Shown here: in pieces, positions 1 through 64,000 of the stretch
How the letters are laid out: each line of letters opens with the position of its first letter
How positions within the stretch are numbered: position 1 is the stretch's first letter
Virus record (IMG/VR): IMGVR_UViG_3300005330_000016
Coordinates: 13,983-77,982 of that record
Reading direction: 5' to 3' (one strand)
Source: a virus
Lineage: Duplodnaviria; Caudoviricetes
DNA length: 64,000 nt
Notes under the pieces: model-generated
Databases searched by the model: none
What the model was told of the DNA's origin: nothing
The model's input: only the letters and a program-made list of their open reading frames with translations
Position numbers and translations under genes: made by a program

Positions 1-2183
1 ATGGCAATCACGACGCGCTTCTCGGTCGCGGTGCCCGGTACGGCGATCACTTGACCGACGCTTAGCTCAGTCAGAAACGCCGTAGACGTGCCGGCCAATG
101 TCGCACTGGTCGCCGTCTTGGCTACCGTGCCGGTCAGGCTTGCCGCCGACTCATAGTGCTGCTGGTCGGCGTCGTTGTCTTCGGTGTCCCATGTTATCGC
201 CGTAGCTGTAGCTGTCGTGATCGACTGGTTGCCGCTGAGCCTGAGCCGCGTGCCGGTGCCAACTGCCGAGCCACCACTTGCTAGCGGCTCGCCATAGACA
301 CGAACGGTAGTGCCCGCCGCAAAGTTACCCGCAGCCGGAGTGAACGACAGCGACGTAACGGCTACCTGGCTCGCCCACCAGCCCGCATATCCATCGAACT
401 GCGGCAGGTTAGAGATCAGATCGAAGCCCGTTGCCACCCACGTTTTGAAGCCGACAATCGCGGTGTAATTGTCGATGCGAAGTGATGTATTGGCGAAGAC
501 GTTTGCCGTGCCAGTGTTGGCAGGCATATTCAGGAGGACGTTGCCAGAATTTTGCCCCGTAGAAGACGTACCACCAGCAGCCGCACCATTGGCACGGATC
601 TGCTCAAAGTTGTAGTTTGCGCCTGAGTCGCCGTTTATCCGCATCGTTACCGCTGTGGACGTAGCCGCTGTATCACCTCTGGCGAATATCTCGACTCTTA
701 GATCGCGGTATGCCTGGCTCAGCGTGCCGGTGTTGATTGACGCAGCAGCAGCCGTCAACGTTGTCTCATACAACTGGTTGCTGGCAGGAGTAAGCAAGAC
801 ACCCGCCGTGTCCATCTCGCCGTATAGACAGGCATACGAGCCTACGTCGAAGCTACCAGTCCCAGGCGTGAGGGTGATGCTGTTGATCGCCGCCGTGCTG
901 CGCCAGTGACCTGTGCTTTCAATGTTGCGTAGGTTAGTGGTCGTTGCTGCGAGCCGGACCGTGCCGTTGCCGTGCGTGTCCTTGTTCTGCGTCGTGTCCG
1001 TATAACCGGGTATCCATAGTTCGAGCGTGCCCACATCGCCCGAAACCGACGTAGCAGCAGCGATGTCAGCAATCGGCATCGCCCCGACGCCTAGCGACTC
1101 AATCAGGTTTGAGAACGTCGTATTGTTCTGATTGATAATGCCGTCGTAGTTGTTGCCGGTATCGCCATTGAACTGAAGATCAACGCGAACCTGAGTAGCC
1201 GACGTTGTGCCCCTACCCCTGAGCACCAGCCGCAAGTTGCGGTAGCCGGTTTGCGGAATCTGCGTGAACGCAATCGTGCCTGCTGTTGCCGTGAGTGGGC
1301 CGACCACCTGAATCGGGGAGATCGCGCCAGATCCGCCGCCGCCACCAGAACCCCCACCGCTGGGCGCAGCCCACGTAGGGATCACTCCCGAGCCGCCACT
1401 GGTTAGCACCTGGCCGGCTGTGCTGCCCGCCGCTAGCCGCTGAGGAACACCGCTAGAGCCGCCGACAATCAGGTCACCCTGCGTCGTGGTAATGCCCAGC
1501 TTGTGAGCGTGGTCGCGCCGTGCCGTATATGCGCTGGTGCCGTCTGCGGCTGCTGAGCCAGTTACATCTACCGGGTCACCTTCTGAGTCAAGGAAGCCCT
1601 TGTGTGCGTGATCTCGCCGGGCAGAATAGGTGCTCGTGCCATCTGATGCCGTGCTGCCGGTCAGGTTGGCCGGGTCGCCCTCAGCATCGTTGAAGCCCTG
1701 GTGAACGTGATCGCGCCTAGCCGTAAACAGGCTAGTGCCGTCAGATGACGTACCGGCCAGATTCGCCGGGTTGCCCTCAGCATCACTGAATAGCGTTGGC
1801 GTTATGGTTGTGCTGGCGAAGGTGAGCGACGTGGTTTCAAGCGTGACAGCGCTCGACTGCGTATACATCCAGTACGTAGCAGCGTTTGCCGTGCCTTCAC
1901 GTACGTAGATCTGGAAGCCGTACACGAAGTCAGAAGCCGAATCGGCATCAGGCGTTCTGACCAGCAGCGTGCTCGAACCAGCCCAGGTATAGATCCCGTT
2001 CTGCGAAGTCGTGGACTGATTCTTGAGCAGAACGCGGTCGCCACTGCTGAGCGACACGCCGTCCATCGTTGAGCCGGGCGTAGCCAGGGTAACGTTAGCC
2101 GTAGATGCAGCACGGACAGGCTCTTTGATCCGCTTATCTTCGTGTAGCTCTATACCGGCTTGCGTTGAGTGTTGTACGCCCAT
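1..2183 (-). CDS. Tail fibre / receptor-binding protein (3' end truncated by window edge; absent from ORF track)
   Basis: Manual translation from ATG at 2183: MGVQHSTQAGIELHEDKRIKEPVRAASTANVTLATPG...DRVLLKNQSTTSQNGIYTW (common tail-fibre N-terminus), three DGTS..ARRDHxH repeats, a Gly-rich hinge, two 'YRxLR..RG..NGD.G.NY..LYG' beta modules and a C1q-like RLSGNQSITTATATAITWDTED segment; frame open to position 3. Confidence 0.8.
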   Translation of the reverse strand, partial: MGVQHSTQAGIELHEDKRIKEPVRAASTANVTLATPGSTMDGVSLSSGDRVLLKNQSTTSQNGIYTWAGSSTLLVRTPDADSASDFVYGFQIYVREGTANAATYWMYTQSSAVTLETTSLTFASTTITPTLFSDAEGNPANLAGTSSDGTSLFTARRDHVHQGFNDAEGDPANLTGSTASDGTSTYSARRDHAHKGFLDSEGDPVDVTGSAAADGTSAYTARRDHAHKLGITTTQGDLIVGGSSGVPQRLAAGSTAGQVLTSGGSGVIPTWAAPSGGGSGGGGGSGAISPIQVVGPLTATAGTIAFTQIPQTGYRNLRLVLRGRGTTSATQVRVDLQFNGDTGNNYDGIINQNNTTFSNLIESLGVGAMPIADIAAATSVSGDVGTLELWIPGYTDTTQNKDTHGNGTVRLAATTTNLRNIESTGHWRSTAAINSITLTPGTGSFDVGSYACLYGEMDTAGVLLTPASNQLYETTLTAAAASINTGTLSQAYRDLRVEIFARGDTAATSTAVTMRINGDSGANYNFEQIRANGAAAGGTSSTGQNSGNVLLNMPANTGTANVFANTSLRIDNYTAIVGFKTWVATGFDLISNLPQFDGYAGWWASQVAVTSLSFTPAAGNFAAGTTVRVYGEPLASGGSAVGTGTRLRLSGNQSITTATATAITWDTEDNDADQQHYESAASLTGTVAKTATSATLAGTSTAFLTELSVGQVIAVPGTATEKRVVIA

Positions 2184-2184
2184 C

Positions 2185-2799
2185 CTACCCTCTAACTACG
2201 ATTGATCTGCCGGAGCTATCGACCAGCGTGTCGCCAAAAGAATCCGTCACGGTAGTCTCGCCAACACCAAGAACGCCCAGCCGTTTCAACGTAAGCGTAA
2301 GCGTGACCACCGTCACGCCTCCTGAAACCGTTGATAGGGCGAATGCCAACACGTCAGCAGGCTGTAGATCAGTGATCCAACCGTTGACATCTATGATGGC
2401 TTCAGCTTGGGCTATAAGAGCCGGGCGGCTCGTGTAGATAGGCGTAGCACCACCTGCCCATAACCCAACGTGAGACAGTCGTATATCGACACTAGCCGAT
2501 GCGTTGATCGGCTCTAGACGCAGACTACCGGGATTCCATATGCCCGCTGCTATATGACAGCCGGTGATGCGCCACGCGCCAAATGGGATCTGCGGAATGC
2601 TGCCCTGGCCTACCGTCAGGGCGCGCCCGGCCCCATCGAAGTTAGCCACAACCGCACCCATCTGAGCGTCAGGCTCATCTTGCTGCTGGCGAGCCTTCAT
2701 AATGGCCGAGCGCCACATGGCAACTAGCTCAGGCTTGGGCTGCGCGCCGAAGCCTGACTCTCGCGTGAACGGATTGTTGCCGGGGCTAAACGAACTCAT
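2185..2799 (-). CDS. Putative tail tip / baseplate-associated protein
   Basis: Position between hub and tail fibre, GTGA/ATGA-style coupling; no recognised motif. Confidence 0.5.
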   Translation of the reverse strand: MSSFSPGNNPFTRESGFGAQPKPELVAMWRSAIMKARQQQDEPDAQMGAVVANFDGAGRALTVGQGSIPQIPFGAWRITGCHIAAGIWNPGSLRLEPINASASVDIRLSHVGLWAGGATPIYTSRPALIAQAEAIIDVNGWITDLQPADVLAFALSTVSGGVTVVTLTLTLKRLGVLGVGETTVTDSFGDTLVDSSGRSIVVRG

Positions 2800-3869
2800 C
2801 CGCCGCCACCGATGTACTGGATGCTTTGAGTGACCGAGCCGCTCTGAGCAAACGTCTTGTCAACACGCTGCACCCACAGCCGCTCAGTCAAGCCGAGCCT
2901 GGTCGCATTGGCTATCTCGTGGATCTGCCCAGGCCCGATGTTGTCGTTGCGCGGTGTCGTCATGGTCAGCTTGATAAGCTCGCGGTTCAACTCGCCAAGC
3001 CAGTAGCCCGCCATCGCTTGACATGAGATGCCCTGGCCCGGCGATGAGTTAGCTCTGCGCTCGATCATCGGGCTGTCGAAGCTATAAACCTGCGTCCCGG
3101 TAACTACGTCGGCTGAGCCTTCTTCGTACCAGACTCGCGGGTCGGCAAAGTCACCCACGGCATAACCGGTCACCCGAACAGCGTTGAACGCCTCTTGGAC
3201 GCTACGAGTGTTCTGGCCTTCACTGATGTCTTCGCCTTCGGTAAACGCCATATCCGTACCGCCCGATGGCACAGACGAAACTTGCGAGCGGAAGATACTG
3301 CCGCCAGTTGACTCAAACAGCCGGTAGCCGACCGAGATTGCGTCAATCCTCTGGATGTAAGCCAGCGCTGATTCGTTGCTGCGCCAGGCAAACTCTTCGG
3401 GCGCAATCGTGCCCATCGTCGTGCCGGTCCCGCCGATACTGCCGCCGTTTAGACCAAGCCCAACCATGCCGATTACAGCGCTCACGATGGCTTCATCCGT
3501 AGCAGGCCCGCCGGTTATATCCTCCAGCAGCAAGCCCTTATCGGCGTTGGTCGAAGCTATATCCGTACCAGTGATCTTGTACTGGTCTAGCAGGAACATC
3601 CGCCCTCTACAGTTGAGCGTCGTAGAGCGCGGATACAGGTTGTATTGAACCTGGGTGAGCAGCCCGCTAAACCACTGATGAGAGTCGCCACCCGCGTCTA
3701 CAGTGATGTCTACCGTGTCGTAGTAGGTTGCGCTGGGTGGTGGACCAGCAACGGTAACCGTAGCCGTGCCATAACTCATGTCATAACCAAGGCTCACCGT
3801 GGCAGAGATCGGCTGCTGAACCTGCGTGCCGCCTACCGTCACATTCAGATCCGCGATTCGGACAACCAT
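2796..3869 (-). CDS. Baseplate hub / tail protein (Mu gp44 / late control D-like)
   Basis: 357 aa after Dit-like gene; hub-like pattern (WFSGLLTQVQYNL, LNCRGRMFLL, AFTEGEDI, NAVRVTGY, TTPRNDNIGPGQ). Confidence 0.65.
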   Translation of the reverse strand: MVVRIADLNVTVGGTQVQQPISATVSLGYDMSYGTATVTVAGPPPSATYYDTVDITVDAGGDSHQWFSGLLTQVQYNLYPRSTTLNCRGRMFLLDQYKITGTDIASTNADKGLLLEDITGGPATDEAIVSAVIGMVGLGLNGGSIGGTGTTMGTIAPEEFAWRSNESALAYIQRIDAISVGYRLFESTGGSIFRSQVSSVPSGGTDMAFTEGEDISEGQNTRSVQEAFNAVRVTGYAVGDFADPRVWYEEGSADVVTGTQVYSFDSPMIERRANSSPGQGISCQAMAGYWLGELNRELIKLTMTTPRNDNIGPGQIHEIANATRLGLTERLWVQRVDKTFAQSGSVTQSIQYIGGGG

Positions 3870-4198
3870 CAGGCGTTGGTGATCAAGAACGTAGCCGTGC
3901 CGGTCACCGTGCCGTCAAGCTCAGGGGCAGGGCGAGAAACGGTCATCAGCACAGCCGTATGGGTGTCCAGCGTTTCGATGCTGAGCGTTTGCTCTTGCCC
4001 AATCATCCCGTTGAGACTGCCCCACACCGACGCGTTGTCCATGACGATGTTGACGTTCAGTTTCAACGGACTTCTGCCGGCCAGGTCAACGTAGAAGTTG
4101 TCACCACCGGGGATCTCGGTCACCGCTACTCGCGCCTCACGCGACTCCTGAAAGCTATCAAGGATCACCGTGAACGCAACCCCGCCGAAGGTAGCCAT
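3869..4198 (-). CDS. Distal tail (Dit)-like / DNA-circularisation N-terminal-like tail protein
   Basis: MATFGGVAFTV...VTEIPGGDNFYVDLAGRSP pattern directly after the tape measure. Confidence 0.55.
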   Translation of the reverse strand: MATFGGVAFTVILDSFQESREARVAVTEIPGGDNFYVDLAGRSPLKLNVNIVMDNASVWGSLNGMIGQEQTLSIETLDTHTAVLMTVSRPAPELDGTVTGTATFLITNA

Positions 4199-6733
4199 CT
4201 ACTGAGGCACTCCCGCCCCAAAGAGCGGTTGACCAGGCAACTGCGAGATCGGCGGCACATCGGTCAGCTTCTCGGACGTAACCATCGCAGCCGTCACTGC
4301 GTCTAGCATTTGCGTTTGCATCTGATCAAGCATCGCCTGATCGAACACGGCGGGGTTGTTGATGTTGACGATGACCGGCTGCTGTGGAATCGGTGAAACG
4401 CCCGTTTGAGTGCCAATGCCAAACGCTGCATCTGTTGGCACAGCCGTGCCCGTTGTTGACGTGAGGAAGTCGCTGAGCGTCGGCCCGAAATCAAGCTGGC
4501 CCTGAGCCACTCTGATGCCCGTTGTCGGAACACCCAGCACGCCCAGCGCATCCGTGTTGACGCCGTTTACCTGCGCTTGAATCTGCTTTTGTAGATCCGG
4601 GAAGCCGGCTTGGAATTGCTTGACGAAATCCTCGCCAGCGTCCAGCAATGGCGACGGCGGGCTGGTTGCCTGCCCCTTCTTCGCGTTATCTATGATCGAC
4701 TGAAGCGAATCAGCCTCAGACTGGAATGCAGCCCTGGTCTGTGGCGTGAACCCCTGGAAGTTAGCGAATGCCTGGTCAAGATTCTTGATGAGTTCAAGAA
4801 CCGGCACGACCTTTTCTTGAATGCCATTCCAGTTGGAATCCCACGCCCGCCGAAATATGGCGACGGCCACAATTACACCGGCGATGGCAAGGATCAAACC
4901 CACGGCAGGAGCGGCAGCAATCACCCAGCCAGCCGCAACCTTGACGGCTTGCAGGATCCACGTTGTGGCGAACGCCGCAAATTTCACAACCAATCCGCCG
5001 AGTGCGTTGCCAAGAACGGCGGCCATGATCACTGCGGCTGCGCCAACAATTACCACTGCCGCCCGAAGAGCGCCGCTCAGATCGCCGTTCAGTAACCTTA
5101 TGATCGTCTCAACAGCCCCGCCTACGGTGTCTCTAATGTTGTTCCAATTGGTTGCCCATGCAACGGCAAGAACGCCAACAGCGGCAGCAATCAAGATCAG
5201 CGGGCTAAACAGCGAGCCTAGAACAATCACGAACAAGCCGACCGCAAACAAGACCGGCCCGAGAACGGCGGCCAGGGCAGCGAACAACAAGATGTTCCTG
5301 CGCAGCGCTGGATCTAGCTCCAAGAACTTGTCTCGTACCGAAAGCGCTACGGGAATTACCTTCGTTTCCATGAACGCGATGGCATCACGCGCCGAAGTCT
5401 CGAAGGCCGGCCACGCCTGGATAGCGATAGCTTGCAGCGTATTCTTCAGCCTGAGAAGCGTCTGAATCACCGTGCCCTGCTTCTTTGCCGTTCCCTCAGC
5501 TAGCGCGGTGTTGTCTGCCCAGGCTTTGTTGGCCGCGTTCATCGACTTGTCGAACTCGTCAGCGCCAGTTGCCAGGCCGATAAGCACGCGAGTCAATCGG
5601 GCGTCGTTGATGCCTGCCGCATCGAGAGCTTCTACGATGCGCTCTGGCCCGCCCGCACCTTGCTGGATTCGGTTCAAGCCGTGGATAACTGCCTGGAACG
5701 CCGCGCCCGGATCGGTCTTGACCATCTCCTTGAACTGGTCGGCAGTGACGCCCGAGATGTCAGCGAACGCTTTCAGCTTGTCACTGCCGCCGCCGATCTC
5801 ACCTTGAAGCTTGCTCTGCGCCTCTTGGGTCTGACCAATCTCACGCTTGTACTTGTCGATCTGCGCAGCGTTTGCGCTGATCGCGCTCGCAGGCGTGTTG
5901 CGCCCAAAGGCACGCTGCCGCTCAGTCGCGGCCTGTAGTGACGAGCCAAGATCGGTCAGCTTGTCCGAATACTCTTGAAGCTTCGACTTCTGCTCGTCTG
6001 TCGTTTGTCCAGTATTGGCAACAGCCGCCGTGATCTGCAACAGGATGCGCTGAATCGCGGTACCGCCAGCTTCAGGCTCAACGCCAATAGCGCCGATGGC
6101 ACCCGAGATGCCCAAGATCTGTTGCTTGGTCAGGCCCAAGGCCGTCGCCGCGCCGGCGATTCTCTGCGTTACGTCAATGATCTGCTGTACGCCACCGTTT
6201 AGCTTGTTGCCCAGGTCGGTGATCGTTGAACCCAAGTTCGAGAACTCAGCCGCCGATGTATGCGTTAGCGTGGCGATGATACCCAACGCCTCACCGGCTT
6301 GGCCCGGATCAAGGCCGGTGTTACCTGACAACTGGGCTACGACCGCGACGAATTTGGACAGGTCTGTAGCCGCGATGCCCATCTGAGCACCAGCGGTGGC
6401 GATGTCCGTCAGCTTGCCGGGATCAAGACCGCCAGCCTGCTGCGTCTTGGCAAGCTCTAGCAGTTGGTTGTTTAGATCGGCTAGTTCCTGGGGAGTACCC
6501 TGAGCCGCACGCGCTACGTTGGCGAACTGGTTCTCGAACTCTGCGCCAAAGAACGCGACCGCGCCCACGGAAGCCAGGATCGGAGCAGTCAAGCCCTGCG
6601 TCAGGTTGGTGCCTGAGCGCTGGATGGACTGGCCGGCCTTGGTGATGGCGGCACTAACCGAGTTCAGCCCGGTAATAGCGCCGGTGACATCCGCGCCAAC
6701 GGTTACGAATAGTTCGGCAACAGGTACAGGAAT
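4199..6733 (-). CDS. Tape measure protein (TP901 family); start probably ATT at 6733, track start 6592 is internal
   Basis: Ala/Gly-rich TP901 core (FENQFANVARA, AGAQMGIA, EAGGTAIQRIL), hydrophobic segments; typical N-terminal VAELFVTVGAD lies in frame upstream of 6592. Confidence 0.9.
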   Translation of the reverse strand: MPVPVAELFVTVGADVTGAITGLNSVSAAITKAGQSIQRSGTNLTQGLTAPILASVGAVAFFGAEFENQFANVARAAQGTPQELADLNNQLLELAKTQQAGGLDPGKLTDIATAGAQMGIAATDLSKFVAVVAQLSGNTGLDPGQAGEALGIIATLTHTSAAEFSNLGSTITDLGNKLNGGVQQIIDVTQRIAGAATALGLTKQQILGISGAIGAIGVEPEAGGTAIQRILLQITAAVANTGQTTDEQKSKLQEYSDKLTDLGSSLQAATERQRAFGRNTPASAISANAAQIDKYKREIGQTQEAQSKLQGEIGGGSDKLKAFADISGVTADQFKEMVKTDPGAAFQAVIHGLNRIQQGAGGPERIVEALDAAGINDARLTRVLIGLATGADEFDKSMNAANKAWADNTALAEGTAKKQGTVIQTLLRLKNTLQAIAIQAWPAFETSARDAIAFMETKVIPVALSVRDKFLELDPALRRNILLFAALAAVLGPVLFAVGLFVIVLGSLFSPLILIAAAVGVLAVAWATNWNNIRDTVGGAVETIIRLLNGDLSGALRAAVVIVGAAAVIMAAVLGNALGGLVVKFAAFATTWILQAVKVAAGWVIAAAPAVGLILAIAGVIVAVAIFRRAWDSNWNGIQEKVVPVLELIKNLDQAFANFQGFTPQTRAAFQSEADSLQSIIDNAKKGQATSPPSPLLDAGEDFVKQFQAGFPDLQKQIQAQVNGVNTDALGVLGVPTTGIRVAQGQLDFGPTLSDFLTSTTGTAVPTDAAFGIGTQTGVSPIPQQPVIVNINNPAVFDQAMLDQMQTQMLDAVTAAMVTSEKLTDVPPISQLPGQPLFGAGVPQ

Positions 6734-6739
6734 GGTCGG

Positions 6740-6925
6740 CTAGCCTCCGCGTGCCTGAGACATCGCACGACGATGCCCTTCGGCTTGTTTCATCTGCCGA
6801 CGTTGCTCGTACTGCTCTAGCTGGAAGAACGCGATCCAGTGCGCGAACTCAGACCCGCTCATAGAGTGGACAAGCTGCGCCCTGGTCATGCGTAGTTCAC
6901 GAGCCAACATGTACTCAAACCTCAA
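6740..6925 (-). CDS. Tail assembly chaperone, downstream (gpT-like) part
   Basis: LRFEYMLARELRMTRAQL..MSGSEFAHWIAFF pattern; overlaps end of upstream chaperone in another frame. Confidence 0.7.
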   Translation of the reverse strand: MRFEYMLARELRMTRAQLVHSMSGSEFAHWIAFFQLEQYEQRRQMKQAEGHRRAMSQARGG

Positions 6926-7307
6926 CGTCTGATCCGTCCTCAGCGCTTTTGGTGGCGTCCTTCACCGACTCATCCGATAGCCCGGATGCACTCATAATCT
7001 CGCGCATAAGCATCGCCATGACGGCCATGCTTTTCTGTTGGAGCTTCTCGTAGTCGTCCAGCGAGAACTTGGGCTGCACGATGCTTTCCGTGAAGAGCAT
7101 GGCTTCGAGCATGTCGTTGTCGATCAGGTCTTGCTTGGTGACCCGATCCTTGTACGTCGCCTTCTTGCGCAGCTTGCCGGCCTGCTCCTGCGTCAGCGAA
7201 CGAATAACCACGGCCCCGCCCCACTGAGGGACCGGGACCGTGATCTCTTGGATGTCGTTGACGGCAAATATCTCGTCTGCCGACAGGATGCGAAGGTTGT
7301 TATCCAT
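6915..7307 (-). CDS. Tail assembly chaperone (gpG-like)
   Basis: ILSADEIFAVNDI..VPVPQWGGAVVIRSLT pattern, between tail tube and tape measure. Confidence 0.75.
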   Translation of the reverse strand: MDNNLRILSADEIFAVNDIQEITVPVPQWGGAVVIRSLTQEQAGKLRKKATYKDRVTKQDLIDNDMLEAMLFTESIVQPKFSLDDYEKLQQKSMAVMAMLMREIMSASGLSDESVKDATKSAEDGSDVEV

Positions 7308-7343
7308 GTGCCTACCTTTGAGGGAGATGGGTTAGCTGACGCT

Positions 7344-7739
7344 CTAAGCGTCGGTAACGGTGCCTACGACTGCAACCTCAGCGGTCCACGTTGCCGTGTC
7401 GTCACCGGGAGTGTCTACCTCATAACTTGACAGGTAACCACTACCGCTGAGCGTTCTAGTGCCGCCGCCTGAGCCGGCTGGTCGGTAGGCGAATGCCTGC
7501 AAGGCCGGCGTGGCTGCGAGCATCATGCCCGACAGGATGGCGTCAACCGCTGGGTCATAGCCGCCTTCAAGGCTGATCGTGGTCGCGTATGGGCCGACAA
7601 GCGTAGAGACGGCTGAGCCGCCGATTGGCTTGATGTCGTTGGTGTCACGCTGAATCGACAGCTTGACCGATGTGACGTATGCGCTGATGTCGCTACCGCC
7701 AAGGCTAAAAGTAGCGATATTGCCGCTATTGAATGGCAT
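7344..7739 (-). CDS. Major tail (tube) protein
   Basis: 131 aa, DISAYVTSVKL...GSGYLSSYEVDTPGDDTATWTAE siphovirus tube pattern; position. Confidence 0.75.
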   Translation of the reverse strand: MPFNSGNIATFSLGGSDISAYVTSVKLSIQRDTNDIKPIGGSAVSTLVGPYATTISLEGGYDPAVDAILSGMMLAATPALQAFAYRPAGSGGGTRTLSGSGYLSSYEVDTPGDDTATWTAEVAVVGTVTDA

Positions 7740-7983
7740 CCGAATTCCCTTCGTCTGAGGCTTGAGCGAGCGGGGAATCCGGTGGCTCAGTGATAGGTTG
7801 ACCGATGGTGCGAATGCTGCTGTGCGGCAATCGCCACTTGACTTCGATAGCGCGTACCACGATGTTCAGGCCGCGCAGAACAGCCGCCCAAAACGGATCA
7901 TTTGCCCGTTCAGCGTCAATGGCGTGAGTGACGATAGACAGCCCACGGCGCACACGGATCCAGAACTCGCGCTCGTCGTTCAT
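7726..7983 (-). CDS. Hypothetical protein with internal duplicated motif (start ATG 7983)
   Basis: ATGA overlap with the upstream stop; FWIRVRRGLSIVTHAI / FWAAVLRGLNIVVRAI repeat. Confidence 0.55.
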   Translation of the reverse strand: MNDEREFWIRVRRGLSIVTHAIDAERANDPFWAAVLRGLNIVVRAIEVKWRLPHSSIRTIGQPITEPPDSPLAQASDEGNSDAIQ

Positions 7984-8408
7984 GTGCTTGGCTGGTACCT
8001 GATGCGATAGAAGCCGCCCAGGTAGACCGTAGGTACGCCTGATTCCATGTCTTTGCGCTGGTGCGGCTGCTCGCGCGTGCAAGAAGCGATACGAATGTCT
8101 CGAACGACTATGCCGTTATCGGGGATCTGGCTCAGCAGCGTGTCGATGCCGTCAGCAACTTCTTCAACGCTGTTGAACGACGAACCGCGCCCCACTGCCC
8201 TGATCAGATAGATGGCATTAGTGAACCGACTGCGAAAAGTCAGCACCTTGTCAGCCCCGCCCAGGAACGAGAACAGAATCAGTGGGAACGTCGCGCCTTG
8301 CGGTGCCATGTCGCCATAGATCCGCCCGCCGACCAGCGTGTTGAGCGTGGCGTTGCTACTCAACGTGGAGTAGATCCACTGGTCGATACGGGTTACGTCT
8401 GCGCTCAT
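7980..8408 (-). CDS. Tail terminator / completion protein (DUF3168-like)
   Basis: LSSNATLNTLVGGRIYGDMAPQGATFPLI motif; position. Confidence 0.75.
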   Translation of the reverse strand: MSADVTRIDQWIYSTLSSNATLNTLVGGRIYGDMAPQGATFPLILFSFLGGADKVLTFRSRFTNAIYLIRAVGRGSSFNSVEEVADGIDTLLSQIPDNGIVVRDIRIASCTREQPHQRKDMESGVPTVYLGGFYRIRYQPST

Positions 8409-8884
8409 AGGTTGGCGATACCGTCGCTCATCTTCTTGCTTAGTTCATCGCCCATCGACTCAGCCGCAGGCCGCATAAACGACTGTGGCGGCTGAAACAC
8501 GGTGCCTTCTTCTTGGAATAGACCGTAGTGCGCGGCCACGCCGATCACCGTGACGTAGACATTCGGCCCACTGGTGCTACCTTGCAGGCTGATGACGAAC
8601 TCGGGATCAAGTTCGTCCAATGCCTGCATCTCGGGTCGCAGGTTGCCGGCGATAGCTACCCTGGTTGTGTAGTCGCTGCTGTCACCGTTGTTGATGTAGA
8701 TGCTGTTACGCAAAGCCCCGGTGTCAACCGGAGCTAGCTGGAATGCCATCGTTTGCAGGTCTACGGCTGTGTCGTCAACGGCTTGCTTTGCGTTCGCAAG
8801 GATCGCGGCAATTACAGCGCCAGTGCGGTCGCCTTTGACGGTGACCTTGACGCTGATGTTGCCTACGTTGCGAACAGGGGGCAT
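8405..8884 (-). CDS. HK97 gp10-like neck protein
   Basis: APVDTGALRNSI, AHYGLFQEEGT, PQSFMRPA motifs. Confidence 0.85.
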   Translation of the reverse strand: MPPVRNVGNISVKVTVKGDRTGAVIAAILANAKQAVDDTAVDLQTMAFQLAPVDTGALRNSIYINNGDSSDYTTRVAIAGNLRPEMQALDELDPEFVISLQGSTSGPNVYVTVIGVAAHYGLFQEEGTVFQPPQSFMRPAAESMGDELSKKMSDGIANL

Positions 8885-8888
8885 GTTG

Positions 8889-9248
8889 CTAAGAAGTGCC
8901 CATCGTGATCACGCGAGCCGTGATGGACGTGCCGCTCGTCCAGTCAACCTGTACGGTGCTGGTACCGCTGTTGAACAGCGTGGTGTCGAACGGACCGCAT
9001 ACCTTGGTAGCCGACGCCGCAATAGCCACGGCCAGGTCTGAGATGGCATAAGCCGTGCTGCCGACGCTGTACGTGCCATTGGTAATGAAGGTCGCCGTGA
9101 TTGCTGACGCCGAGCCATTGGTGATCTCGATGAGAGCACGCCCGGCGTTGGCAAACTCGTTGCCGTTCGCGGCGTCTACCGCACCCGGCGCAGACAGCAC
9201 GCTGCCCGAAGCTGAGCTAAGAACTGGGGTGAGTGGTGCGCGAGCCAT
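8889..9248 (-). CDS. Putative small beta-rich virion protein
   Basis: Ser/Thr/Ala-rich beta pattern (IEITNGSASAIT, VCGPFD) in neck region. Confidence 0.5.
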   Translation of the reverse strand: MARAPLTPVLSSASGSVLSAPGAVDAANGNEFANAGRALIEITNGSASAITATFITNGTYSVGSTAYAISDLAVAIAASATKVCGPFDTTLFNSGTSTVQVDWTSGTSITARVITMGTS

Positions 9249-9451
9249 TATTCAGCCTTCTCTGGAACGGCGTCCGGCGAGAGCGTGCTGTGCCGGGTAA
9301 CCCCGCCGCACGTTGGGCAGATCGCGAAGTCTTGGTAGCGTTCGCACGCCTTGCAGAGCCAGTCTTCGGTCGTCGGCTCTTCCGCTGGGGCTGTGCCGCA
9401 GTGGCGGCATCTCGTGACGCCATCGTCGGCGTCTGCTCGTTTAGCAGGCAT
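9248..9451 (-). CDS. Small Zn-ribbon protein
   Basis: CRHC, CKAC, CPTC motifs; GGAGG RBS. Confidence 0.6.
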   Translation of the reverse strand: MPAKRADADDGVTRCRHCGTAPAEEPTTEDWLCKACERYQDFAICPTCGGVTRHSTLSPDAVPEKAE

Positions 9452-9459
9452 CTGAATCC

Positions 9460-10132
9460 TCCGGCATTTTGAAAACTCGGGTGAAAGGGTATTGACAGTT
9501 CAATCAGCGGGGTGTAGGGTTACGGACATGAGCAGCGCACTTCGGATCCCAAGGGCCTACATCAACTGGGCGAAGGCGATGATCAACACTTTTTGGGAGA
9601 AGCCTCTGGACAAAGGCCAGCGACCACTCATGAGCAAGGCTCAGATCCGCGAACAGATCGTCTTCGGAATTGCTCAGATGCAAGCAGCAGATGGCGACTC
9701 GGCCACTTGGACGCCCTGCCTACATTGCGACGAAACCGGGATGTACCTGAAGGATGGAGCCGATCACGAAGAACTCTGCTACCAGTGCACAGGCAAGGGC
9801 CGACAGTCGGAAGCAGACCGCAAGCGCAATTGGGGCTATCAAGCCCACAAGAGGGAGAACTACTAATGACCGAAACGTTCTGGCTTGGGTACAGCGATAC
9901 CCACTTCCGTGACCGGCCACAACGGCCACCATTCCATCTAGTTCACCAGGCTACGCACTTTCGTCGTGCCGCGAGCATGTGCGGTATCTACGTTACCGTC
10001 AGCAAGCGCACGTATAACACGGCACCCGACGTACGTCTATGCAAAAAGTGCCTGAAGGCCGCTCAGCCCTTTATAGGATCTCCTGAGCGAGAACCCGGCA
10101 CGCCAGATCAAGCGAGCCAGTCGCAGAGCTAA
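9460..10132 (+). other. Antisense early cassette 1: promoter plus ORFs 9528-9866 (CxxC..CxxC) and 9866-10132
   Basis: TTGACA 9492, 17-nt spacer, TAGGGT 9515, ATG 9528 (leaderless); TAATG coupling. Confidence 0.75.
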
Positions 10133-10433
10133 CCACCTCAAACGTGCGCCCGCTGCTGACTTCTACGAGTCGGTCAGTGGGCAGCACGTCGGACCCCCAA
10201 GCGAACACGAAGATCCAGACCGAGATGCTCCGGACCTGTACCGCGTTCTCGCGCTCTAGTGGCGTGATGCCCTGGCGATAGAACTGGCATGGCAGAGTTG
10301 ACGCAACGGTATACGTGTCGGTCATACCGCCGGTGGTATCGGCTACCTGGCCCTTGCGGCTTACCTCAACGCTCGTGTTGAACGTCTGCTGAATAACCCG
10401 CTTGAGTACGTCCGTGTTACGAGGGATCGGCAT
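10071..10433 (-). CDS. Head closure / head-tail adaptor (SPP1 gp16-like)
   Basis: DTTGGMTDTY, DVLPTDRLV, RTFEVV pattern; position. Confidence 0.75.
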   Translation of the reverse strand: MPIPRNTDVLKRVIQQTFNTSVEVSRKGQVADTTGGMTDTYTVASTLPCQFYRQGITPLERENAVQVRSISVWIFVFAWGSDVLPTDRLVEVSSGRTFEVVSSATGSLDLACRVLAQEIL

Positions 10434-11071
10434 CAGGCGACGTACCCAACACCGCGACGGTACTGGTCGATAATGCTCGCGGCGCTCTTGGGCAGGTTCT
10501 TGCCCGCCACCGTCACCGTTAGCTCATTGCCGATCTTGTAGCTCTGCACGCCCGGTATAACCAGATCGCTCAAGCCAGGTCCGGCTTCGCCTTCCGCCAC
10601 CATCATGCACAACGTGGTGATCGGCATCGGAACGTTCGACAGCGTGCAATAGCCAAACTTGCCCGTCACCTTGACAGCATTCGTATACGACGGGAAGCTA
10701 AAGCGACCTTGCCACCATGACTTGCAGATGCTCGTGTACGGCTCGCCGTTCACTAGTGCGTTGATCGGCTCTAAATGGTAGTCGGTGCCCGCCGACCAGA
10801 CTGTCTCGTACACGCCGTCGCCGTTCGCGTCTGTCTCAAGCGTGGTTACGCTCAGGATGTCGTCTTCGGGCCGTAGCTCCCAGTAAGCATCACACGCCGT
10901 GTAGTAGCGAATCTCGTCCGAGTCGGTCGTGTAGAAACGCCTGCCTAGCGTGCGGTCGATCCATCGGGAAGCCGTCTGCAAGGCACGGTCTAACTGCCAA
11001 TCGGACTCGGTGTTAGTAATGCCCATGCGATCACGGAACTCGGCCACCGATGCGTACAGGTTTGCGCTCAC
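10433..11071 (-). CDS. Head-tail connector (gp6/gp15-like)
   Basis: LYASVAEFR, LQTASRWIDRTLGRRF, VTGKFGY pattern. Confidence 0.8.
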   Translation of the reverse strand: MSANLYASVAEFRDRMGITNTESDWQLDRALQTASRWIDRTLGRRFYTTDSDEIRYYTACDAYWELRPEDDILSVTTLETDANGDGVYETVWSAGTDYHLEPINALVNGEPYTSICKSWWQGRFSFPSYTNAVKVTGKFGYCTLSNVPMPITTLCMMVAEGEAGPGLSDLVIPGVQSYKIGNELTVTVAGKNLPKSAASIIDQYRRGVGYVA

Positions 11072-11250
11072 TGAGGCTGCGCCCCGCGTGTCTCGGCTCG
11101 TGCCGGCCCTACGTCAACGCCGTGGTACTCCAGGCACACCTTGCAGTGGAACAGGTCAATCAGCCTGCGTTGATGCTGACCGTGCACAAGCTCGTCAGAC
11201 AGCTTCACCTCTTGCCGCAGATACGCCCACTGGTGCTTGTGCTGAGTCAT
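11068..11250 (-). CDS. Small hypothetical protein (HxH...CxxC), start ATG 11250
   Basis: ATGA overlap upstream and GTGA overlap downstream. Confidence 0.55.
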   Translation of the reverse strand: MTQHKHQWAYLRQEVKLSDELVHGQHQRRLIDLFHCKVCLEYHGVDVGPARAETRGAQPQ

Positions 11251-12347
11251 GTAAATGCCGCCACCTTTGCCCACGAGTAAGCCTCTATGGCATCTGCTAC
11301 GTATTGCCTGTCCTGCTCGCTCAGCCACCAGCCAACCGGAATGGCGACCTGATGGCCCGAGAACTTGTCAACGCCAGGTAGCGGCCCGTTGTAGTAATCA
11401 AACCCTTTGTGCGTATCGTTGCGAGCGTGAACCTGGCCGGTCATAACGCCACGATCTGCCATGAACTTGATGAAGCCCTGCTGGTTTTTCACACGCAGCG
11501 TGAACAGCCACCACGAGCCTTTAGCGTCGGGTGGCGGGAACAACACATCTGGCCCGGCTCGCAGGTTCACCATGTACCAGGCCGCATTCTCCCGGTGACG
11601 GGAAACGACCCACGGCGCATGCGGCAGATTGGCTAGACCAATGGTCGCGTTCACGTCGTTCATGTGGTACTTGTAGCCGACTTCTCTGATATCCTGAGCG
11701 CACCGGAAATCTGCTGAAGACTCCCTATCTAGCCCATACCATCTGAGTAGCTTGGCCCGTTCGTAGTGCTTCTGAGGCACGAGAAGCGCCCCTCCGTCAA
11801 CCGTGGTCAGATGCTTGATCGCCTGGAAGCTCCAGGCCACATAGTCACCGTGGTTGTCGGGATCCACCATCAGGTTGTGCGCCGCATCTTGAATGACCGG
11901 CACAGGCAACCCTGGTGGCATGAGCCGCTTGTAGTCGCACGATCTGCCAGCCCAGTCTACGGCCATGATCGCCTTGGTTCGCCGTGTGATCTTCCTGAGC
12001 ACATCATCGGGGTCAATCAGGCCCGTCTCAGGATCCACGTCTGCCCATACGATCTTGGCTCGCCGCGTGACGATTGGGCTATTGGTTGCCGTACAGGTCA
12101 TGGGCGTGGTGATCACTTCGTCGCCCAGGCCAACACCGCACAGATGTAACGCCAGGTCCAGGGCTGAAGTGCAGGAGTTCATCGTTAGTGGCGTTTCCAG
12201 TCCCACCAACTCAGCGAATTGTCGCTCGAACTCCTGCACCTTCGGACCCTGCCCGATGAACAGACGGCCATCTTCATCGGGAGTCAGTGCTAGCCACGCC
12301 GCTACGCCGGCGTCTGCCGACATAAACGGACGAAACAGATCAATCAC
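11247..12347 (-). CDS. DegT/DnrJ/EryC1/StrS family PLP-dependent sugar aminotransferase (start GTG 12347)
   Basis: GPKVQEFE, NSCTSALDLAL, GDEVITTPMT, IQDAAH, WSFQAIKHLTTVDGG (PLP Lys), GYKYHMND. Confidence 0.95.
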   Translation of the reverse strand: MIDLFRPFMSADAGVAAWLALTPDEDGRLFIGQGPKVQEFERQFAELVGLETPLTMNSCTSALDLALHLCGVGLGDEVITTPMTCTATNSPIVTRRAKIVWADVDPETGLIDPDDVLRKITRRTKAIMAVDWAGRSCDYKRLMPPGLPVPVIQDAAHNLMVDPDNHGDYVAWSFQAIKHLTTVDGGALLVPQKHYERAKLLRWYGLDRESSADFRCAQDIREVGYKYHMNDVNATIGLANLPHAPWVVSRHRENAAWYMVNLRAGPDVLFPPPDAKGSWWLFTLRVKNQQGFIKFMADRGVMTGQVHARNDTHKGFDYYNGPLPGVDKFSGHQVAIPVGWWLSEQDRQYVADAIEAYSWAKVAAFT

Positions 12348-12787
12348 GGCTTGCTCCGGAAGTAAGCGTACGTGTCGTCTTCGCCTGTCTTGTCCCACCG
12401 ATCCGCGTGATGCGTCTTGACTGCTGCCGGGTTGTCTAGCTTCGCCTGCGCGTACAGCGTGATGCCTAACGCCTTAGCCTCATCCGCAAGCATATCTACG
12501 ATCTTGCCGCCCAGGCCACGGCCTATATGCTTGATCCAGACGCCCGCCGATGGATGCCAACCATCCTCTGCTTGCTTGATCATACCGAACCCCACAACCT
12601 CCCCATGCTGCGAGTACAGCCACGCATGCAGCTTGTCGTGGTTGGCTCGCCACCAACCCCACTGCTCTTCTTCGGTGACTTCGCGGTTATCGTTGCTGAA
12701 GCCCGCCCTGCCCTGGTTGCGAATGAGCCGCATGCAGTTGACGTGGCCCCAGGTTGTTACTCGGGTTGCCACCAGTGGAACGGTCAC
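12344..12787 (-). CDS. GNAT N-acyltransferase, PseH-like (start GTG 12787)
   Basis: RLIRN..VTEEEQWGWW, VVGFG, IGRGLGGKI (acyl-CoA motif A), DNPAAVKTH. Confidence 0.8.
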   Translation of the reverse strand: MTVPLVATRVTTWGHVNCMRLIRNQGRAGFSNDNREVTEEEQWGWWRANHDKLHAWLYSQHGEVVGFGMIKQAEDGWHPSAGVWIKHIGRGLGGKIVDMLADEAKALGITLYAQAKLDNPAAVKTHHADRWDKTGEDDTYAYFRSKP

Positions 12788-12987
12788 AACTCCCATGTGG
12801 TGATTACCGCCAAGCCGGTCGCAATCGGATGCCACGTCCACCACACCGGGGCGGCTTCGGTCGCCAGTGCTCGCGTACAGCGCATGCAGATAAGCTCTGC
12901 CGTCCACGGCTCAACGAGCGGTATCACGTACTCGGTGCTCTTGCAACGTGGGCACAGGCTGATCACAGGTAGCTCGCTCAGCTTCAC
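12784..12987 (-). CDS. Small Zn-ribbon protein
   Basis: CPRC...CMRC; coupled on both sides. Confidence 0.55.
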   Translation of the reverse strand: MKLSELPVISLCPRCKSTEYVIPLVEPWTAELICMRCTRALATEAAPVWWTWHPIATGLAVITTWEL

Positions 12988-13733
12988 GTTGAGTAGCCTC
13001 CTGACACGTTCAGCACAGTGCCCGTCACGTAGTTGCTCTCGATCAGGTACATCACGGCCCGCGCCACGTCCTGTGGTTGTCCGAAGCGTCGCATAGGAAT
13101 CTGACTCAGCACCTTCTCGCGGTTCTCTTGCGAGACTTCGCTAAGCATGCCAGTGCGGTCTATGAAGCCCGGCGCTACCGCGTTGACCGTGATGCCTTTG
13201 TGCGCTAGCTCGATGGCCGTAGCCTTAGTGAAGCCGACCAGGCCCGCCTTGCTCGCCGCGTAGCTAGCTGGCCCGAGTCGGCCATCCAGCCCAACAACGC
13301 TCACGATGTTGACGATCCTGCCCCAGCCGCGAGCAATCATGGCCGGTAAGGCGATCTGTGTAATCCGGAATGTTCCGGTTAGGTTTACGTCAACAACGTT
13401 ACGCCAATCAGATAACGTGGTCTTACCAACGGACCTACCAGCGGTCACACCGGCGTTGTTGACCAGAATATCGCAGTCGAGTTCGGTCAGGATCGGGTAC
13501 TCGTTGACCAGCGCCACCTTGAGGATCTCGGCGTCACCACCGTAGGCACGTACTTCGCGCATGGTCATCTCTGCCTGGTCGCCACGAGTGTTGTATCCGA
13601 TGGTCACAGCCGCGCCTTGGCGTGCTAGCTCTAGCGAGATCGCTCTGCCGATGCCGTGCCCGCCGCCCGTTATCAGCGCATGTCGCCCAACCAACGGCAG
13701 CGGTGGCACGAGTACGTCAATCAACGCTGTCAT
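12984..13733 (-). CDS. Short-chain dehydrogenase/reductase, FabG/PhaB-like
   Basis: TGGGHGIG, NNAG, YAASK, NAVAPG, VSGG motifs. Confidence 0.95.
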   Translation of the reverse strand: MTALIDVLVPPLPLVGRHALITGGGHGIGRAISLELARQGAAVTIGYNTRGDQAEMTMREVRAYGGDAEILKVALVNEYPILTELDCDILVNNAGVTAGRSVGKTTLSDWRNVVDVNLTGTFRITQIALPAMIARGWGRIVNIVSVVGLDGRLGPASYAASKAGLVGFTKATAIELAHKGITVNAVAPGFIDRTGMLSEVSQENREKVLSQIPMRRFGQPQDVARAVMYLIESNYVTGTVLNVSGGYST

Positions 13734-14305
13734 GGGCGAGCGATAGCTACGATGGCGTTGATCCAGATCGGGTCGTTGCCGAAGCCGTTTACCGTGCCTT
13801 CGATGTAGTCAAAATCCCCATTGTAGGCGTCGGTGAACTTGCCGATCTTGCCAGGCACGTTGGGTGTCACAACGCAATGCCCGCCGATGGTGTCACGTTC
13901 AAGCCTCCCCGCTTGACTCCAAAAGATCTGTCTGCCGTAGTACGACTGAAACCGGAACAGCAGCACCTTACCCGGCCAGGTCTGCGCTCCACGGCGCATC
14001 AAGGAAACCGCATCGGGCGTCCAGATGTCGTCGTCGTCGTTCAAGTGGATGTAGTCACCCTTGGCCTGGGTGATCGCGTAGTTGTGCTGGCAATGCCCGA
14101 AGCAATGGTGCCCTGCGTCCAGGCTTAGATAGCGAAGCCCCAACCCGGTCGTCAGTGCTTCTACACCGGGCAACTGGCCGTCGTGCGTATCTCCTACGAC
14201 GATAACCTCATCACCTGAACCGAGTTGGGGCTTGATGCTAGCCAGGCAACGCGCTAGTGGACGATCTTCCCTATGCGTTGCGACGATGAAAGAAAAGGTA
14301 GTCAG
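13730..14305 (-). CDS. Glycosyltransferase family 2 (start probably CTG 14305)
   Basis: In-frame N-terminus TTFSFIVATH..LARCLASI..EVIVVGD upstream of track start; YIHLNDDDD (DxD) motif. Confidence 0.85.
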   Translation of the reverse strand: MTTFSFIVATHREDRPLARCLASIKPQLGSGDEVIVVGDTHDGQLPGVEALTTGLGLRYLSLDAGHHCFGHCQHNYAITQAKGDYIHLNDDDDIWTPDAVSLMRRGAQTWPGKVLLFRFQSYYGRQIFWSQAGRLERDTIGGHCVVTPNVPGKIGKFTDAYNGDFDYIEGTVNGFGNDPIWINAIVAIARP

Positions 14306-14601
14306 GGCTTGGCTGTTGGAGTCCTGCGCTCTTCGACTACCGGATCTTCGCCAAGCGGCTGACCCATCTGGATCGGCTCGTTCTGAGACGGCTGGTCTGC
14401 CTTGGGCTTGCCCTTGATCTCGTGCGGCTCGCCAACCTGAACCCAGCGGTCAGATCGCGCCTGGTAGACGTAGGTCTTGCCGCCAGCGGTCAGTGGCCGG
14501 TCGCGGTCGGCGTTCACGTCGTGCTCGTGCTCAACGGTGCCAACGAAGCCGCCGTTTGGGTCGTACAGGTTCACTGGATACATCTGCTTGTCTTCAGCCA
14601 T
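14302..14601 (-). CDS. Hypothetical protein after capsid gene
   Basis: AGGAGG RBS, 99-aa ORF. Confidence 0.6.
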   Translation of the reverse strand: MAEDKQMYPVNLYDPNGGFVGTVEHEHDVNADRDRPLTAGGKTYVYQARSDRWVQVGEPHEIKGKPKADQPSQNEPIQMGQPLGEDPVVEERRTPTAKP

Positions 14602-14747
14602 GTGTACCTCCTGACCAATTGTAATGCAGTGGATATGCCGGGCAGGCGAACACGGTAGCCAGGGGGAGGGAGACTACCGTGTCGCCGCTCAGCCCGGCGC
14701 GTGCTTCGTGCCGTAAAAGCACCACGCGCCGGGCGATCACGAGAGGC

Positions 14748-15330
14748 TTACAGCCCGGTGACCTTACAGAAGACCGTTGGTCGCCAGCCGACGAAGGCCA
14801 CGCGCAACTCAGCCAGAATGGTCTGCATGTTGCGGATGAACTGGTCGTTGACGGTGCCAACGCGAACCGCACCCTGCTCGCGGTCGTAGAGGGTGACGCC
14901 CTGGTTGAAGTCACCGATCAGGCCGGTGCCCGCTGGGATGTTCGGATCCAGCACGACCGGCAGGCCCCACAGGGTATCTGCGCCGCCCAGGCTTGGCGGG
15001 CCGAACAGGTAGGTACCGGGGGTAGCAGTAGCCGCCGACTCACGGCTGAGTCGGATGTTCTGCCAGTCGGTCGGGTTGAGCACGAACGCGGTAGGTCGGC
15101 CCAAGCCGGTCCATGCCACGTAAGTGCGGCCCTTGTACAGCGCGTCAACGCCAGCGTCAGTGCCCTTGCCCACAACGCCGATGCCGGCCAGGTTCAAAAT
15201 GCCAGTCAGGTTCTCACCTGTGCCGTCACCGCTGACGATCTGGCTCTGAAGCTTCTGCTGAAGACCGAACAGCAAGCGCTGGTCGATGATCGAGCGGATG
15301 GCCGGGGCGTCAGACAACATGCGGTTGGTG
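14748..15330 (-). CDS. Major capsid protein (HK97 fold), exon 2
   Basis: TNRMLSDAPAIRSIIDQRLLFGL..GDGTGENLTGILN..LWGLPVV..GDF..FIRNMQTILAELRVAF. Confidence 0.95.
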
Positions 15331-15571
15331 CATCTCTTAGCGTCAGGCTCTTTATCCTGACTTCTCCTCGTTTCCAAGGAGTGTGGGACTATATCTTCAC
15401 CCTGGTAGGGTGCCGCGCACTCGTGGGGCTTTACCGTCCGGTCTGGACTCCATGCCCTAGTCTCTGAACCTTCCGACCATTCCTGATCGGCTTGGCTGCT
15501 GATTACCTGTACGGCTTCCAGCAATTCACGCGGTAACTACAGCGTATTACTACGCTGCGCGGCCAGATTCG
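15331..15571 (-). ncRNA. Group I self-splicing intron (IA-like, no ORF) in major capsid gene
   Basis: P AATTGCTGGAAG, Q AATCAGCAGC, R GTTCAGAGACTAG, S AAGATATAGTCC; U at 5' exon end, terminal G; splicing restores HWIPV-TNRML in frame. Confidence 0.93.
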
Positions 15572-16302
15572 ACCGGGATCCAGTGAGCCATGGTCCTGAC
15601 GGTTGCGGTCTGCGTGCTGTATGCGAGCGCAGACTCAGGCTTGACACCGCTACCACCGAGAGCAGTCGCGTCAAAGGCCGTAGCCTCAGCGACGAACGCA
15701 GCAGAGTTGGTGAACGTGGATTCACGCACGTACTCAATGGTGTCTGAGTCGGTCGGGCTGCGCGGGATCAGATCCAGCACGTTGAGCGGGTTCTGGAGGA
15801 TATCCAAGAAGCCCGGCTGGTGGTCTTCCAAGACGAACGCCTGACCCGAAGTGGACGAACCACCGCGCAACAGGGTCTTCTGGTTGGCCCAGTCCAGCAT
15901 GCTGGTGCCTTCGGCCATCGTCACATCAAGGTTGACGCGGGTCAGGTTGCTGTTGAACAGACCCGACATCTTGGCTTCGCGGTAGTCCACGCTGCCCAGG
16001 AATTGCTGGCCCGGCGAAAAGCGCCGGCCTTCGGGAGTGGTGTTGTCACCAGCCGCCGATGGTCGGTTCTGCGGCTTGCTGTGCCGATCCAGCGATTGCA
16101 GGATGCGCTTGCGCCGCACCTCAGCGTCTTCCAGGGTGACGAGCCGTGCTTCAAGGTCGTCAACCTCTTGGAAGATCTGCTTGACGTGCTCGCGCTCTTC
16201 CTGCGGCATCTTCTCGGGGTCGTCGTATCTCTTTTCGATCAGATCGGCTTCCTGCATGCGAGTCTTGATCTCGGCAGTAGCCTCTTGAACGGTCATAGCC
16301 AT
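15572..16302 (-). CDS. Major capsid protein (HK97 fold), exon 1 including delta domain (start ATG 16302)
   Basis: N-terminal coiled coil, then LDLIPRSPTDSDTIEYVRE, KPESALAY, VRTMAHWIPV; spliced product is 437 aa. Confidence 0.95.
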
Positions 16303-16309
16303 GGTGGAG

Positions 16310-17170
16310 CTAAACCTCAATGCCACGCTGGCGCAGCCTGCGCCGGCGAAGCTCGAACGCCAAAGACATGTCAGCTTTTTCGTCGGCTGGCACGTCAGTG
16401 CTGGGCGGTAGTTCCGGCTCGCTTTGCTTGTGGGCCAGGACCGCTTCAGCATCGGAACGCACGGCGTCCATCTCAGAGAACGTCTCCAAGAGCGCTTCAA
16501 GGTCTGTCCGCTTGCTATCGGTCAGGTCAAAGTCACCTGCCTGTAGCTTGGCGAGTAGATCGCGGCAGCGCTCACGGAACGCAGCCACGGTATCAGTCAG
16601 TGTTTTGGTCAGGTCGGCCAAACTCAGCCGCGAGTAGTCAAGCGTATCAACGCTCTTCATCTCGCGCATAAGCTTCTCGTAAGTGCGAATCACACCTTCA
16701 AGGTCTGTCTCAGACTTGACGGATTGCACTCGCGCCTGGTCGTTCATGGGGATGCTGACTACGCTGTTTTCCAGCAAGTCAATCTCTTTGAGCAGCCGCG
16801 TGTCGCCTTCGTTGGCCCACTCCCAGGTCTTGGGGATGTAGCCGATACTCATAGAGCGAATCGCGCCACGCTTGAGAAGCTTGTAGGCGTCCAGGCCCTG
16901 CTGGGTGTCGATGATCTCCCAGGTTCCGAGTAAGCCCTTGCCGTCTTCCTTGATCGACTTCTCGATGCCGATGGGCGAACGCGGGTCGTGCTGCCAGAGC
17001 AGCGGTCGGTCGCGGTTGGTGTTGGTCAGCGTGCCCTTGAAGGCACCCTTCTCGATGATGTCGCCGCCGTGGTCTTCGTTACCAAAAGTCGATGCGTAGG
17101 CGGTGAAAGTCATGGCGTCGGAGCCGTCTTTCACGTCAACCAGCGTTAGCGGAATGGACTTGTAGAGCAC
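16310..17170 (-). CDS. HK97-type prohead protease (peptidase S78)
   Basis: YASTFGNEDHGGDIIEKGAF, LLWQHD, SMSIGY, ENSVVSIPMN. Confidence 0.95.
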   Translation of the reverse strand: MLYKSIPLTLVDVKDGSDAMTFTAYASTFGNEDHGGDIIEKGAFKGTLTNTNRDRPLLWQHDPRSPIGIEKSIKEDGKGLLGTWEIIDTQQGLDAYKLLKRGAIRSMSIGYIPKTWEWANEGDTRLLKEIDLLENSVVSIPMNDQARVQSVKSETDLEGVIRTYEKLMREMKSVDTLDYSRLSLADLTKTLTDTVAAFRERCRDLLAKLQAGDFDLTDSKRTDLEALLETFSEMDAVRSDAEAVLAHKQSEPELPPSTDVPADEKADMSLAFELRRRRLRQRGIEV

Positions 17171-17220
17171 AGTAGGCCGGCTCCCTTCGTGAGCGCAGGA
17201 TGGGCCGGGGAACGTGGTGC

Positions 17221-17874
17221 GCCGGCGGTTTTAGAATTGGTCTTGAAAAAGTGTTGACAGATCAATGAGGAAGGTGTAAGTTACGCATATGGCAAACGCA
17301 GCTTGGGAAGTGACCTTCGTAGGTCGATTCGATTCTCGCCCTTACGCAACTGGTCTTACGGAAGATCAGGCCCGTAACGTTATTGATTGGCTTCAAGATC
17401 GTGATGAGGGTGCGCTTTACGTAGCTAGCCCGATGGATCTCGAAGAACCCGACGATCTAGACGATTGGGAGGGTCCAGAAGCTCTCGGTTATTCCGAGTC
17501 GGACCCGGAAGCTTTTGACGAGATGGTTCGTGACGATATGCGGGGAGCCTTCTAATGGCTTCCCAGGAGGTTCAGACGATGGAACAGCTACTAGAAGAAC
17601 TCAAGGTCACAGCCAATCGAGCCGAATACGCCTTTCTGGAAACACCCGGTGACATCGAGAGCAAACGAAAGTTCATGCTCTTGGCGTCTCACATTGACGC
17701 TGTGGTGCGCCGCTTCCAAGGTGAAGCGGCATGAACAGCAAGTTCTGTCACAACTGCAAGGGCACCAAGGGCTGGACGTGCCGCGTGTGCGGTCGTCAGG
17801 TCTGTGCCCACTACTGCGGCAACAAGGTTGGCACGATGGCTACCTGTGGCAAGTGCAGGATGAGCAAACCGTAA
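17221..17874 (+). other. Antisense early cassette 2: promoter plus acidic ORF 17289-17555, ORF 17579-17734, Cys-rich ORF 17731-17874
   Basis: GCCGGC 17221, TTGACA 17254, TAAGTT 17277, ATG 17289. Confidence 0.75.
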
Positions 17875-17976
17875 CGTGTTCCGGTATGTTCCGGTATGTC
17901 CAAGAGTAAGAGTAACCGTAACGTAGTTACTTACTTAGGGTGTTCCGGTATTACGGAATGGACTTTGAGAACGAAA

Positions 17977-19101
17977 TCAGGCTGTTTTCGAGAGGATTAG
18001 CTGGGGCTTGTTCCGGAATCTTTCGATGGCATCTTCCCAAGCATCCGGCCATCTCCACCAGTTGTTCTCAAGGCTGTGCTCGGTCATAACCGTCTTACGG
18101 GCGTTCCGCTGCAAGGTCTTCCGTAGCTCTTCCGATTCGATCAGCCGTGAGATCGCAACCACGAGTTCTTCGGTTGTCTCGGCTATCAGAGCGTCGTGAC
18201 CGTCTGTAGCCTCACGACCGTACACAGTAGGGCTGACAACGCTCACAGCGCCGCCTAGCGTGGCTTCGTACCACTTGATGCAGGACTTGCTGTGATTGAA
18301 GCCCATTGGCGCTACGACGCAGCAGGCTATGTCTATGTTGAGCCATGCTCGTGGGTACTCGGGTAGCTGAAGCCACGGCAGCGAGTGCCTGCGCTCTGCG
18401 GAAATCGAATCGTACAGCTTGCCTGGGATGAAGCCCTGAATCACGAACTGCACTTCGGGGTAACGCTCAGCGATGATCGACCAGGCTTCGGACAGTGCTG
18501 CCACGTCGATCTGCTCACGAGCACCACCGGCCCAGCCGACCGTCAGCTTGCCCTTTAGCTCAGGTATGCGGTCGCAGCCGCGCAACGTCTCCTTGAACCA
18601 GCGGGCGTCAATACTGTTGGGGATCACGTAGACGGGTGGCGGATTGTCGCCAGCATGCGCCTTGACCACGGTTGCCAGCCGTTGAGTTGTGACGGTGACA
18701 CCATCGCACACACTCAGCAGCCGGATCCGCTCCTGCCTCTCCCAATCAAGCTGTGCGTAGCCCTTGGCTGCTTCTGTCTCGAACAGCCGCGACTGGCGCG
18801 GGATGATCATGGGCGAGAACACGTCGTCATCCACCTCGTACAACCAGGCCAGCCCGGCCTTGTGGATAATGTTGATCCAGCGTTCACCGATATCCTTGTG
18901 CGGCCACACGATCCTGGGCGTGATGATCGCGTCGTAGCGACCCGCTGCAACTAGCGGCAGTACCACGTCAGCCTTGTCTTTGTGTGCCCACTCGGCTACG
19001 AAGCCACGCTTCTCTAGCTCAGCGAACGGTTGCCAAACGCGCCACAGCGAGCAGCCGGTCTCGTCGCCAAGTAACGCCAGGACTCTAGGTGCGCGGTTCA
19101 T
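17977..19101 (-). CDS. Glycosyltransferase family 4 / GT-B (start ATG 19101)
   Basis: GCSLWRVWQP, YEVDDD, VTVTTQRLA, VYVIPNSID, VGWAG, DIACC..FNHSKSCIKWYEA. Confidence 0.9.
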   Translation of the reverse strand: MNRAPRVLALLGDETGCSLWRVWQPFAELEKRGFVAEWAHKDKADVVLPLVAAGRYDAIITPRIVWPHKDIGERWINIIHKAGLAWLYEVDDDVFSPMIIPRQSRLFETEAAKGYAQLDWERQERIRLLSVCDGVTVTTQRLATVVKAHAGDNPPPVYVIPNSIDARWFKETLRGCDRIPELKGKLTVGWAGGAREQIDVAALSEAWSIIAERYPEVQFVIQGFIPGKLYDSISAERRHSLPWLQLPEYPRAWLNIDIACCVVAPMGFNHSKSCIKWYEATLGGAVSVVSPTVYGREATDGHDALIAETTEELVVAISRLIESEELRKTLQRNARKTVMTEHSLENNWWRWPDAWEDAIERFRNKPQLILSKTA

Positions 19102-20164
19102 AGATCGGGTTTGACAGCCGCTTGTTGGGCCGGCGCTTCGGAACCGTAACGTGTTCCGGAACATGTGCCGGTTTATCCAGATGCGCCTGGACGCCGCGAG
19201 CGACGTTCTCGAAGGCGTGGGCCAGGTTCAGGAACTCTTCGGGTGGCATGCGCTCTTCGACAAGGATCACACCTTCGCGGGCAATCCTGACCATCACGTG
19301 AGTGCCCTGCGCAGCGGTATCTTCGCCAAATGCGAAGTTCCACTCGTGCGCGATATCAAAGTCCATCGGAGTCATCGGCAGTACGCCGGCCAGTAACCGC
19401 GTATCGCGTCAGCGTTGCAGCGCTCGATGATCGCGTTGCCCGGGCCGCGCATCGTGACTTCCGCCGTAGTCATCGGGTTGACCAGGGCGAACGACAGGAT
19501 GACGAGCGCTGGCAGGATCACGAAGACCACGAAGAGCGCAGCCTCACCGCACCAGTGCCAGAAGTTGCTCGGCGGCTTCACGGATCCTCGCCTTCTCTTC
19601 AGCGGCTTGAGCCGTCACAAGCATCGTGTTGCGCTCTGCCAGGCCCGCCAGCCGCGTGATCTCGCCATCGGCGGCAGTCAGCTTGGCTTCTAGCTCGGCC
19701 CGCTGAGCCGCTTCCTGTGCAGCCGTGGCGTGCGCCTGCTGGTGGATAGCGTGGATCTGGTTGCCCAGGTCGCCAAGGTCCGTCATTAGCTTGGTGTTCG
19801 TCTCGGTCTTTGCCTGTACGTCGGCTTGAGCGTCCTGTAGCGCGGCTACCGCGTCGGCTAGCTCTTCTTGAAGCACCTTGATCTGGTCGCGCAGCTTCTT
19901 GACCTGAGCCTTCTCCCAAAGGCCCGTAGACGTTTCCTGCCAGCGCTCAGCCACGACCGGCAGCGGGTCGTCGGAATGGTCACCGAACTTGTCGCGTGCT
20001 TCATGCTGCTCGGCTCGCATCACCGCTAGCTCTTGCAGAAGCTTGGGGATGTCGTTGCCGTACCAGGCTTGCGCACCATCGGGCGTCAGGAACGTGTTGG
20101 CACGTGTCGCCATCGCGGCCAGGTCGGCTGGCTCTAAACGAACGTACTCGGCTGTTGCCGGCAT
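19085..20164 (-). other. Three hypothetical ORFs: 19085-19375, 19372-19581 (one TM segment), 19544-20164 (coiled coil)
   Basis: ORF track, overlapping stop/start coupling, heptad pattern. Confidence 0.55.
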
Positions 20165-20224
20165 TCTTTCCCTCTCCCTTGATTCCATATTGACATCTCG
20201 CGAGTGCAGGCGTAAGGTAACGGT

Positions 20225-20385
20225 AACAGAAGAAGCGGCGCGGCTAAGCCCTAACAGCCATCAGAAAGGGCAGCGTCACAGTCACCGACCCCTGGATTTA
20301 GTCGAGTGAACGTATCCGATTAGAACGGATGGGGGCTTCGCTCAAACGAGTCACCGGGCACTCTCGCGCCGCCCTCTAGCCCAGG
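20225..20385 (+). ncRNA. Candidate structured ncRNA A
   Basis: Own promoter (TTGACA 20190, TAAGGT 20213), no ORF; closing stem GCGGCGCG/CGCGCCGC with internal hairpins. Confidence 0.5.
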
Positions 20386-21343
20386 TCAGCCTTAGACCAG
20401 ACTCAGCCAACGTCCACTCAACGACCCGAGTATATAGCTCGCCGGCATTTTGAAAACTCGCTCGAAACCCTATTGACAGTCTCGAAAAGGCATGATACGT
20501 TCAAGGGGATGAAGAAAACCGCATGGCCGATGGGACCAGCGCTCAGCCAGAGCCTCAAGGCCTTTGACTCAGCCAAGCATCAGGCAGAGGAAGATCGCCA
20601 GAACGCTCAGATCCGCCGACTAGCTCGCACAATGCGATTCGCAAACCTGCGAAACACCAATCGCATTGCTTGGAAAGGAAACTGACCGTGGACAATCGCT
20701 ACCCCAACGGACTCGGCATTGACGAGATGGGCGAGATCCTCTCGTGCCACTACTGCGGCAACTACAGCGAGCCGCTCAAAGACAACCCACGCGGCCAGGT
20801 CGTGTGCAAAAGCTTCGAGAACTGCGTTTGGAATCGCGTAGAGAACGGCTCGATGACCGAAGCTCGCGCCAAGGAACTTCTGACAAGGAAGGTGAAGTGA
20901 TGGCAAGCCCGCTGGTTTGGAAGGTCTACAACGACATGGGCGAGATGGTCGCCGCCACCATGCACGCGGAAGACGCCGCGATTATGGTCGCCACCACCGA
21001 TAGCGGCAAGATCAAGGTTGACGGGCGCGTGGTATGGACCGAAGGGCTTGAGAGTCAGCCCGCCAGCTACAGCTACGACCAGGCCGCGAGTCTGATGCAT
21101 GCCCGTCGCCGGGAGCATTGGAATCAGCGACTTGAACGACTGCGCTTCGCAGTCACCGGAAGGGGGTCCTAATGACCCATCTCGTTTGCATCAGCCGCCG
21201 CAAGGCTGACCGCTTTCTACCGTTCCTGATCTGCCAGGAGCACTACGCAACCCTGATCGCAGCGGATCAGGTCAAATACGCGGTCTGTGACAAAGACTGC
21301 GGTTGTAGCGCCGCCGACTGCTGGCGCTGTGATGACGGGAGGG

Positions 21344-21991
21344 ATGACGATGATCAAGCGTAGGGACACTCAACGCCTCAAGGTCTACCGCGCCGGTTGG
21401 ATAGCTCTGCCCGAAGACGTTATCGGCAACTCGCTACCGGTCGTTCAGGCTTACGTTGATCGCGTATGCAACGCGGCGTGGTTCCGCCGTCGATGGGGCA
21501 CCAAAAAGATCACCGTCAAGTTCAAGAAAGGCACCGGCGGCTACAACCCGGCCTACAGCAACGTGATTGTGGTCGGGCAGAACGCTACAGGACGCCTGGG
21601 GCGCGCTCCGGGTGCCACCAAGGCCACTGTGCTGCACGAGATGGCCCACGTGCTCACCGGTCACTGTAACGGAGCCTGGCATGGCCCTGAGTTCGCGCGC
21701 ATCCTGCTAGAGCTAGTCGGCTTCGAGTTCGGGCCAGTGACTTCCGAAAACCTCAAAGCCGCCTACAAGACACAGCGGGTCACAGTGGGTAAGTCGCTCA
21801 CGCTCAAGCCTGCTGACGCAACGCCCGCACCGCGCCCGAAACTCAAGGCGTGGCGCGTCGTGATTGGTGACCAGTCGTTTCAGATCGAAGGAGCAAACCT
21901 GCTCGCGGCAGTTCGCCACATTAGCAACATGGCTACGCTAACCACTGCAACCGACATCCGAATCTACAAGTCAAGGAGAGTAAGCAAGTGA
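21344..21991 (+). CDS. HExxH metallohydrolase (SprT-like / TIGR04338-like)
   Basis: VLHEMAHVL...WHGPEFARILLELV. Confidence 0.75.
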   Translation: MTMIKRRDTQRLKVYRAGWIALPEDVIGNSLPVVQAYVDRVCNAAWFRRRWGTKKITVKFKKGTGGYNPAYSNVIVVGQNATGRLGRAPGATKATVLHEMAHVLTGHCNGAWHGPEFARILLELVGFEFGPVTSENLKAAYKTQRVTVGKSLTLKPADATPAPRPKLKAWRVVIGDQSFQIEGANLLAAVRHISNMATLTTATDIRIYKSRRVSK

Positions 21992-22194
21992 CCCACGGAG
22001 GAAAGCGCCCAGGCTCGGGCGCAAAGCCCAAGGGGGCTGACGGCAAGAACCTGACTCTACGCTTCTACGGGGCTGACCGTGAGCGGATCGCTAACTGGCG
22101 CATGTGGTACGCGCTACCGTCTGACGCAGCCGCCGTGCGGCACATGATGCTGGTCGCGGAAGCCGCTCGAAGTCGAATCGCCGGCGAATCCTGA
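21988..22194 (+). CDS. Small DNA-binding protein (HGGxRPGSGxKP plus ribbon-helix-helix-like)
   Basis: MTHGGKRPGSGAKPKG..LTLRFY..DAAAVRHMM. Confidence 0.55.
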   Translation: MTHGGKRPGSGAKPKGADGKNLTLRFYGADRERIANWRMWYALPSDAAAVRHMMLVAEAARSRIAGES

Positions 22195-22247
22195 AACTCG
22201 TTTGAAAAACTATTGACAGGTCTGCGCTACGGGTGTATCTTGAGAGT

Positions 22248-22497
22248 GTCAAGGGAACCTGAAAAACAAAAGAGAGTCCAAGCGACCGTCGCGTATCGAG
22301 TGTACGAAGAGCGGAAGTGGGTAAGAGGGCCTTGGGAACCCTGGCTGCATCGGCAACAGGGAGTCGTACCAAACCTGTAATTGGGATGGATGTACAGTAA
22401 CCACCTAACGGTGGCGAAACCCCACACGCAGCACCAGTGCTCCAGTTCCCAGGTGAACTGGCCGGCCAGTCAAGCAGACTCTCTTGGTTCCCCTGGC
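22248..22497 (+). ncRNA. Candidate structured ncRNA B (~250 nt)
   Basis: Own promoter (TTGACA 22213, TATCTT 22236); ends pair (AGGGAACC/GGTTCCCT, AAGAGAGTC/GACTCTCTT). Confidence 0.55.
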
Positions 22498-22532
22498 AAC
22501 ACCCACAAGATCAAATCGAAAGGGGATCTTCG

Positions 22533-22733
22533 ATGGAAGATTCTTTCGCCTTCCCAGTCTCGGACTGGACTCCCCAGGTTGGGGAAATCATCGAGAACTT
22601 CGGGCAGATCGCCCGGATTCTCGCCTTCGATCCCGAACGTGGGATCCTAGTCAGGGCCATGCCGGGCCAGGGCTTCGGCAAAGGCCGGGATCGCTGGTAC
22701 GCGAATCCCGAGAAGATCCGCCCGGTGCGCTAG
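22533..22733 (+). CDS. Small SH3-like hypothetical protein
   Basis: AAGGGG RBS, 66 aa, followed by terminator. Confidence 0.55.
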   Translation: MEDSFAFPVSDWTPQVGEIIENFGQIARILAFDPERGILVRAMPGQGFGKGRDRWYANPEKIRPVR

Positions 22734-22750
22734 GACCGGGCTTTTTCTTT
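22720..22750 (+). terminator. Rho-independent terminator
   Basis: GCCCGGT-8 nt-ACCGGGC followed by TTTTTCTTT. Confidence 0.8.
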
Positions 22751-23342
22751 ATGCTTGCCCGCCAACAATTGGGCTGATCGTGAGATGACAGTGCGGGTGA
22801 GCTAGCTCGGGCGCGTTGTTTACCGCCACTACCGTGCCATCCCGGCCAGCACAGAACGAATCGTAGTCGCCGTCGTGGACGAGCAATGCGGTCACTATGC
22901 CACGACCAAGGGTCTGGAACTTCTGCACGGTCGCCTGTAGCTGAGCCTTCTGTAGCTCGGTCTTCGCCACGGTCAACGAGCGATGCTTCCACGTGCGCGT
23001 GAACAGGCTGTCAATACCTTCGAAGTCTTCCGCCCCGTACGCGATCTCGTACGGCGTCAGCCCTCTGCTAGCGCCGTCTGCGATGCGCTGGGCTATCTGC
23101 TTCCGCGTGGCTGCGTCCACGGCCACGGCACCGGCGCGAGCGTTGAGAATGGCAGAACGCACAGCCGCGTCATCGAGCGGTACCGGCCCTAGGTCAAGCA
23201 ACCTGATCGTCAAGCCGTGAACGGCCTTGGCAATCGTGCCGTACCACTTGACGAAAATCAACGTGAGCAGCGCTAGCTCCAGATCGTTATCGCGTACGTC
23301 ATGCTCTTCGTCAGCTTTGGTCGCCGGCATCTCTAACATTCG
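22749..23342 (-). CDS. Head morphogenesis protein (Mu gpF / SPP1 gp7-like)
   Basis: RSLTVAKTELQKAQ, DGDYDSFC..RDG, LAHPHC C-terminal motif; start approximate (ATG near 23340 or 23330). Confidence 0.8.
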   Translation of the reverse strand, partial: RMLEMPATKADEEHDVRDNDLELALLTLIFVKWYGTIAKAVHGLTIRLLDLGPVPLDDAAVRSAILNARAGAVAVDAATRKQIAQRIADGASRGLTPYEIAYGAEDFEGIDSLFTRTWKHRSLTVAKTELQKAQLQATVQKFQTLGRGIVTALLVHDGDYDSFCAGRDGTVVAVNNAPELAHPHCHLTISPIVGGQA

Positions 23343-24581
23343 TCTTGAAAACCCCTTGACAGATCTAGAGCGGCGGGCGTAAGCTACGGACATGAGCAAC
23401 CACATCGAGAACCTGAGCGACGAACTGGTAGCCGCGAACGCCGAGAGCCTGAGCCTTCAGGACGGCATGATGAGCCTGGTTAGCTACCTGATGAGCGACA
23501 AGTTCGCCACTGACCAGAACGTGAACGTAGCCGATGTCATCCTGCGGATCTCTGAGACGCTGAGCGCAGCACGTGACGAGCGTGACGCGGCACTGCTCAA
23601 CGAGCGCGGCCCGAAGCCCGTAGCAAGCTTCAAAGGCTGGGCTTGCCCGATCTGCCGCGAAACGCTGCAAGACAGCCCGATCTGGGACGCCGACGCCAAG
23701 GCTGAGCGTCGGATGCGAGATCACTGGACAGCCAACCACAAGGCCCGCTAAGCGGGCCGGAAAGGCAAACGACCATGAAGCAACCAATGACGCCCGAGAA
23801 GCTCGCTCAGAACGCATACCTGAAGCGAGAGCGCATGTACCAGATCATGCACATCCGCGAGCAGGCGAACTATGACGAGCACGTCGTGGACTTCGCCGGC
23901 GAGCCAGTTAGCCTCAGCGAACTGGCCGAGTTGTGGGTGCCGGCATAACGCCGGCATTCCCTATTGACAGATCAAGCGCGCAGGAGTAAGTTACGAGTAT
24001 GAACAGCACCCAAGCAGCCAAGCTCCAGAGCTTTGAAGAACTCGCCGCCCGCCAGATCGACCGACTGGCCCAGTCGCCCGAGAGCAAGATGGTTCAGAAC
24101 GAGACTCGCGGGTTCCGCCTGACTTGGACGAAGGCTCTGGTCACCAAGTACGGATGCGACAAAGCCGACATCAACGCAGCTTGGAATCGAGCGAAGGAGG
24201 GACGATGATCCCAACCTACACCGTGATCTACGGATCACACACCCTCAACACCGAGTGGGTTCTCGGAACCTACTCCACCATCGAAGCCGCAATGCGGCAG
24301 TTCGATTCCCTCTCTTCCATCCGCCACAGCGACGAGTACGTCGTTGTTCACACTGAGTGGGCCTAGTTGGCCCACTCGCGGAGCAAGCCATGACCACCAA
24401 CAAGTCACCGTGGGAACTTCTAGCCTACGCCCAGGGCCGCAAGGCTTACATGATCGGGCGAACGCTCGCCAGCAACCCGTATACGTCCGGCTCGGATCTC
24501 GCACAAGCCTTCTACGATGGATTCGATGACGAGATGCACCGACCTGATCGCCCGCTTGACCCGCCGGACTTGCCACTCTAG
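23323..24581 (+). other. Antisense early cassettes 4/5: two promoters plus ORFs 23392-23751, 23999-24208, 24205-24366, 24390-24581
   Basis: TTGACA 23356/TAAGCT 23380/ATG 23392; TTGACA 23964/TAAGTT 23987/ATG 23999. Confidence 0.75.
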
Positions 24582-26086
24582 TGGCTCGTGCCGTTGACCA
24601 GCCGTGCCGTGATGCGCCTGCGCTGATTGTTCTGTAGCTTGTCGAGATCCACGGCCATTCCCTCAGCCGCCGTGTCAACTACAGCCTGAATAGCCTCAGC
24701 GAACGCATCGCCACGAGCCTTACTGCCAGCAGGAGCACCACTTGGACCACCGGGCGGCAGCGTTGGCTTACGGGCTTCCTGTAGCGCTAGCTGTTGAGCC
24801 GCTTCCTCTGCGGGATCCGTCACGCTGTCGTCTACCTTGACCCACTTGCCCGACGTAGGCACCCACAGCGAATCATCGCCAGCCAGCACGTCGAAGCCTA
24901 GCTCTCGCAGGCCCATCTCACGAGACATCAGCCCGCCCATCACGTCTGCCAGAATGCGGGCGTGCTTGGCGTTCTCGTCTTCCTGCAACGAGCGCACCTC
25001 GCTCAGGTCGTGAGCAATGACGATACGCCGGTCGCTCGTGAAGTCTTTGCGCAGCTTGCGGTTCCACTTGGCTTCGTCCATCACCCACAGCGGAACGATG
25101 GTTAGCTCCGTGAAGTTCTCGCGCACTTGCCTTGCAGAGGCATAGTTGCTGGTCTGCTCCAGCCCGACGCCTAGCCGGGCAACGAGAGGATCAACGCCCA
25201 TAACGGCTGCGATTCGAGTCTCGGGCACGTCGTGCAGGATCTTCAGGTTCATCTGCTCCGGCGAGAAGCCAAACTGATCCATATCGGCTCCACCCGTTAG
25301 CACGCTCACCGTGCCGCGCCGCTCGCCACCGAATGCGTTCGCAATGGAGTTCTTTAGCTCTTGTACCTGCTTCTCGCTGAGCATCGTCTCAGAGGGTATT
25401 TTGGCGACCAGGCCCGGCGTGCCAAAGTTCCTGAGCAAGGCGTCTGCATAACGAGTCGCTTCGCCGTCTGAGGCAATCTCGCGGATCAGCCGCTTCAGTG
25501 GCGCGATGCCCTTGCGTACGTCCAGCGGGTCAACGCCAAGCTTGAAGTGGATGACGTTCTCAACCGGGATCTGCTCGGGGCCGCGACCGTCGAACCGATC
25601 CATCTCGTAGAAGTCGATGAAGTTGCTAGAGCCGCGCCCGGTTTTGGGCCGCATAACGCTCGGGCTGACCGGCCATAGCTCAACGACGTTACCCGCGCCT
25701 GATCGGACTTTGAGTAGGTAAGCGTTGCCGTCAATGTGCCGCGCCCAGGCCGACCACCAGCGGATTTCGTTCAGGTCTAGCTCGGGATGCGGCTCATCGA
25801 ACAGGTCAAGGATTGGATGCTCGAAGAGCGGCTCACGCTCCTGCTTGGCGTCCAGCTTGTAGACGCGCAGCGGAGCTTCGATGCTGGCAAAGGCCAGGGC
25901 GCGCAAGCAAGCGAAAACAGCCGAGTTGCCGTCGCCGCCGTACTCACCGTCGTATGGTCGCGTGCCTGCCGTGTAGACGAGATGGTTTACGTACTGCCAG
26001 TTGACCGTAGGATCGGCCGGCGTGAACTTCTGCTCGATTGACTGGCCGGTGATAGCCGACCACGCGGCTTGGAAGATGTTAGCCAC
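24578..26086 (-). CDS. Portal protein (HK97 family)
   Basis: AVFACLR, DGNAY, ELWPV, VIHFK, GIAPL, RNFGTPG, RIAAVMGVDP. Confidence 0.95.
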   Translation of the reverse strand: MANIFQAAWSAITGQSIEQKFTPADPTVNWQYVNHLVYTAGTRPYDGEYGGDGNSAVFACLRALAFASIEAPLRVYKLDAKQEREPLFEHPILDLFDEPHPELDLNEIRWWSAWARHIDGNAYLLKVRSGAGNVVELWPVSPSVMRPKTGRGSSNFIDFYEMDRFDGRGPEQIPVENVIHFKLGVDPLDVRKGIAPLKRLIREIASDGEATRYADALLRNFGTPGLVAKIPSETMLSEKQVQELKNSIANAFGGERRGTVSVLTGGADMDQFGFSPEQMNLKILHDVPETRIAAVMGVDPLVARLGVGLEQTSNYASARQVRENFTELTIVPLWVMDEAKWNRKLRKDFTSDRRIVIAHDLSEVRSLQEDENAKHARILADVMGGLMSREMGLRELGFDVLAGDDSLWVPTSGKWVKVDDSVTDPAEEAAQQLALQEARKPTLPPGGPSGAPAGSKARGDAFAEAIQAVVDTAAEGMAVDLDKLQNNQRRRITARLVNGTSH

Positions 26087-26171
26087 GTGGCCTGCCTCCT
26101 TATCGAATCTTTGAAATTGGTGCCGGCAACTATTGACACCCCTTGACTACCTATGCTATATTCAAGTTGGC

Positions 26172-26275
26172 AAGAGAGAGAGGACCGCAAGTAAGGGGCC
26201 TGGGATCACCCGAAAGGGTCTGTCCCAATCTCACGAGACTGCGGATAGGGGGTTCGAATCCCCCCTCTCTTACCA
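26172..26275 (+). ncRNA. tRNA-like RNA with acceptor stem, T-arm and 3' ACCA but no anticodon loop
   Basis: AAGAGAG/CTCTCTT 7-bp stem, GGGGG-TTCGAAT-CCCCC T-arm, ACCA; own promoter TTGACA 26133, TG-n-TATATT 26157. Confidence 0.75.
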
Positions 26276-26288
26276 CTCAAACCAGTAG

Positions 26289-28334
26289 CTATCGTGCGTT
26301 GTAGTGAGTGCTGATCGTGCCGCTGCTCAACGCGGTCCCGCTCCAGACAGCAATCTCGTCCAGCGTGCCCTTGACGTAGTAGAACGTGCCGCCGTCCAGA
26401 TCTACGCCGAAGTTCGCGGTCGTCGGAGTTGCAGCCGTGATGCTGGTCGAATCGCTCGCCGTAGACGCCGTGCCGTTGTTGACGTAGAGCTTCATGGTCG
26501 TGCCGTCGTAGGTCGCTACGACGTGGTACCAAGTGCTCGTAGCCAGCGTCGTCGTGTTCGTCGTTGCCACTTGCGCGTTGGTGTCATGCCAGCGCTGGAA
26601 GTAGAAGTGCGGGGTTGTGTCTACACTGACGTTCCAGCCATGACGATTGCCTGAGCCGTCATTGCGGCTCTTCTGAACAAGCATCTGCGTCGTGCCCGGC
26701 CAGGACGAAGGCGACTTGTACCAGAACTCAACGCTAAAGCTTGTCGTCCCGGTGAAACCGTAGTTGTCACCCATGCTGAGCGCGTCGTTGGTGCCGTCGA
26801 ACGTGACCGCTGTGTCGGCATCACAAGTCAGGTTGCTGGTCGCGCCCAGTGTCGGGCCACCGGCATACGTGCCGCTAATTGCACCCACGTACGGGCTTGC
26901 CGTGGTCCCGCTTGGTTCCCCCAGTCGCCAGTAGCTCGATGGACTCGAAGCGGCTACTTCATGGGCGTACAGACCGTTCGTGAACGTCTGGTACGCACCG
27001 ATCTGAACCGGGCAGCCGCTCGTCCTGCTCAGGCCGGCTCGGTCTACGTTGAGCGGGATAGACTCGCTGTAGTAGCCGGTCTTGCTGGCGATGTACGTAG
27101 CGTGGTTGTAAGCCGCAGAGCTTTGGCTGCTCAGTGTCCAGTTAGACGCCCAGTTGGTGATCAGTGGGTCGCCGGTCTGCGGGTTGCTCTGGCTCGGGAT
27201 GTTGGTCGTGCAGCCAGGATTCCTGAACAGGTTGTAGTCAACCGTGCGCCCGGTCGTGTTGCCGTCGTCGGTCAAGCCGTTCGAGCAGGTTTCAACGATG
27301 TTGTTCTTCCAGACCGGGTTGTGGTTGTGGCTACTCCAGCCGCCGCCGTTCTGCTCGCGCATTGCGGTACCGGCCTTGTAGATGTCGTTGTGGTACGCGC
27401 CGCACTCTTCACAGCCCTGCATCATCATGCCGTAGGCCCAGCCAGCCGTCGTGTTGGACGTGACGATGTTGTTGACCGCCGTGTTGTAGTAGCCCTCATA
27501 CGAGCAGCCCGTACAGTCGCCGGTCGCGCCACCTGACGAGCCGCCCAGGTCAATGCCAATACCGGCTGTGTTGGTGCTCGTTAGCTGGATCAGGTTGTCT
27601 CGTACCTGAGCGGATCTCGTGCCGCCTTTGGTCTGGATGCCGTCACCTGGCGTGCCAGGCGTAGCGAACAGCAGCGGGTTCTGGATCGTGTTGCGCTGGA
27701 AGACCGGGCGAACGCCACCATACGAAGCCAGGCACTGGTAGCAATCGTAGATTGTGTTGTTGTCGATCAGCGCATCAGCGCTACTCGTCGTCACCTTGAT
27801 CGGCGTCTGCGAGTTGTGCAGCTTCGAGTTCTTGACCGTGACGTTGTTGCTAGCTCCGTTGACGCCAATCCAGATGAGCTTGTCGTCATAGCTCGCGCTG
27901 TCACCGAGAGTCGCCTGCGTGAACTCGAAGCCATCGAAAACCACGTTTGACTTGGCGTCAAGGCCCAGCTTGTACGTGTTCTTCGCGCCGGTTGGAGCGG
28001 TGATGATCGCGCCGTACTGGCTCGTGCTGACGAACGTGATCGGGTTGCCCGCTGAGCCTGAGCTAGCAAAGTTGATCATGCCGTTGCTCGGGTCGGTGTA
28101 CGTGCCCGACGCGAAGTTGACTACATCGCCGGCTGACAACGTGTGCTCGGCGGCATAGCGGAACGTCAGCCACGGCCCATGCCCGCCACCAACGGTTGCA
28201 GACAGGCCGTCGTTTGAGTTGCTGCCCGTAGAAGCGTTGACGTAGTACTGCGTCCCGGCGTGCACCACGCTAGCCGGAACGATGAAGACCGCCAACAGGC
28301 AGAGCACCAGGGCTGATCGTCGCAAGAAGTTCAT
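26289..28334 (-). CDS. Secreted parallel beta-helix (pectin lyase-like) protein with C-terminal LamG/concanavalin domain (start ATG 28334)
   Basis: Signal peptide MNFLRRSALVLCLLAVFIVPASVVHA; YYVNASTGSNSNDG; Asn-ladder repeats; YWRLGE, FSVEFW, WYHVVATYDG, GTLDEIAVW. Confidence 0.8.
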   Translation of the reverse strand: MNFLRRSALVLCLLAVFIVPASVVHAGTQYYVNASTGSNSNDGLSATVGGGHGPWLTFRYAAEHTLSAGDVVNFASGTYTDPSNGMINFASSGSAGNPITFVSTSQYGAIITAPTGAKNTYKLGLDAKSNVVFDGFEFTQATLGDSASYDDKLIWIGVNGASNNVTVKNSKLHNSQTPIKVTTSSADALIDNNTIYDCYQCLASYGGVRPVFQRNTIQNPLLFATPGTPGDGIQTKGGTRSAQVRDNLIQLTSTNTAGIGIDLGGSSGGATGDCTGCSYEGYYNTAVNNIVTSNTTAGWAYGMMMQGCEECGAYHNDIYKAGTAMREQNGGGWSSHNHNPVWKNNIVETCSNGLTDDGNTTGRTVDYNLFRNPGCTTNIPSQSNPQTGDPLITNWASNWTLSSQSSAAYNHATYIASKTGYYSESIPLNVDRAGLSRTSGCPVQIGAYQTFTNGLYAHEVAASSPSSYWRLGEPSGTTASPYVGAISGTYAGGPTLGATSNLTCDADTAVTFDGTNDALSMGDNYGFTGTTSFSVEFWYKSPSSWPGTTQMLVQKSRNDGSGNRHGWNVSVDTTPHFYFQRWHDTNAQVATTNTTTLATSTWYHVVATYDGTTMKLYVNNGTASTASDSTSITAATPTTANFGVDLDGGTFYYVKGTLDEIAVWSGTALSSGTISTHYNAR

Positions 28335-28776
28335 GCCGGCATTCCTCCGATTGGTTGTTGACAAGTCAAGAGCGTAGGTGTAAGTTGAAGGAGATGAAGA
28401 ACTACCAGCCAGGCACCAGCGTTGAGGTTCTCATTCGAGACTTCTCCCTCGCCGGCTTCCCCCAGGTCTGGCAGGCCGCTACCGTCGAGTCGGTCGAACT
28501 GCTCGAACGCGGCCTTGCGGATGTCACCCTGCGCCTAGCCGATGGTACGCCGAACGTACAGCGTATCGGCAAGCGTGGATCCAAGTTCTTGCGGGCATGA
28601 ACCGCGCAGAGCACGCGGCTACCGACTGCAAGGCTTGGTTTGATGACGAGTGGTATCGCCATAGCGACTCTTGCCCGAAGTCAAGTGCCACTTACGGCAT
28701 GACGTTCACGCCGACTCGCTGCCGGGTCTGTGGCGAGTACAACGACGATCCCGAGATGCCCTGCTGCTGCCGGTAA
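28335..28776 (+). other. Antisense early cassette 6: promoter plus ORF 28394-28600 and a short Cys-rich ORF from 28597
   Basis: GCCGGC 28335, TTGACA 28358, TAAGTT 28381, ATG 28394. Confidence 0.7.
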
Positions 28777-28847
28777 CGGTAACAACGCCTAACTACGCGG
28801 AAATACCACGATCCGGCGTGTAACCCGGTGGCGATTCGGCTCTAACT

Positions 28848-30341
28848 CTAATAAAAAGCTACGCCCGAGTGGATTGGTGGCATAGCCGCGAGCACCACGG
28901 CGTCACCGGCGTCGGGGCTTCGGCCTAATCGCTCCTTGATATCGTCTTTACTCTCTACTTGGATGCCCGTCACGCGCATCATCCACCGTGCTGAGCACAG
29001 ATCTGCCTTTAGCTCGGTGTCCGGCGGAAGCATGATGCCGTCGCCCTTCTCGGGATCCAGGGCTTCACGCATGCTCCAGTAAGCGTAGGCTCGGACGTTC
29101 GTGAACTTGAGCAGGTTCGTGCGGTCGTGCCGCTTGGTGCCGGCCCCGAAGTTGACCGGGACTACGTTCATGTCCATCTCGCGGCACAGATCTACCACCG
29201 CTGCGCCTACGCCGATCACGTCCACGTTCACGTAGCCGCCTCGCTGTAGCGCGTTCCAAGCGATCTGACGCCCAAACGTGCCGTCAGGCGTATCCTTGCC
29301 TGGATGCTTCTCCAGTGGTGCAAACCAGTTGCCCCAGCGCTGAGCGAGTACCGTCGCGTCTTTGCCGCCACGAGCTACGTCCAAACCGGCACATGTTGCG
29401 GTTTCATCCGGTTTATGTTCCGGTTTCCATCTGCGCTGGGCTGCTTCTACCCACGCTGAGGGAATGATCTGCCACGGATCGTCTGTTAGCCCAATCGAGT
29501 AGTCGCCGTACAGCAGTTGGCTCCTGAGAGGCTCTGGAAGCGCTTGTAGCTGTGCGCCGTAGCCTGACAGGGCCAGGAATGCGTTGTCTTTGAGCGCAGC
29601 GGGTATGAACGTCCTGCTCTTGGGCGTGATTGTCTCGCCCTGGAACTCGAACGGCTTTGGGCCTTCTACCTCTACGTCTTTGTCTTCGAGCCGCGCAAAC
29701 CAGCGTAGCTCACCTGGCGCAGCGGGATTGGAATGCTGGGAATCGAGCCAAGCAGCCCAACGCCTGATCACCCACTCGCCTTCTACTGTACTCGGCGGGT
29801 TGCCGGCTCCTACGACTCTTGTGTGCTGAGTCGGATCCGTGCTTCTCAGCCAGCCGATCAAGAACAGGTACATCTGCTCTACGAACTCGGGTAGCTCGTC
29901 AAACGCCTTGAGATCGTGCGGTCGTCCGCGCCACTTGCCGAGTTCGCCCAGGTCTTCAACGCCGCCGAATTCAATCGTCCTGCCGTCTTTCATCAGCAGC
30001 CCGTTGATCCTGCTGGCGAAGTGACCCTTGCCTGCCGCTACGTTCATGGCCCGACTCATCAGCCCGTCGCCACCCTTGAATTGGGTGTAGTTGCGACGGA
30101 AGATGATCGAACGCTTGTGAGCCGTCAGAGCTAAACCTAAGAGTAGGTCGCTCTTGCCGCCACCCGCCTGACCACCGAAGTACAACTCGTCAGCCGGCGT
30201 CAGCCAAGCCTGTGTCTGCGGTCCCTCCTGGGGAAGCCAGATCGGATCGTCCTGCGAGAGCAAGAGGATCAGGTCTTCCTCTTGCTTGCTCAACGATGGC
30301 AAGGATTCGTCGCTGGCGTTCTTCAATGCTGACGTTGACAC
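28848..30341 (-). CDS. terL: Terminase large subunit
   Basis: Walker A GGQAGGGKS, Walker B AFDEL, GAGNPP, nuclease GLDVARGGKD, C-terminal SPDAGDA. Confidence 0.95.
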   Translation of the reverse strand: MSTSALKNASDESLPSLSKQEEDLILLLSQDDPIWLPQEGPQTQAWLTPADELYFGGQAGGGKSDLLLGLALTAHKRSIIFRRNYTQFKGGDGLMSRAMNVAAGKGHFASRINGLLMKDGRTIEFGGVEDLGELGKWRGRPHDLKAFDELPEFVEQMYLFLIGWLRSTDPTQHTRVVGAGNPPSTVEGEWVIRRWAAWLDSQHSNPAAPGELRWFARLEDKDVEVEGPKPFEFQGETITPKSRTFIPAALKDNAFLALSGYGAQLQALPEPLRSQLLYGDYSIGLTDDPWQIIPSAWVEAAQRRWKPEHKPDETATCAGLDVARGGKDATVLAQRWGNWFAPLEKHPGKDTPDGTFGRQIAWNALQRGGYVNVDVIGVGAAVVDLCREMDMNVVPVNFGAGTKRHDRTNLLKFTNVRAYAYWSMREALDPEKGDGIMLPPDTELKADLCSARWMMRVTGIQVESKDDIKERLGRSPDAGDAVVLAAMPPIHSGVAFY

Positions 30342-30723
30342 TTAGCTCCTGCTCAACCTGTATTGCCTGGCCGTTTGGACCGCTCACCTCAGAACGCTTT
30401 GGTGCGTCCAGTCCGTTCATCGCAGCCCGACGCTCCATGATCCTCAGTAGTCGATCCGTAGCCAGCCATTGGCCCCTGAGTGCTGCCGACCACAACGGTA
30501 CCGTCAAGGCGTCCAGCCGTTGATTCTCTAACTCGATCATGGCTTCAACGTTCTGATTGCGAACGCTCATAGCTTCGTTCATCGAGCGCTGAACTGCCTT
30601 GAACGCACCACCCTTGTTGGCATAGCCCATCTGCTTGGCTATCTGGTCAAAGCTCGCTCCTGCCCTTCTCAGTTCAAGGGCTTGAGCGTCTTTGAGTCGC
30701 TGTGCTTCCGGTTTCCTAGCCAC
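30190..30723 (-). CDS. terS: Terminase small subunit
   Basis: ALELRRAGASFDQIAKQMGY HTH, ELENQRLD, RRAAMNGLDAP, EVSGPNGQAI. Confidence 0.85.
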   Translation of the reverse strand: MARKPEAQRLKDAQALELRRAGASFDQIAKQMGYANKGGAFKAVQRSMNEAMSVRNQNVEAMIELENQRLDALTVPLWSAALRGQWLATDRLLRIMERRAAMNGLDAPKRSEVSGPNGQAIQVEQELSVNVSIEERQRRILAIVEQARGRPDPLALAGRSDLASPGGTADTGLADAG

Positions 30724-30755
30724 TAGGGTTTCCTGTCACTATTTATTATGTCTAC

Positions 30756-33700
30756 TTACAGGCAGGGCTTCCAAGAACGGTCTACCACCCCGTCCTGAGC
30801 CGTGAGCGTAAAGCATCCTGACGCCGGTGGGGCGGGTACCTGAATCGGTTGTGCCGTTGGTGCCACTGTAGGCGTAAACGTGGCTGTAGGGGCTACCGTA
30901 GGCGTCTGCGTTGGTTGTGGCGTGTTGGTCGCCGTAGCCGTTGGTACAACGCCCAGCAGATGATCACGGAAGCCTATGCCGTAGTTGGTCGGCGTGCCGC
31001 TGTAGTCACTTACCAGGCTCGGGAAGCCACCGCAGTCATACACGTCCCATGCCCAGGCCAGGTAGTTCGCCTTGTGCTGGTCTAGCCAGGTCATGAGCGG
31101 CACGATGTAGTCACTCGCACAATCGGTCTGCCCGATCTCGCCTGCGATCAGCGGAACGCTTGCGGCTATCGGGGCTAGTACTGAGTCCCAGCACGCTTGA
31201 GTGTTGCATTGATTGCTGTTGGGCTTGTACGTGTGCCAGCTAGCCGCAAGGTTGCCTGTTGAGTCGTTCGGCTTGAACTCTAGCCAGCGACTCGCGCCAC
31301 CCGCGTACAGGATGCCCGGCGACATGATCACGTTCTTGGCTCCTGTAGCTCTCACCGTGTTCACGAGTGTCTGCATGCCTGCTGCCTGGTAGCTGACCCC
31401 TGGACACGTGCCGCCGTCTCTCAGACACGTCCACGCGGCTGTGGTGTCTTGATTGTTGTCCGGGAAGGGCTCGTTGAACAGGTCGAACAGGACGTTCGGA
31501 TAGTTACCGAACGTCTGAGCAATGCTCGTCCAGAACGCCGGCGTGTGATCCATGTCCGGCATTGGCATCTGGCCGGTTGACTGCTGGGTGCCCGGCGCGT
31601 TCCAGTGCAGATCAAGGATCACGTACAGGCCATTAGCCGAGAGCAAGTCTACGAATGCCTTGACCTGTTGCCTGTACTTGTCCACGGTCATGTTGGTCGG
31701 GATCCCGTTGATCCCCAGCCAGCAGTCTTCGTTCATCGACACACGTACTACGTTGACGCCCCATGCTTTGATCGCGTCAATGCTCGCCTGGTCGGTCGGC
31801 CCGTCGAAGCTATCGCTAGAGCCGCTTGAGCACATGTACTCGCCACCTGAGCGACTCACGCCACGTAGCTGTACCGGCGACCCGTCTACTAGCTGGTTGC
31901 CTACAACGTGCAAGCCAGTAACCGGCACAGGCGTTCCGGTTTGTGTCGGAATGGGTGTTACGGTTTGCCCATACGTCAGTAGCTCTACGTTTGCCAGGAT
32001 CGGCGGATAGCCAGCACTCACGCCATCTGACGCTATCTCGACTGTCGTCGGGCCACCAGGCACGGTCACCGGCACCGAGAAGCCCATCGACCAGTTGCAG
32101 TCGGTATTACCGCCCCAGGCTTGGCACCTCAGTGCGTTAGCATACTCGGCGCTAATGCTCTGCCATGCGCCACCGTTGAAGCGGTACTTGGCCGCATACG
32201 TGCTGCTGTTGTGCGTACTGTCGTTGACGTACAGAATGCTAAACGTGAGCTTACCGCTACCGCCGGCCACATTGCCCAGGTTGAACGGCGTATTCAGCCC
32301 ATAGCCGATATTCAGCTTGCTTCCGTTCGGCGTGAGTGCGTCAGGCACTACGTAGGCAGTCTCCTGAGCCACTACCGGCCCGTCAAAGCTCATTCCACTC
32401 CACAGGTAGTTGCTGCTCGGGGTGTTGAAGTACTTGCCCGGCGCTCGTTGACCGTGCTGGAAGTGAACGTAACCCTGACTGAAGTTCAGGCTGAGCGGTG
32501 CTGAGCCGATCATCCGCCAGTTAGGGAACGTCACGCCATCGGGCGAGAAGTCAGACGCCCACACCTCAATGCGGCTCGTGCTGAGCTTGATCTCTATGTG
32601 GTTCTGTGAGCCGGCCTTGGTCTGGATACACACACTGTTGTTGAACGGAACGGAAGTCTCGGCGTAGTCGTTGAAAGTGAAAGCGTTGTTGACTCGAACC
32701 GACGTGCCGAGATTCCCGGAACAGTTGTTGCCGTCGAAGTTCACCCCGACGCCATTGCGCGGTGTCATGCCCGATACCTGACTCGTGTTGGCCGCCCCTG
32801 GCACCGGATCCTGCGTCACGTAGACCGAGTGCCACCAGCCTTGTGGTGAGCCGGTCGCAGCGTCCACGTTGTAGCTGATCACGCCTGAGCGATTCGTGAA
32901 GTCGAATGCCTGGCGCGGTCGCATGCTCAGCAGAGCGTAGTTCTGTGCGCCTAGCGCCGTCTCAAAGCCACTGCCGCACGAGAAGATGTCGTTGTCCGGG
33001 CTGACGTTGCCCGCCTTGCAGCGAGCCGCTACAGACGGAAACGGCATCATGTTCGGTGGCGCGTACTCACCGTCAACTCTACCGACGCTCCATCGGCTGT
33101 CGTCCAAGTCGCCCGCACGCCCACCGGGGCTGGCCTTGCCGTCTTCACAGAACGCCGCCGTGCCGCCTAGCTTGAACGTGCATGCTCCCGACGCCGGGAC
33201 AGGCGTGCTGGTAGGCGTCTGAGTGACTACAGGCGTGTTCGTAGACGTAGACGTAGCTGTAGACACAGGTGTAGACGCACCGGCGTTAACGAGCACGACA
33301 TTGACGTTGCTCACGACCATACCCTGGTCGCCGCCGATCTGAACCTTGTTGGTGCCCGGTACTAGCTCGGTGATCGGCACCAGCACGTCCAGCGTGTGCC
33401 ACGTGCCCCACACGGCATCTGGATAGGGCCACGGCACGGCGTGCGCATGCCCGTTGACCACCACGTTCAGTGCGATTGGGGTTGACGTTGGAGCCTGGAA
33501 ATTGAACAGAACGCGAACCGCTTCGGCTTGCGGGTTGGCTGGCATGCCCAGCACGTCCCATGACGTAGTGGCGTTCGCCTGAGCTACCTTGCCCAGGTCA
33601 ATCGAGCCATCGGCATTGCCCGGCACCAGCGAGTCTAGAGCGTCGAAGCTCAGATCGTGGTACGTGAACGGCCCGTCAAAGCCTACGTTATCCCATGCGA

Positions 33701-34643
33701 ACGTATGGTTGCGGTGCGGTCCCTGGTCGTTACAGCACGCCTTCTCAGCGTTGTAGTGAACGTCCTCAAGCCAGATCAGCCCTCGACTGAGCGTCAGGTT
33801 GACGTTGTTGGCTACCGCGATGTGCTTCAACGTGGTCGCACCGGCGTCCGTGGCGTACACGTCGATCTGGTTCTGCGATATGTCTAGCTCTACGTGGTTC
33901 ATGGCACCGGGCGAGCCAGCGGTTACGCAATCGAGCACCTTGAAAGTGACCTGTCGCGGCCCGAAGCCGTTGGTGTCGTCCAGCACGTAGTCGCGCACCA
34001 CCGCTACCGAGTCCACCGTCCAGCGCTGCTTGTCCAAGTTGTTGCCGTTCGGACAGTAGCCGTAACCACCAGGCCCAACGCCCGAACCGAAGCGAACCGC
34101 TAAGCCGTGGCGCGGAAGTGTCTGCCAGCTATCAAAGTGGTTGAACGGAGCAGGGCTAGGCTTATCGCTCAGCCAGAACTCGGGCCATGCGTCGTGCGTG
34201 TTGAGCGTGTCGTTGCTCACGTCAAACACAACCTTGCCGGTCCTGCCCGCGAAGTCAAACGGTTGCTTCGGGTACATGGCAAGCGTCGTCACTTGATGGC
34301 CGTCGTTCGTCACTTCGCGCATCTGACCGTTGCAGATGATCACGTCGCCCGGTGGCTGTACGTGGTGCGAGCCATCACAAGCTTGAACGTCAGCAGCAAA
34401 CCAGCCGTTGAGCACACCCTGGCCGGCGTTGACGTTGCCCGTCAGCCGCGACACACCCCATACAACCGGGTTCAGATCGCCGCTCCGAGTGCCACCGTTC
34501 TGAGGCTGGTCGAACGTGTCGCAGAACGCGGCTTGCGTTAGCCCGCAGCCTGTTGCCTGGGCACTGTTGACGAACAGTTCGTCACGCCCGGCAAACACGC
34601 CAAGCAGCACAACAACAATCAGCGTGGGTACGGCTAGTCGCAT
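30756..34643 (-). CDS. Secreted multimodular glycoside hydrolase: two duplicated jelly-roll modules plus GH5 catalytic domain (start ATG 34643)
   Basis: Signal peptide; Pro/Thr linkers; GH5 motifs NVVRV..NED, ILDLH, FDLFNEP (acid/base), SWHTY, AGEIG (nucleophile), YLAWAW. Confidence 0.9.
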   Translation of the reverse strand: MRLAVPTLIVVVLLGVFAGRDELFVNSAQATGCGLTQAAFCDTFDQPQNGGTRSGDLNPVVWGVSRLTGNVNAGQGVLNGWFAADVQACDGSHHVQPPGDVIICNGQMREVTNDGHQVTTLAMYPKQPFDFAGRTGKVVFDVSNDTLNTHDAWPEFWLSDKPSPAPFNHFDSWQTLPRHGLAVRFGSGVGPGGYGYCPNGNNLDKQRWTVDSVAVVRDYVLDDTNGFGPRQVTFKVLDCVTAGSPGAMNHVELDISQNQIDVYATDAGATTLKHIAVANNVNLTLSRGLIWLEDVHYNAEKACCNDQGPHRNHTFAWDNVGFDGPFTYHDLSFDALDSLVPGNADGSIDLGKVAQANATTSWDVLGMPANPQAEAVRVLFNFQAPTSTPIALNVVVNGHAHAVPWPYPDAVWGTWHTLDVLVPITELVPGTNKVQIGGDQGMVVSNVNVVLVNAGASTPVSTATSTSTNTPVVTQTPTSTPVPASGACTFKLGGTAAFCEDGKASPGGRAGDLDDSRWSVGRVDGEYAPPNMMPFPSVAARCKAGNVSPDNDIFSCGSGFETALGAQNYALLSMRPRQAFDFTNRSGVISYNVDAATGSPQGWWHSVYVTQDPVPGAANTSQVSGMTPRNGVGVNFDGNNCSGNLGTSVRVNNAFTFNDYAETSVPFNNSVCIQTKAGSQNHIEIKLSTSRIEVWASDFSPDGVTFPNWRMIGSAPLSLNFSQGYVHFQHGQRAPGKYFNTPSSNYLWSGMSFDGPVVAQETAYVVPDALTPNGSKLNIGYGLNTPFNLGNVAGGSGKLTFSILYVNDSTHNSSTYAAKYRFNGGAWQSISAEYANALRCQAWGGNTDCNWSMGFSVPVTVPGGPTTVEIASDGVSAGYPPILANVELLTYGQTVTPIPTQTGTPVPVTGLHVVGNQLVDGSPVQLRGVSRSGGEYMCSSGSSDSFDGPTDQASIDAIKAWGVNVVRVSMNEDCWLGINGIPTNMTVDKYRQQVKAFVDLLSANGLYVILDLHWNAPGTQQSTGQMPMPDMDHTPAFWTSIAQTFGNYPNVLFDLFNEPFPDNNQDTTAAWTCLRDGGTCPGVSYQAAGMQTLVNTVRATGAKNVIMSPGILYAGGASRWLEFKPNDSTGNLAASWHTYKPNSNQCNTQACWDSVLAPIAASVPLIAGEIGQTDCASDYIVPLMTWLDQHKANYLAWAWDVYDCGGFPSLVSDYSGTPTNYGIGFRDHLLGVVPTATATNTPQPTQTPTVAPTATFTPTVAPTAQPIQVPAPPASGCFTLTAQDGVVDRSWKPCL

Positions 34644-34879
34644 TCTACGCCTTCTTCGGCCTTGTACTTCGCAGCCAAGGTCTTCGCGTAGAGCAGCCCG
34701 TCCAGAGCACGTTGGTCTTCTATAAGCATCTTGTGGGACGCGCATGTCGTCATACGCATGCCCATCAATCCGTACGTACAGTGCTCGCCTTCGCCCTTCT
34801 GAGTGCACCAGTAGGTGAGCACACGAGTAAGGGCTTGGCTTTCATCTGGCGTACCGTGCCAGGTCGTCGTTGCCACCAT
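34634..34879 (-). CDS. Hypothetical protein
   Basis: GGAGG RBS before ATG 34879. Confidence 0.55.
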   Translation of the reverse strand: MVATTTWHGTPDESQALTRVLTYWCTQKGEGEHCTYGLMGMRMTTCASHKMLIEDQRALDGLLYAKTLAAKYKAEEGVECD

Positions 34880-34910
34880 AGCGATCCTCCAACCCCCCTG
34901 GCGACAATGC

Positions 34911-34938
34911 AAAAGCCCGGCCATCCTTGGGCCGGGCA
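34911..34938 (-). terminator. Rho-independent terminator downstream of tRNA
   Basis: Minus strand GCCCGGCCC-AAGGAT-GGCCGGGC then TTTT. Confidence 0.65.
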
Positions 34939-35006
34939 CCATTTCGGGCATGGCTATGCCCGTGGTCGGGACTATAGAGCTAAACCGTAGCCTGCGACAA
35001 CCTTTG

Positions 35007-35081
<75 letters not shown>

Positions 35082-35255
35082 GCGCTCAGTATAGATTGTG
35101 CGGGCTGGTGGCCTCAACCTAACCACCGATTTACGGTCCTTCTTGACGGGTTCCACTCCGTGCGCTGGGCCAGTTACCTATTCAAAGGATACTCACCGAC
35201 ACGAACGCCGTTTGGTGAGCACTGACGTATGAAGCTTGACCGCACCCGCATCAAC

Positions 35256-36255
35256 CTATCTCGCGTCTTCGTGAAATCCTTTCTTGCCGTAGGCTTGGTA
35301 GCACAACTGGCAACAGCAGGTTGCCGTATGGGCTGGGAGCTTGAACGCCTCAACTTCTTCGGGCGTCAGCGTGTCTAGCACTGGCCTCCAGTGCTCGCCG
35401 CGACTCTTGCCGCACACCTTGCAGGCTTTGCCGCCGATGGCACTCATGAAGCCGGCCTTGTACTCGTGATCAGTGCCCATGACGTATCTCCAGCCAGGCA
35501 AACATAGTTGCCAGACCAAAGCCGGCTATGAACCACACTCCCGACAGATCAGGGCATCCGCTCATTACACTTCCTCTTCAGCCCGCCCAAGCAGCCGGCG
35601 TGCCTTGTTCAGCATCGCCTGCCGAACGTAGACCTGTGCCCAGCCGCCGCTATCGTAGTGGACCGTGCGAGTTGCGCCGTTCAGGATCGTGTTGAGCGCA
35701 TCGCGCAACTGCTCGTTCATCACTCGAAGATCGGCCAACTGCTGACCCTGCTCTTCGATGGTTGCTTGCTTGACCATGATCATCTCCCCTTGTTAGCGCC
35801 CCATGCGCTGCTATCAAGTCCACTTGAGCTACGCTTCTGGAACGAGCCGCTGATGGTCTTCAGCCCAACCTTGGCTCGGCACTTGCCGCAAGTCACTACC
35901 TGCTCCAGCGAGCAGAGATGGTTGATCTTGACCGTTGAGGCAACCGTGCCGCAGATGAGCGTCTTGTCTTCGTTCGCCAGATGGACGTTGCCGGCCTGGT
36001 TGCGTCGGGCCACTAAGTTCTTCATGTCCCTACCCTACGCCCGTATCGCTTGCCTGTCAACAACTAATCTAGTCAGATGCCGGCAGACTGTTTGCACTTG
36101 GCGCACAACGTGTGCTCGCTGTCCGAAGCAACCTGCCAAGGATCGCTCAGCCGCCGACCGCACAGTGTCCAGTTGCCGGTGCCGGCGATGTGCTTGACGT
36201 GAGGCTTCAGGTTGAGTCGCCCGAAGGCATTAGCCCGAGTAGCTATGTACTTCAT
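35256..36255 (-). other. Small hypothetical ORFs 35256-35519, 35565-35783, 35780-36025, 36073-36255 (last two leaderless from own promoters)
   Basis: TTGACA 36060-36055/TAGGGT/ATG 36025; TTGACG 36291-36286/TAGGTT/ATG 36255. Confidence 0.65.
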
Positions 36256-36298
36256 GTACTGAACCTACACCCACCGCGATAGCCCCGTCAATACCTTT

Positions 36299-36823
36299 TC
36301 AGGCTACTTCGTCATATGCCGGCATTTTGCCCCAACCTAGCCAGCGAGCCATTCTGTTGATGGCTATAGCTCTTGGGAAGACCGGCTCGGGTTCTACGCT
36401 TGCCATGCCCAGCTTCACGTCGCGCCGCCACTCGGCCACTCTCCTGGCGATGCTCATCGGGTGAATCAACTGGTCGTGCCAGATCCTGCGCGTAGCGAGC
36501 CACCCCGGCGGTAGCTCTTCGGCTGCTCGCATCAGGTCAGCGTAGACGCACAGCACCGCTGTCGGCCCTGAGTCATACGCACCTCCCCCGCGTGGCTCAT
36601 GCTTGCAAGCCGGATCTACTGCCAGGCTATCGACCTGATGCTGCTCCAGGCAGATGCAGTAGCGCATGCGTACCTGTAGGTGCATCCACTCTTCGTTGAG
36701 ATGCTCAGCTATGTGAGCCGAACTCTTGGGTGTCTTCACCAACGCATCTAGCTCTTCCCAGTGAGCCAGCCAGAACTCGATTTTTTTGGGAGAGTAGCTA
36801 GGCTCAAACGGATCTTCGCTCAA
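36299..36823 (-). CDS. Hypothetical protein (start TTG 36823)
   Basis: TTGA overlap with DUF1064 stop. Confidence 0.55.
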   Translation of the reverse strand: MSEDPFEPSYSPKKIEFWLAHWEELDALVKTPKSSAHIAEHLNEEWMHLQVRMRYCICLEQHQVDSLAVDPACKHEPRGGGAYDSGPTAVLCVYADLMRAAEELPPGWLATRRIWHDQLIHPMSIARRVAEWRRDVKLGMASVEPEPVFPRAIAINRMARWLGWGKMPAYDEVA

Positions 36824-37299
36824 CTGTACTCCCCTCTCCACGCCGGCAGCATGCCATCGGCTAACTGCTTCTCGACAAATGGCCCGTCCTTGTCCGGCTT
36901 GGTTGCTATCCATAGCTCATGCGGCACGTTACGCTTCCATAGCTTCACCTTGAACAGAAACGCTGGCAAGATCCTTCCCTTGGCGTCAATGTACCTTGAC
37001 GGTATATCCCGGTACATCACCCAAAAGTCAACAATCAGCCGTATCTTGTCGCGCGCCTTCGGCCCGTCCAGCACGGTCACCGGCACCTGTCGCTCCCAGT
37101 CAATCACCACGCCTAGCTTCTGCTGTAGATCCAGATGTGCCGCGTACTCGGCTTCCAGGCAGGAATCGTACTTCTCGCCGCGATAGTACGCGGTTCGATT
37201 GCCCATCTTGTTGCGCTTGCCCGGCACCAACGTGATGCCCATCGCAGCAAAGCGAGCCTCTACCTCGGCGTGGTGCTTCTTGGTCGCGGCTGTAACCAT
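36820..37299 (-). CDS. DUF1064 family PD-(D/E)xK nuclease-like protein
   Basis: YDSCLEAEY, WERQVP, IVDF, IDAKG. Confidence 0.85.
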   Translation of the reverse strand: MVTAATKKHHAEVEARFAAMGITLVPGKRNKMGNRTAYYRGEKYDSCLEAEYAAHLDLQQKLGVVIDWERQVPVTVLDGPKARDKIRLIVDFWVMYRDIPSRYIDAKGRILPAFLFKVKLWKRNVPHELWIATKPDKDGPFVEKQLADGMLPAWRGEYS

Positions 37300-37482
37300 C
37301 TAAGCCGATCTCCTGCGGTACTCTCGCTGGTACTCTCGGTACCGTTCACGATTATCGTCTACCCAGCGCTTGGTCCGGATCACCATACACGGCTTGCAGT
37401 ATGCCCGTACCCTGTCGGATCCTGTTCGCCAGCCGAAGTCAATGATGTCTTTCACCTGGCCGCAGTCCGGACAACGCCTCAT
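37300..37482 (-). CDS. Zn-finger protein (CxxC..F..CKPC)
   Basis: Typical HNH-associated Zn-finger pattern. Confidence 0.6.
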   Translation of the reverse strand: MRRCPDCGQVKDIIDFGWRTGSDRVRAYCKPCMVIRTKRWVDDNRERYREYQREYRRRSA

Positions 37483-38924
37483 AACAACTCCGATTGACCA
37501 ATCACTTCACGCCCGAGTCGGTTAGCCGCGATGGCGCAGTAGCTCTCGTCCATCTCAATACCAATAGCGCGAAAGCCCTTCGCCGCCAGCAACGTGGTCC
37601 CGCTGCCCATGAACGGATCTAGCACGCAGCCATCCGGTGGAGTCACCATAGCAACCAGCCAGCGCATGAGCGCCAACGGCTTGACCGTGGGGTGCGAGTT
37701 GCCTTCGCCACGTTCTGATCGGCTGGCCTTGGCCGTGTAGAAGAATCGAGAAGCGCCGCCGGTGTCGCCATACGTATTGCTATCGTTGTAGATCGCGTCC
37801 TCAAAAACGCTGTAGGCGGTCCCATGAGAACGCTCTCGACTGTTATGGGGTTGCCGCTTACTACTCTTTAGCTCCCCGCTCATCTGATCGAGCAAGGCCG
37901 CAGCGTCTTCGTCCAGGCACACGTTGGCCGGCCAGCGACCGGCGGGGTGGCGATGGGTACCTACAGTTTCGCCGTCTGCATCACGGAATCCCCATCCATC
38001 CTGCCTGGTATTACCGCGATTCTTTGCACCCCACGTCCCCTCCAGACCGGGCGTGTGCTCAATCCTGCATCCGTCCACATTGATAGCGCCGGTGCCGTAG
38101 CGCTGGACGTTCTCAGCTACCGTGCCCTGGAGTGGTTTCCGGGCCATGATGATCGGCTCCCAGGCCGGCTTGAGCGCCGTGCCCCAGCCTTCCCACTGTT
38201 TTGCTGCGTCGGTAGCAGGGGCGGTGATTGGTGCAACGTCGCCGTGGTGTTCGAGTGTCCAAGCATCCTGGGCATACACGCCGTTACTTCCACCACCGTG
38301 CCGATTGCCTGGCCCAGTAACCTCGCGCTCAACACCCGCTGCCTTGTCGATTGCCTTGCTCACGTCCAGCGATTTGGGGAAACCTGAGCCGTACAGCCAA
38401 CTCAGGCAATCTCGAATCTCAAAGCCCGCGTCCTCAATCGCACACGTCAAGCGGTGGAAGGTTCTGCTTCCGCCAAATGCCAGCAGATGCCCGCCCGGCT
38501 TCAAGACGCGGAGTGCCTCACGCGCCCAGGCTTCGTGCCATTCCTGCATGAGCTTTGCCTGATCTGGCCGCGCACTCGGGAAATCCGGCTTGTCACAGTG
38601 ACACCGCTTGCCGCCGCCGCCCGCATCGCCCTCTGTATGGCCCCACTTCCACTTACCGCAATTACGGCACCGAACGTTGCTTGATCCATTGAAGTTCACG
38701 CGTGCAGCGCGTCCAAATACTGTCGAGCCATCATATTTCGGGATGCCGCCGTGGCTCACCTTGCCAATATCACCAAGCCGATCCCACTCCTTGCCCATAA
38801 ACTCAAGCCCGTAGGGCGGGTCGCACACGATGGCGTCGATGCTCTCCGGCTCCATCTCGGACATGGCGATACGGCAATCCGCGTTGTAGATCACGACGCC
38901 GGGTCGCTCGTAATACGGAGTCAC
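37479..38924 (-). CDS. DNA N4-cytosine/N6-adenine methyltransferase 1 (start GTG 38924)
   Basis: DPPYG, VLKPGG, WLYGSGFPKS, LKPAWEPI, HPTVKP, LDPFMGSGTT. Confidence 0.95.
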   Translation of the reverse strand: MTPYYERPGVVIYNADCRIAMSEMEPESIDAIVCDPPYGLEFMGKEWDRLGDIGKVSHGGIPKYDGSTVFGRAARVNFNGSSNVRCRNCGKWKWGHTEGDAGGGGKRCHCDKPDFPSARPDQAKLMQEWHEAWAREALRVLKPGGHLLAFGGSRTFHRLTCAIEDAGFEIRDCLSWLYGSGFPKSLDVSKAIDKAAGVEREVTGPGNRHGGGSNGVYAQDAWTLEHHGDVAPITAPATDAAKQWEGWGTALKPAWEPIIMARKPLQGTVAENVQRYGTGAINVDGCRIEHTPGLEGTWGAKNRGNTRQDGWGFRDADGETVGTHRHPAGRWPANVCLDEDAAALLDQMSGELKSSKRQPHNSRERSHGTAYSVFEDAIYNDSNTYGDTGGASRFFYTAKASRSERGEGNSHPTVKPLALMRWLVAMVTPPDGCVLDPFMGSGTTLLAAKGFRAIGIEMDESYCAIAANRLGREVIGQSELL

Positions 38925-39223
38925 GCAGCCCGAGACACCAGATGGTCTACCCGGCTCAGCGTCACGCCCCTGCCCTTGCACTTCGGGCACACAAGCCTGT
39001 ACCGCGTCACCAGCTTGTCGTGATCTTCTTCGGTCATCTCGTGGAATGTCTCGTGCGAGCACACGAAGCACGTCTGCACCCAGGTCAGCGTTGGCTCAAC
39101 CTTGACCAGCAGGCTCTTGGTCATGTCGGTACCGTGGTCTTCGCAGTACACGTCACCATCTGCCGCTAACGAACGGCAGTAATCCGCTACGCACTTTTCA
39201 ATCGCTTTGCGCGGCTTGCCCAT
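38921..39223 (-). CDS. Zn-binding hypothetical protein
   Basis: CFVC, CPKC. Confidence 0.55.
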   Translation of the reverse strand: MGKPRKAIEKCVADYCRSLAADGDVYCEDHGTDMTKSLLVKVEPTLTWVQTCFVCSHETFHEMTEEDHDKLVTRYRLVCPKCKGRGVTLSRVDHLVSRAA

Positions 39224-39331
39224 TAGGCACCCCCTTGTTGATGATCTCGCGTTGCGCTTCCAGGCAAGGGTAGCGCACCTTGCACAGCTTGCATACCGTC
39301 CTACCGTCAGTTGTCTTGGCCGGCGCGTGCT

Positions 39332-40789
39332 TCACGATACGTCCATCTCGGTGAACATCGGTGCTTCGCCTGTCACGCGATTCACTGCCTGCTGCGCATA
39401 CTCTGGATTCAACTCACAGCCGATGGCGTTACGCCCCAGTCGCTCGGCCACCATGCCCACCGTGCCACTGCCGAAGAACGGGTCAAGTACCACTTGCGGT
39501 ACGGGCGTCAGGTCCGCATGAACGCAGGTCGGTTGCCAGCCGGTGGTCGTAACTTCGGTACCAGAACTCTGCCCGTTGGTATTGTGTATGCGCTGTTGCG
39601 TCCAGCCAGTAGTAGGAGCATAAGGTATCGCGCCACGGGCTAAGCCGTCGCGTTCTTCCCGCTCGTTCCATCGCTGTTTTTCAACCACCCGCGCCCACGG
39701 CGCACCGCACTCCGGGCACTGGCCCTTCTCGGACGTGCCGGCCTTGATCATCGGCTCGACCAGCTTCGGCGGAAAGGTTGCGTAGTGCGAACCCTTGTAC
39801 GGGGCCGGATTCACGATCAGCGCAAGTGGCTCGCCGTCTTCGTCTAACTCTAGCCCCTGCCACGACTCGAAAAACCAATCGCTGTTACGACGGCTGCGAC
39901 CGGTTAGGCTGTCCGGTGCGGCACGTCCCACGCCTTCGGGTCGCGCAGCCGAGTTGCCGATTTTATCGGCTACGTGATCCTTGTATACGCCCACACCCCG
40001 GAACTCTTCGTTACGCCTGGTCGGCTCGCCTACCCTGGTACGCACCGCGTCGGCGTCCCAGTAGTAGCGAGCCGACTTGCTCAGCAGAAACACGTACTCC
40101 ACGGCTGACGCTGGTCGGTCGGTCACGCTCTCGGGCATGCTGTTGCGTTTGAGCCACGGTATCTGGCTACGCAGGTACCAGCCGTCAGCCTGTAGAGCCA
40201 TCGCCACCCTGACCGGCATCATCATCAGGTCTTTGGCCTTGAAGCCCACGTCTACCCTGGTCGGTGCAGCCGTGAAGCCCTGGCGATTGCCCTGATCACC
40301 GATGCCGTTATGCCCAGTCGGCCCCTTGCCGGATCCTGCGTAGCTATCACCCATGTTGACCCATATGCAGCCGTCGTCCCTGAGCACGCGGCGCACTGCA
40401 CGAAACACCTCTACCAGATGCTCTAGAAATAGCTCGGGTGTCGGCTCTAGCCCTAATGAGCCACACCACGCACCGCACTCGCACACTGAGCCTTGAGAAA
40501 TATCTGTCGTCCTGACCTTATCGGCGTACACCTTGGCCGGCTCGTGACTCCCTGCCCAATTGGTAAGAGTGCTACTTGGGCCGCCAAGTGTTGCGCCCAA
40601 AGTGACTCGCCGGGTGGCAGCCTCACCCCACTCATGCGCGTGCTGCGTGTCACCACCCCACACCAATGGCTCTAGCCCGTAATCTCTTAGCCCGTAGTAG
40701 GGCGGGCTGGTTACGACGCACTGCACGCTCTTCTCGGGCAGCGTAGCCAGCGTGTCAACGCAATGCCCGACCAGCAGCCGCGTAGACAT
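39332..40789 (-). CDS. DNA N4-cytosine/N6-adenine methyltransferase 2 (start ATG 40789)
   Basis: TSPPYYGLRDY, DDGCIWVNMGDSY, MPESVTDRP, HYATFP, VLDPFFGSGT. Confidence 0.95.
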   Translation of the reverse strand: MSTRLLVGHCVDTLATLPEKSVQCVVTSPPYYGLRDYGLEPLVWGGDTQHAHEWGEAATRRVTLGATLGGPSSTLTNWAGSHEPAKVYADKVRTTDISQGSVCECGAWCGSLGLEPTPELFLEHLVEVFRAVRRVLRDDGCIWVNMGDSYAGSGKGPTGHNGIGDQGNRQGFTAAPTRVDVGFKAKDLMMMPVRVAMALQADGWYLRSQIPWLKRNSMPESVTDRPASAVEYVFLLSKSARYYWDADAVRTRVGEPTRRNEEFRGVGVYKDHVADKIGNSAARPEGVGRAAPDSLTGRSRRNSDWFFESWQGLELDEDGEPLALIVNPAPYKGSHYATFPPKLVEPMIKAGTSEKGQCPECGAPWARVVEKQRWNEREERDGLARGAIPYAPTTGWTQQRIHNTNGQSSGTEVTTTGWQPTCVHADLTPVPQVVLDPFFGSGTVGMVAERLGRNAIGCELNPEYAQQAVNRVTGEAPMFTEMDVS

Positions 40790-41055
40790 CAGATCGGCAA
40801 CTCCGATGGCACGTACGTCTCGCCATCTACCGTGATCGGCTTGGGCTTCCAGTCTCGCGCATGCTTGGTCGGAACGCCCTTCGCCAGCTTCGCCGTGTTG
40901 AGCACGCCTGGGCACCGCGACTTGTTCTGGTGATCAACCTGGCATGTGCCGAACCCAAACTCGTCTAGCACCGCGCCGTGCTGTTCTTCGGCGTGATCGT
41001 GCCAGCCGTGATGTGTCTCCTGCTGATTCCAGCAAACCCCGCAAGTGTGCTTCAT
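40789..41055 (-). CDS. Hypothetical Cys/His-rich protein
   Basis: Coupled ORF; CGVC, HxxHxH. Confidence 0.5.
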   Translation of the reverse strand: MKHTCGVCWNQQETHHGWHDHAEEQHGAVLDEFGFGTCQVDHQNKSRCPGVLNTAKLAKGVPTKHARDWKPKPITVDGETYVPSELPI

Positions 41056-41663
41056 CGGACTTCACCGCACTTCGGGCATGCCGATTGGTGCCAGTCGCCT
41101 GGGCACGTACCGTCGTCTTCTTCGAGTGCCTTGGCTAGCTCAGTTACCGCGTCGTCCGGGTCTTCGGTCGGGTGTAGAGCCGCCTGGGCAACTTGGCGCA
41201 GTTGCTTCACCGTCCACTCGTTCAACTCGGCCATGTCCAGCAGCCGGTCGGCTTGCTCGTAGGTCAGGTCGCTGCTTGACACCGCTTCGTGGTGCGACCA
41301 CTCCAAAGATTCCCGGCGACGGGACGGCTCGAAGCGACTAGACACCCACGCCGCGTTCTGAAGGCTCTTCTTCTTCAGCCCAATGGCGTCAGTGAACTGA
41401 CTCGCCTCCTGACCGTAGTGCTTCTCGGCGTGGATCCACCAGTCGCCCGCGTACCAGCGCAGCCCTTCGCCCAGCTTGCGCAACGTGATGCCGACTTCTG
41501 ACCACTCGTCCATCGTCATGTCGTCGGGCAGGTTCAGGCTCGTCTTGGTCGGTCGTCCCGGCAGTACTAGCGCGTTGTCGTCCAGCACGCTGTGCACAAC
41601 GCCATTGCCGTGTCGTTCCTGATCCTGGGCCATCAGCCTCAGCATTCCCGGTCGATCACTCAT
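41052..41663 (-). CDS. LmbU-like DNA-binding / transcription regulator
   Basis: WYAGDWW..YG, LQNAAWVSSRFEPSRRRESLEWSHHEAV. Confidence 0.7.
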   Translation of the reverse strand: MSDRPGMLRLMAQDQERHGNGVVHSVLDDNALVLPGRPTKTSLNLPDDMTMDEWSEVGITLRKLGEGLRWYAGDWWIHAEKHYGQEASQFTDAIGLKKKSLQNAAWVSSRFEPSRRRESLEWSHHEAVSSSDLTYEQADRLLDMAELNEWTVKQLRQVAQAALHPTEDPDDAVTELAKALEEDDGTCPGDWHQSACPKCGEVR

Positions 41664-41977
41664 GCTACCTCTCCCTTGTAAAGCTTGCTCAGGTACTCAC
41701 GCTGTTGTTGACGAACCATCCTGCTCGGTCCGTCCACGTTAGCCTGCCAACACATCGCTGTCAAGTGCCGCATATCGCTTGGCGCTCGCTTGCCCCTGAC
41801 GCCGCCGGGCACGTCATGCACGTGGTCTACGGTCAGCTTGCCCAGCGCAAACGCACTATGCTCGTTGCCCCACTGATCCCGACATGTATGCCCACGGTTT
41901 ACGAAGAACATGAAGCACATACCGTCGCGCCGCACAACGTGATCGTGTAGCTCAGGCGTCACGGCGTCTTTCCTCAC
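41660..41977 (-). CDS. HNH endonuclease (start GTG 41977)
   Basis: VVRRDGMC..C..LTVDHVH..HLTAMCWQAN. Confidence 0.75.
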   Translation of the reverse strand: MRKDAVTPELHDHVVRRDGMCFMFFVNRGHTCRDQWGNEHSAFALGKLTVDHVHDVPGGVRGKRAPSDMRHLTAMCWQANVDGPSRMVRQQQREYLSKLYKGEVA

Positions 41978-42134
41978 GCCTCGCTCGATTCTAACCGGCC
42001 CATCAACGACAAAACACCAAACATAGCGCAGACCGCGTTTGCCCACATCCAGAGCATGTCGTCGCGGGCCATGCACCAGCCCGCGACGAACATGTTGAGC
42101 ATAAGGTTGAGCATAAGGATTAGCAGCGACAATC

Positions 42135-42800
42135 TCATGCCAACTCTCTATCTCGAAGCTCGGCCAACCGTAAGTGTTGCCGTGGTCTTCCTGTAGCGCA
42201 GAAATAGCATTGCCCAGTGCCGACAATCCACTTCGGTTTACCGCCCGGTCCCTGCGTACAAGGCTTGCCCCAGCGACCACGGCATTTGCTGTCCATCTTC
42301 CAGAACTCGCCCAACGCGAACTCCATGTATCGCTCAGGCTTTTCCTGTCGGCCCTTGCTGGTCTTGAGTACACGAGCGTTCCGGTCATAGGCGGCTTGCT
42401 TGGCTCGCTTGTCAGCGAACTCGTCATCGGTCAAACGCTTCTTCACCCGGATTCGTGCTGCATCAGCGTGGACTCGGCACCGCGATGGCTGGCCGTTCCT
42501 GTTGCGAGCACACGGCGTACCACAGTCAGCGCACCTATGCGGTGGCTCATACTTGCCGTCACGTCCACACGCCCTACAGCACGGCGCACGACCCGCTCGT
42601 GCCGCGTTGCGCAGAACGGCCTTGCAGTGGACGCAGATGTACCGCTCAATGTTGCCTTCCTTGCGTGCAGCGGCTTGACGAGCTTTGCTCTCACGCTTGC
42701 GGATACGCTCACACGCCCGGCACGTTGGGCGAACGTACGCACCCTCAAAGGGAAACAGATCAAGCGTCTTCTCAACGCCGCAATCCCGACAGGTCTTCAC
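42135..42800 (-). CDS. Multi Zn-finger hypothetical protein
   Basis: Several CxxC motifs; N-terminus KTCRDCGVEKTLDLF. Confidence 0.6.
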   Translation of the reverse strand: MKTCRDCGVEKTLDLFPFEGAYVRPTCRACERIRKRESKARQAAARKEGNIERYICVHCKAVLRNAARAGRAPCCRACGRDGKYEPPHRCADCGTPCARNRNGQPSRCRVHADAARIRVKKRLTDDEFADKRAKQAAYDRNARVLKTSKGRQEKPERYMEFALGEFWKMDSKCRGRWGKPCTQGPGGKPKWIVGTGQCYFCATGRPRQHLRLAELRDRELA

Positions 42801-43242
42801 GCCGCGTTCAACTCCTGCTTCTTGTCGCGCAGGCTCTTAGCCATCGTCCGGACCTTCTCGATTGTTTCAACTCGTTCGGGCACAGTGCGCTGTAGCTCCA
42901 TCACGGTGTCTTCGAGAAAGTCAACTGCACGAGCCGCCCAGTAGCGAGCCAGGTCGGTGTGCCCCTGCCGTTCGCACCGCTCCATCTGGTTCATGGCTAG
43001 CTTCGCCATATCGTACATCGCCAGGCTCACCCGGTATACCTCCCGGAACTTTTATCTTCTAGCGAACTACTCCGGTTACCGGTAATTGACTCACCGGGTT
43101 TTGGAGTTACGGTCTCCCGGAAAGTATCGTCTCCGGTACTACGTACGTACTGAGAAGTATTACCTTCCGCACGCGCCCGCGTACGCGTGGGTAGATCGGC
43201 CCCATACCGGAACGTGTTCCGGAACATGTTCCGGTTACTCAC
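42797..43242 (-). other. Hypothetical ORFs 42797-43030 and 43027-43242
   Basis: Coupled ORFs; the latter overlaps GTTCCGG repeats and may be partly non-coding. Confidence 0.45.
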
Positions 43243-44512
43243 CCTGCACCTTCAAGCCCCATACGCTTGGGTGACCCTTGCCGCCGCCCGGCTCCAGGGC
43301 AATCGTGTCGGGCATCCGGTTGAGCGTTGTTCGCACCTTGTCCGGTGTCGAATCTACCGCTTCCGCTAGCTCGATCAACGACGCCTTGCCGCGCTTGAGC
43401 ATCTGTCGCAATCGAGTCGGCATCGACTGGCCTTGTGCCAGGTCGGGCACGTCAATCAAGTCCTGCTCATCGAACGCAATCGGCCCGGCCAATCCGTCGA
43501 ACGCCACTCGTAATGCTAAGTCTCGGTGCTTCGGCCCGTCGTTACCTTTACGCGGATAGATGCCCAGGTCAATCACGTCGTCGTCACCGTTAGTGCCTTC
43601 CTTGGCCCGGCGGATCTCCAGCCCTTCGCGCATGCCGTTCCAGAAGAACCGACTGCCGAACGGTGACGCTTTGTTGGTCGGGTTCTTAGCGGTGTCTGCC
43701 GAGACATGTCCAATCACCAATCGCGTGCATTCCATCTGGCGTAATGCCGAGATGGCTTGACGAGCCGTGTCGTCGTCAACGAGTGATCCGGTCACGGCAA
43801 ACCCGATGCTGTCACAGACCACTAGCGAGATGTTCTTGCGGCTGATGTCTTCGATGATGCTCGGCAACTCGTCGTGGATGCTGCGCTTGCATTGGCGGTA
43901 AAGAATGCTCGGAACAGATACACCCATCCCGGCGCAGATTCGCCGCAACCTGCTGGCAACCGTCTTGCCGTTCGTTTCGAAGTCCAAGTACATCACTTTG
44001 CCTACCGCTGGTGCCGGCCCCCACGGTGTTGGCAAGCCTAACGAATGGCTCACCGACAGCATCAACGCGATCAGGCTCTTGGCGCTTTCACCGTCGCCGT
44101 ACAGGATGGTTGTTTCGTTCAGCGGAATCAGCCGATCCCACATGAACTGCACCGGCCCGGCGTCTGCCGCCAGGTCGCGCAGATCAACCGTTGGGCTACC
44201 CGCCCGCCACTCCTGCGACACCTTGCTACACGCCTGGGCTACTAGCGTGAGCCAGGTTGACTTGTCCATACCGTTGACGCGCTCAGCGAGCGTATCGGCC
44301 ATCTCACGCTGGCCCTTGACGTTCTCCAGGCCCAGGATCACCGGACCGAACGCGATGCCACGTGTCTCGGCTGTGATCGCCTCCACGGTCAGGTAGCCCT
44401 GTAGCCCGTAAAAGCCTTTATCGTTCAGACGGTTGATGCCAAAGGCTATGCCCTTGTCCTGCCATGTCAGAAAGAATGAATCACCGTGCCGTTCGTAGGC
44501 GGGCTTTTGCAT
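43235..44512 (-). CDS. RecA-family (AAA_25 / RepA-like) replicative helicase with C-terminal HTH
   Basis: YGDGESAKS Walker A, YLDFE, LVVCDS Walker B, VIGH, PFGS. Confidence 0.9.
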   Translation of the reverse strand: MQKPAYERHGDSFFLTWQDKGIAFGINRLNDKGFYGLQGYLTVEAITAETRGIAFGPVILGLENVKGQREMADTLAERVNGMDKSTWLTLVAQACSKVSQEWRAGSPTVDLRDLAADAGPVQFMWDRLIPLNETTILYGDGESAKSLIALMLSVSHSLGLPTPWGPAPAVGKVMYLDFETNGKTVASRLRRICAGMGVSVPSILYRQCKRSIHDELPSIIEDISRKNISLVVCDSIGFAVTGSLVDDDTARQAISALRQMECTRLVIGHVSADTAKNPTNKASPFGSRFFWNGMREGLEIRRAKEGTNGDDDVIDLGIYPRKGNDGPKHRDLALRVAFDGLAGPIAFDEQDLIDVPDLAQGQSMPTRLRQMLKRGKASLIELAEAVDSTPDKVRTTLNRMPDTIALEPGGGKGHPSVWGLKVQGE

Positions 44513-44515
44513 AAG

Positions 44516-45028
44516 TCAGAACTCCAGAATGCTGTCTGCTAGTGAAACCGGAACGTTGTTCCGGAACGTGTTACGGTTTGAGCCGAGAGCCGCGTTCGCT
44601 CTCCGCACGTCACCACGCCATGCGTGGGTTGCTATGTCCTGCGCCTGACTGACGAGCCGCCGCGCTTCGTGGAAGCGTTCGAGCCGCGCCAGCCAATACA
44701 TGAAGCTACCAAACTCGCCACCGCTGCTGACGTGCTCTACACGAGCCTCTACGGCGTTCATGGTCGAATGCCATACGTCGGCCCATGCCTTCGGCTCACG
44801 TGCTTGTAGCGCGTCCAGCGTGCGCTGTGCGAAGGCGTCAGGGCTGATCGGCCCGGCCACTTGCACCATCGCACGCCAGAGTGCCTTGTGCTTCCAGTCC
44901 CACAACCACTCACCCACTTCCGGGTACTGAGCGATGCGGTCGGGCACAAGCGCGAAAGCGTTGAGCACGACGGCTTCGGCCAGCGGGTCATGTGGCGCCG
45001 CTTGCCAGTCACGCTGGTACTGGTTCAC
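44516..45028 (-). CDS. DnaB N-terminal-domain-like protein (start GTG 45028)
   Basis: APHDPLAEAVVL...HKALWRAM resembles DnaB N-terminal PH.xEAEqavL...H.xIfxAm. Confidence 0.55.
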   Translation of the reverse strand: MNQYQRDWQAAPHDPLAEAVVLNAFALVPDRIAQYPEVGEWLWDWKHKALWRAMVQVAGPISPDAFAQRTLDALQAREPKAWADVWHSTMNAVEARVEHVSSGGEFGSFMYWLARLERFHEARRLVSQAQDIATHAWRGDVRRANAALGSNRNTFRNNVPVSLADSILEF

Positions 45029-45545
45029 TTCTCGGTACGTCCCTGGCGCAGTAGAGCCGACCACCAACGAACCGACCACCAGCACCGCGCAACACAACCG
45101 TGTTACAGGCTGAGCATCGGGCTTCGGTATCCGGAGCGCGTTCCGGAACATGTGACGGTTCGTCTTTAGCCGACAGGTACAGACCAACGCCCAGCGCAGC
45201 CGCGCACTTCTTGAGTGCGTCAGATGCCGCGCCCTTCATGTCCATGCCGATCTCGATGTGCGAGCCGTCACGCTTCTTATTGCGTTGCTGCGAGCCGAAC
45301 TGCTCACGTACCGCATGCTCGCCACCGGCTGTGACCACCAGCCGCCCGCGCACCCACTCTTCATCGGTGCTCTCGTGGTAGCCGTGTTCTACGATCTCGA
45401 ACGACCAGCCAAAGACACCGAGAGCCGTGTTCAACCTTGTGATTACCTGCTCCGTGGTGACGTAGGTCAGGTCAATGCCGCTGATGCGCCGCGAGTGCGT
45501 TGTCTCGAACGGCGCAGCTAGCTCTTCGTAGATTGGATCCATCAT
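45009..45545 (-). CDS. Rad52/Rad22-family single-strand annealing recombinase (Sak-like)
   Basis: LTYVTTEQVITRLN, GWSFEI, KGAASDALKKCAAALGVGLYL. Confidence 0.92.
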   Translation of the reverse strand: MMDPIYEELAAPFETTHSRRISGIDLTYVTTEQVITRLNTALGVFGWSFEIVEHGYHESTDEEWVRGRLVVTAGGEHAVREQFGSQQRNKKRDGSHIEIGMDMKGAASDALKKCAAALGVGLYLSAKDEPSHVPERAPDTEARCSACNTVVLRGAGGRFVGGRLYCARDVPRSEPVPA

Positions 45546-48502
45546 GCTACCCCGAGTTCTGCATTCAACTGCCGTTCAGCCAGCAGTAGCTCGCGCTCCT
45601 TGCGGGCGTCCCTCAGCGCTTCCAGTTCAGCCGCGACCAGCGCCACGCCACGCTCGAAGCCGCGCAGTTCAAGAAGGGCACGACCCACAACGTGATCACT
45701 CAGCGCAGCTACGGCAAACGCCTGCTTGCGTGCGTCTTCGGACGAGCCGATAGCTTTGAAATCGCCGCCGTGCTCATCAATGAGAACCTGATGCGCCCGC
45801 ACAATCGCAGCCGCATACTCATCCTGCGCATCGCGTAAGTCGGCCTGCTGCTCAGCCAGTTGATGGCGTAGCTCGGCCATACGTTCAACACTCATTAGAT
45901 CAAACCCCCTTCAAGTTAGGATGCGATTTTACGCCCAAACGACGTAGCGCGTCACGTCACAAACCATTGTCAGACCTAACCATCTTTAGGTCGATCAAGC
46001 GTTCCGTAGACCGAGCAATGGCACTCGCCTGCCTCGGCACGGTCCTGCTCACAGTCACTCCGCGTGCAGATGTTGGCAGAGGGGATCGGTGGGGTCATCG
46101 CGTGACCGCAGCGGGCTGCTTCGGCCAAGGCTCGATATAGCTTCTCGCCGTCTACGCCGTGATCCATTTCTAGCGCGCTGTAGAACGGCGTTGATTGTGT
46201 CAGTAGAGCGCACGCAGCACTTCGTAGCCGCTCCTCGGTTTCAGATGCGGCGGTGCCAGGTCGAGGTCGACTCACCCGGTTATTCGTCGAAAGTGCCTCA
46301 TCGGCTAGATCAATACACGTCTGTATCGTGTATCCACCCCTTGACGATGCAGGCGCGTAGGCACTCGCCATCATGTCGGCCAGCCATTCACGGATGATGA
46401 GCAAGGCTTGTTTGCTACGTTCGTTCTCATACTCTAGTTCCATCTTTAGGCCTGCCAAAGGTTAAGTGCCTTGCCGGTTTCAGTCTCGTATGCAGCGATC
46501 ATTTCACGCAACGTGCGGCGTCGTGGATCAGGGTTGCCGGCGCGGCACCATTGGCAGATGTAGCCACCCTGCCCGCAGTTGCGGTGGTGAGTATCGCAGG
46601 CGTCGGTGCAGCAGCAATCCCACTCGGCCGTTGGGCCTTCGACGGCTCGGCACGGCCGACCGCATTGATGACAAATCTTGTCAGTCATATCAACAATTAG
46701 CCTCTACCAAACCGCGATGCAGAGCAGGATGAAAAGCCAGAGCGCGAGCGCAATCTGTACGGGGTAGCTGATCTCCATGCTTGGTCACCTCTAACAACAA
46801 TTAGCTCTGACTGACTGCCTTGAGGATCACGGCGTAGGCCTCGTCCAGTTCGATATTGTCACCAACGTGCTGGTTGCCATCTGTAATGCCGGCTGCCCAC
46901 GTCTGTAACCGCTCGTCGTATTGCTTGAATGCCTCGACTACCGCCCGCAGCCGCTCGACCTCAGCGCGTAGGGCTGCATTCTCAACGAGCCGTTTGGTAT
47001 CACTGGCAAGTCGGGCATCACGCTCCAGCGTCAACGTGACGGTCCGCGTCTGCCACATGTCGCGGCTTTCCGTTAGTTGCTCGACCTCGTCGCGCAGGGT
47101 GTCGCGCTCGGCATCCCGCTCAGCTAACGCCTGTTCCGTTTCCGACAGTTCCACAGTCAGCCGACCAGCCAATTCATCCAGCTTGCCCGCCGCATCGCGG
47201 AGCGACTCGTTATCGGCGCGGAAGTCGTCACGCTCAGTCTGAGTTTCAGTTAGCTCGGCGCGCAGGGTGTCGCGCTCGGCCTGTAACTCGTCGCGTTCGC
47301 GGGCAGTCGCCACCATCGCCGCGTGGGTGGCTTCATAGGCTCGGAGCAACGCCTCGTTCTCGGCGCGCAGGGCGTCGCGCTCGGCGGCGACATGACCGAT
47401 CTGTGAGCGCCAGTTGTCCGGCCTAATTTGATTCGCGTGGTTGATCGCGTCTGCGCGTTCTTTTGAGATGCGGCTGATCTTGTCAAGCAAGTACGCTACC
47501 TGACACTCATGACCCGGCTGGTGGCCTCCCGCGTGGGTGGCATCATGCCAGCGGCGCACGTCATCTATGGAACGGAATCTCTCGGGCGCGTCCATTAGCT
47601 CTGACTAGGGCACCGCGATGGCGATGATCCGCCGTAATGCTTCACTGGCATGCTGAGCACCGACCAGGCCGTGCTCTTGGCGGAATCGTTCGAGCCGTGC
47701 GTTTGCCTGCTCGTCCAGAACGAAGGCCCGAGTCGTGCTGCCGACCAGCGTAGGCTTGCGACCTGACCCTGGCCGGTAGCCGCCGTGAGTCTTCGGAATG
47801 CTCCGCGTCAGTGCCACGTTGCGAGCCACGATATCGGCCACCATCGGATCCGCCAGTCGCTTGACCGCTTCGGCCCGTAGCTCTGAGTTCACCTTGTGAG
47901 CCGCCACATGCCTGCCGTGGTTGCCACCGTTGTTGCTGACCTTGCCGCACCGCTCGCACGTATAGGTCTTCGTAGAGACGTTCGCTGTCATATGCACGTA
48001 GCGTATCAGGCTTCCGGCAATCGGTCAATACGATGTCAAGCCTGCTTGTACGCCTCACGCGCCCAGCGGGCCATGTCGCGTTCTTGCTGCCGCTTGTGTG
48101 CCTTCAGCCGTCGCTGGTAGATCTTGGCTTGCTCCAGCAACACGGTTGCGTTGTCCACCAGCCGCTGAGCTATCTCTAGGTCTAGATCACTGGCGTGGTC
48201 GGGCACGGCTACTTCAACGTTGTAGGCAATGAGCGCTCGCACGGCGGCATGGGCATAATCAGTGGCGTCAGCGACCCGCATGCCCATGCCGCTGTCTATG
48301 GTGTTCATGCGTCCATCTCCACTACTTCAACGTTAGTCTCGAATGGCGAGATGCTGTACTGCTCGCCTTGTCGCTCAACCAACACCTGGCAGTTGAACGT
48401 GTGCGGGTCGCCTGCGATCCCGACAACGCGAACGATCTCGTCATGAACCAGAACATCATCGCCAACCTTGGGCTGGCGGCTCAGGACTGTGTAGCTCTTC
48501 AT
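45542..48502 (-). other. Early hypothetical ORFs 45542-45895, 45976-46458, 46446-46688, 46801-47595 (coiled coil, AERDxLR repeats), 47605-47991 (Zn finger plus HGGYRPGSGRKP/RHH), 48036-48308, 48305-48502
   Basis: ORF track; promoters TTGACC 48028-48023/TACGCT and TTGACG 48538-48533/TAAGGT/ATG 48502. Confidence 0.6.
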
Positions 48503-48532
48503 CCCCCCTACCTTATACCCATGCGCTTGATC

Positions 48533-48725
48533 CGTCAATACCCCAATCCTGCCAATGCCGGCATAAACCGTAACCGGCACACCTATAGGAAACCGGACGT
48601 TACGGTTCCGTCTTTTCCCCATTCCATAACACGTTCCGGAACACGTTACGCTTTGCCCGCCGGCGAGTTTTGAAATTGGTACCGAAAACCTATTGACAAT
48701 CAACGAGAGACGGGTGTAAGGTCAG
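48533..48725. promoter_or_regulatory. Divergent master control region between left and right arms
   Basis: Back-to-back promoters (48538 minus; TTGACA 48693/TAAGGT 48717 plus), two GCCGGC, GTTCCGGAAC 48633 and GTTACGG variants. Confidence 0.7.
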
Positions 48726-49084
48726 GGGGTAGGAAATGAGAAGGAGCCATGACTGAGATCACGAAGATAATCAAGCTCACGCCATTCGAGCTAGCGCGGC
48801 TGCAAGCCGCAACTGGCGTAAATGTACCAGGGGCCAGAGTACTCGGTGACGTTTGGGATCTGATCGACGTAGCTCGCCTGACGAGCATTCGACGGGCCGT
48901 AGAGAACGGCTTCTACACGGACAAGCGATGATCTGGATAGCGCTCGTTGCCGCCTGGACGGTACTGGCCTTCTTCGTTTGGTGCCTGTGCCGCATGAGCG
49001 CTCTCTCGGAGGAAGACGAATGACACCACGCAGACTCATCGTTACCCGCCTGGGGCTTCGGCCCCGTTCCATCAGGGGGATCTG

Positions 49085-50212
49085 ATGACTACCAATCTCA
49101 TGGCCGCTTCCAATCAGTGGGCTTCGCGTCCCGACGATCAGCGGTTTCTGAATCTTGACGCGCTAAGCGATGCCGTTGCCCGCCGCCGCTCGCTGAGCCA
49201 CGACCGCGTACTGCGGCTGGACACGCTGAGCCTGGGCCACGACAGCACCAACAACAGGTTGTTCCTGAGCGGCCACAACGGTGCCGCCGTGAACTTCACC
49301 CATTGGAGCTTCGGGCAACTCGCCAGTGCTGTCGGCGCTCCGGCTGCTTACATGCGCAAACTGCCTGCCGCGTTGGCGGAAGTCAACATCGAGTATGGGC
49401 TGAAGTTCAACGACGCCGGGCGTGAGGAAGCGAAACTCCTGTATACCTATGGCGAAGACGGCCAGGCCGTTGGTGAAGCACGAGCCTTCACCGGACCAAC
49501 CTACGGTCGCATTTGGGATCAGCAGATCGTGGACGCCGTGCGACGCATGAACGACGACAACCGCTGGTCAGTGCCCACGCCGTTCAAGACGGCTGACGGC
49601 TCGCGCACCAACGACGGGTTTACCGTTGACAAGCGTTCGACCACGCTCTACGCGAGCGACCGCGACATCTTCATCTTCCTAGTGGACGAACGCAACCCGA
49701 TCCTGATTGACGATCAGGCTTACTTCCGGGGCTTCTACACGTGGAACTCGGAAGTTGGCAAGGCAACCTTCGGGCTGAGCACCTTCCTGTACTCCTACGT
49801 CTGCGCCAACCGCATCATTTGGGGTGCGGCGGAAGTCGAAGAGCTTCGCATCCGTCACACGTCATCCGCGCCTGATCGGTTCATCGAAGAGGCTACGCCA
49901 GCACTCGCAGCGCTGAGCGATTCATCGCCTCAACCGATCATCAACGCCATCCGCAAGGCGAAGGAAACCAAGATCGCCAACACACCGGCGGAAGTCGAGA
50001 AGTGGCTCGCTGGCAAGGGCTTCGGCAAATTTGAAGCCGCGACGGGCATCGCAATGGCGGCTCGTGGTGGCGACACCGGATCCGATGGCGACCCGACCAA
50101 CCTGTGGGACGTGATTCAGGGCGGCACGGCTGCGGCTCGCAGCATCACCCATCAGGACACACGCCTTGATCTGGAAAAGAAGTGGTCGGCACTTCTGAGT
50201 TCGGCCCGATAG
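49085..50212 (+). CDS. DUF932 family protein
   Basis: WASRPDDQRF, HWSFGQLAS, YASDRDIFIFL, RGFYTWNSEVG, CANRIIWG, RIRHT, TNLWD. Confidence 0.8.
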   Translation: MTTNLMAASNQWASRPDDQRFLNLDALSDAVARRRSLSHDRVLRLDTLSLGHDSTNNRLFLSGHNGAAVNFTHWSFGQLASAVGAPAAYMRKLPAALAEVNIEYGLKFNDAGREEAKLLYTYGEDGQAVGEARAFTGPTYGRIWDQQIVDAVRRMNDDNRWSVPTPFKTADGSRTNDGFTVDKRSTTLYASDRDIFIFLVDERNPILIDDQAYFRGFYTWNSEVGKATFGLSTFLYSYVCANRIIWGAAEVEELRIRHTSSAPDRFIEEATPALAALSDSSPQPIINAIRKAKETKIANTPAEVEKWLAGKGFGKFEAATGIAMAARGGDTGSDGDPTNLWDVIQGGTAAARSITHQDTRLDLEKKWSALLSSAR

Positions 50213-50524
50213 ATGGAAAGGGTAATCGGTGCTACCGTTCTGATCGTTGGCTGGGTAATTGTCGCAGCACTGCTCAGCGCATTCGTGATCGCCCAGTTAT
50301 GGGGGTGGTTCCTCACCCCCATCTCCGGCATACCAGTGCCGCCGACGGGCAACATCATCGGCCTATCGCTGCTCATCGGCTGGTTCACATCGCATACCGC
50401 ACCCGCAAAGGAAGGAGAATCGTTCTCGGTAACGGTGCTGGGTGGCGCGTTCACGTTCCTCGCCAGGGTCGCCATCACTCTGCTCATGGGCTTCATCGTC
50501 GCCAAGGCAATCGGTGTAGCGTGA
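50213..50524 (+). CDS. Membrane protein
   Basis: Three hydrophobic segments. Confidence 0.6.
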   Translation: MERVIGATVLIVGWVIVAALLSAFVIAQLWGWFLTPISGIPVPPTGNIIGLSLLIGWFTSHTAPAKEGESFSVTVLGGAFTFLARVAITLLMGFIVAKAIGVA

Positions 50525-50769
50525 ACCAACAGGGCTTATTCGACACAGAGCCGGCGGTAACCCCGCCGGTTCTCGTGGTGCGCTGTCCGTGTTGCCTTGG
50601 CGTGGCGGGCGCGAACTTCGGCAAGCTGGGCAAGACCGGCGTGTGCAACACTTGCGCCGTCTTCCACACTTGGAAACCAAAGTAAAGGAGAGCCTATGGC
50701 ATGAAAGTCTATTGACAGGTATTCGACCATGCTCTAGGATGGCTAGAGCACAACGTACAGGGGGTACGA

Positions 50770-51822
50770 ATGGTAGTAGCTTTTCGCAAGCGACCCGAGA
50801 AACGACCCGATCCGGGTGACGGGGCTGCGCTGTACAAGGATCTGCCGATCAGCGACATGTTCGTGGACTTTGAGTCTCAAGGCGGCTACGCCCGAGCACT
50901 CAACCCGACCCGCGTCAAGTACCTGACCGAGAACTTCAACGCCAACGCTATCGGCACTATCTACGTGAGCTTGCGCGACGACGGCTCGCTAGCCTTGATC
51001 GACGGCAACCACCGGGTCACGGCGGCAATCGCCAACGGTCTGACCACACTGGACGCCTACGTCTACGCCGACCTGACCATCGAGCAGGAAGCCGACCTGT
51101 ACCGCATGTTCGGTGACTACCTGAAGCAGCGACCCGTAGACCGCTTCCTGGCTGCACTCCGGGCCAACGATCCCGACGCGCATGCCATTGCCGCAGTGCT
51201 GGCCGAGTACGACCTGAAGGTTGTGGTGAGCACCAAGGGCCACGGTATCCACGCCGTAGAATCCGTACAGACCATCGTGAACAAGTACGACCTTCGGATG
51301 CTGCGGCTAGTGCTGGCCTTCCTTGTGGAAGCCTTCGGCAACAACGCGGTAGCGCTCAACGGATCCACGCTGAAGGGCGCGGCCATGTTCTTGGAGCGAT
51401 TCGCCAGCCATCCACAGTTCAACCACAAGCGGCTCATGACGCGCCTGAAGCGTGGCGGCTATGCCCAATACGAACAGCGCGCCAGGGCCGTCAGGGTGGC
51501 AGAACGTTGCGACGCCGCTTCAGCCAGCGGTCGGGCGTTCATGGCGATCCACGACTCCAACCTGGCCGACGCCAACAAGCTGGGTGCGTGGATTATCAAG
51601 TCCTACTCGCCCGAAGACAGGCAGCGGATGAAGACCCGGCTCACCACAATCGCCAGTCCGGCAGCCCTCAAGAAACAACGGACTGGTGCTACGGAGCGAG
51701 CGATGCTCACCGACTGCAAGACGTGCGGCGCACAGCCCTTGCAGCCCTGCCCCACGCCTGATGGCTACGCCCACAAAAGCCGCATCGAGCGCGCTCGCCA
51801 TCTGCGCCGGAAGGTAGCGTAG
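50770..51822 (+). CDS. ParB/Srx-like domain protein (DUF6551-like)
   Basis: YARAL, AIGTIYVSLR, LIDGNHRV, EQEADLY; own promoter TTGACA 50712/TAGGAT 50735. Confidence 0.75.
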   Translation: MVVAFRKRPEKRPDPGDGAALYKDLPISDMFVDFESQGGYARALNPTRVKYLTENFNANAIGTIYVSLRDDGSLALIDGNHRVTAAIANGLTTLDAYVYADLTIEQEADLYRMFGDYLKQRPVDRFLAALRANDPDAHAIAAVLAEYDLKVVVSTKGHGIHAVESVQTIVNKYDLRMLRLVLAFLVEAFGNNAVALNGSTLKGAAMFLERFASHPQFNHKRLMTRLKRGGYAQYEQRARAVRVAERCDAASASGRAFMAIHDSNLADANKLGAWIIKSYSPEDRQRMKTRLTTIASPAALKKQRTGATERAMLTDCKTCGAQPLQPCPTPDGYAHKSRIERARHLRRKVA

Positions 51823-52061
51823 GCATGTGCAGGCACCGGCGCAAACTACGCATCGAAGACGTAGAGCACGGTGGCTTCCAGATCATGTGCGCCGCGTGCC
51901 TGCTCGTCACCGACCGATGGCCGACTCTATTCAAGGCGTGGCTTGAGTGGCTACGCCTCAACCGGGAGGTAGTGCTGGCCGATTGACCCCGGCCAGGTCG
52001 TACACGAAGGGCAAAGACTGGCCGGGGGTGGTGCAACCCCCGGCACTTCAAGGGAGAGACA

Positions 52062-52760
52062 ATGACCAAAGCCGTAGACGATCTACAAGACGCCATCGAG
52101 AAGCACAACGAGCGGTCCATGAGCATGCGAGCAGCCAGAGATCGACTGGTCGCCATTCACTCACGACCGCTTGACTTCTGTTACGAGTGCGGCATGACCG
52201 CGCCGTGCGACGTGCGCCGCATGCTGGATGTGATCCAAGCCTACGAAGACGGCATGACGTGGATGACCACATGTACCCACTGCGCAAGTCTCTGGAACGA
52301 CAACTACAACCAGTACGAGCGGATCGAAGCCTTACTGCGGCAGATGGACCGGCTGGGGATCAAGGCCGACTCATGCTGACGCCGTATCCGTATTGCCCGT
52401 ACTTCAAGAAGAACCGCAAGCGCATGTACCCGACCTACAAGGTAGCTCTGCTGCACTGCTTCGACGGCATGCACGTGTTTACCTGCACTTCGACCAGGCT
52501 TCCTGAGCACTTCCACGTCGGGCATCCGTTCCGGGATAGCCGAGTATCGCGCCGTGTCTCGGAAGCGGAATACGAAGCCAGCCTATCTTCCCGGCTGCCG
52601 GGAGAGTTGGCATGAGCAACCTGTGGCAGTGGATCACAACGCCATTCATCCTTATCTCGCCACTCGGCCTGATCTTGGGGTTGGTGTTCTACTCCTTGGG
52701 GTCGTTCACCTACCACTTCATCGCCGAACTGGTGATCATCTGGAAACGCCGGCAATCTAG
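52062..52760 (+). other. Small hypothetical ORFs 52062-52379, 52373-52615, 52608-52760
   Basis: AAGGGAG RBS, coupled ORFs. Confidence 0.5.
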
Positions 52761-52815
52761 AAACTCGCCTTGAAACAGTATTGACAGGCGTATCGGGTGG
52801 TAGTAAGCTACGGGT

Positions 52816-53364
52816 ATGAACAACTCCACCCGATTCGGCCTCAACAATCGCGGCACCAAGGCTTGTCAGTTCTGCGGAAAGCTCTCATGGGCCAGCCGCC
52901 AGGACGAGACAGCGAACCGGGCCATGTGCCAGGGCTGCTTCGACGCAGCGGGCTACGAGAACCAGCATTCCGACACCAATGGCGAACACTACGGCAACAT
53001 CGAAACCCTCTGCCCAATCTGCTTCCCGGACCGCGAAGCTCGCCGGCTGGCGAAGGCCGCAGCGACAGTCGCCGGCTACCAGCAAGCAGCCGCCAAGCGA
53101 GCCGAGAAGGCCGTCGCCCGCGAGCAGGCCGCAGCCGCCAAGCAGGCTGACAAGAAGATCTGCCGGGGCACCTTCCTTGACCGACCGTGCGACCAGCGAG
53201 CCAGCAAAACCAGCGACTTCTGCTCTACCTGCCGACCGTACCATCCGCACACCGCAATCAACATGGCGAAGACAGACGCCGAATTCCTCACCCGCCAGGG
53301 CAAAGACGCCAAGAGCCTATGCGGTCTGTGCGGCAACCCGAAGGCTCATAGCCTTCACAACTAG
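52816..53364 (+). CDS. Leaderless multi-Zn-finger protein with Ala/Lys-rich linker
   Basis: CQFC, CQGC, CPIC, CSTC, CGLC; promoter TTGACA 52781/TAAGCT 52804. Confidence 0.65.
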   Translation: MNNSTRFGLNNRGTKACQFCGKLSWASRQDETANRAMCQGCFDAAGYENQHSDTNGEHYGNIETLCPICFPDREARRLAKAAATVAGYQQAAAKRAEKAVAREQAAAAKQADKKICRGTFLDRPCDQRASKTSDFCSTCRPYHPHTAINMAKTDAEFLTRQGKDAKSLCGLCGNPKAHSLHN

Positions 53365-53466
53365 GGGCCGAGTAGATCGACCGAACGCACCGGGGAGCGG
53401 GCCTTCCCGGTTGCGGATCGGGACGGAAAGTGCGACCCTTTCCCGGCTCCACCGAAGGGAGAGACA

Positions 53467-53874
53467 ATGGATCGCAGATCATTCCTCAAGGGACTAGGGA
53501 TCACCGCAGCCGCCGTGGCAGTGCCGAGCCTGGTGCTGCCGAGCAAGACGATTGCGCTGCCCGAGCCGAACCGTACGTTCTTCACGCCACCCGAGCAGGG
53601 CTGGCTACCTGGCGAATCGGCGCTCGAATACATCAAGAAGCAGGAAGCGGATCTCTACCGCATGTTCGGTGACTACTTGAAGCAGCGGCCCGGCGCAACG
53701 CACTACCGCATCACTGGTTTCTACGATCCCGACGTGCCGCTGGTAATGCCCGGCGAGACGGTGTTGCTGCGCATGCCTCGTGGTGGCCTTCCCGTACGAG
53801 CGATGGTCGTGGACAACGTGGCGCGAGATGCCGGCACCGTCCATCGGATTCTTGAAAAAGTATTGACACCTTAG
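53467..53874 (+). CDS. Twin-arginine (Tat) signal peptide protein
   Basis: MDRRSFLKGLGITAAAVAVPSLV. Confidence 0.7.
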   Translation: MDRRSFLKGLGITAAAVAVPSLVLPSKTIALPEPNRTFFTPPEQGWLPGESALEYIKKQEADLYRMFGDYLKQRPGATHYRITGFYDPDVPLVMPGETVLLRMPRGGLPVRAMVVDNVARDAGTVHRILEKVLTP

Positions 53875-53898
53875 CCGAGTGGCTGTAAGGTACTAGGT

Positions 53899-56800
53899 AT
53901 GAACAACTTCCGCTCCAATCGCAAGCCAGCCTGGGTCATCCTCCGCGAGAACGAAGAAGCCCGCCGAGACGCCGCTCGCTACGAAGCCACCCACAACATC
54001 GGCAATGTCATTGCCCAGCAGACCACCGTCGCCCGCACGAGCGAGCAGTACCAGTCGGCAAAGGCTGACGTAATCAAGGCAGTCGCCCAGTTCATGAGCG
54101 GCCAGCCGACCATCGAAGAGCTAAAGGCTCTCGGCGGCTACACCGTAATCATCGGGCGATACATCGACTCAGTTACCGCTGGCAAGACCTACACCGTGAC
54201 CGGCCATCAGGTAGCCCTGGCGAGCCTACTACGCACCGAGTGGCTGGACATCCGCAATGCGGCCATCAAGGCCGCGCAGGGCTAAGGGGAATCCAATCAT
54301 GACCAGCAAGCTCGATCTGTGGGCATTCGACCAGATCTGCCCGCCTAAGAGAAAGTGCGCCTTCTGTGGTGAGCCGGCCACCAGAAAGTGCGCCTTCTGT
54401 GGTGAGCCGGCCACCAAGATCATCGAAGGCTACGATCCGAAGGGCGTCTGCGCGGAGTGCCTGGAGGAACTGGAGTCATGACAGCGCAAGAGCAAGGCAT
54501 CCTTGCGCTGTTCCTGTTTCTCTCTGCGATTGCCTTCCTGCCGGTACTAGTGCTGGCCTTTCGAATCTGGTGGAAGTGGCTGATGGAATCAATTACGTGT
54601 GACCTTGACAGGATCCGCTGGCGATGACCGCTTGGGTTGACTTTCAGGACTACCTGGCTAATCTGCCCGAGCCTACGCGATGGGAACGGCTGCGCTGGGG
54701 CGTGGGTTGGAAGTGGGAAACCATCACCAGGGAGCTACGCAGCGCACCGTACAACGTGCGCAGGAGCATCGCAGTAGTCAGGGCGTACTGGGGTACCTAC
54801 GACTTCGACTGGACCGCTCTAGGCGTGCTCATGCGCTTCCAGATCGGTCGTACGCGGCAGACCATCCAGAAGAACGGTCACCTGATGAACTCCGAGCGCG
54901 TCTGCCGCGACATGCTCATCTGCGAAACGCTACTCACGCGGCTGATGGACGAGTCGTATTACGAGATCGCAGACGCCCGCTACCCGGATCGGGGGGCACG
55001 CTGGGCCAGGTTCATCAATCAGCTAGAGGCTCAGGACATGGCGATGCTCATGGACAAGCTGAAGCACATGAGGGAATGGTGGGACTGATGGAAGCCAAGG
55101 CTACGCACATGGCCGTTGGCGCGTACACCCACGCCGATACGTCGCTCAACCCCCACGGCGTACCGAGCGTGCTGGGCGAGCACGCCATGATCATGGTGAG
55201 CTACGCGCCTGACCCGAAGTGCCCAGGCGTGTGCCTGCGCGTGATGGTCGCAGACGTGAGCGTTGAGCTACAGATCCGCCCCGACCAGGCTACAGGCATC
55301 GCAGAGCTACTTCTCGCGGCTGCTCGCATCCTTGAGTATGCCGACGTGCCAATCACGTTCAACGAAGACCCCGGCAAGGCGTACGACTATCCATGACTGA
55401 CGCACTCCAACTGCTCTGCGCCTGTGGCGATATGTTCAGCATTGGGCTAGGCGAACGTGTTGAGCGGATCGAAGACGCTAAGCCGTGGGTGGTACCGCAG
55501 CCGAAGACGTTTACCAAGTCGCTCGCCGCGTGGTTTGACGAGCACCAGGCTTGCAGCAGTGGCCGCTTTCCGTGCAAGCCGGCGATCATGGTGAGTGTTC
55601 ACGATTAGTTGTTGACACGTCAAGCGTGGCGGGTGTAAGGTGACGGTATGGAACACAAGGTAGTCAGCAAGACAGCTGTTGACCGCACGCCGATCATCCG
55701 AGTCGAGTGCTCCTGCGGTTACTACCAGCAGAAGACCGTTATGAACTTCTTTGAGTCACTGTGGCTCAAAGACACCCAGCACATGTTGTGGTTCGAGCAG
55801 CAGCCGGCGTAATGCCGGCACTGCTAGATTGCTTGTTGACAGATCAGGCGAACGGGTGTAAGGTACGAAGTATGAAGAACACGATCTGCACAGGCAGTCG
55901 CACCCAGGTCAAGTCCGGCAAGTGCCCGGTCTGCAAGACCGAGCAGCAGTCACACCCGTCTGGCCGACTGTACACCCACATGGCACCACGGATCTGCTCT
56001 TCCCTCTCTTACCAGAAGGGCCGGGGCGGCGCGATGTGGCCGACTCCCTGCACAGCCAAGGCGAAGCCTGGCACCAAGTTCTGCGGGCGGCACGCATGAG
56101 CAACATCTTTGGCTGGAGCTACCCGCCCGGCGCGGCGAACGACCCTAACGCGCCGTACAACCAAGACGAAGGCTGGACGGAAGACTACTGTCCGACATGC
56201 CTGGAGTCGTACTCGCCCGAGTGGCTGGCAATCCTTGAGGGTGGCGAAGAGCCGCCTAGCCCGTACCCGCTGTGCAGCGTGGCGTGCAACGACGCAGAGG
56301 AAGACGAGCCTGACCCGCTGGAGTGGGACTGGTGACGCGCGGCCTATACGTCATGCTGGTCATCGTAGCAATAGCCGCGTGGGCGTTCTGGATGCTCAGC
56401 CAGCCGGTGAGTGCCGACCTGTCGCTGAACCCGAACAACCACGCGCCTGAAGCAATATGGGGTATCCGATGAAAGAAGTATGGTTGCTCACGAGCGGAAC
56501 ATATAGCGACTACAGCGTTGAGTGTGCGTGTGCCACGGAAGAGCTAGCTGACGCGCTATGCGAACGCGAGAACGCTGCACGTCGCCAAGACTTCCGTGAC
56601 GAGTTACAGGTCGAGCGAATCCCGCTGCTCGAAGAAATGCCCGAGCCGGGCCACATCGAGTGGGCGTCTACCGTATGGATGTGGCCCGACATGACCATTC
56701 GCAATCAGATCACGTGGTCATACCCAATAAATCCGTGGCCGGACGAGCAGGTAGACATCGAGCAGGGAGAGTTTTCCAACGGGCAGGGCTTCACGGCTCG

Positions 56801-59229
56801 TGGTCCTGACCGCGACACCGTTGAGCGGCTGCGGGCCGAGTGGGTCGCCGGCAAGATCAAGTCATGAACCACGATTGGAAAGCACTGTCCGATAGGGGCT
56901 GGTGGACGACGTACAGGTGCGCCCGCTGTGGTTGGGCCAGCATGGACAAGTCAGGCCCGATGCCGTGTACGGATGGGCCGAACCCCTGGTGCCCATCTAA
57001 GCTCTCGCCGCGTGAGTGCCCGCATACGACCACCCACGCACATCTCACGCTACCGTCTGTATGGGGCACGCCGTTAGGAATGGTTCAGGCGATGGATAAC
57101 CTGCGCGCCGGCAAGATCCAAAACTAGTTGTTGACAGACCAAGCCAGCGGGTGTACGGTAGCAAGTATGAACAACACCGCTATAGTGCTCGAAGGACTGA
57201 ACGACTACAGCGACCAACTCGAAGACGCGGTACTACCGGGTCTGATCGTTGCCATTGCTTCGCAAGAGCCGGCGTGGATGCGTACCGCAGCCCGCTTCTT
57301 CGATGACGGCATCGACTGGGCGTACGAAGACTGGAAGATGGACCGCGAGTGGGCCGAAGCCGAACGCGAGTTTGACGAGACGATGACACGGATGGACGAC
57401 GACGGCGCGCCCATCCACCGTGACCACTGGGCTTGGTCCTGGGGGCTAGAGTGATCAAGGTCTACGCCTGGACAAGCAGGCGAAGTGACTGCCCGCCAGC
57501 ACCTAATGGCGGGCAGCAGGTACGCTACGTGGTGGCCGCACGATCATGGAAAGCCGCTGTAGCCACCATACCCGGCGAATCGCTCAATCAAGCCATGCGC
57601 TTCGGCAGTACGACCGGGAACGACATAGAGCTAGACCTGGCCCTGGCAAATCCAGGCCAGGCATTCTGGAAGCCGTTAGACGGACACGTCTGGAGACGTG
57701 CGCTGTGAGTGGACTTACCTGGCAGACCGGGCATGGTGCCCAGCGAGAGGCTGGAGACGGGGTGTGCGTGATCCCTTCATGAAACACCCGGTGCCAGGTA
57801 AGAACCGATGAGTATCTCGGTTACGTTGCATCCATTCAAGCTACCTAACGATGGCGAAGACCGGTGCGCGTTCGTCTATAGAGACGCTCAGGTCAAGCTG
57901 CGCTGCAATGTATCGAGCAGCGGTCACAGCATGGACGAGCCGTGCTGCCTGCCCGAGAACTGTCCAAACATGCCCGAGTGGAACGGCAAGCGAGTCGTGG
58001 GCTGGGGTGGCAATCTCGACGCGCCGCACAACTGCTGCCTCTGCTGGGAAGATGCATGAAACACCCGGTGCCAGGTAAGAACTCATGATTACTAGCGTAG
58101 CTAGAGAGTATTACGACAGGGCCATAGCCCAGCGCAACGCCTTGCGCAGCGAGATTGAAGACCTGAAGCAGGCGAACGATGAACTCAGGGCATTGCTTGC
58201 AGAGCGCCACCAGTTTCCAGACTACCCCGGCCCAGCCGAAGGCCAAGTTAGTACAGCCGAAGACTGGGATAATCAGCACTCCTGGCGTGAGAAGTGGAAT
58301 GACCTAAACGCTCGTATCGGTGAGGCTCTAGAGCCATGAGCTTCGGCTATTGGTGTCGCCCCTGCAAGGCGTGGTGGTCGGCTGAGCTAGATTCCGATAC
58401 CGCAGACCACGTACGCCGAGTTCAGCTACGGTGGCCGTACGCAGTCTCGCCGGTGATACGCCCAGGCCAACCGATCTGCCCGCAATGCGGGCTGGAGTCA
58501 ACCCAGGATCTACCGACAGAAGGAATGCCATGAACGACCTAGACGGGTGGTACGTCCAGATTAGTCCCGATGGACACGTGACGAGCATGAAAGGCGTCTA
58601 CATATTTGATAGTGACGAGCCGCCTAACCCGGCAGCATTCACAACCACGTTAGCGATTCCAGCAACGGACGAAGCTCTCGCCGCTCGTCTTCGAGCGCTG
58701 GGTTGGGTGCAGGAAGCCATGCCATGAGCCACGATCACATACGCATCAACGGTTGCTATCGGTGCGTCTTGCCAGAAGGCGAACTGCAAGTAACCGATAT
58801 GGCAGCTACGCTTAGGAAGCTAGCCCTGGAGCTACAGACCGAGCGCGATATGCGGATCGACACCGACCACGCATGTGATGCCCTGCGCGCCGAGAACGAG
58901 CGGCTGCGGGCTGAGAACGCGTTGCTGCTTGAAGCTATAGATAGCTCGCTGCCTAGATGAGAAGATCAACCAAACCACCGCCATCCTGACGAATGCGGAA
59001 CCGAATGCAAGTGCCAGGCATGAGATACGCGAAGCACCACGACCGAACCAACACGTTGCACATCCTGCCGACCGCAGATATGGGTTCGGCCTACACAACC
59101 GCTTACTGCGGGCTGTCGCCACGGTACGCCTGGGCCACGATCTTCACTGGCTTGCCATCCGTCGGCTGGAACATCTGCCCGAAGTGCTCACGGCGGGCCT
59201 CACCCAACTTTCGCCTTTCTCCCCCCTGA
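53899..59229 (+). other. Array of small early ORFs (e.g. 53899-54285, 54299-54481, 54624-55088, 55088-55396, 55393-55608, 55872-56099, 56096-56335, 56469-56867, 56864-57127, 57167-57454, 57451-57708, 57808-58059, 58085-58339, 58336-58533, 58530-58727, 58724-58960, 59029-59229)
   Basis: Coupled ORFs; leaderless promoters with TTGACA at 53863, 55612, 55836, 57131. Confidence 0.65.
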
Positions 59230-60852
59230 CCCCCGGCGACGATTAGAGTTCACGGCCCAGCTAGCCGAAGAGTTCTTCTCACGAGTCAGCAAGCGTAGAT
59301 GGGTCAGCTTCGAACAATCCTTGTGGAAGCAGATACCAGCGATGTGGTCTACCGTGATCTTCGTCCCATCCGGGTTTCGTCCAATAGGCCCATACGCTAA
59401 CTCCCACCTCAGCCGATGAACCGACTGCCAGCCTCCATCCAGCCACACCCGACCATAGCCGTCCTTGTCATGACTACCAGCCCAACGCTCACACGATCCC
59501 TCAACGTACAGGTTGTTCGCTATCTCCGGAATCGTCCCACTTGGTGGCGGTAGCATCGGCTTCTCGTCATAGTGAACCGGCTCAGCATCACCCGTGCCCT
59601 TCCACCGTGGAACCTGCACGATCTCGTACCGAACTTCCTCTGTAACTTCCTCTGCAATCTCAAACCGCACTCCATCCGTGACAGAGGAACGTACTTTCTT
59701 GGGCTTCGGGAACTTGACAAGCTTACGTACTTTGCCGTGGCTCAGCCAAGCCGAGAAGTCGGGCATAGAGCCTGGGTCTAGCTTGTCTTCGTGGATCTTC
59801 AGCCGGTCGGCTGCGAGCTTCTGTAGCTTGCCTGTCTCGGGTGCGAAATAGATCCTAGTAGCAGAGTTCGAGAGGATCGCATCGTTCAGGTCAGACTCGG
59901 CTTGCGTCAAGGCGTCTACCGTGATGAACCGTCTGCGGCCAGCACGGAAGAAAGGATCGGCTAGTGCGATACGGTCATCCAACTGGCCCGCTTCCTCAAA
60001 GACCAGCCTGAACCCGCCAGGCACTACGTCGGCACACCGGCGAGCTTCCGCTAACCCGAGCGCCACGATGTCACCGACCAGGCCCGGATGCTTCCACGAG
60101 TCGTTGTCTAGCACCACCGTCTTGCCCTGGCGTAGCAACTCGGCTACGTCCGTACCGCCAGCCTCAATCGAGTGGCCGAACTGCAACGCCGTGGATAGGA
60201 ACCGCTCTACCCAACCTTCGCACGCCCGCTTCAGGGATGCGTTCTGTGCTACCGCGTCTTGTAGTAGCTCGCCTATCGTCTGCATGGAACGCGGCTGGCC
60301 GGTCATGTCCATTGCCAGGATCACCTGAGCCGTGGCCCGCCGAGCCGCCATCTTCCACGCGCCCGTACCGCCTGATGGAAACACCTCCGTCAGCATCTCT
60401 GCTACTTCAGTGGGTGAGCCAATCAGGAAGTCCACCGGTGGCGATACGCACGCCGTCCAGATAAAGTCCGCCTGCGCTCGCAGCGGGTCGGACAGGTCGG
60501 GTGTCACGATCAGCATGGGCCGTGAGCCGTCACAGCGAATCGTGGCTACCGCCGTGCTCTTGCCTGCACCCGTTGGCCCTAGCCAGAGACAGTGCGGCTT
60601 GCGGTCGCGGTTGATCTCTACGCCGTCTATCTTCATCAGGTCGCGGGGCGGCTTGATCGTCCACCACAGCCGAGACAATAGCGGGGTGTTCGTAGGTCTT
60701 TTCTGGTCGGTTTTCTGGCCGGTTTTCGGGTCGGCTTTCTTCCTGCCAAGCATGCCGACGATAAGCCCTGCTGCCACCATAGAGATGAGTAGCAGCGACT
60801 CGGGATCGGGATCTACGTTGAGTAGATCAGTCGCCCACGACGGTATCAACAC
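59200..60852 (-). CDS. VirD4/TrwB-like coupling ATPase with C-terminal HNH domain (start probably GTG 60852)
   Basis: N-terminal TM, GPTGAGKS, LVFEEAG, RAGRRRFITVDALTQ, LSNSATRIYF; C-terminus CERW..DKDGYG..SVHRLRWEL..VDH..C..C..HLRLLTREKN. Confidence 0.8.
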   Translation of the reverse strand: MLIPSWATDLLNVDPDPESLLLISMVAAGLIVGMLGRKKADPKTGQKTDQKRPTNTPLLSRLWWTIKPPRDLMKIDGVEINRDRKPHCLWLGPTGAGKSTAVATIRCDGSRPMLIVTPDLSDPLRAQADFIWTACVSPPVDFLIGSPTEVAEMLTEVFPSGGTGAWKMAARRATAQVILAMDMTGQPRSMQTIGELLQDAVAQNASLKRACEGWVERFLSTALQFGHSIEAGGTDVAELLRQGKTVVLDNDSWKHPGLVGDIVALGLAEARRCADVVPGGFRLVFEEAGQLDDRIALADPFFRAGRRRFITVDALTQAESDLNDAILSNSATRIYFAPETGKLQKLAADRLKIHEDKLDPGSMPDFSAWLSHGKVRKLVKFPKPKKVRSSVTDGVRFEIAEEVTEEVRYEIVQVPRWKGTGDAEPVHYDEKPMLPPPSGTIPEIANNLYVEGSCERWAGSHDKDGYGRVWLDGGWQSVHRLRWELAYGPIGRNPDGTKITVDHIAGICFHKDCSKLTHLRLLTREKNSSASWAVNSNRRRGSGGRKAKVG

Positions 60853-60973
60853 TGTACGCCAGCACGCCGACCAGCAGCACTGCCGCAACCACGGCAGCAG
60901 CCAGCCAGCCCAGGACGAGTACCGCCCCGACTAGCACACCTAGCTTGAGTATCAACCAAACCATGTAACGCAC
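60827..60973 (-). CDS. Small hydrophobic membrane protein (48 aa, not in track)
   Basis: Manual translation MRYMVWLILKLGVLVGAVLVLGWLAAAVVAAVLLVGVLAYSVDTVVGD. Confidence 0.5.
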   Translation of the reverse strand: MRYMVWLILKLGVLVGAVLVLGWLAAAVVAAVLLVGVLAYSVDTVVGD

Positions 60974-60988
60974 GATAGCACGCTTTCC

Positions 60989-62602
60989 TCATGCTGCCAA
61001 GCGCTCCCTTGGATCTGTATTGATCAATACGTACTGAGACGGGTCTGCTTGGACGTTTACCGGCACCCACATGCCGTTGACGTAGATCAACGCCTGCCCG
61101 CGACCGGCACCGCGTAGAAACTGTCGGGCCGGCTGACTCAGCTTGGTAGCTACCGCTAGCCCGCCCAGGTCGCGGTCTTCTTGTTGTAGGAAGATCCTGA
61201 TCGGTGCGTTGTCGTAGACCGCCTTGGCATCGCGCAGTAGCTCTTCAGCCTGCTGCGTAGCAATCCACAACGCCAGGTAGAACTTGCGACCACGCCGTGC
61301 CATCTCTTCGATGAACTCGGCTAGCTCTGGCCGGCGGATCAGTGACCATAGCTCATCAAGCACTAGCAGCCTGGGCCGTGGGTTGCGCCGAGCCATGTCC
61401 CAAAAGTTGGTAACGAACTCCTTCAGCCATCCCGCTCGTTCTGATTCGGTGTTGCCCTGGATCCTGTGGACGGTGACGCCTGGAATGCCGCCGTACTCTG
61501 AGTCCGACTGCTCCACTACGTGCGTCTCAACGCCCAGCAACCCGAGCATAAGTAGCTTGAGTAGAAAGCTCTTGCCACTGCCTACCGAACCGGTGACCAG
61601 CCCGCTAAAGCTACGCAGGCTCTCGTCAAACGGATCGAGCTTCACGAGCATGCCGTTCGACGTGCCGATGGGCGCGCCACCCTTGTGGTTCACCGTGGTC
61701 GGCTGGAAGATCCCGGTACTCGCCACGCTTGTGCAGTCCAGCGTACGCCACGCGCCAAGTAGATCCATCTTGCCGGTCAGCCCGGTCGCCTGTAGCCCCG
61801 AGTCTTGCTCGAACTGAGCCTCTCGCACGTCGGCCAGAGACAGCCCTAGCCTGTAGGCTACCGCCTTGGTGCGCTCAACGGCTTCAGCCCGCTCCTTGGC
61901 CCTTACAGTGAGCGCTACGGCTACCTTGGCCGGTCTGTCCGTCCCGGCGATCAGGTTGCGCCGCACGCTCTCGGCGTCACGAGCGCCCAGGTCATTCGCC
62001 GCGTCGGGCTTGTTCTCGTTAGCGTCGTTCTGCCAGGCCGCTTGCTTGCGCAGGTAACGGGCGAACCGCTGCGGCTCCTGCGGGCTGATGTGGACGCCGA
62101 TGTCTACCACTTCGTCAGCGCCAAGTGCCTGCCCGAGCCAGCCCGGTGCCGCCTCTCGCGGCCAACGCCGTACGACCAGCGTTGAGCACCACTCGCCACG
62201 CTCGTCCTGTGCGACCGTTCGCCGGAGCGTCTTGTAGCGCACCGCGTCCGGGGCTGTGAATGGATCCGAGCAGGTTAGCCCGATGCCCGCCAGTGACTCC
62301 CTCAGTAGCTCAACTTCACCCTGCGTGTAGCCCGGCGCGACCGCGTACCAACGTCGCTGAATCGTCGGCGGGTTCTTCCAATCGTAGATCGAATGCTCTA
62401 CCGCCCGCGCCTGACTAACGAGTTGAGTCTGGTGCCCCAGCCCCATGAGAACGCGGGCCAACGCCCGCATCTGATCGTGCCGCTGATCGAACGAAGACAT
62501 AGGATCGTTCGTCGTAGGGCTGAGTTCGAGCGCGAGAGGCACGTATCCCTCCATACGGGCCAGTAGACCAGCCGCCAGAAGCGCGCCGATACCACCACCC
62601 AC
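60989..62602 (-). CDS. virB4: VirB4/TraE/ConE-like conjugation ATPase
   Basis: GSVGSGKSFLLK, LLVLDELW, MARRGRKFYLALWIATQQ, IFLQQ, GRGQALI. Confidence 0.85.
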   Translation of the reverse strand: MGGGIGALLAAGLLARMEGYVPLALELSPTTNDPMSSFDQRHDQMRALARVLMGLGHQTQLVSQARAVEHSIYDWKNPPTIQRRWYAVAPGYTQGEVELLRESLAGIGLTCSDPFTAPDAVRYKTLRRTVAQDERGEWCSTLVVRRWPREAAPGWLGQALGADEVVDIGVHISPQEPQRFARYLRKQAAWQNDANENKPDAANDLGARDAESVRRNLIAGTDRPAKVAVALTVRAKERAEAVERTKAVAYRLGLSLADVREAQFEQDSGLQATGLTGKMDLLGAWRTLDCTSVASTGIFQPTTVNHKGGAPIGTSNGMLVKLDPFDESLRSFSGLVTGSVGSGKSFLLKLLMLGLLGVETHVVEQSDSEYGGIPGVTVHRIQGNTESERAGWLKEFVTNFWDMARRNPRPRLLVLDELWSLIRRPELAEFIEEMARRGRKFYLALWIATQQAEELLRDAKAVYDNAPIRIFLQQEDRDLGGLAVATKLSQPARQFLRGAGRGQALIYVNGMWVPVNVQADPSQYVLINTDPRERLAA

Positions 62603-62880
62603 TCATGAGCGCGCCGCTGGCCCAGCCGCGCCCGTAGCGTCGTGGCGATGCTGCCAATGAATCCCACATCACCGGCTGGCTCGCCCGTCAAGACTTCAAC
62701 GGCTAGCGGCACCATGACCACCGCGAACCACTGCCACGGTATGCCGTAACTGTCGCTGATCCAGTACGCGCCAAGCAGAGCGAACAAGACCAGCCCGATA
62801 TCACGAGCCGCATCCTGCCGCTCTAGCTCCGTGGGAATGATGACGAGCGCTGGCCGCTCGTCCTGACTAGTGGATGGCAC
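62398..62880 (-). CDS. PrgI/VirB3-like membrane protein (start GTG 62880)
   Basis: VIIPTELE then two TM segments, directly upstream of VirB4. Confidence 0.6.
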   Translation of the reverse strand: MPSTSQDERPALVIIPTELERQDAARDIGLVLFALLGAYWISDSYGIPWQWFAVVMVPLAVEVLTGEPAGDVGFIGSIATTLRARLGQRRAHEWVVVSARFWRLVYWPVWRDTCLSRSNSALRRTILCLRSISGTIRCGRWPAFSWGWGTRLNSLVRRGR

Positions 62881-63088
62881 CCTGAATCGCCGCCGCAATC
62901 CGTGGTGCGCCCAGGACAACCGCGCCGCCGATCAGAACCCAGCGCGCGCTACGGGTCGCGCCCTGATGATCGTCCGTGATCCACTTGTAGCCGACGAACG
63001 CAATGGCGATGACCATGAGAGCCAGCCAGAAGTTGCCCTTCATGGCGTCGTAGATGTTGGTCAGCAGACCAGTGATCGGGTCTAACAT
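62867..63088 (-). CDS. VirB2/TrbC-like pilin
   Basis: 73 aa, two TM helices: FWLALMVIAIAFVGYKW and WVLIGGAVVLGAPRI. Confidence 0.7.
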   Translation of the reverse strand: MLDPITGLLTNIYDAMKGNFWLALMVIAIAFVGYKWITDDHQGATRSARWVLIGGAVVLGAPRIAAAIQGAIH

Positions 63089-63185
63089 GTTGCGCTACCT
63101 CAGTAGGGGAACAGCGCGTGAACGATGATCGCCACGCTCATGCCGATGGCCGCACACTCCGCAATCAAGATAAAGTGGCCGATAC

Positions 63186-63749
63186 TCATGCCTCCCCCGG
63201 CGACGGCTGCACTTGCGATGCCGCCCTAGCCCGTCCCAAGAACGCCGCGTACGAGCCTGTGTGACCCGCGCCGCAGCTTGCCAGATACGTTGACCAGGCA
63301 CACCACCCCTGACGCCCCTTGATGTAATAGGCGGCTTGGACGTTGCGCCACGGATCAATCAACGCCGCATGCCCTCCGAACTGCGGCCACCATCCCGAGT
63401 TGATCTGCCACAACCCCAGGTCGCGGCTCTTGTCGAAGTTCTCACCGCTTAGTGCCGCCGGGTTGCCCGAGCCGTTCTCGGCAATGCTGATAGCCACCGC
63501 TAGGATGGCGTCGTCGCCGCCGAAGCCCGCCATACGCGCTAGCTGGTAGCGCTGAGCGTCACTCACCACACCCTGGATAGGAGCCAGGTTGCTTACGTCT
63601 ACAGCCGGTTGCCCCTGATCGACCACAACGGGTGGCGGTACCGCGTTAGCGCCTTTGAGCCAAAACGCAGCCCACGGCGAACTCAGATAGCCCATGATCG
63701 GTGACATGACCAGCAGGAACGCCGTGAGCGCGCCGACGATCCACCACAT
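63186..63749 (-). CDS. Lytic transglycosylase (SLT-like, VirB1 role) with N-terminal membrane anchor
   Basis: AVAISIAENG (catalytic Glu), DLGLWQIN, DPWRNVQAAYYI, WCAWSTY. Confidence 0.85.
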   Translation of the reverse strand: MWWIVGALTAFLLVMSPIMGYLSSPWAAFWLKGANAVPPPVVVDQGQPAVDVSNLAPIQGVVSDAQRYQLARMAGFGGDDAILAVAISIAENGSGNPAALSGENFDKSRDLGLWQINSGWWPQFGGHAALIDPWRNVQAAYYIKGRQGWCAWSTYLASCGAGHTGSYAAFLGRARAASQVQPSPGEA

Positions 63750-64000
63750 CAGATGCGCGCTACCACACGCCGTACAACGACCGCAGCAGCCTTTGCCGTG
63801 CGACTAGTACCGCTAGATTGACCAAACCGTGAAGACAGGATGCCAGGCATCTTCCGAGCGAGCAGCAATATCGACAGGCTCAGGATCGCGCCGGCGATTC
63901 CGCCCGAAACAACACCGAGCGCCATAGCCAGCCGTAGCGTGATGACTACCATGATCTGCGCGAACAGCGTGCCGGTCGCCATGCTTGTGTAGGCACTGGC
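63749..64000 (-). CDS. C-terminal part of VirB6/TrbL-like polytopic membrane protein (truncated by window)
   Basis: FAQIMVVITLRLA..ILSLSILLLARKMPGIL pattern; position upstream of the SLT gene. Confidence 0.55.
   Translation of the reverse strand, partial: ASAYTSMATGTLFAQIMVVITLRLAMALGVVSGGIAGAILSLSILLLARKMPGILSSRFGQSSGTSRTAKAAAVVVRRVVARI

Follow-up and report, generated by a model that had tools for sequence, protein, structure and literature searches.

An uncultured tailed phage encodes a set of sugar enzymes between the genes for its capsid and its head-tail connector, and what it does with them is the question raised by this locus. We analyzed it in a window of 64,000 nucleotides (the whole stretch of DNA, IMGVR_UViG_3300005330_000016:13983-77982), which belongs to a genome of 77,982 bp that is 100% complete according to CheckV. 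An earlier note, made from the sequence alone, had placed an amino-sugar pathway within the head module, and its domain calls and gene order were borne out by Pfam. As presented in Table 1, the genes run on the minus strand in the order GT4, prohead protease, HK97-type capsid, orf99, GT2, SDR, Zn-ribbon, GNAT, DegT, orf60 and head-tail connector, and next after the connector come the genes for head completion, the gp10-like and gp17-like proteins, the tail assembly chaperone and the tape measure. A script check confirmed the chain of NTGA overlaps described in the note: seven consecutive 4-nt overlaps join eight genes, from orf99 through GT2, SDR, Zn-ribbon, GNAT, DegT and orf60 to the connector. 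The chain does not begin right after the capsid gene, as had been claimed, since a strongly folded spacer of 146 nt and then the conserved 99-aa orf99 separate the two; the GT4, said to lie just before the protease, is indeed upstream of it but at a distance of about 800 nt that holds small ORFs on the opposite strand. Neither a consensus promoter nor a terminator was found on the cassette strand between 10000 and 19800. No tyrosine or serine integrase was detected in the complete genome, and the phage is apparently a non-integrating 78-kb siphovirus. Inside and beside the cassette, we saw neither Wzy nor a flippase nor a Gtr-like partner; a contrasting locus elsewhere carries Wzy/Wzc. The gene identities, together with the overlaps to orf99 and to the connector, support the presence of a phage-encoded set for amino-sugar tailoring and transfer that lies inside the head module and is coupled there to the structural genes.

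Table 1. Features of the head-module locus, in order along the minus strand (window coordinates).
Feature	Position	Strand	Evidence
GT4-like (GT-B) glycosyltransferase, 395 aa	17977..19164	-	PF13524
Prohead serine protease (S78), Peptidase_S78	16310..17170	-	PF04586, 1.3e-30
Major capsid protein exon 1, HK97 fold	15572..16302	-	PF05065, N-terminal part
Group I intron in capsid gene, ORF-less, 241 nt	15331..15571	-	Rfam RF00028
Major capsid protein exon 2	14748..15330	-	PF05065, 2.6e-26
Structured spacer 3' of capsid gene, two long hairpins, no U-tract	14602..14747	-	Folding
orf99, conserved small head-region protein, 99 aa	14302..14601	-	Homologues in relatives
Short soluble GT2 (GT-A) glycosyltransferase, 191 aa	13730..14305	-	PF00535
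Classical SDR, FabG/PhaB-like ketoreductase, 249 aa	12984..13733	-	adh_short, 160.5 bits
Zn-ribbon protein, 67 aa (CPRC...CMRC)	12784..12987	-	Weak PF08271, below cut-off
GNAT N-acyltransferase, 147 aa	12344..12787	-	PF00583, 1.2e-7
DegT-family sugar aminotransferase, 366 aa	11247..12347	-	PF01041
orf60, small Cys/His-containing protein	11068..11250	-	ATGA and GTGA overlaps, both sides
gp6-like head-tail connector, downstream cassette boundary	10433..11071	-	PF05135, 3e-4, 21.6 bits vs 21.2

Pfam searches found the Phage_capsid domain split over two frames. The RF00028 match at 15364-15581 scored 74.7 bits, above the gathering score of 50, and removal of 15331-15571 gave a 437-aa in-frame capsid protein whose spliced junction, HWIPV/TNRML, agrees with intron-less relatives, including the L011 capsid; an Rfam scan of eight relatives returned no intron match. 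Capsid exon 2 is 63-89% identical in relatives. The spacer folds with an MFE of -75.7 kcal/mol (z = -5.2), and homologues of orf99 sit between capsid and GT2 in at least eight relatives. The orf99 protein, for which neither a family nor a fold match was obtained, is predicted to consist of a five-strand beta domain (AF2 pLDDT 77-90 at residues 8-56) and a disordered C-terminal tail (pLDDT below 50) that is rich in Pro, Glu, Lys and Ala and has few Ser/Thr, and it is a candidate decoration protein or glycan acceptor. At the other end of the cassette, orf60 gave no family match, and copies 73-75% identical to it were found in L001, L002 and L018.

The DegT matched PF01041 over profile positions 21-359 of 360 (214.7 bits against 19.8) and keeps the Schiff-base lysine of the SFxxxK motif (SFQAIKHL), in which His in place of Lys marks ColD/E1 dehydratases. 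Its best PDB matches were AtmS13 (4zwv/4xau, 1.6e-68), CalS13 (4zas, 3.6e-54) and ArnB (about 1e-33); these closest solved structures belong to sugar aminotransferases of the C4 type, and the DegT probably acts at C4 as well. We considered the named C4 equivalogs PseC, ArnB, WecE/VioA-type and DesI, and assignment of the DegT to such a class was rejected, as it scored under the NCBIfam cut-offs (PseC 153.6 against 423.5, ArnB 129.2 against 631, WecE/VioA-type 115.6 against 375). The substrates of AtmS13, CalS13 and ArnB are 4-keto-pentoses, so that the cassette product could be a 4-amino-pentose instead of viosamine. In agreement with the note, which had seen no 4,6-dehydratase, neither this enzyme (PF16363) nor a nucleotidyltransferase (PF00483) was found anywhere in the complete genome. 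Since no dehydratase is encoded, the keto-sugar must come from the host.

The description of the SDR as FabG/PhaB-like was supported: the protein just exceeded the cut-off of the NCBIfam FabG subfamily NF009466 (223.9 against 222), stayed under those of the equivalogs TIGR01830 (227 against 297.75) and TIGR01829 (203 against 302), and matched FabG and acetoacetyl-CoA reductases of the PDB at 1e-40 to 1e-55. Its translation contains intact TGGGHGIG, VNNAG and S...YAASK motifs, with the Ser-Tyr-Lys set, and an Arg (YNTRGD) without an acidic residue after strand beta-2. By the usual cofactor rule for SDRs, an Arg at this place instead of an acidic residue points to an NADPH-dependent reductase, and the SDR is thus predicted to be such a reductase and not an NAD+ oxidase. 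We found the SDR only together with a GNAT of the window type, in the window, L011/L012 and L013/L014, which amounts to only about three independent lineages; copies of this GNAT (52-54% identical) are confined to L011-L014, the relatives that have the SDR. This co-occurrence and the NADPH-type look of the enzyme lend indirect support to the idea in the note that the SDR could supply a 3-hydroxybutyryl donor. The GNAT had been called PseH-like, a label that we dropped: the protein gave no NCBIfam match at E 0.01, and a 15-sequence profile searched against the PDB returned only generic GNATs, with YncA, RimI and N-terminal acetyltransferases first. We regard the enzyme as a generic GNAT that could in principle acetylate a protein. 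Copies of the Zn-ribbon protein, 41-44% identical, adjoin DegT or GNAT in L001, L013, L014 and L032.

For the GT2, the PF00535 match covers positions 1-154 (43.2 bits against 23.3) when the gene is read from window position 14293, and no ATG, GTG or TTG lies before 14173. The complete GT2 domain requires the CTG at 14305, the only start there, which overlaps the orf99 stop. At the same spot, L005 and L017 have a GTG, L013 a GTG two codons upstream and L011 an upstream ATG, and a canonical start is likewise missing in L006, L007 and L032. Homologues of the GT2 fell into 103 clusters with identities of 32-67%, of which only two are under 41%; most are about 195 aa long, and almost all are metagenomic. 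The GT4 scored 28.3 bits with PF13524 against a cut-off of 25, with PF13692 and PF13439 under their cut-offs, and its real start is probably near residue 22. In L005, L007, L012, L013 and L032, copies 60-75% identical precede the protease, and among phages of Arthrobacter and Streptomyces there are glycosyltransferases with 23-26% identity to the protein.

The search of IMG/VR that the note had proposed was positive: about 20 related contigs likewise carry the cassette in the slot between capsid and connector. In these contigs (L001-L019, L032), a DegT 54-83% identical to that of the window lies immediately upstream of the connector, and all of the approximately ten long contigs have the order capsid, orf99, GT2, variable interior, DegT and connector, with a GT4 before the protease. 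DegT identity is 81-83% where the connector is at 87% and the protease at 79%, and 59-63% where the flanks are at 54-63%; as it tracks the flanking structural genes, the DegT is a long-term resident of the slot. The closest relatives, L032 and L001, are without the SDR and have a GNAT of a different type. L032, L005 and L017 carry an extra DegT-like gene with His in place of Lys (SFFFSHLL), and the copy scanned, that of L017, had RfbH as its best match (2.4e-60), as in ColD/E1-type 3-dehydratases; an FkbM methyltransferase and additional GT2s accompany it in L017. In the nearest relatives, the SDR and GNAT are replaced by a ColD/RfbH-type 3-dehydratase, methyltransferases and extra glycosyltransferases, which points to NDP-4-keto-6-deoxyhexose chemistry and to cassette swapping. 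The GT2-GNAT-DegT trio was also found in a second phage lineage (L021-L028), in which L026 has GT2 and GNAT fused into a single protein, and in bacterial loci. The GT2 and the DegT are the fixed ends of the slot, and its interior is exchanged among related phages, so that the lineage probably displays differing glycans.

We infer decoration of the virion from the position of the cassette, its soluble enzymes, a genome without lysogeny or DNA-modification genes and the variability of the interior. Our preferred reading, to which we give about an even chance, is glycosylation of a virion protein with an N-acyl 4-amino sugar that the phage itself tailors on a host precursor, with a presumed acceptor and acyl group. 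The host would provide an NDP-4-keto sugar, most likely dTDP-4-keto-6-deoxyglucose made by RmlA/RmlB, a supply that we assume. By homology, the DegT would transaminate this sugar at C4 to an NDP-4-amino sugar, and the GNAT, by homology and linkage, would N-acylate the amine. In the least certain step, the NADPH-type FabG-like SDR may provide or finish a 3-hydroxyacyl group, for example by reduction of acetoacetyl-CoA or of an N-acetoacetyl intermediate. The GT2, and the GT4 upstream of the protease, would then, while heads are being assembled, transfer sugars in the cytoplasm to a protein of the phage; from the genomic context, the major capsid protein or orf99, with its disordered tail, are the candidate acceptors. 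The scarcity of Ser/Thr in that tail, a capsid lacking a Ser/Thr-rich C-terminal extension, the CTG start of the GT2 and the generic nature of the GNAT speak against this reading.

Late in infection, the same set could instead remodel the host envelope (LPS/O-antigen, teichoic acid, capsule, S-layer or a pilin/flagellin glycan), with the effect that superinfection is blocked or that progeny are kept from sticking to debris. Bacterial loci of the polysaccharide type (L086, L122) do contain GT2, DegT and GNAT modules, soluble glycosyltransferases can use lipid-linked intermediates at the inner membrane face, and a review describes phage glycosyltransferases that alter host serotype as well known. 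We nevertheless consider envelope remodelling fairly unlikely: the cassette has no membrane glycosyltransferase, flippase, polymerase or ligase, and none of its proteins has a transmembrane segment (maximum KD19 of 1.46, where a segment would call for a KD above 1.5 over 19 residues). Furthermore, a complete genome without integrase makes lysogenic conversion unlikely, translation of the cassette is coupled to that of head and neck genes, unlike in a separately promoted moron, and its slot beside the capsid gene is fixed across the lineage.

With the same target as in the preferred reading, the pathway might be self-contained, the SDR oxidizing C4 or C3 of a common NDP-sugar to give the keto substrate of the DegT and the GNAT only acetylating. 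Pathways that oxidize, transaminate and acylate in three steps exist in WbpB/WbpE/WbpD, with a related logic in ArnA/ArnB, and an SDR, GNAT and DegT in a genome without a dehydratase fit this logic. This route is distinctly unlikely, given that relatives without the SDR retain DegT and GNAT, which argues that the DegT is independent of the SDR, and given that a classical FabG-type SDR with its Arg after beta-2 is predicted to be a reductase; known NDP-sugar oxidases are GFO/MocA proteins or extended SDRs. We find it very doubtful that the cassette acts on a non-virion target in the cytoplasm, be it a host protein or some small molecule, for instance in counter-defence, or that it is partly decayed cargo. 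The GNAT profile is as close to protein or small-molecule N-acetyltransferases as to sugar ones, and the GT2 is without a canonical start, but the genes are intact, with 52-83% amino acid identity over deep divergence and retained catalytic motifs, and the GT2-GNAT fusion and the sister cassettes rich in deoxysugar enzymes tie the GNAT to sugar chemistry. Hypermodification of DNA, in which the sugar would be put on modified bases before packaging and evade restriction, would suit the late timing and has a parallel in the known phage glycosyltransferases that decorate DNA with diverse glycans (Pyle et al., 2024), but it is highly improbable for a cassette that lies in the head module and not the replication module, coupled to orf99 and the connector, in a complete genome where neither a ThyA-like hydroxymethylase (PF00303) nor a C5 methyltransferase (PF00145) was found (a PF12851, TET/JBP, search gave no match, its controls being equally silent).

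The proposed virion glycosylation has several known counterparts. According to PMC12619734, PMC12582341 and PMC13313380, the glycosyltransferases (and methyltransferases) of Che8, Corndog and Myrna decorate capsid and tail-tube subunits (Freeman et al., 2023), and such genes have already been used for predicting glycosylated virions. The window phage resembles them as a tailed phage with its own glycosyltransferases. The mycobacteriophages reportedly have only glycosyltransferases and a methyltransferase and depend on host nucleotide sugars, whereas the cassette adds an aminotransferase, an N-acyltransferase and a reductase as sugar-tailoring enzymes, in a 4-nt-coupled, swappable slot between capsid and connector. 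Moreover, when GT4 and GT2 were compared by tblastn with 50,697 phage records, which should include Che8, Corndog and Myrna, no Mycobacterium phage matched, and the capsid is without the Ser/Thr-rich C-terminal extension that reportedly bears the glycan in mycobacteriophages.

Autonomous glycosylation in giant viruses is represented by the viosamine and bacillosamine pathways of Mimivirus (PMC4691112, PMC9614988). There too, a DegT-type aminotransferase, an N-acetyltransferase and glycosyltransferases for rare 4-amino-6-deoxy sugars of the particle are virus-encoded, but in eukaryotic giant viruses and not in a 78-kb bacterial virus without dehydratase or nucleotidyltransferase. Giant viruses of the Mimivirus type also encode a 4,6-dehydratase. 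The viosamine island of Pseudomonas syringae (vioA, vioB, vioR, vioS, acp, vioM, vioT) loses the modified sugar upon vioR deletion (PMC3927599). It shares with the cassette a C4 aminotransferase, an N-acyltransferase, a FabG-like 3-oxoacyl reductase and a transferase, and yields N-(3-hydroxybutanoyl) viosamine on flagellin; its KAS III, ACP and methyltransferase are absent from the cassette, and VioT is a 1,173-aa transferase. The window DegT lies under the WecE/VioA-type cut-offs. It is also well below the equivalog cut-offs for WecE/WecD (dTDP-Fuc4NAc, enterobacterial common antigen) and ArnB/ArnA/ArnC (Ara4N), pathways that feed membrane-bound lipid-linked glycans, whereas the cassette proteins are all soluble. 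The cassette nonetheless has in common with both the sequence of C4 transamination, N-acylation and transfer, and WecD, a GNAT, and ArnC, a GT2, match its enzyme types.

The amino-sugar cassette lies within a minus-strand operon that is a classical HK97-type late operon, in a single virus record of 77,982 bp (the window being its bases 13983-77982) with a CheckV completeness of 100% and a uniform G+C content across the region (0.58-0.61). Every domain named in the earlier note was found, and in the order it had claimed. The chain of NTGA overlaps was also recovered: after start refinement, a script returned seven consecutive 4-nt overlaps (CTGA, ATGA, GTGA, GTGA, GTGA, ATGA, GTGA), which connect orf99 (a 99-aa ORF), GT2, SDR, Zn-ribbon, GNAT, DegT, orf60 (a 60-aa ORF) and the gp6-like connector in that order. 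Neither a sigma-70-like promoter nor an intrinsic terminator was detected on the minus strand of 10000-19800. Therefore, we consider the enzymes to be co-transcribed and translationally coupled with the head and neck genes. The chain does not start right after the capsid gene as had been proposed, since a 146-nt spacer and the conserved orf99 intervene before GT2. The placement of GT4 just before the protease was right as to order, but a gap of about 800 nt containing small opposite-strand ORFs separates the two genes. In related IMG/VR contigs, GT4 and protease are adjacent (L007) or separated by a 3.7-kb insert (L013).

Coordinates of the late-operon and cassette features and of features in other loci
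Feature	Position	Strand	Remark
Large terminase	28848-30341	minus	late operon
Portal	24578-26086	minus	late operon
S78 prohead protease, capsid, gp6-like connector		minus	same late operon
Head-completion, gp10-like, gp17-like and tail-assembly-chaperone genes		minus	same late operon
Tape measure	4199-6592	minus	late operon
Small ORFs of the GT4-protease gap	17171-17976	plus	e.g. 17289-17555, acidic 88-aa protein
Group I intron of the capsid gene	15331-15571	minus	241 nt, ORF-less, after ...HWIPV; Rfam, 74.7 bits
Capsid-orf99 spacer	14602-14747	minus	two long G+C-rich hairpins
GT2 CTG overlapping the orf99 stop	14302-14305	minus	start site
Probable GT2 CTG of L032	near 3803-3820		
End of the orf99 frame of L007	near 5160-5180		...CCA AAA AAG TAG
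DNA methylase	L017:7266-7994		N6/N4 type; PF01555, 1.5e-29
GT2-GNAT fusion	L026:5426-6421		one 331-aa ORF
Tail-fibre-region genes	C1:2995-4988 (L169:641-2633)	minus	same genome, outside the window
Streptomyces phage Zuko genes	L171, MN204493.1:1319-3384		cultured 82-kb actinophage

Excision of the intron that interrupts the capsid gene restores a 437-aa frame with a junction identical to the intron-less homologue of the related contig L011. Because it is missing from eight related contigs, the intron is probably a recent insertion; capsid-gene introns are known from cluster J mycobacteriophages (PMC3706429). The idea of a decayed prophage, with a split capsid and a "truncated" GT2, was rejected, since the split is the intron and GT2 is conserved at its N-terminus and reads in frame there. 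The two hairpins of the capsid-orf99 spacer (-75.7 kcal/mol, z = -5.2) have no U-tract; they may serve as an attenuator, as a site of processing or as a determinant of mRNA stability, and so set the ratio of capsid to enzyme expression.

We then examined the enzymes, none of which, like the other cassette proteins, carries a membrane segment. DegT (366 aa; PF01041, 214.7 bits) keeps the Schiff-base lysine (SFQAIKHL) and reached no cut-off against the NCBIfam equivalogs. Its top solved relatives were 4zwv/4xau (1.6e-68), CalS13 (3.6e-54) and ArnB (about 1e-33), followed by PseC, WecE-type and perosamine synthases, and all those listed are C4 aminotransferases of NDP-4-keto sugars. Since AtmS13, CalS13 and ArnB presumably act on 4-keto-pentoses, the DegT product is possibly a 4-amino-pentose. 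The SDR is of the classical FabG/PhaB type, narrowly above the NF009466 subfamily cut-off, and matched FabG and acetoacetyl-CoA reductases in the PDB (1e-40 to 1e-55). Its motifs are intact and an Arg, not an acidic residue, follows strand beta-2, which by the usual SDR rule predicts an NADPH-dependent reductase. The GNAT (147 aa) has the conserved N-terminus of its family, IRN...(I/V)(T/S)..EQ..WW (alignment A1), and profile comparison gave a generic GNAT only, with no support for the PseH-like identity suggested earlier.

By sequence, GT4 had no match in the PDB and GT2 gave weak generic GT-A matches only (SpsA, TarS, PglI). The 191-aa GT2 belongs to a compact family of 103 clusters, mostly of about 195 aa and nearly all metagenomic. 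It has no canonical start, and only initiation at the CTG overlapping the stop codon of orf99 gives the whole Pfam domain (positions 1-154, 43.2 bits); the start at this site is GTG in the related contigs L005 and L017. Several relatives (L006, L007, L032) likewise have no canonical GT2 start, with a probable CTG in L032. In L007, the orf99 frame ends on an A AAA AAG -1 slippery heptamer with GT2 in the -1 frame, so that an orf99-GT2 frameshift fusion is conceivable.

As the earlier note had called for a search for the same cluster beside capsid genes, we scanned IMG/VR with DegT and retrieved 80 loci, about 20 of which (L001-L019, L032) have a connector homologue directly downstream of DegT. 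All sufficiently long contigs (L005, L006, L007, L011-L014, L017, L032) presented the order [GT4]-protease-capsid-orf99-GT2-interior-DegT-connector, the interior being the genes between GT2 and DegT. DegT identity rises and falls with the identity of the structural genes on either side (81-83% with connector 87% and protease 79%; 59-63% with 54-63%), and DegT has therefore long been resident in this slot. The window shares its SDR-(Zn)-GNAT interior with L011/L012 and L013/L014. The closest relatives, L032 and L001, as well as L005 and L017, have no SDR and a GNAT of another type. A second DegT-like gene with histidine in place of the lysine is present in L032, L005 and L017; the top NCBIfam match of the L017 protein was RfbH (2.4e-60). 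This replacement is the signature of ColD/E1-type 3-dehydratases, whose substrates are NDP-4-keto-6-deoxyhexoses. L017 additionally has an FkbM methyltransferase, more GT2s and a DNA methylase, besides a weak match to a NanM-like sugar O-methyltransferase; the DNA methylase, within a sugar cassette, means that the capsid-connector slot also takes unrelated cargo. The interiors of the relatives support a putative deoxysugar chemistry on a host-made 4-keto-6-deoxyhexose, and the comparison shows apparent cassette exchange between fixed ends, in the style of O-antigen loci. A connector-based IMG/VR scan for close relatives without the cassette returned distant ones only, one without insert (L165) and one with an unrelated 4.7-kb insert (L166).

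The GT2-GNAT-DegT trio was also found in a second phage lineage (L021-L028), amid multiple GT2s, and in two bacterial loci (L086, L122). In L026, of the second lineage, a short GT2 is fused to the GNAT, a "Rosetta-stone" arrangement that links the two activities. A 484-aa protein upstream of the second-lineage trio was considered as a capsid, but it had no match in Pfam, in PHROGs or by phage tblastn, and its AF2 model, with a pLDDT of 33.6, was unusable; an ESM-Atlas lead to SU10_MCP clusters (0.96-0.97) is the sole pointer to this identity.

Among the relatives compared, the SDR occurred only together with the window-type GNAT, and this co-occurrence and the NADPH-type signature would fit the supply of a 3-hydroxyacyl donor proposed in the earlier note. 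The precedent is the viosamine island of P. syringae, where flagellin carries N-(3-hydroxybutanoyl) viosamine only if the FabG-like VioR is present (PMC3927599). However, that island has a KAS III and an ACP and the phage has neither, and the co-occurrence comes from about three independent lineages, so that the donor step is the weakest of the proposed pathway. An SDR that oxidises a sugar and so feeds DegT is disfavoured, since relatives without the SDR still keep DegT and GNAT.

What the module modifies was approached from the complete genome and from the operon. Neither a 4,6-dehydratase nor a nucleotidyltransferase was found in the complete genome. DNA glycosylation by the cassette is disfavoured by the coupling to head genes and by a genome without a ThyA-like hydroxymethylase or C5 methyltransferase; a TET search gave no match, but its controls were likewise silent. 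Work on a membrane-linked polysaccharide is disfavoured since the enzymes are soluble. Lysogenic conversion is disfavoured by the same coupling and by a complete genome with neither a tyrosine nor a serine integrase. Together, these observations leave a cytoplasmic protein acceptor, produced at the same time, as the best candidate target. One candidate, as decoration protein or glycan acceptor, is orf99, always located between the capsid gene and GT2. Its model is a five-strand beta domain (pLDDT 77-90) with a disordered, variable, Pro/Glu/Lys/Ala-rich tail that holds a few Ser/Thr, and it had no match in Pfam, PHROG, NCBIfam, Atlas or Foldseek. Mycobacteriophage capsids are reported to be glycosylated on a C-terminal extension (PMC12619734). 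The window capsid has no extension of this kind, and neither GT2 nor GT4 matched a Mycobacterium phage in the phage collection; therefore, we can only infer the acceptor.

Overall, the cassette very probably encodes a functional module for tailoring and transferring an amino sugar, and we give an even chance to the decoration of the virion by this module. Somewhat more tentatively, an uncultured soil-phage lineage would keep, between capsid and connector, a recombination-swappable glycan locus with GT2 and DegT as fixed ends. Starting from a keto-sugar of the host, its members would themselves make rare 4-amino sugars with an N-acyl group, possibly 3-hydroxybutanoyl, and coat their virions with them, which would make them the first tailed phages to tailor an amino sugar of their own as particle decoration. 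If so, these would be phage "glyco-serotypes", a counterpart of bacterial O-antigen loci. Tailed-phage virion glycosylation in print is that of a few mycobacteriophages adding sugars with their own transferases, and viruses that make rare amino sugars are known among the giant viruses of eukaryotes. If the particle is decorated, ordinary-sized bacterial viruses too tailor their own sugars and would vary them by swapping cassettes at a fixed position next to the capsid gene, with a bearing on phage stability, adsorption, host or predator recognition and immune recognition of therapeutic phages. The cassette would then also provide glyco-engineering with a compact soluble set (aminotransferase, N-acyltransferase, reductase and 191-aa GT). 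By the tests run, the cassette is a member of none of the known systems: it is likened to mycobacteriophage virion glycosylation in mode of action, and to giant viruses (PMC4691112, PMC9614988) and the WecE/WecD, Arn and Vio pathways in amino-sugar logic. Aphanizomenon phage Yong-DA, a DegT match, was rejected as a comparable system since it carries a Wzy/Wzc polysaccharide locus instead.

None of 50,697 phage records matched the region by megablast, and portal tblastn against deposited phages gave matches of at most 33% identity, from which neither a cultured relative nor a host emerged. The DegT scan of GTDB species genomes revealed no prophage of the window lineage; its top match (53% identity) was a 3-kb Vicinamibacteria MAG contig with GT2-GNAT-DegT, which is probably itself phage. 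Elsewhere in the virus genome, a weak GT2-like ORF of 238 aa (19.7 bits, under the cut-off) and a methyltransferase of the Methyltransf_11 family come after a Laminin_G_3 protein resembling tail fibres, and may be a second glycosylation/methylation pair. Finally, Streptomyces phage Zuko, a possible experimental model, has two genes (gp4-gp5), for a UDP-glucose dehydrogenase and for a homologue of the window GT4 (23% identity), that lie shortly upstream of those for the terminase and head proteins.

What the first reader, a model, noticed from the sequence alone, without database searches (positions are those of the whole stretch)
26172..26275. Anticodon-less tRNA mimic with its own promoter
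This 104-nt RNA has a perfect 7-bp acceptor stem (AAGAGAG/CTCTCTT), a canonical T-arm (GGGGG-TTCGAAT-CCCCC), discriminator A and an encoded CCA. Where the anticodon arm should be there is an extended stem capped by a GAAA tetraloop (GGGA..ACCC-GAAA-GGGT..TCCC). An alternative fold (CCGCA/TGCGG plus a 3-nt linker to the T-arm) looks like a tmRNA tRNA-like domain, but there is no G3.U70 and no tag ORF. It cannot decode. Possible roles: decoy for tRNA-targeting toxins or uncharged-tRNA sensors (RelA, T-boxes), a sponge for EF-Tu or a synthetase, or an aminoacyl donor (LeuRS and SerRS ignore the anticodon; A73 plus a long variable region is Leu-like).
Basis: partly seen in the sequence, partly recalled or inferred. 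Interest (0 to 1): 0.8.

Follow-up and report, generated by a model that had tools for sequence, protein, structure and literature searches.

The report
Orphan anticodon-less tRNA look-alike gene in phage
A 78-kb uncultured phage carries a small RNA gene with its own strong promoter that copies the amino-acid-accepting half of a tRNA but has a long closed hairpin where the codon-reading loop should be; no relative was found anywhere and expression could not be checked, so its job is a guess.

Summary
Window 26172-26275 (+) has a perfect 7-bp acceptor stem, a canonical T-arm (GGGGG-TTCGAAT-CCCCC), A73 and an encoded CCA. It lies 9 nt downstream of the best sigma-70-type promoter in the region.

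As transcribed it has no anticodon loop. Positions 14-73 fold into one long arm of about 21 bp capped by GAAA (z -2.9). ARAGORN and Rfam do not call it a tRNA or a tmRNA.

New points:
- Deleting 16 nt (26207-26222) restores a UUCCCAA loop, and ARAGORN then calls tRNA-Gly(CCC). However, 23% of interior shuffles give such a call, so this reading is not significant.
- The acceptor/T-arm sequence is of the type seen in phage tRNA-Ser genes.
- The promoter belongs to a seven-member phage promoter family (TGCCGGCA...TTGACA).
- The RNA gene and a neighbouring secreted beta-helix/LamG gene form one 2.2-kb block that the closest relative lacks.
- No homologue turned up in viral contigs, metagenome contigs or related phages. 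An independent assembly is 100% identical.

Best reading: an expressed, non-decoding tRNA mimic, probably a decoy or ligand for a host factor that binds the tRNA top half. The function is inferred, not shown. Earlier notes of this scan describe similarly designed "long-armed" tRNA mimics on other phage DNA; I did not check them.

The parts
26121..26128 (.). TGCCGGCA palindrome, shared upstream element of a phage promoter family
   Evidence: TGCCGGCA-N(4-24)-TTGACA occurs 7 times in the window against 0.03 expected. The same palindrome also marks both ends of the 2.2-kb indel.
26133..26162 (+). Sigma-70-type promoter: -35 TTGACA, 18-nt spacer, extended -10 TGcTATATT
   Evidence: 11 of 12 consensus positions plus TG; best site in 20-32 kb. 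Unique in the window.
26169..26171 (+). Predicted transcription start and 1-3 nt leader (inferred)
   Evidence: Lies 7-9 nt after the -10. In six sister promoters an ATG lies at about the same distance. The phage tRNA-Met has the same gene design.
26172..26178 (+). Acceptor stem, 5' strand AAGAGAG
   Evidence: Pairs with 26265-26271: 7 Watson-Crick pairs.
26179..26184 (+). Junction AGAGGA (positions 8-13). It has no U8; its GG may stand in for G18 G19 (inferred).
   Evidence: Sequence; unpaired in the constrained fold.
26185..26244 (+). Long composite arm of about 21 bp: CCGCA/UGCGG base, AA/GAG and CC/AU internal loops, GAAA cap
   Evidence: -25.6 kcal/mol, z -2.92, 3 of 200 shuffles as good. 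Pair probabilities 0.9-1.0.
26202..26226 (+). Apical hairpin in the place of the anticodon arm: GGGAU/GUCCC plus ACCC-GAAA-GGGU
   Evidence: Pair probability about 1.0; the anticodon-type stem UGGGA/UCUCA has 0.00.
26207..26222 (+). 16 nt whose removal in silico gives the loop UUCCCAA (candidate insert; not significant)
   Evidence: ARAGORN in intron mode and on the deleted sequence. 92 of 400 shuffles give such a call.
26245..26247 (+). AUA linker between the long arm and the T-arm
   Evidence: Sequence.
26248..26264 (+). T-arm GGGGG-UUCGAAU-CCCCC
26265..26271 (+). Acceptor stem, 3' strand CUCUCUU
   Evidence: In viral contigs this strand after this T-loop is nearly always part of a tRNA-Ser gene.
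26272..26275 (+). Discriminator A73 and encoded CCA
   Evidence: The phage tRNA-Met also encodes ACCA.
26289..28334 (-). 681-aa gene: signal peptide, right-handed beta-helix, C-terminal LamG/ConA-like domain. Convergent neighbour, and part of the same indel.
   Evidence: Pfam Beta_helix 8e-9 and Laminin_G_3 2e-20; sequence; indel.
26104..28333 (.). 2.2-kb accessory block (RNA gene plus 681-aa gene) missing from the closest relative L016
   Evidence: In blastn, L016 joins window 28334 directly to window 26103, sharing 19 nt at the joint.

Best explanation
This is a real small-RNA gene derived from a tRNA, probably a Ser-type class II tRNA. Host RNA polymerase transcribes it from a strong sigma-70-type promoter that starts 1-3 nt before the acceptor stem.

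The RNA keeps everything that tRNA-end enzymes read: a 12-bp acceptor/T-arm stack, a T-loop, A73 and CCA. RNase P and 3' trimming should therefore give a stable tRNA-like molecule.

The D arm, anticodon arm and variable arm are replaced by one rigid arm of about 21 bp with a GAAA cap. As made, it cannot read codons.

It is an accessory gene, absent from the nearest relatives. I infer that it works as a mimic: a decoy or ligand for a host protein that recognises the tRNA top half or the CCA end. Examples are a tRNA-directed defence or toxin nuclease, a nucleotidyltransferase, or a processing or charging enzyme.

Shown: the anatomy, the promoter match, the fold stability and the accessory status. 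Inferred: expression, processing and the decoy role.
For: Top half and CCA are intact, and the motif is far above chance.

The promoter matches 11 of 12 positions with TG. It belongs to a seven-member promoter family whose other members sit directly before small ORFs.

The phage's genuine tRNA-Met has the same layout: its own promoter, 18-nt spacer, 5' end a few nt after the -10, encoded ACCA.

The long arm is significantly stable and dominates the ensemble.

ARAGORN and Rfam do not accept it as a tRNA, tRNA-Sec or tmRNA: 19.4 bits against 29, and 17.4 against 47.

The gene lies in a 2.2-kb block missing from the closest relative and from 5 related records.

The sequence is identical in an independent ENA assembly, so it is not an assembly artefact.

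The top half is perfect while the lower half is completely rebuilt. That pattern is not what random decay gives.
Against: There is only one sequence: no homologue, so no covariation and no proof of selection.

There is no expression data.

No intrinsic terminator follows the CCA, so the 3' end must come from processing.

No partner protein is known, and the phage encodes no recognisable tRNA enzyme among the proteins scanned.

A decoy without an anticodon loop would not distract nucleases that read the anticodon.

The unconstrained fold prefers a shifted acceptor register.
Confidence: 0.4

Rival explanations
1. Interrupted tRNA gene. The 16 nt CACCCGAAAGGGUCUG (26207-26222) are an insert between positions 32 and 33 of an anticodon loop. 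Cutting them out and rejoining would give an 88-nt class II tRNA with loop UUCCCAA (anticodon CCC) on a body that is not of Gly type.
For: ARAGORN in intron mode calls tRNA-Gly(CCC) with a 16-nt intron. With the 16 nt deleted, default ARAGORN calls it.

The restored loop has U33, a purine at 37 and a 5-bp stem.

Unexplained tRNA introns are reported in Lak megaphages (PMC6784885).

Metagenomic tRNA-like genes with small GAAA-capped hairpins in the anticodon region exist, for example L065 (17 nt at 32/33) and L073 (10 nt).
Against: With the acceptor and T-arm fixed and the interior shuffled, 92 of 400 shuffles get such a call. Intron mode also gives about one false call per 8 kb in related loci.

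The cloverleaf with insert is about 20 kcal/mol worse than the long-arm fold, and its anticodon stem has probability 0.00.

The D region is not canonical (A8; no usual D-loop). There is no bulge-helix-bulge motif.

No RtcB, RNA ligase or splicing endonuclease is found in the complete genome.

A73, A1-U72 and A2-U71 do not fit Gly identity (my own knowledge of the E. coli Gly identity set).

GGG makes up only 13% of Gly codons.
Confidence: 0.12
2. Relic. A captured or decayed tRNA gene (Ser-type) that came along with the 2.2-kb block and has no function of its own.
For: It is an orphan in every collection searched. It is absent from all relatives. The acceptor/T-arm is of the phage tRNA-Ser type. 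Class II-like length.
Against: The 12 top-half pairs, the T-loop, ACCA and a near-consensus promoter at tRNA-gene distance are all intact. The lower half, by contrast, is not mutated but rebuilt into a significantly stable GNRA-capped arm. Phage genomes lose useless DNA quickly (general knowledge).
Confidence: 0.2
3. Cis-antisense or processing element. The promoter fires against the late operon. The RNA is fully complementary to the late mRNA between the 681-aa gene and portal, and read-through would be antisense to the 681-aa gene. The tRNA shape would serve only as a stable 5' module or as an RNase P/E processing handle.
For: Four of the seven family promoters point against the late operon. 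No terminator follows the CCA. The element fills the 202-nt gap between two late genes.
Against: The other antisense promoters drive ORFs rather than RNAs. An exact ACCA end and a canonical T-loop are not needed for an antisense role.
Confidence: 0.15
4. Non-decoding amino-acid carrier. The RNA is charged by a synthetase that ignores the anticodon (LeuRS or SerRS) and supplies, or sequesters, an aminoacyl group or the enzyme.
For: A73; a long extra arm; a Ser-type acceptor composition. Ser and Leu identity are anticodon-independent, and the tRNA-Leu anticodon arm is dispensable for charging (PMC9976931).
Against: It lacks the G1-C72, G2-C71 and G73 of bacterial Ser identity. The D-loop and tertiary elements used by LeuRS are not recognisable. 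The phage has no aminoacyl-transferase gene among the proteins scanned.
Confidence: 0.08

Closest known systems
Canonical class II tRNA, especially phage tRNA-Ser (Rfam RF00005)
   Same: 7-bp acceptor stem, 5-bp T-stem, UUCGAAU T-loop, N73-CCA, length in the class II range. It has a purine-rich acceptor strand, as in GGAGAG/AGAGAG tRNA-Ser genes: 27 of 31 viral loci with the same T-loop and 3' strand are tRNA-Ser.
   Different: No 7-nt anticodon loop, no U8, no canonical D-arm. RF00005 scores 19.4 bits, below the 29-bit cut-off. ARAGORN at default settings makes no call. The acceptor register and the discriminator differ from those tRNA-Ser genes.
tRNA-like domain of tmRNA
   Same: Acceptor stem plus T-arm, joined through a short purine junction and a helix (CCGCA/UGCGG) that leads away from the tRNA core. 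No anticodon. Reviewed in PMC3985003, which was listed.
   Different: No G3.U70, no tag reading frame, no pseudoknots, about 100 nt rather than about 360. ARAGORN and Rfam give no tmRNA match.
Phage T4 small stable RNAs, RNAC and RNAD
   Same: Phage-encoded small RNAs of still unknown function (PMC9697503). That they lie in the T4 tRNA region and have tRNA-like features is my own knowledge.
   Different: I did not compare sequences. T4 RNAC and RNAD are reported as late RNAs, whereas this gene has a host-type promoter.
'Enigmatic' tRNA introns of Lak megaphages (Devoto et al. 2019, PMC6784885)
   Same: Phage tRNA genes interrupted by inserts that bacterial tRNA finders reject. One reading of this element is a 16-nt insert at position 32/33.
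   Different: [quoted passage not shown] Here the rest of the tRNA body is not canonical, and the insert reading is not significant.
tRNA-Sec and allo-tRNAs
   Same: A possible 6-bp D-stem (AGGACC/GGGCCU with one mismatch), a long extra region, and a weak tRNA-Sec match of 17.4 bits.
   Different: Below the cut-off (47 bits). No UCA or any other anticodon loop. A73 rather than G73. The D-stem has probability 0.00 in the ensemble.

Membership tests
Canonical tRNA (RF00005) | 7-bp acceptor stem, T-arm with T-loop consensus, N73(-CCA) | tested here: met
Canonical tRNA (RF00005) | 5-bp anticodon stem with a 7-nt loop (U33, purine 37) | tested here: not met
   As transcribed, the arm is closed by GAAA and the alternative anticodon stem has probability 0.00. 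The feature is met only after deleting 16 nt, which is not significant.
Canonical tRNA (RF00005) | Score above the family cut-off, or a call by a tRNA finder | tested here: not met
   19.4 bits against 29. ARAGORN at default settings: none.
tmRNA | G3.U70 alanine identity pair | tested here: not met
   The pair is G3-C70.
tmRNA | Tag reading frame and pseudoknots; a call by ARAGORN or Rfam | tested here: not met
   No tmRNA call even at a 70% threshold. No Rfam tmRNA match at E up to 10.
tRNA-Sec | 8/5 or 9/4 fold, UCA anticodon, G73, score above cut-off | tested here: not met
   17.4 bits against 47. A73. No anticodon loop.
Intron-containing tRNA (archaeal bulge-helix-bulge type) | Two 3-nt bulges separated by a 4-bp helix at the splice sites; a splicing endonuclease available | tested here: not met
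   The hairpin has a 1x2 internal loop at its base, not bulges on opposite sides of the helix. No tRNA_int_endo in the phage.
Interrupted phage tRNA (Lak-type 'enigmatic' introns) | Removal of the insert restores a standard tRNA; the insert is conserved across relatives | tested here: inconclusive
   Default ARAGORN calls the deleted form, but 23% of shuffles behave alike. There is no relative in which to test conservation.
Y RNA-like (YrlA) with Ro/Rsr | Rfam match; a Ro (TROVE) protein gene nearby | tested here: not met
   No Rfam match. No TROVE domain in the genome.
Phage attP core derived from a tRNA 3' end | Only the 3' part of a tRNA is present, next to an integrase gene | tested here: not met
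   Both acceptor strands and a promoter are present. The neighbours are portal and a beta-helix gene. No integrase domain was seen among the roughly 30 proteins scanned, but the genome was not searched for one.

The most novel reading that the evidence does not exclude
The phage makes an abundant anticodon-less tRNA mimic early in infection. The mimic either soaks up a host immune effector that attacks tRNA acceptor ends or bodies, or is itself charged by LeuRS or SerRS and diverts the enzyme or the amino acid. Either way it would be an RNA-only counter-defence or take-over device built from a tRNA top half. Together with the similarly designed RNAs noted elsewhere in this scan, it would mark a wide, undescribed class of phage RNAs.
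Probability: 0.15. Interest if true: 0.8.

Novelty: new variant of a known kind. Interest (0 to 1): 0.45.

Why it matters
tRNAs are a main battlefield between bacteria and phages. Host nucleases cut tRNAs, and phages answer with their own tRNAs (PMC10264068, PMC11555353, PMC12851939; all three were only listed and none was read).

A promoter-driven RNA that keeps only the part of a tRNA read by processing, charging and some defence enzymes would be a different kind of answer: a mimic rather than a spare part. If it were shown to be expressed and bound by a host factor, it would give a simple, testable model for the many odd tRNA-like genes in phage genomes that annotation tools skip.

As it stands it is a single orphan sequence, so the value is that of a lead.

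Tried and rejected
**Homologue searches**
- Synteny: the slot upstream of portal in 12 related loci, then 37, holds other DNA.
- Five related records, one of them complete, have no match.
- A covariance model of the element over 623 kb of loci finds only ordinary tRNAs at 25 bits or less.
- Exact or degenerate patterns gave 0 hits in viral contigs and 0 in metagenome contigs for T-arm plus acceptor plus ACCA.
- A generic pattern (CCGAAAGG ... T-loop ... CCA) in metagenomes returned 25 loci. These were normal tRNA-Ser and tRNA-Glu genes, likely tmRNAs, and several unrelated odd tRNA-like genes: analogues, not homologues.
It gave one MAG contig labelled Cellvibrionaceae at 45% identity, which is too weak to name a host.
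- Relatives of the 681-aa protein carry no tRNA-like neighbour.

**Expression**

**Readings rejected**
- tmRNA, tRNA-Sec, Y RNA, an attP core, a repeated mobile hairpin (the 16-mer is unique), and a coding ORF (only short ORFs overlap the element).

**Weak lead**
- A post hoc likeness of positions 22-39 to the 16S rRNA 3' end scores p about 0.02 against shuffles. I do not count it as evidence.

Full report
**Setting.** The window is part of a 77,982-base IMG/VR virus record that CheckV rates as complete. GC content is 59.6%. No cultured phage is close: portal identity to known phages is 33% or less.

The element sits in the 202-nt gap between two minus-strand late genes. One is a 681-aa gene (26289-28334). 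The other is the portal gene (24578-26086; PHROG portal hit at 3e-52). The large terminase lies just upstream. The element is on the opposite (+) strand.

**Observation.**
- Acceptor AAGAGAG/CUCUCUU, 7 Watson-Crick pairs.
- T-arm GGGGG-UUCGAAU-CCCCC.
- A73-CCA.
- An apical hairpin capped by GAAA.
- The alternative helix CCGCA/UGCGG, with an AUA linker to the T-arm.

The T-loop 11-mer occurs twice in 64 kb against 0.03 expected. The other copy is in the phage's real tRNA-Met.

The promoter TTGACA-18-TGcTATATT matches 11 of 12 consensus positions and is the best site in 12 kb.

The RNA folds at -46.2 kcal/mol with z -3.1.

Default ARAGORN finds only the tRNA-Met. Rfam finds nothing at gathering thresholds. 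Below threshold there are weak tRNA-Sec (17.4 bits) and tRNA (19.4 bits) matches. No tmRNA is found.

**The fold.** With the canonical acceptor and T-arm enforced, positions 14-73 form one composite arm. It consists of CCGCA/UGCGG, GU/AC, an AA/GAG internal loop, GGGG/C-CUC, a CC/AU loop, UGGGAU/GUCCCA, a 1x2 loop, and ACCC-GAAA-GGGU.
- Pair probabilities are 0.9-1.0.
- The arm alone gives -25.6 kcal/mol, z -2.9, with 3 of 200 shuffles as good.
- A class II cloverleaf with a 6-bp D-stem is about as good as the bare CCGCA/UGCGG version (-36.4 against -36.6 kcal/mol), but it is about 7 kcal/mol worse than the full long arm.

In every version the apical hairpin 26202-26226 is closed, so the RNA as made has no anticodon loop.

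The (AG)n/(CU)n run allows shifted acceptor registers, and the free fold prefers a shift of 4 nt.

**The intron reading, and why I do not trust it.** ARAGORN in intron mode at a 95% threshold calls tRNA-Gly(CCC) with a 16-nt intron (26207-26222). With these 16 nt deleted, default ARAGORN calls an 88-nt tRNA with loop UUCCCAA and stem UGGGA/UCUCA.

This looks striking, but the controls undercut it:
- With the acceptor and T-arm kept and the interior shuffled, 92 of 400 shuffles get an intron-mode call.
- The mode gives dozens of false calls in 484 kb of related loci.
- The cloverleaf with insert is about 20 kcal/mol worse than the long-arm fold.
- The complete genome has no RtcB, Rnl-type ligase or splicing endonuclease.
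- GGG makes up 13% of Gly codons.

I keep this reading as a rival at about 0.12.

**Origin of the top half.** In viral contigs, 31 loci hold GTTCGAATCC-N4-CTCTCTT. ARAGORN of them tRNA-Ser, one tRNA-Ile, and makes no call for three. The purine-rich acceptor and this T-arm are therefore the signature of phage tRNA-Ser genes, which are class II tRNAs of about 85-93 nt.

I infer descent from such a gene. The base-pair register and the discriminator differ, however. The element also lacks G1-C72, G2-C71 and G73, which the review PMC9976931 gives as bacterial Ser features.

**Promoter family and gene design.** TGCCGGCA followed within 4-24 nt by TTGACA occurs seven times in the window (0.03 expected).
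- Six of the sites have a -10 of the type TAAGGT/TAAGTT after 17 nt. In five of these an ATG follows within about 7-9 nt, which suggests leaderless mRNAs for small ORFs without PHROG matches; at the sixth (20156) no ATG follows closely.
- Four of the seven point against the late operon.
- The RNA gene's promoter shares the palindrome and the -35, and has the strongest -10.

The phage tRNA-Met has the same layout: TTGAGG-18-TATACT, 5' end 6 nt later, encoded ACCA. This is indirect support that the element is expressed as an RNA gene.

**Accessory status.** The closest relative (L016, portal 91% identical in protein) joins window 28334 directly to window 26103. The 681-aa gene and the RNA gene with its promoter are therefore one 2.2-kb indel, bounded by TGCCGGCA-containing junction repeats.

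The 681-aa protein has a signal peptide, a right-handed beta-helix and a LamG domain. It looks like a secreted carbohydrate-binding or carbohydrate-cutting protein. Nothing links it functionally to the RNA.

More distant relatives hold other genes upstream of portal.

**No homologue.** Pattern scans of viral contigs and metagenome contigs found nothing related. So did a covariance model over all fetched loci, five related records, and the contexts of the neighbour's relatives.

An independent ENA assembly of the same phage is 100% identical over 221 nt. The neighbour protein is on four contigs, one of them from a Logan assembly. The sequence is therefore real, but there is no variation to read.

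A generic scan did show that odd tRNA-like genes with GAAA-capped hairpins in or near the anticodon region exist in metagenomes: L054, L055, L063, L065, L073. These are analogues only.

**Mechanism.**
- Shown: anatomy, promoter match, fold, accessory status.
- Inferred: transcription by host polymerase; RNase P and exonuclease trimming to a tRNA-like RNA of about 104 nt (the top half is the known recognition unit for these enzymes; general knowledge); no decoding.

A remodelled lower half under an untouched top half argues for a mimic that some tRNA-binding protein should mistake for a tRNA. Candidates are enzymes or defence effectors that act on the acceptor end or the tRNA body. Recent papers report such effectors (titles listed; not read).

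I put about 0.4 on 'expressed non-decoding mimic acting as decoy or ligand'. I put 0.2 on a relic, 0.15 on a cis-antisense or processing role, 0.12 on an interrupted tRNA, and 0.08 on a charged carrier.

**Verdict.** It is a new variant of a known kind (phage tRNA-like small RNAs, the tmRNA-like top half). It is an orphan with no expression or conservation data. Interest is moderate.

Earlier notes of this scan report long-armed tRNA mimics of similar design on other phage DNA. I did not verify them, and they share no sequence with this one.

Noticed in passing
window 15364-15581 (-): Group I intron (Rfam 74.7 bits, E 4e-17). It overlaps the 3' end of an ORF (15550-16500) that has a weak Phage_capsid match, so the major capsid gene appears to be split by a self-splicing intron.
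   Followed up: partly
window 35007-35081 (-): The phage tRNA-Met looks like an initiator: three G-C pairs above the anticodon loop and an A1xA72 mismatch. It encodes ACCA and has its own promoter, TTGAGG-18-TATACT, ending 6 nt before the 5' end.
   Followed up: partly
window 20156, 23938, 26121, 28334, 36055(-), 53829, 55813: A promoter family: TGCCGGCA, then 4-24 nt, TTGACA, 17 nt, TAAGGT/TAAGTT. An ATG follows about 7-9 nt later at five of the six non-RNA sites (apparently leaderless small ORFs of unknown function); not at 20156. Four sites fire against the late structural operon. The palindrome also lies between the RBS and the start codon of late genes on the other strand.
   Followed up: partly
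window 26289-28334 (-): A 681-aa protein with a Sec-type signal peptide, a right-handed beta-helix and a C-terminal LamG/ConA-like domain, sitting inside the head-gene block. It is absent from the closest relative and has only distant homologues (64% identity or less, over 22% of its length).
   Followed up: partly
The local alignment beats all but 41 of 2000 shuffles. This is a post hoc comparison, and the segment is base-paired in the predicted arm.
   Followed up: partly
L065:4069-4174, L073:8075-8162, L055:288-386, L054 (around 2355-2471), L063/L074: Metagenomic tRNA-like genes that ARAGORN does not call. They have good acceptor and T arms, some have canonical D-arms, and they carry GAAA-capped hairpins in or beside the anticodon loop (for example a 17-nt insert at 32/33 of a Tyr-like gene in L065). 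L063 and L074 differ by a symmetric extension of a stem.
   Followed up: partly
L092:2014-2102: A viral contig carries an uncalled tRNA-like element of about 89 nt, with the same acceptor strands (AAGAGAG/CTCTCTT) and the same T-loop but an unrelated interior.
   Followed up: no
window 37479-39071 and 39332-40915 (-): Two neighbouring N6/N4 DNA methyltransferase genes (Pfam N6_N4_Mtase, 1e-30 and 2e-39).
   Followed up: no

Follow-up and report, generated by a model that had tools for sequence, protein, structure and literature searches.

Among the closest described systems to the locus reported here is the gp150 to gp157 stretch of Bacillus phage G, a cultured 497-kb myovirus of a Bacillota host. 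Its gp155 and gp156 have been called "TraC-like and TraD-like", their function has been published as "entirely unknown", and both are absent from the virion proteome (PMC12484599). Phage genomes linked to conjugative transfer have been described as phage-ICE tandems, "rather than a hybrid element" in the words of that paper (Sci Adv 2026, PMC13651849), and as the cointegrate "conjugative phage-plasmid" p1002-1 (10.1101/2025.03.14.643293). The "conjugative prophage" Phi1207.3 is reported to undergo conjugal transfer (PMC4260502).

The locus analyzed here lies in a tailed, siphovirus-like phage whose host is probably a member of the Actinomycetota. The window is the whole 64,000-nucleotide stretch of DNA that was analyzed, part of a 78-kb viral record, and the coordinates below refer to it. 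Like the minimal monoderm type IV secretion systems (T4SSs) of ICEBs1, pCW3 (Tcp), and pCF10 (Prg/Pcf), the module encodes a VirB1-like hydrolase, a VirB4, a VirB6, and a transmembrane (TM)-anchored coupling protein (T4CP), together with small membrane proteins, in a tightly coupled operon that has no outer-membrane core genes.

A compact T4SS-like operon

Eight proteins are encoded on the minus strand at 59200-64000, where the open reading frames (ORFs) of the originally predicted eight-gene operon were all found at the coordinates claimed. The module measures only about 6 kb. From the VirB6-like end, and followed by the neighboring phage ORF, the features are as listed here; L026 is a near-identical contig.

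63749..64000, minus strand: TrbL/VirB6-like polytopic membrane protein, C-terminal 83 codons, cut by the contig end
63186..63749, minus strand: VirB1-like cell-wall hydrolase (SLT_3 lytic transglycosylase/lysozyme-like; Pfam SLT_3 61.3 bits, cut-off 27)
63100..63189, minus strand: 29-aa wholly hydrophobic ORF with a 4-nt overlap of the SLT stop; also a gene call in L026
62867..63088, minus strand: TrbC/VirB2-like pilin, 73 aa (Pfam TrbC 46.7 bits, cut-off 27.9; T4SS_pilin 21 bits)
62398..62919, minus strand: conserved membrane protein at the VirB3 position, with homologues in relatives
60989..62602, minus strand: short divergent VirB4-like ATPase, from profile matches to the VirB4 superfamily
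60827..60973, minus strand: 48-aa wholly hydrophobic ORF lying between the ATPase genes; likewise a gene call in L026
59200..60888, minus strand: membrane-anchored, coupling-protein-like (VirD4/TrwB-fold) ATPase with a C-terminal HNH nuclease, from fold and profile matches
58993..59229, plus strand: last ORF of the early block, convergent with the module; conserved in L026 and among the gene calls there

The 30-bp overlap between the last module gene and this final early ORF, which had been pointed out before, is real.

Conserved components of a proposed channel

The VirB6-like gene is complete in L026 (5160-6110, 316 aa), and its product aligns with homologues of 313 to 419 aa in relatives. 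Pfam TrbL_4 matches 35 of 60 family members (best 1.6e-16) and TrbL matches 20 of the 60. When the AF2 model (pLDDT 87) was compared with 48,161 chains, TrwI/VirB6 (7o3v_F) ranked first, with Z 10.0 over 225 aligned residues. The SLT_3 protein carries an N-terminal membrane anchor (TM residues 1-23), and homologues that are 40 to 56% identical occupy the equivalent position in relatives. The pilin-like protein is a two-helix hairpin with two TM segments and without a signal peptide, and this family of about 70 aa, in which a basic loop joins the helices, is conserved in seven relatives.

These results uphold the VirB6-like, SLT, and VirB2 pilin labels of the original prediction, as do those below for the VirB4-like and VirD4-like proteins; the PrgI/VirB3-like label for 62398-62919 found no family support in Pfam, PHROG, NCBIfam, or PADLOC. 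In relatives, homologues of the VirB3-position protein (30 to 40% identical, 146 to 159 aa) are encoded immediately upstream of the VirB4-like gene. The true start of the protein is likely a GTG near 62871, and the part of the gene that encodes its R/W-rich tail runs into the 5' end of the VirB4-like ORF. The two tiny hydrophobic ORFs share no sequence conservation with small ORFs at equivalent positions in relatives. At the position of the 29-aa ORF, the small ORFs are TM-like in L007 and L014 and nonhydrophobic in L004, L024, and L025, while TM ORFs of 47 to 52 aa occupy the position of the 48-aa ORF in L008, L012, and L007.

Two ATPases and a nuclease

The VirB4-like protein is 517 to 537 aa long, one third below the canonical VirB4 length, and its start is likely at 62554 or 62542, giving 517 to 521 aa. 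Matches to P-loop_TraG (31.5 bits) and AAA_10 (28.1 bits) barely exceed the gathering cut-offs. More than 100 homologues were found. Walker A (GKS) and Walker B (DE) are invariant throughout the family, and the profile matches the VirB4 structure 4ag5 (E=1.5e-19). In NCBIfam, the protein matches F-type TraC (2e-21, 75 bits) and CD1110 VirB4 (1e-20, 73 bits), both far below the curated equivalog cut-offs, none of which the protein reaches; Mbov_0397 VirB4 matches over the N-domain (9e-13). Structural comparison in the Atlas gave a TM score of 0.78 to DUF87/P-loop_TraG clusters.

The coupling-protein-like ATPase likely starts at 60852. It consists of an N-terminal TM helix, an ATPase domain with an all-helical insertion, a disordered linker (400-450), and the HNH domain (about 450-550; PHROG 826, E=3.8e-13; Pfam HNH_3, E=6e-4). 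Its AF2 model has a pLDDT of 78.8, and Foldseek gives a TM score of 0.54 to 0.59 to TrwB. Its neighbors in the Atlas are all of the TrwB_AAD_bind/T4SS-DNA_transf type (0.87), which we regard as a lead only. Each of 26 aligned homologues combines the coupling ATPase with the nuclease in one protein, and Walker A, Walker B, and the HNH residues H515, H530, and N539 are invariant among them; in L004 and L025, the coupling ATPase has another C-terminus in place of the HNH domain. Among 23 to 26 homologues at 40 to 75% identity, neither the two ATPases nor the HNH domain show any change in their catalytic motifs.

A prophage-borne exclusion or defence device, in which a membrane-anchored HerA/FtsK-type translocase-nuclease and its helpers would capture and degrade rival phage or plasmid DNA, must be weighed against these data. 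ATPase-plus-nuclease pairings are typical of defence systems. The T4CP-like domain (residues 81-398) is equally close to VirB4 4ag5 (Z 22.9), TrwB 1e9r (Z 22.5), DndH (Z 22.9), and HerA (Z 20.1), PADLOC returned weak HerA/mad8 matches, and the module occupies an accessory slot, of a kind generally typical of such devices, beside integrase and immunity genes. Its presence in a virulent-looking megaphage, phage G, would also fit. However, five T4SS-type parts in conserved order (VirB1-, VirB2-, VirB4-, VirB6-, and T4CP-like) would be superfluous for defence, scores against T4SS families (75 and 73 bits) exceed those against the defence HerA models (55 bits), and the other module genes match no PADLOC system model. 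We consider defence rather unlikely. That the module is a T4SS-derived machine we regard as highly probable.

Membership in a tailed phage genome

That the module is physically part of a tailed phage genome, as was first suggested from the window, is supported by L026, by circular relatives, and by uniform composition. L026 matches positions 77982-63182 of the 78-kb record at 99.3% and positions 410-38 at 92.8%, and it therefore bridges both contig ends. The bridge consists of about 5.5 kb of lysis-cassette-like genes, without an integrase or a relaxase. Microdiversity among strains, seen in the genes for the SLT and VirB6-like proteins, explains why the contig breaks inside the module.

Circularly assembled relatives with both TerL and the module point the same way. 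One relative, G003 (61,298 bp), assembled as a circle with a 127-bp terminal overlap and carries the module, TerL, and an integrase; about 31 of its structural genes are colinear with those of this phage (TerL 72%, portal 71%). A second circular genome, G004 (64,960 bp), has a different TerL with the same module and an integrase. The same gene order recurs in L004, L007, L012, L014, L024, and L025. The module neighbors are integrase, HTH repressor, ParB, and/or GH25/LGFP lysin genes in all of these except L007, where they are HNH and giant fibre-like genes. In every long module-carrying metagenomic contig examined, temperate-phage genes lie no more than 10 kb from the module, and the relatives never showed it as a separate integrase-plus-relaxase element. 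As claimed, neither an integrase nor a host gene intervenes between the module and the phage genes, and PF00589 has no match anywhere in the 78-kb record. As for a possible phage-plasmid lifestyle, this phage has a ParB-like gene and lacks an integrase, but tyrosine integrases are present in most relatives.

An independent ICE or IME beside or inside the phage would account for T4SS genes, which normally reside on ICEs and plasmids, and for a contig that ends within the module. The CTAG density of the module is also roughly double that of the remaining phage sequence (20 occurrences, or 4.2 per kb and near expectation, versus 2.1 to 2.6 per kb), so that the earlier count of about 19 by eye was sound but its likeness to the phage genes was not. 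An adjacent independent ICE was nevertheless rejected: L026 has phage DNA on both sides of the module, two circular TerL genomes carry it, and its tetranucleotide composition, a check called for at the outset, shows no break (r=0.94, inside the 0.88-0.96 range of other windows). The same slot is filled in the other long phage contigs examined, no module relative above 27% identity was present in PLSDB, and none turned up when GTDB species genomes were scanned by pattern. We accordingly judge an ICE or IME highly improbable, and the module almost certainly belongs to the phage.

Regulation and genomic position

In L026, the late and lysis genes are followed by a strong terminator with a 15-bp stem, which sets the module apart from the late operon. 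The VirB6-like gene is divergent from a gene for a Cro/CI-type HTH regulator (434 Cro, E=1.3e-5). Judged from this terminator and regulator sequence, the module appears to be a separately regulated part of the phage genome. The layout resembles ImmR-type control of ICE transfer genes. The slot between lysis and lysogeny modules also houses prophage defence and conversion genes.

The position raises a further explanation, namely, a role in the infection cycle within a single cell, such as helping DNA or protein through a thick envelope when the phage enters or leaves, or aiding lysis. The module directly follows the lysis cassette in L026, L025, and L012 and an endolysin-like gene in G004, one of its products is a wall hydrolase, and it has a counterpart in the lytic-looking phage G. 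However, the terminator and the separate Cro-like regulator set it off from the late/lysis operon, and large translocase ATPases, of which it has two, and pilins are not known from lysis systems. The absence of gp155 and gp156 from phage G particles (PMC12484599) also counts against this role, which we hold to be improbable.

Missing conjugation parts and possible functions

Searches of four records, two of them complete, found no match to five relaxase families (Relaxase, Rep_trans, TrwC, Replic_Relax, and Mob_Pre) and no TcpC/VirB8-like gene, and no oriT-like repeat was seen. The original remark that no relaxase is visible was therefore borne out. Because no VirB8/TcpC-like gene was found, the "minimal monoderm-type mating set" proposed there is incomplete, and with no match to the relaxase families or to TcpC, the data do not establish canonical conjugation. 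Under the usual CONJScan-style rule, this set would not be counted as a conjugative system. What survives of the dual-route proposal is that the module is integral to the phage.

T4SSs that lack a relaxase usually serve to deliver effectors or to take up or release DNA. A nonconjugative T4SS for lysogenic conversion, serving protein secretion, DNA release or uptake (Ced/ComB/GGI-like), or an adhesive pilus without transfer of the phage genome, would fit the relaxase result, a weak NCBIfam CedB match (8e-6), and a module with its own regulator and insulation from the late operon. No candidate effector genes are conserved beside the module, however, the nuclease fusion indicates DNA rather than protein, and the module spans only those 6 kb without known uptake partners. 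This alternative seems unlikely to us.

We favor, tentatively, a T4SS-derived DNA-translocation module integral to a tailed phage and used most likely for contact-dependent export of the phage's own DNA. The VirB6-like channel, SLT_3 hydrolase, VirB2-like hairpin, small membrane proteins, and VirB4-like protein, the last as the assembly ATPase, would assemble into a channel. The module probably moves DNA, because the coupling ATPase carries a nuclease domain in every one of the 26 aligned homologues and an HNH gene directly follows the ATPase genes of phage G. The HNH domain may stand in the relaxase's stead, cutting or nicking the DNA substrate, and export would be directed to a neighboring cell. 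Transfer of the phage genome between cells is possible but somewhat doubtful; if it occurs, the genome would spread in a conjugation-like manner, with no virion needed. Conjugation-like self-transfer is, we infer, the leading but unproven mechanism. The gene content of this family of uncultured phages suggests that its members may pass DNA on through cell contact in addition to spreading by virions.

Comparison with known systems

Phage G has a homologous module of equal order, in which the VirB6-like gp153 (profile E=1.9e-34) is followed by the small gp154 and the short VirB4-like gp155 (549 aa; full-length match, E=3.7e-63). Beyond gp155 lie another large ATPase, gp156, assigned to the set on published grounds, and gp157, whose product is an HNH endonuclease. 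The C-terminus of gp150 is pilin-like, with a weak profile match to the module family. In contrast to the fusion found here, the phage G HNH is a separate gene. Moreover, the gp150-gp157 stretch has no SLT_3 gene, identity is only about 24%, and a relation of gp156 to the coupling ATPase was not recovered (hhalign probability <5%). Conjugation has no obvious use for this cultured megaphage, which counts against the transfer reading, as do the shortness of the VirB4-like protein and its failure to reach any equivalog cut-off, the loss of the HNH domain from the coupling ATPase of L004 and L025, and a genomic slot shared with prophage defence and conversion genes.

The archaeal Ced/Ted import systems and the actinomycete TraB (FtsK-like) system of double-stranded DNA conjugation provide relaxase-free transfer by a HerA/FtsK-type ATPase. 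As in the module, the ATPase has a VirB6-like or pilin-like partner, whereas transport direction and host domain differ.

Unlike the minimal monoderm T4SSs, the module yielded no relaxase or TcpC/VirB8-like protein, its VirB4 has about 520 aa rather than about 800, and it combines a VirB2/TrbC-type pilin with an HNH domain on the T4CP, all set inside a virus. The phage-ICE tandems and p1002-1 consist of two complete joined elements, each with its own integrase or relaxase and with a full-size transfer region, whereas the module described here is a 6-kb relaxase-less set that is built into the phage and conserved over a phage family.

Genomic setting of the module

The IMG/VR record that carries the T4SS-like module is 77,982 bp long, is placed in the class "linear," and has a CheckV completeness estimate of 100%. 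Most of it is a minus-strand late region, and the module lies at the extreme end of the contig (the window is bases 13983-77982 of the record). TerL, portal, and tape measure genes, which place the genome in the Caudoviricetes, are found in the window on the same molecule as the module. The main features are as follows, in window coordinates unless stated otherwise.

First 14 kb of the record, minus-strand late region: Laminin_G/Kelch fibre-like proteins
4199-6592, minus-strand late region: tape measure
24578-26086, minus-strand late region: portal
28848-30341, minus-strand late region: TerL
35007-35081: tRNA-Met gene
49085-59229, plus strand: early block, which includes a ParB-like/DUF6551 protein
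59200-64000, minus strand: T4SS-like module

The late region within the window also encodes two DNA methyltransferases. The record has no integrase gene and encodes an AAA_25 helicase-like protein in addition to the ParB-like DUF6551 protein. Between TerL and tRNA-Met, a 1350-aa protein (30756-34808) contains a GH5 cellulase domain (129 bits), which is unexpected in a phage protein of such size; a similar cellulase-domain protein of 1028 aa is encoded by L007, another module-bearing metagenomic contig.

Membership of the module in the phage genome

The original prediction allowed that the module might belong to an adjacent, independent ICE, while seeing no integrase or att-like repeat between the module and the phage genes. 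Our results bear out the latter observation and lead us to reject the ICE reading. The 30-bp convergent overlap of the last module gene with the final early ORF is real, and the tetranucleotide composition of the module is not distinct from that of the phage. The abundance of CTAG had been read as a further likeness to the phage genes. The count itself held (20 in the module), but the likeness did not: the density is near expectation and about twice that of the rest of the phage. From 58.5 to 64 kb, a search for oriT-like or att-like repeats returned just short repeats at chance level and a coding 12-nt triplet repeat.

Circularity and termini had been singled out as a check. The contig has neither a terminal repeat nor an end overlap. 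A near-identical metagenomic contig, L026 (ENA ERZ27265541, 35 kb), matches the last 14.8 kb of the record at 99.3%, while its other end matches the first 410 bases at 92.8%, with the first gene there 99% identical in protein. L026 therefore joins the two ends across about 5.5 kb, and the map closes to a circle of about 83 kb. Within the bridge lie the remainder of the VirB6-like gene and lysis-cassette-like genes (an LGFP-like small protein, 273- and 276-aa proteins, and three small TM proteins), and no integrase, relaxase, or host gene is on record in these 5.5 kb. L026 is also among the contigs that encode the putative coupling ATPase with an HNH domain (T4CP-HNH) in identical sequence.

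The 108 differences between the record and L026 are all confined to the SLT and VirB6-like genes (window 63186-64000 versus L026 5856-6673), and the remaining 14 kb are identical; the break in the contig is thus best explained by strain microdiversity at this site, which probably caused the assembly to fail there. The SLT differences comprise 37 synonymous and 38 nonsynonymous changes, and these two envelope-facing parts look like a hotspot of recombination or diversification.

An alignment-based scan of viral contigs found the module at four IMG/VR loci; a single-protein scan of viral contigs found nothing. Two of the relatives, G003 (61,298 bp) and G004 (64,960 bp), have 127-bp terminal overlaps, as circular assemblies do, and are rated 100% complete; each is a TerL-bearing genome. 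G003 has about 31 colinear structural genes in common with our record (TerL 72%, portal 71%); its VirB6-like gene is preceded, at a distance of about 2.4 kb upstream, by a gene for a tyrosine integrase. In G004, the same module is adjoined by an unrelated TerL (phrog_38), a primase, and an endolysin-like gene. One in-frame TGA is reported inside the TerL match of G003 (3484-4965); a sequencing error, recoding, or the presence of an intron or intein could account for it.

Every further long contig inspected (L004, L007, L012, L014, L024, and L025; 57-105 kb) has the same module gene order among phage genes. The neighbors are an integrase, an HTH repressor, ParB, Phage_ABA_S, and/or a GH25/LGFP lysin; in L007, genes of the HNH and giant fibre-like types adjoin the module. 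Between phages, module proteins share about 50% identity regardless of structural-gene similarity, and mosaic exchange therefore carries the module from one phage backbone to another. The modules of L012 (5009-11827) and L014 (4961-12088) are more distant and have a full-length VirB4-like gene (762-781 aa), from versions of which the short VirB4 of the phage family may derive; one of the two has an NlpC/P60 hydrolase in place of SLT_3, and one adjoins ParA/ParB.

Outside phages, PLSDB yielded no relative above 27% identity. Two pattern scans of 185,579 GTDB species genomes, one based on the VirB4-like and one on the T4CP-HNH alignment, yielded no confirmed relative; such scans need exact conserved peptides and so are weak negative evidence. 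A separate ICE is rejected because the record lacks an integrase, none is on record in the 5.5 kb that L026 supplies, phage genes lie on both sides, and no repeats flank the module; together with the plasmid and genome negatives, these lines strongly support the conclusion that the phage carries the module.

Module proteins

All eight predicted module ORFs are present. The TrbC/VirB2 pilin (62867-63088; 46.7 bits) and SLT_3 (63186-63749; 61.3 bits) both exceed curated Pfam cutoffs, supplying, along with a VirB6-like protein, the MPF accessory components expected of a conjugative T4SS (VirB6, VirB2 pilin, and VirB1 hydrolase).

A VirB4-family ATPase, likewise expected of such a system, is encoded by an ORF whose 537-aa product narrowly passes the P-loop_TraG and AAA_10 models. 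A profile built from 23 homologs matches the Thermoanaerobacter VirB4 structure 4ag5 (E=1.5e-19), and the NCBIfam TraC, CD1110, and Mbov_0397 VirB4 models match the protein with E values of 2e-21 to 9e-13, with scores that fall well short of the equivalog cutoffs in every case. At about 520 aa, the protein is a divergent VirB4, about one-third shorter than usual.

The VirB6-like gene is cut to an 83-codon fragment at the contig end, which aligns with polytopic proteins of 313-419 aa in relatives. A profile search gathered 465 representatives of this family; in an alignment of 60 members, Pfam TrbL_4 is matched by 35 and TrbL/VirB6 by 20. With VIA-align, the best match to a structural model (pLDDT 87) among 48,161 chains was R388 TrwI/VirB6 (Z 10.0 over 225 residues). 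This score is modest for a helical protein, yet it ranks first. Foldseek found no match to the same model at E<=0.001, with TrwI among its weak rows only.

The protein in the VirB3 position (62398-62919) is conserved, has two hydrophobic segments, and always lies just upstream of the VirB4-like gene. The label "VirB3-like" that it had been given is thus apt as to position, but no family match supports it. Its frame continues past the start of the VirB4-like ORF for about 100-200 nt (window 62398-62602), coding for an R/W-rich tail; a genuine overlap, a lengthened tail, or a frameshift could explain this. Among relatives, L009 and L010 have the two genes abutting, whereas in L024 they share about 28 nt. 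In other systems, fusions of VirB3 with VirB4 are known. Finally, the 29- and 48-aa ORFs are hydrophobic, and their positions are occupied by TM ORFs in some relatives, although the sequence is not conserved.

A putative coupling ATPase fused to an HNH nuclease

The 562-aa T4CP-HNH protein has no Pfam match to T4CP families, and a PDB profile search returned nothing significant by sequence; fold search alone succeeded. Its C terminus is an HNH domain (PHROG E=3.8e-13). In an AlphaFold model built from 26 homologs (pLDDT 78.8), a TM helix at the N terminus is followed by an ATPase domain that carries a helical insertion, and a disordered linker leads to a nuclease domain of beta-beta-alpha type. 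The ATPase portion resembles VirB4 (Z 22.9), DndH (Z 22.9), TrwB (Z 22.5), and HerA (Z 20.1) in fold; the fold by itself does not separate these clades. The membrane anchor and helical insertion seen in the model fit a coupling protein. Language-model (Atlas) neighbors are all T4CP families (0.87), which we treat as a lead only. Across the family, the catalytic residues of both module ATPases and of the HNH domain are kept.

Two details deserve mention. Three tandem 12-nt repeats in the T4CP-HNH gene (window 60699-60734) code for a linker, rich in K, T, and Q, that closely follows the TM helix. Also, the second ATPase of L004 (11743-13524) and L025 (11638-13542) is a divergent coupling-protein homolog (hhalign 98-99.7% over the ATPase part), whose C-terminal 200-300 residues are unrelated to HNH and have no Pfam match, and thus constitute an alternative fused domain.

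Regulation and host

In L026, a strong intrinsic terminator (15-bp stem and T-run) follows the lysis-like genes. Past it come an 86-aa gene on the opposite strand and a Cro/CI-type HTH gene of about 63 aa (434 Cro, E=1.3e-5), which is divergent from the VirB6-like gene, with a promoter-like site between them. This arrangement suggests that the module, which occupies the slot between lysis and lysogeny functions, is its own transcription unit. A similar layout occurs in L012, where a small HTH_17 gene and the TrbL_3 gene diverge. The 86-aa product (L026 4582-4842, beyond the window end, between the late-operon terminator and the Cro-like regulator) is Cys rich and zinc-ribbon-like.

The host is assigned to the Actinomycetota with moderate confidence. 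LGFP-repeat proteins lie beside lysins in three relatives (L012/L013, L024, and L025; weak Pfam matches), L025 has an Rpf-type transglycosylase domain, and the nearest Atlas cluster is from the Actinomycetota. MAG labels conflict, with one naming Mycobacterium sp. and another Gemmatimonadota. TerL and portal were uninformative as to host, as their closest counterparts in cultured phages, at 25-46% identity, come from viruses of unrelated hosts.

Conjugation or another function

In CONJScan-style definitions, a conjugative T4SS comprises MPF, a T4CP, and a relaxase. The relaxase families PF03432, PF02486, PF08751, PF13814, and PF01076 had no match at E<=0.1 in our record, G002, G003, or G004, extending the original remark that no relaxase was visible to four records, two of them circular and complete. 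TpcC (TcpC; PF12642) was also absent from these four records. By this definition, the predicted conjugation module formally falls short as regards relaxase.

Its parts list, which is that of a small monoderm-type T4SS, counts for conjugation, as do the catalytic residues kept in both ATPases and in the HNH domain and the nuclease fused to the coupling ATPase; the absence of the five relaxase families and of TcpC from the four records, with no oriT-like feature seen, counts against it. Judged from its genes, a working conjugation system is plausible and unproven, and on balance we doubt it. As to a phage-plasmid lifestyle, the record encodes the ParB-like and helicase-like proteins and no integrase, relatives have tyrosine integrases, and ParA/ParB are found in L014 and L015. 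As for defense, PADLOC models gave weak superfamily matches of the two ATPases only (HerA/mad8, <=55 bits) and none for other genes; a defense or conversion device would still be a new use of T4SS parts.

We tentatively propose, as a possibility that we consider somewhat unlikely, that in this uncultured family of 60-83-kb phages, and perhaps in megaphage G, a relaxase-free, T4SS-derived channel passes viral genomes between touching cells, with a coupling ATPase that carries or recruits an HNH nuclease. If true, viruses of bacteria could spread independently of virions and receptors. DNA transfer by the module would also mean that a virus bypasses receptor specificity and that a relaxase-independent, HNH-primed mode of DNA export exists.

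Comparison with known systems

Phage-ICE tandems (PMC13651849) and a cointegrate phage-plasmid (10.1101/2025.03.14.643293) are joined elements, and Phi1207.3 is termed a "conjugative prophage" (PMC4260502). In the literature searched, with most subscription journals outside it, we found no T4SS-like module built into a tailed-phage family, though a prior report is possible. A review contrasts conjugation and phage or phage-plasmid transfer as alternatives (PMC12282955), a division that a conserved T4SS-derived module in phage genomes would blur. Annotation is affected as well: contigs of this kind will be mislabeled by classifiers that tell plasmid from virus and count conjugation genes toward a plasmid.

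The closest comparison comes from a cultured Bacillus megaphage. blastn against 50,697 phage records found nothing, while tblastn with the VirB4-like protein matched phage G as the only isolated phage. There, gp153, gp154, gp155 ("VirB-like"), gp156 (a large ATPase), and gp157 (an HNH endonuclease) lie in a row. By profile, gp153 is VirB6-like (E=1.9e-34), and gp155 matches the short VirB4-like family over its full length (E=3.7e-63); gp150 has a pilin-like C terminus (E of 1e-7, against 16 proteins only). Module profiles gave no support for gp154, gp156, or gp157, and gp156 had no PDB sequence match. T4SS-type genes in a phage are therefore already on record, and since a homologous set exists in a phage that can be cultured, the question is open to bench experiments. 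The lytic appearance of phage G makes it less certain that the role is confined to conjugation by prophages; passage of viral DNA directly from cell to cell would still suit lytic-looking and temperate phages alike. Three features are new relative to phage G: a full module that includes pilin, VirB6, hydrolase, and regulator; the fusion to HNH; and the occurrence across a family of phages that are mid-sized and mostly encode an integrase.
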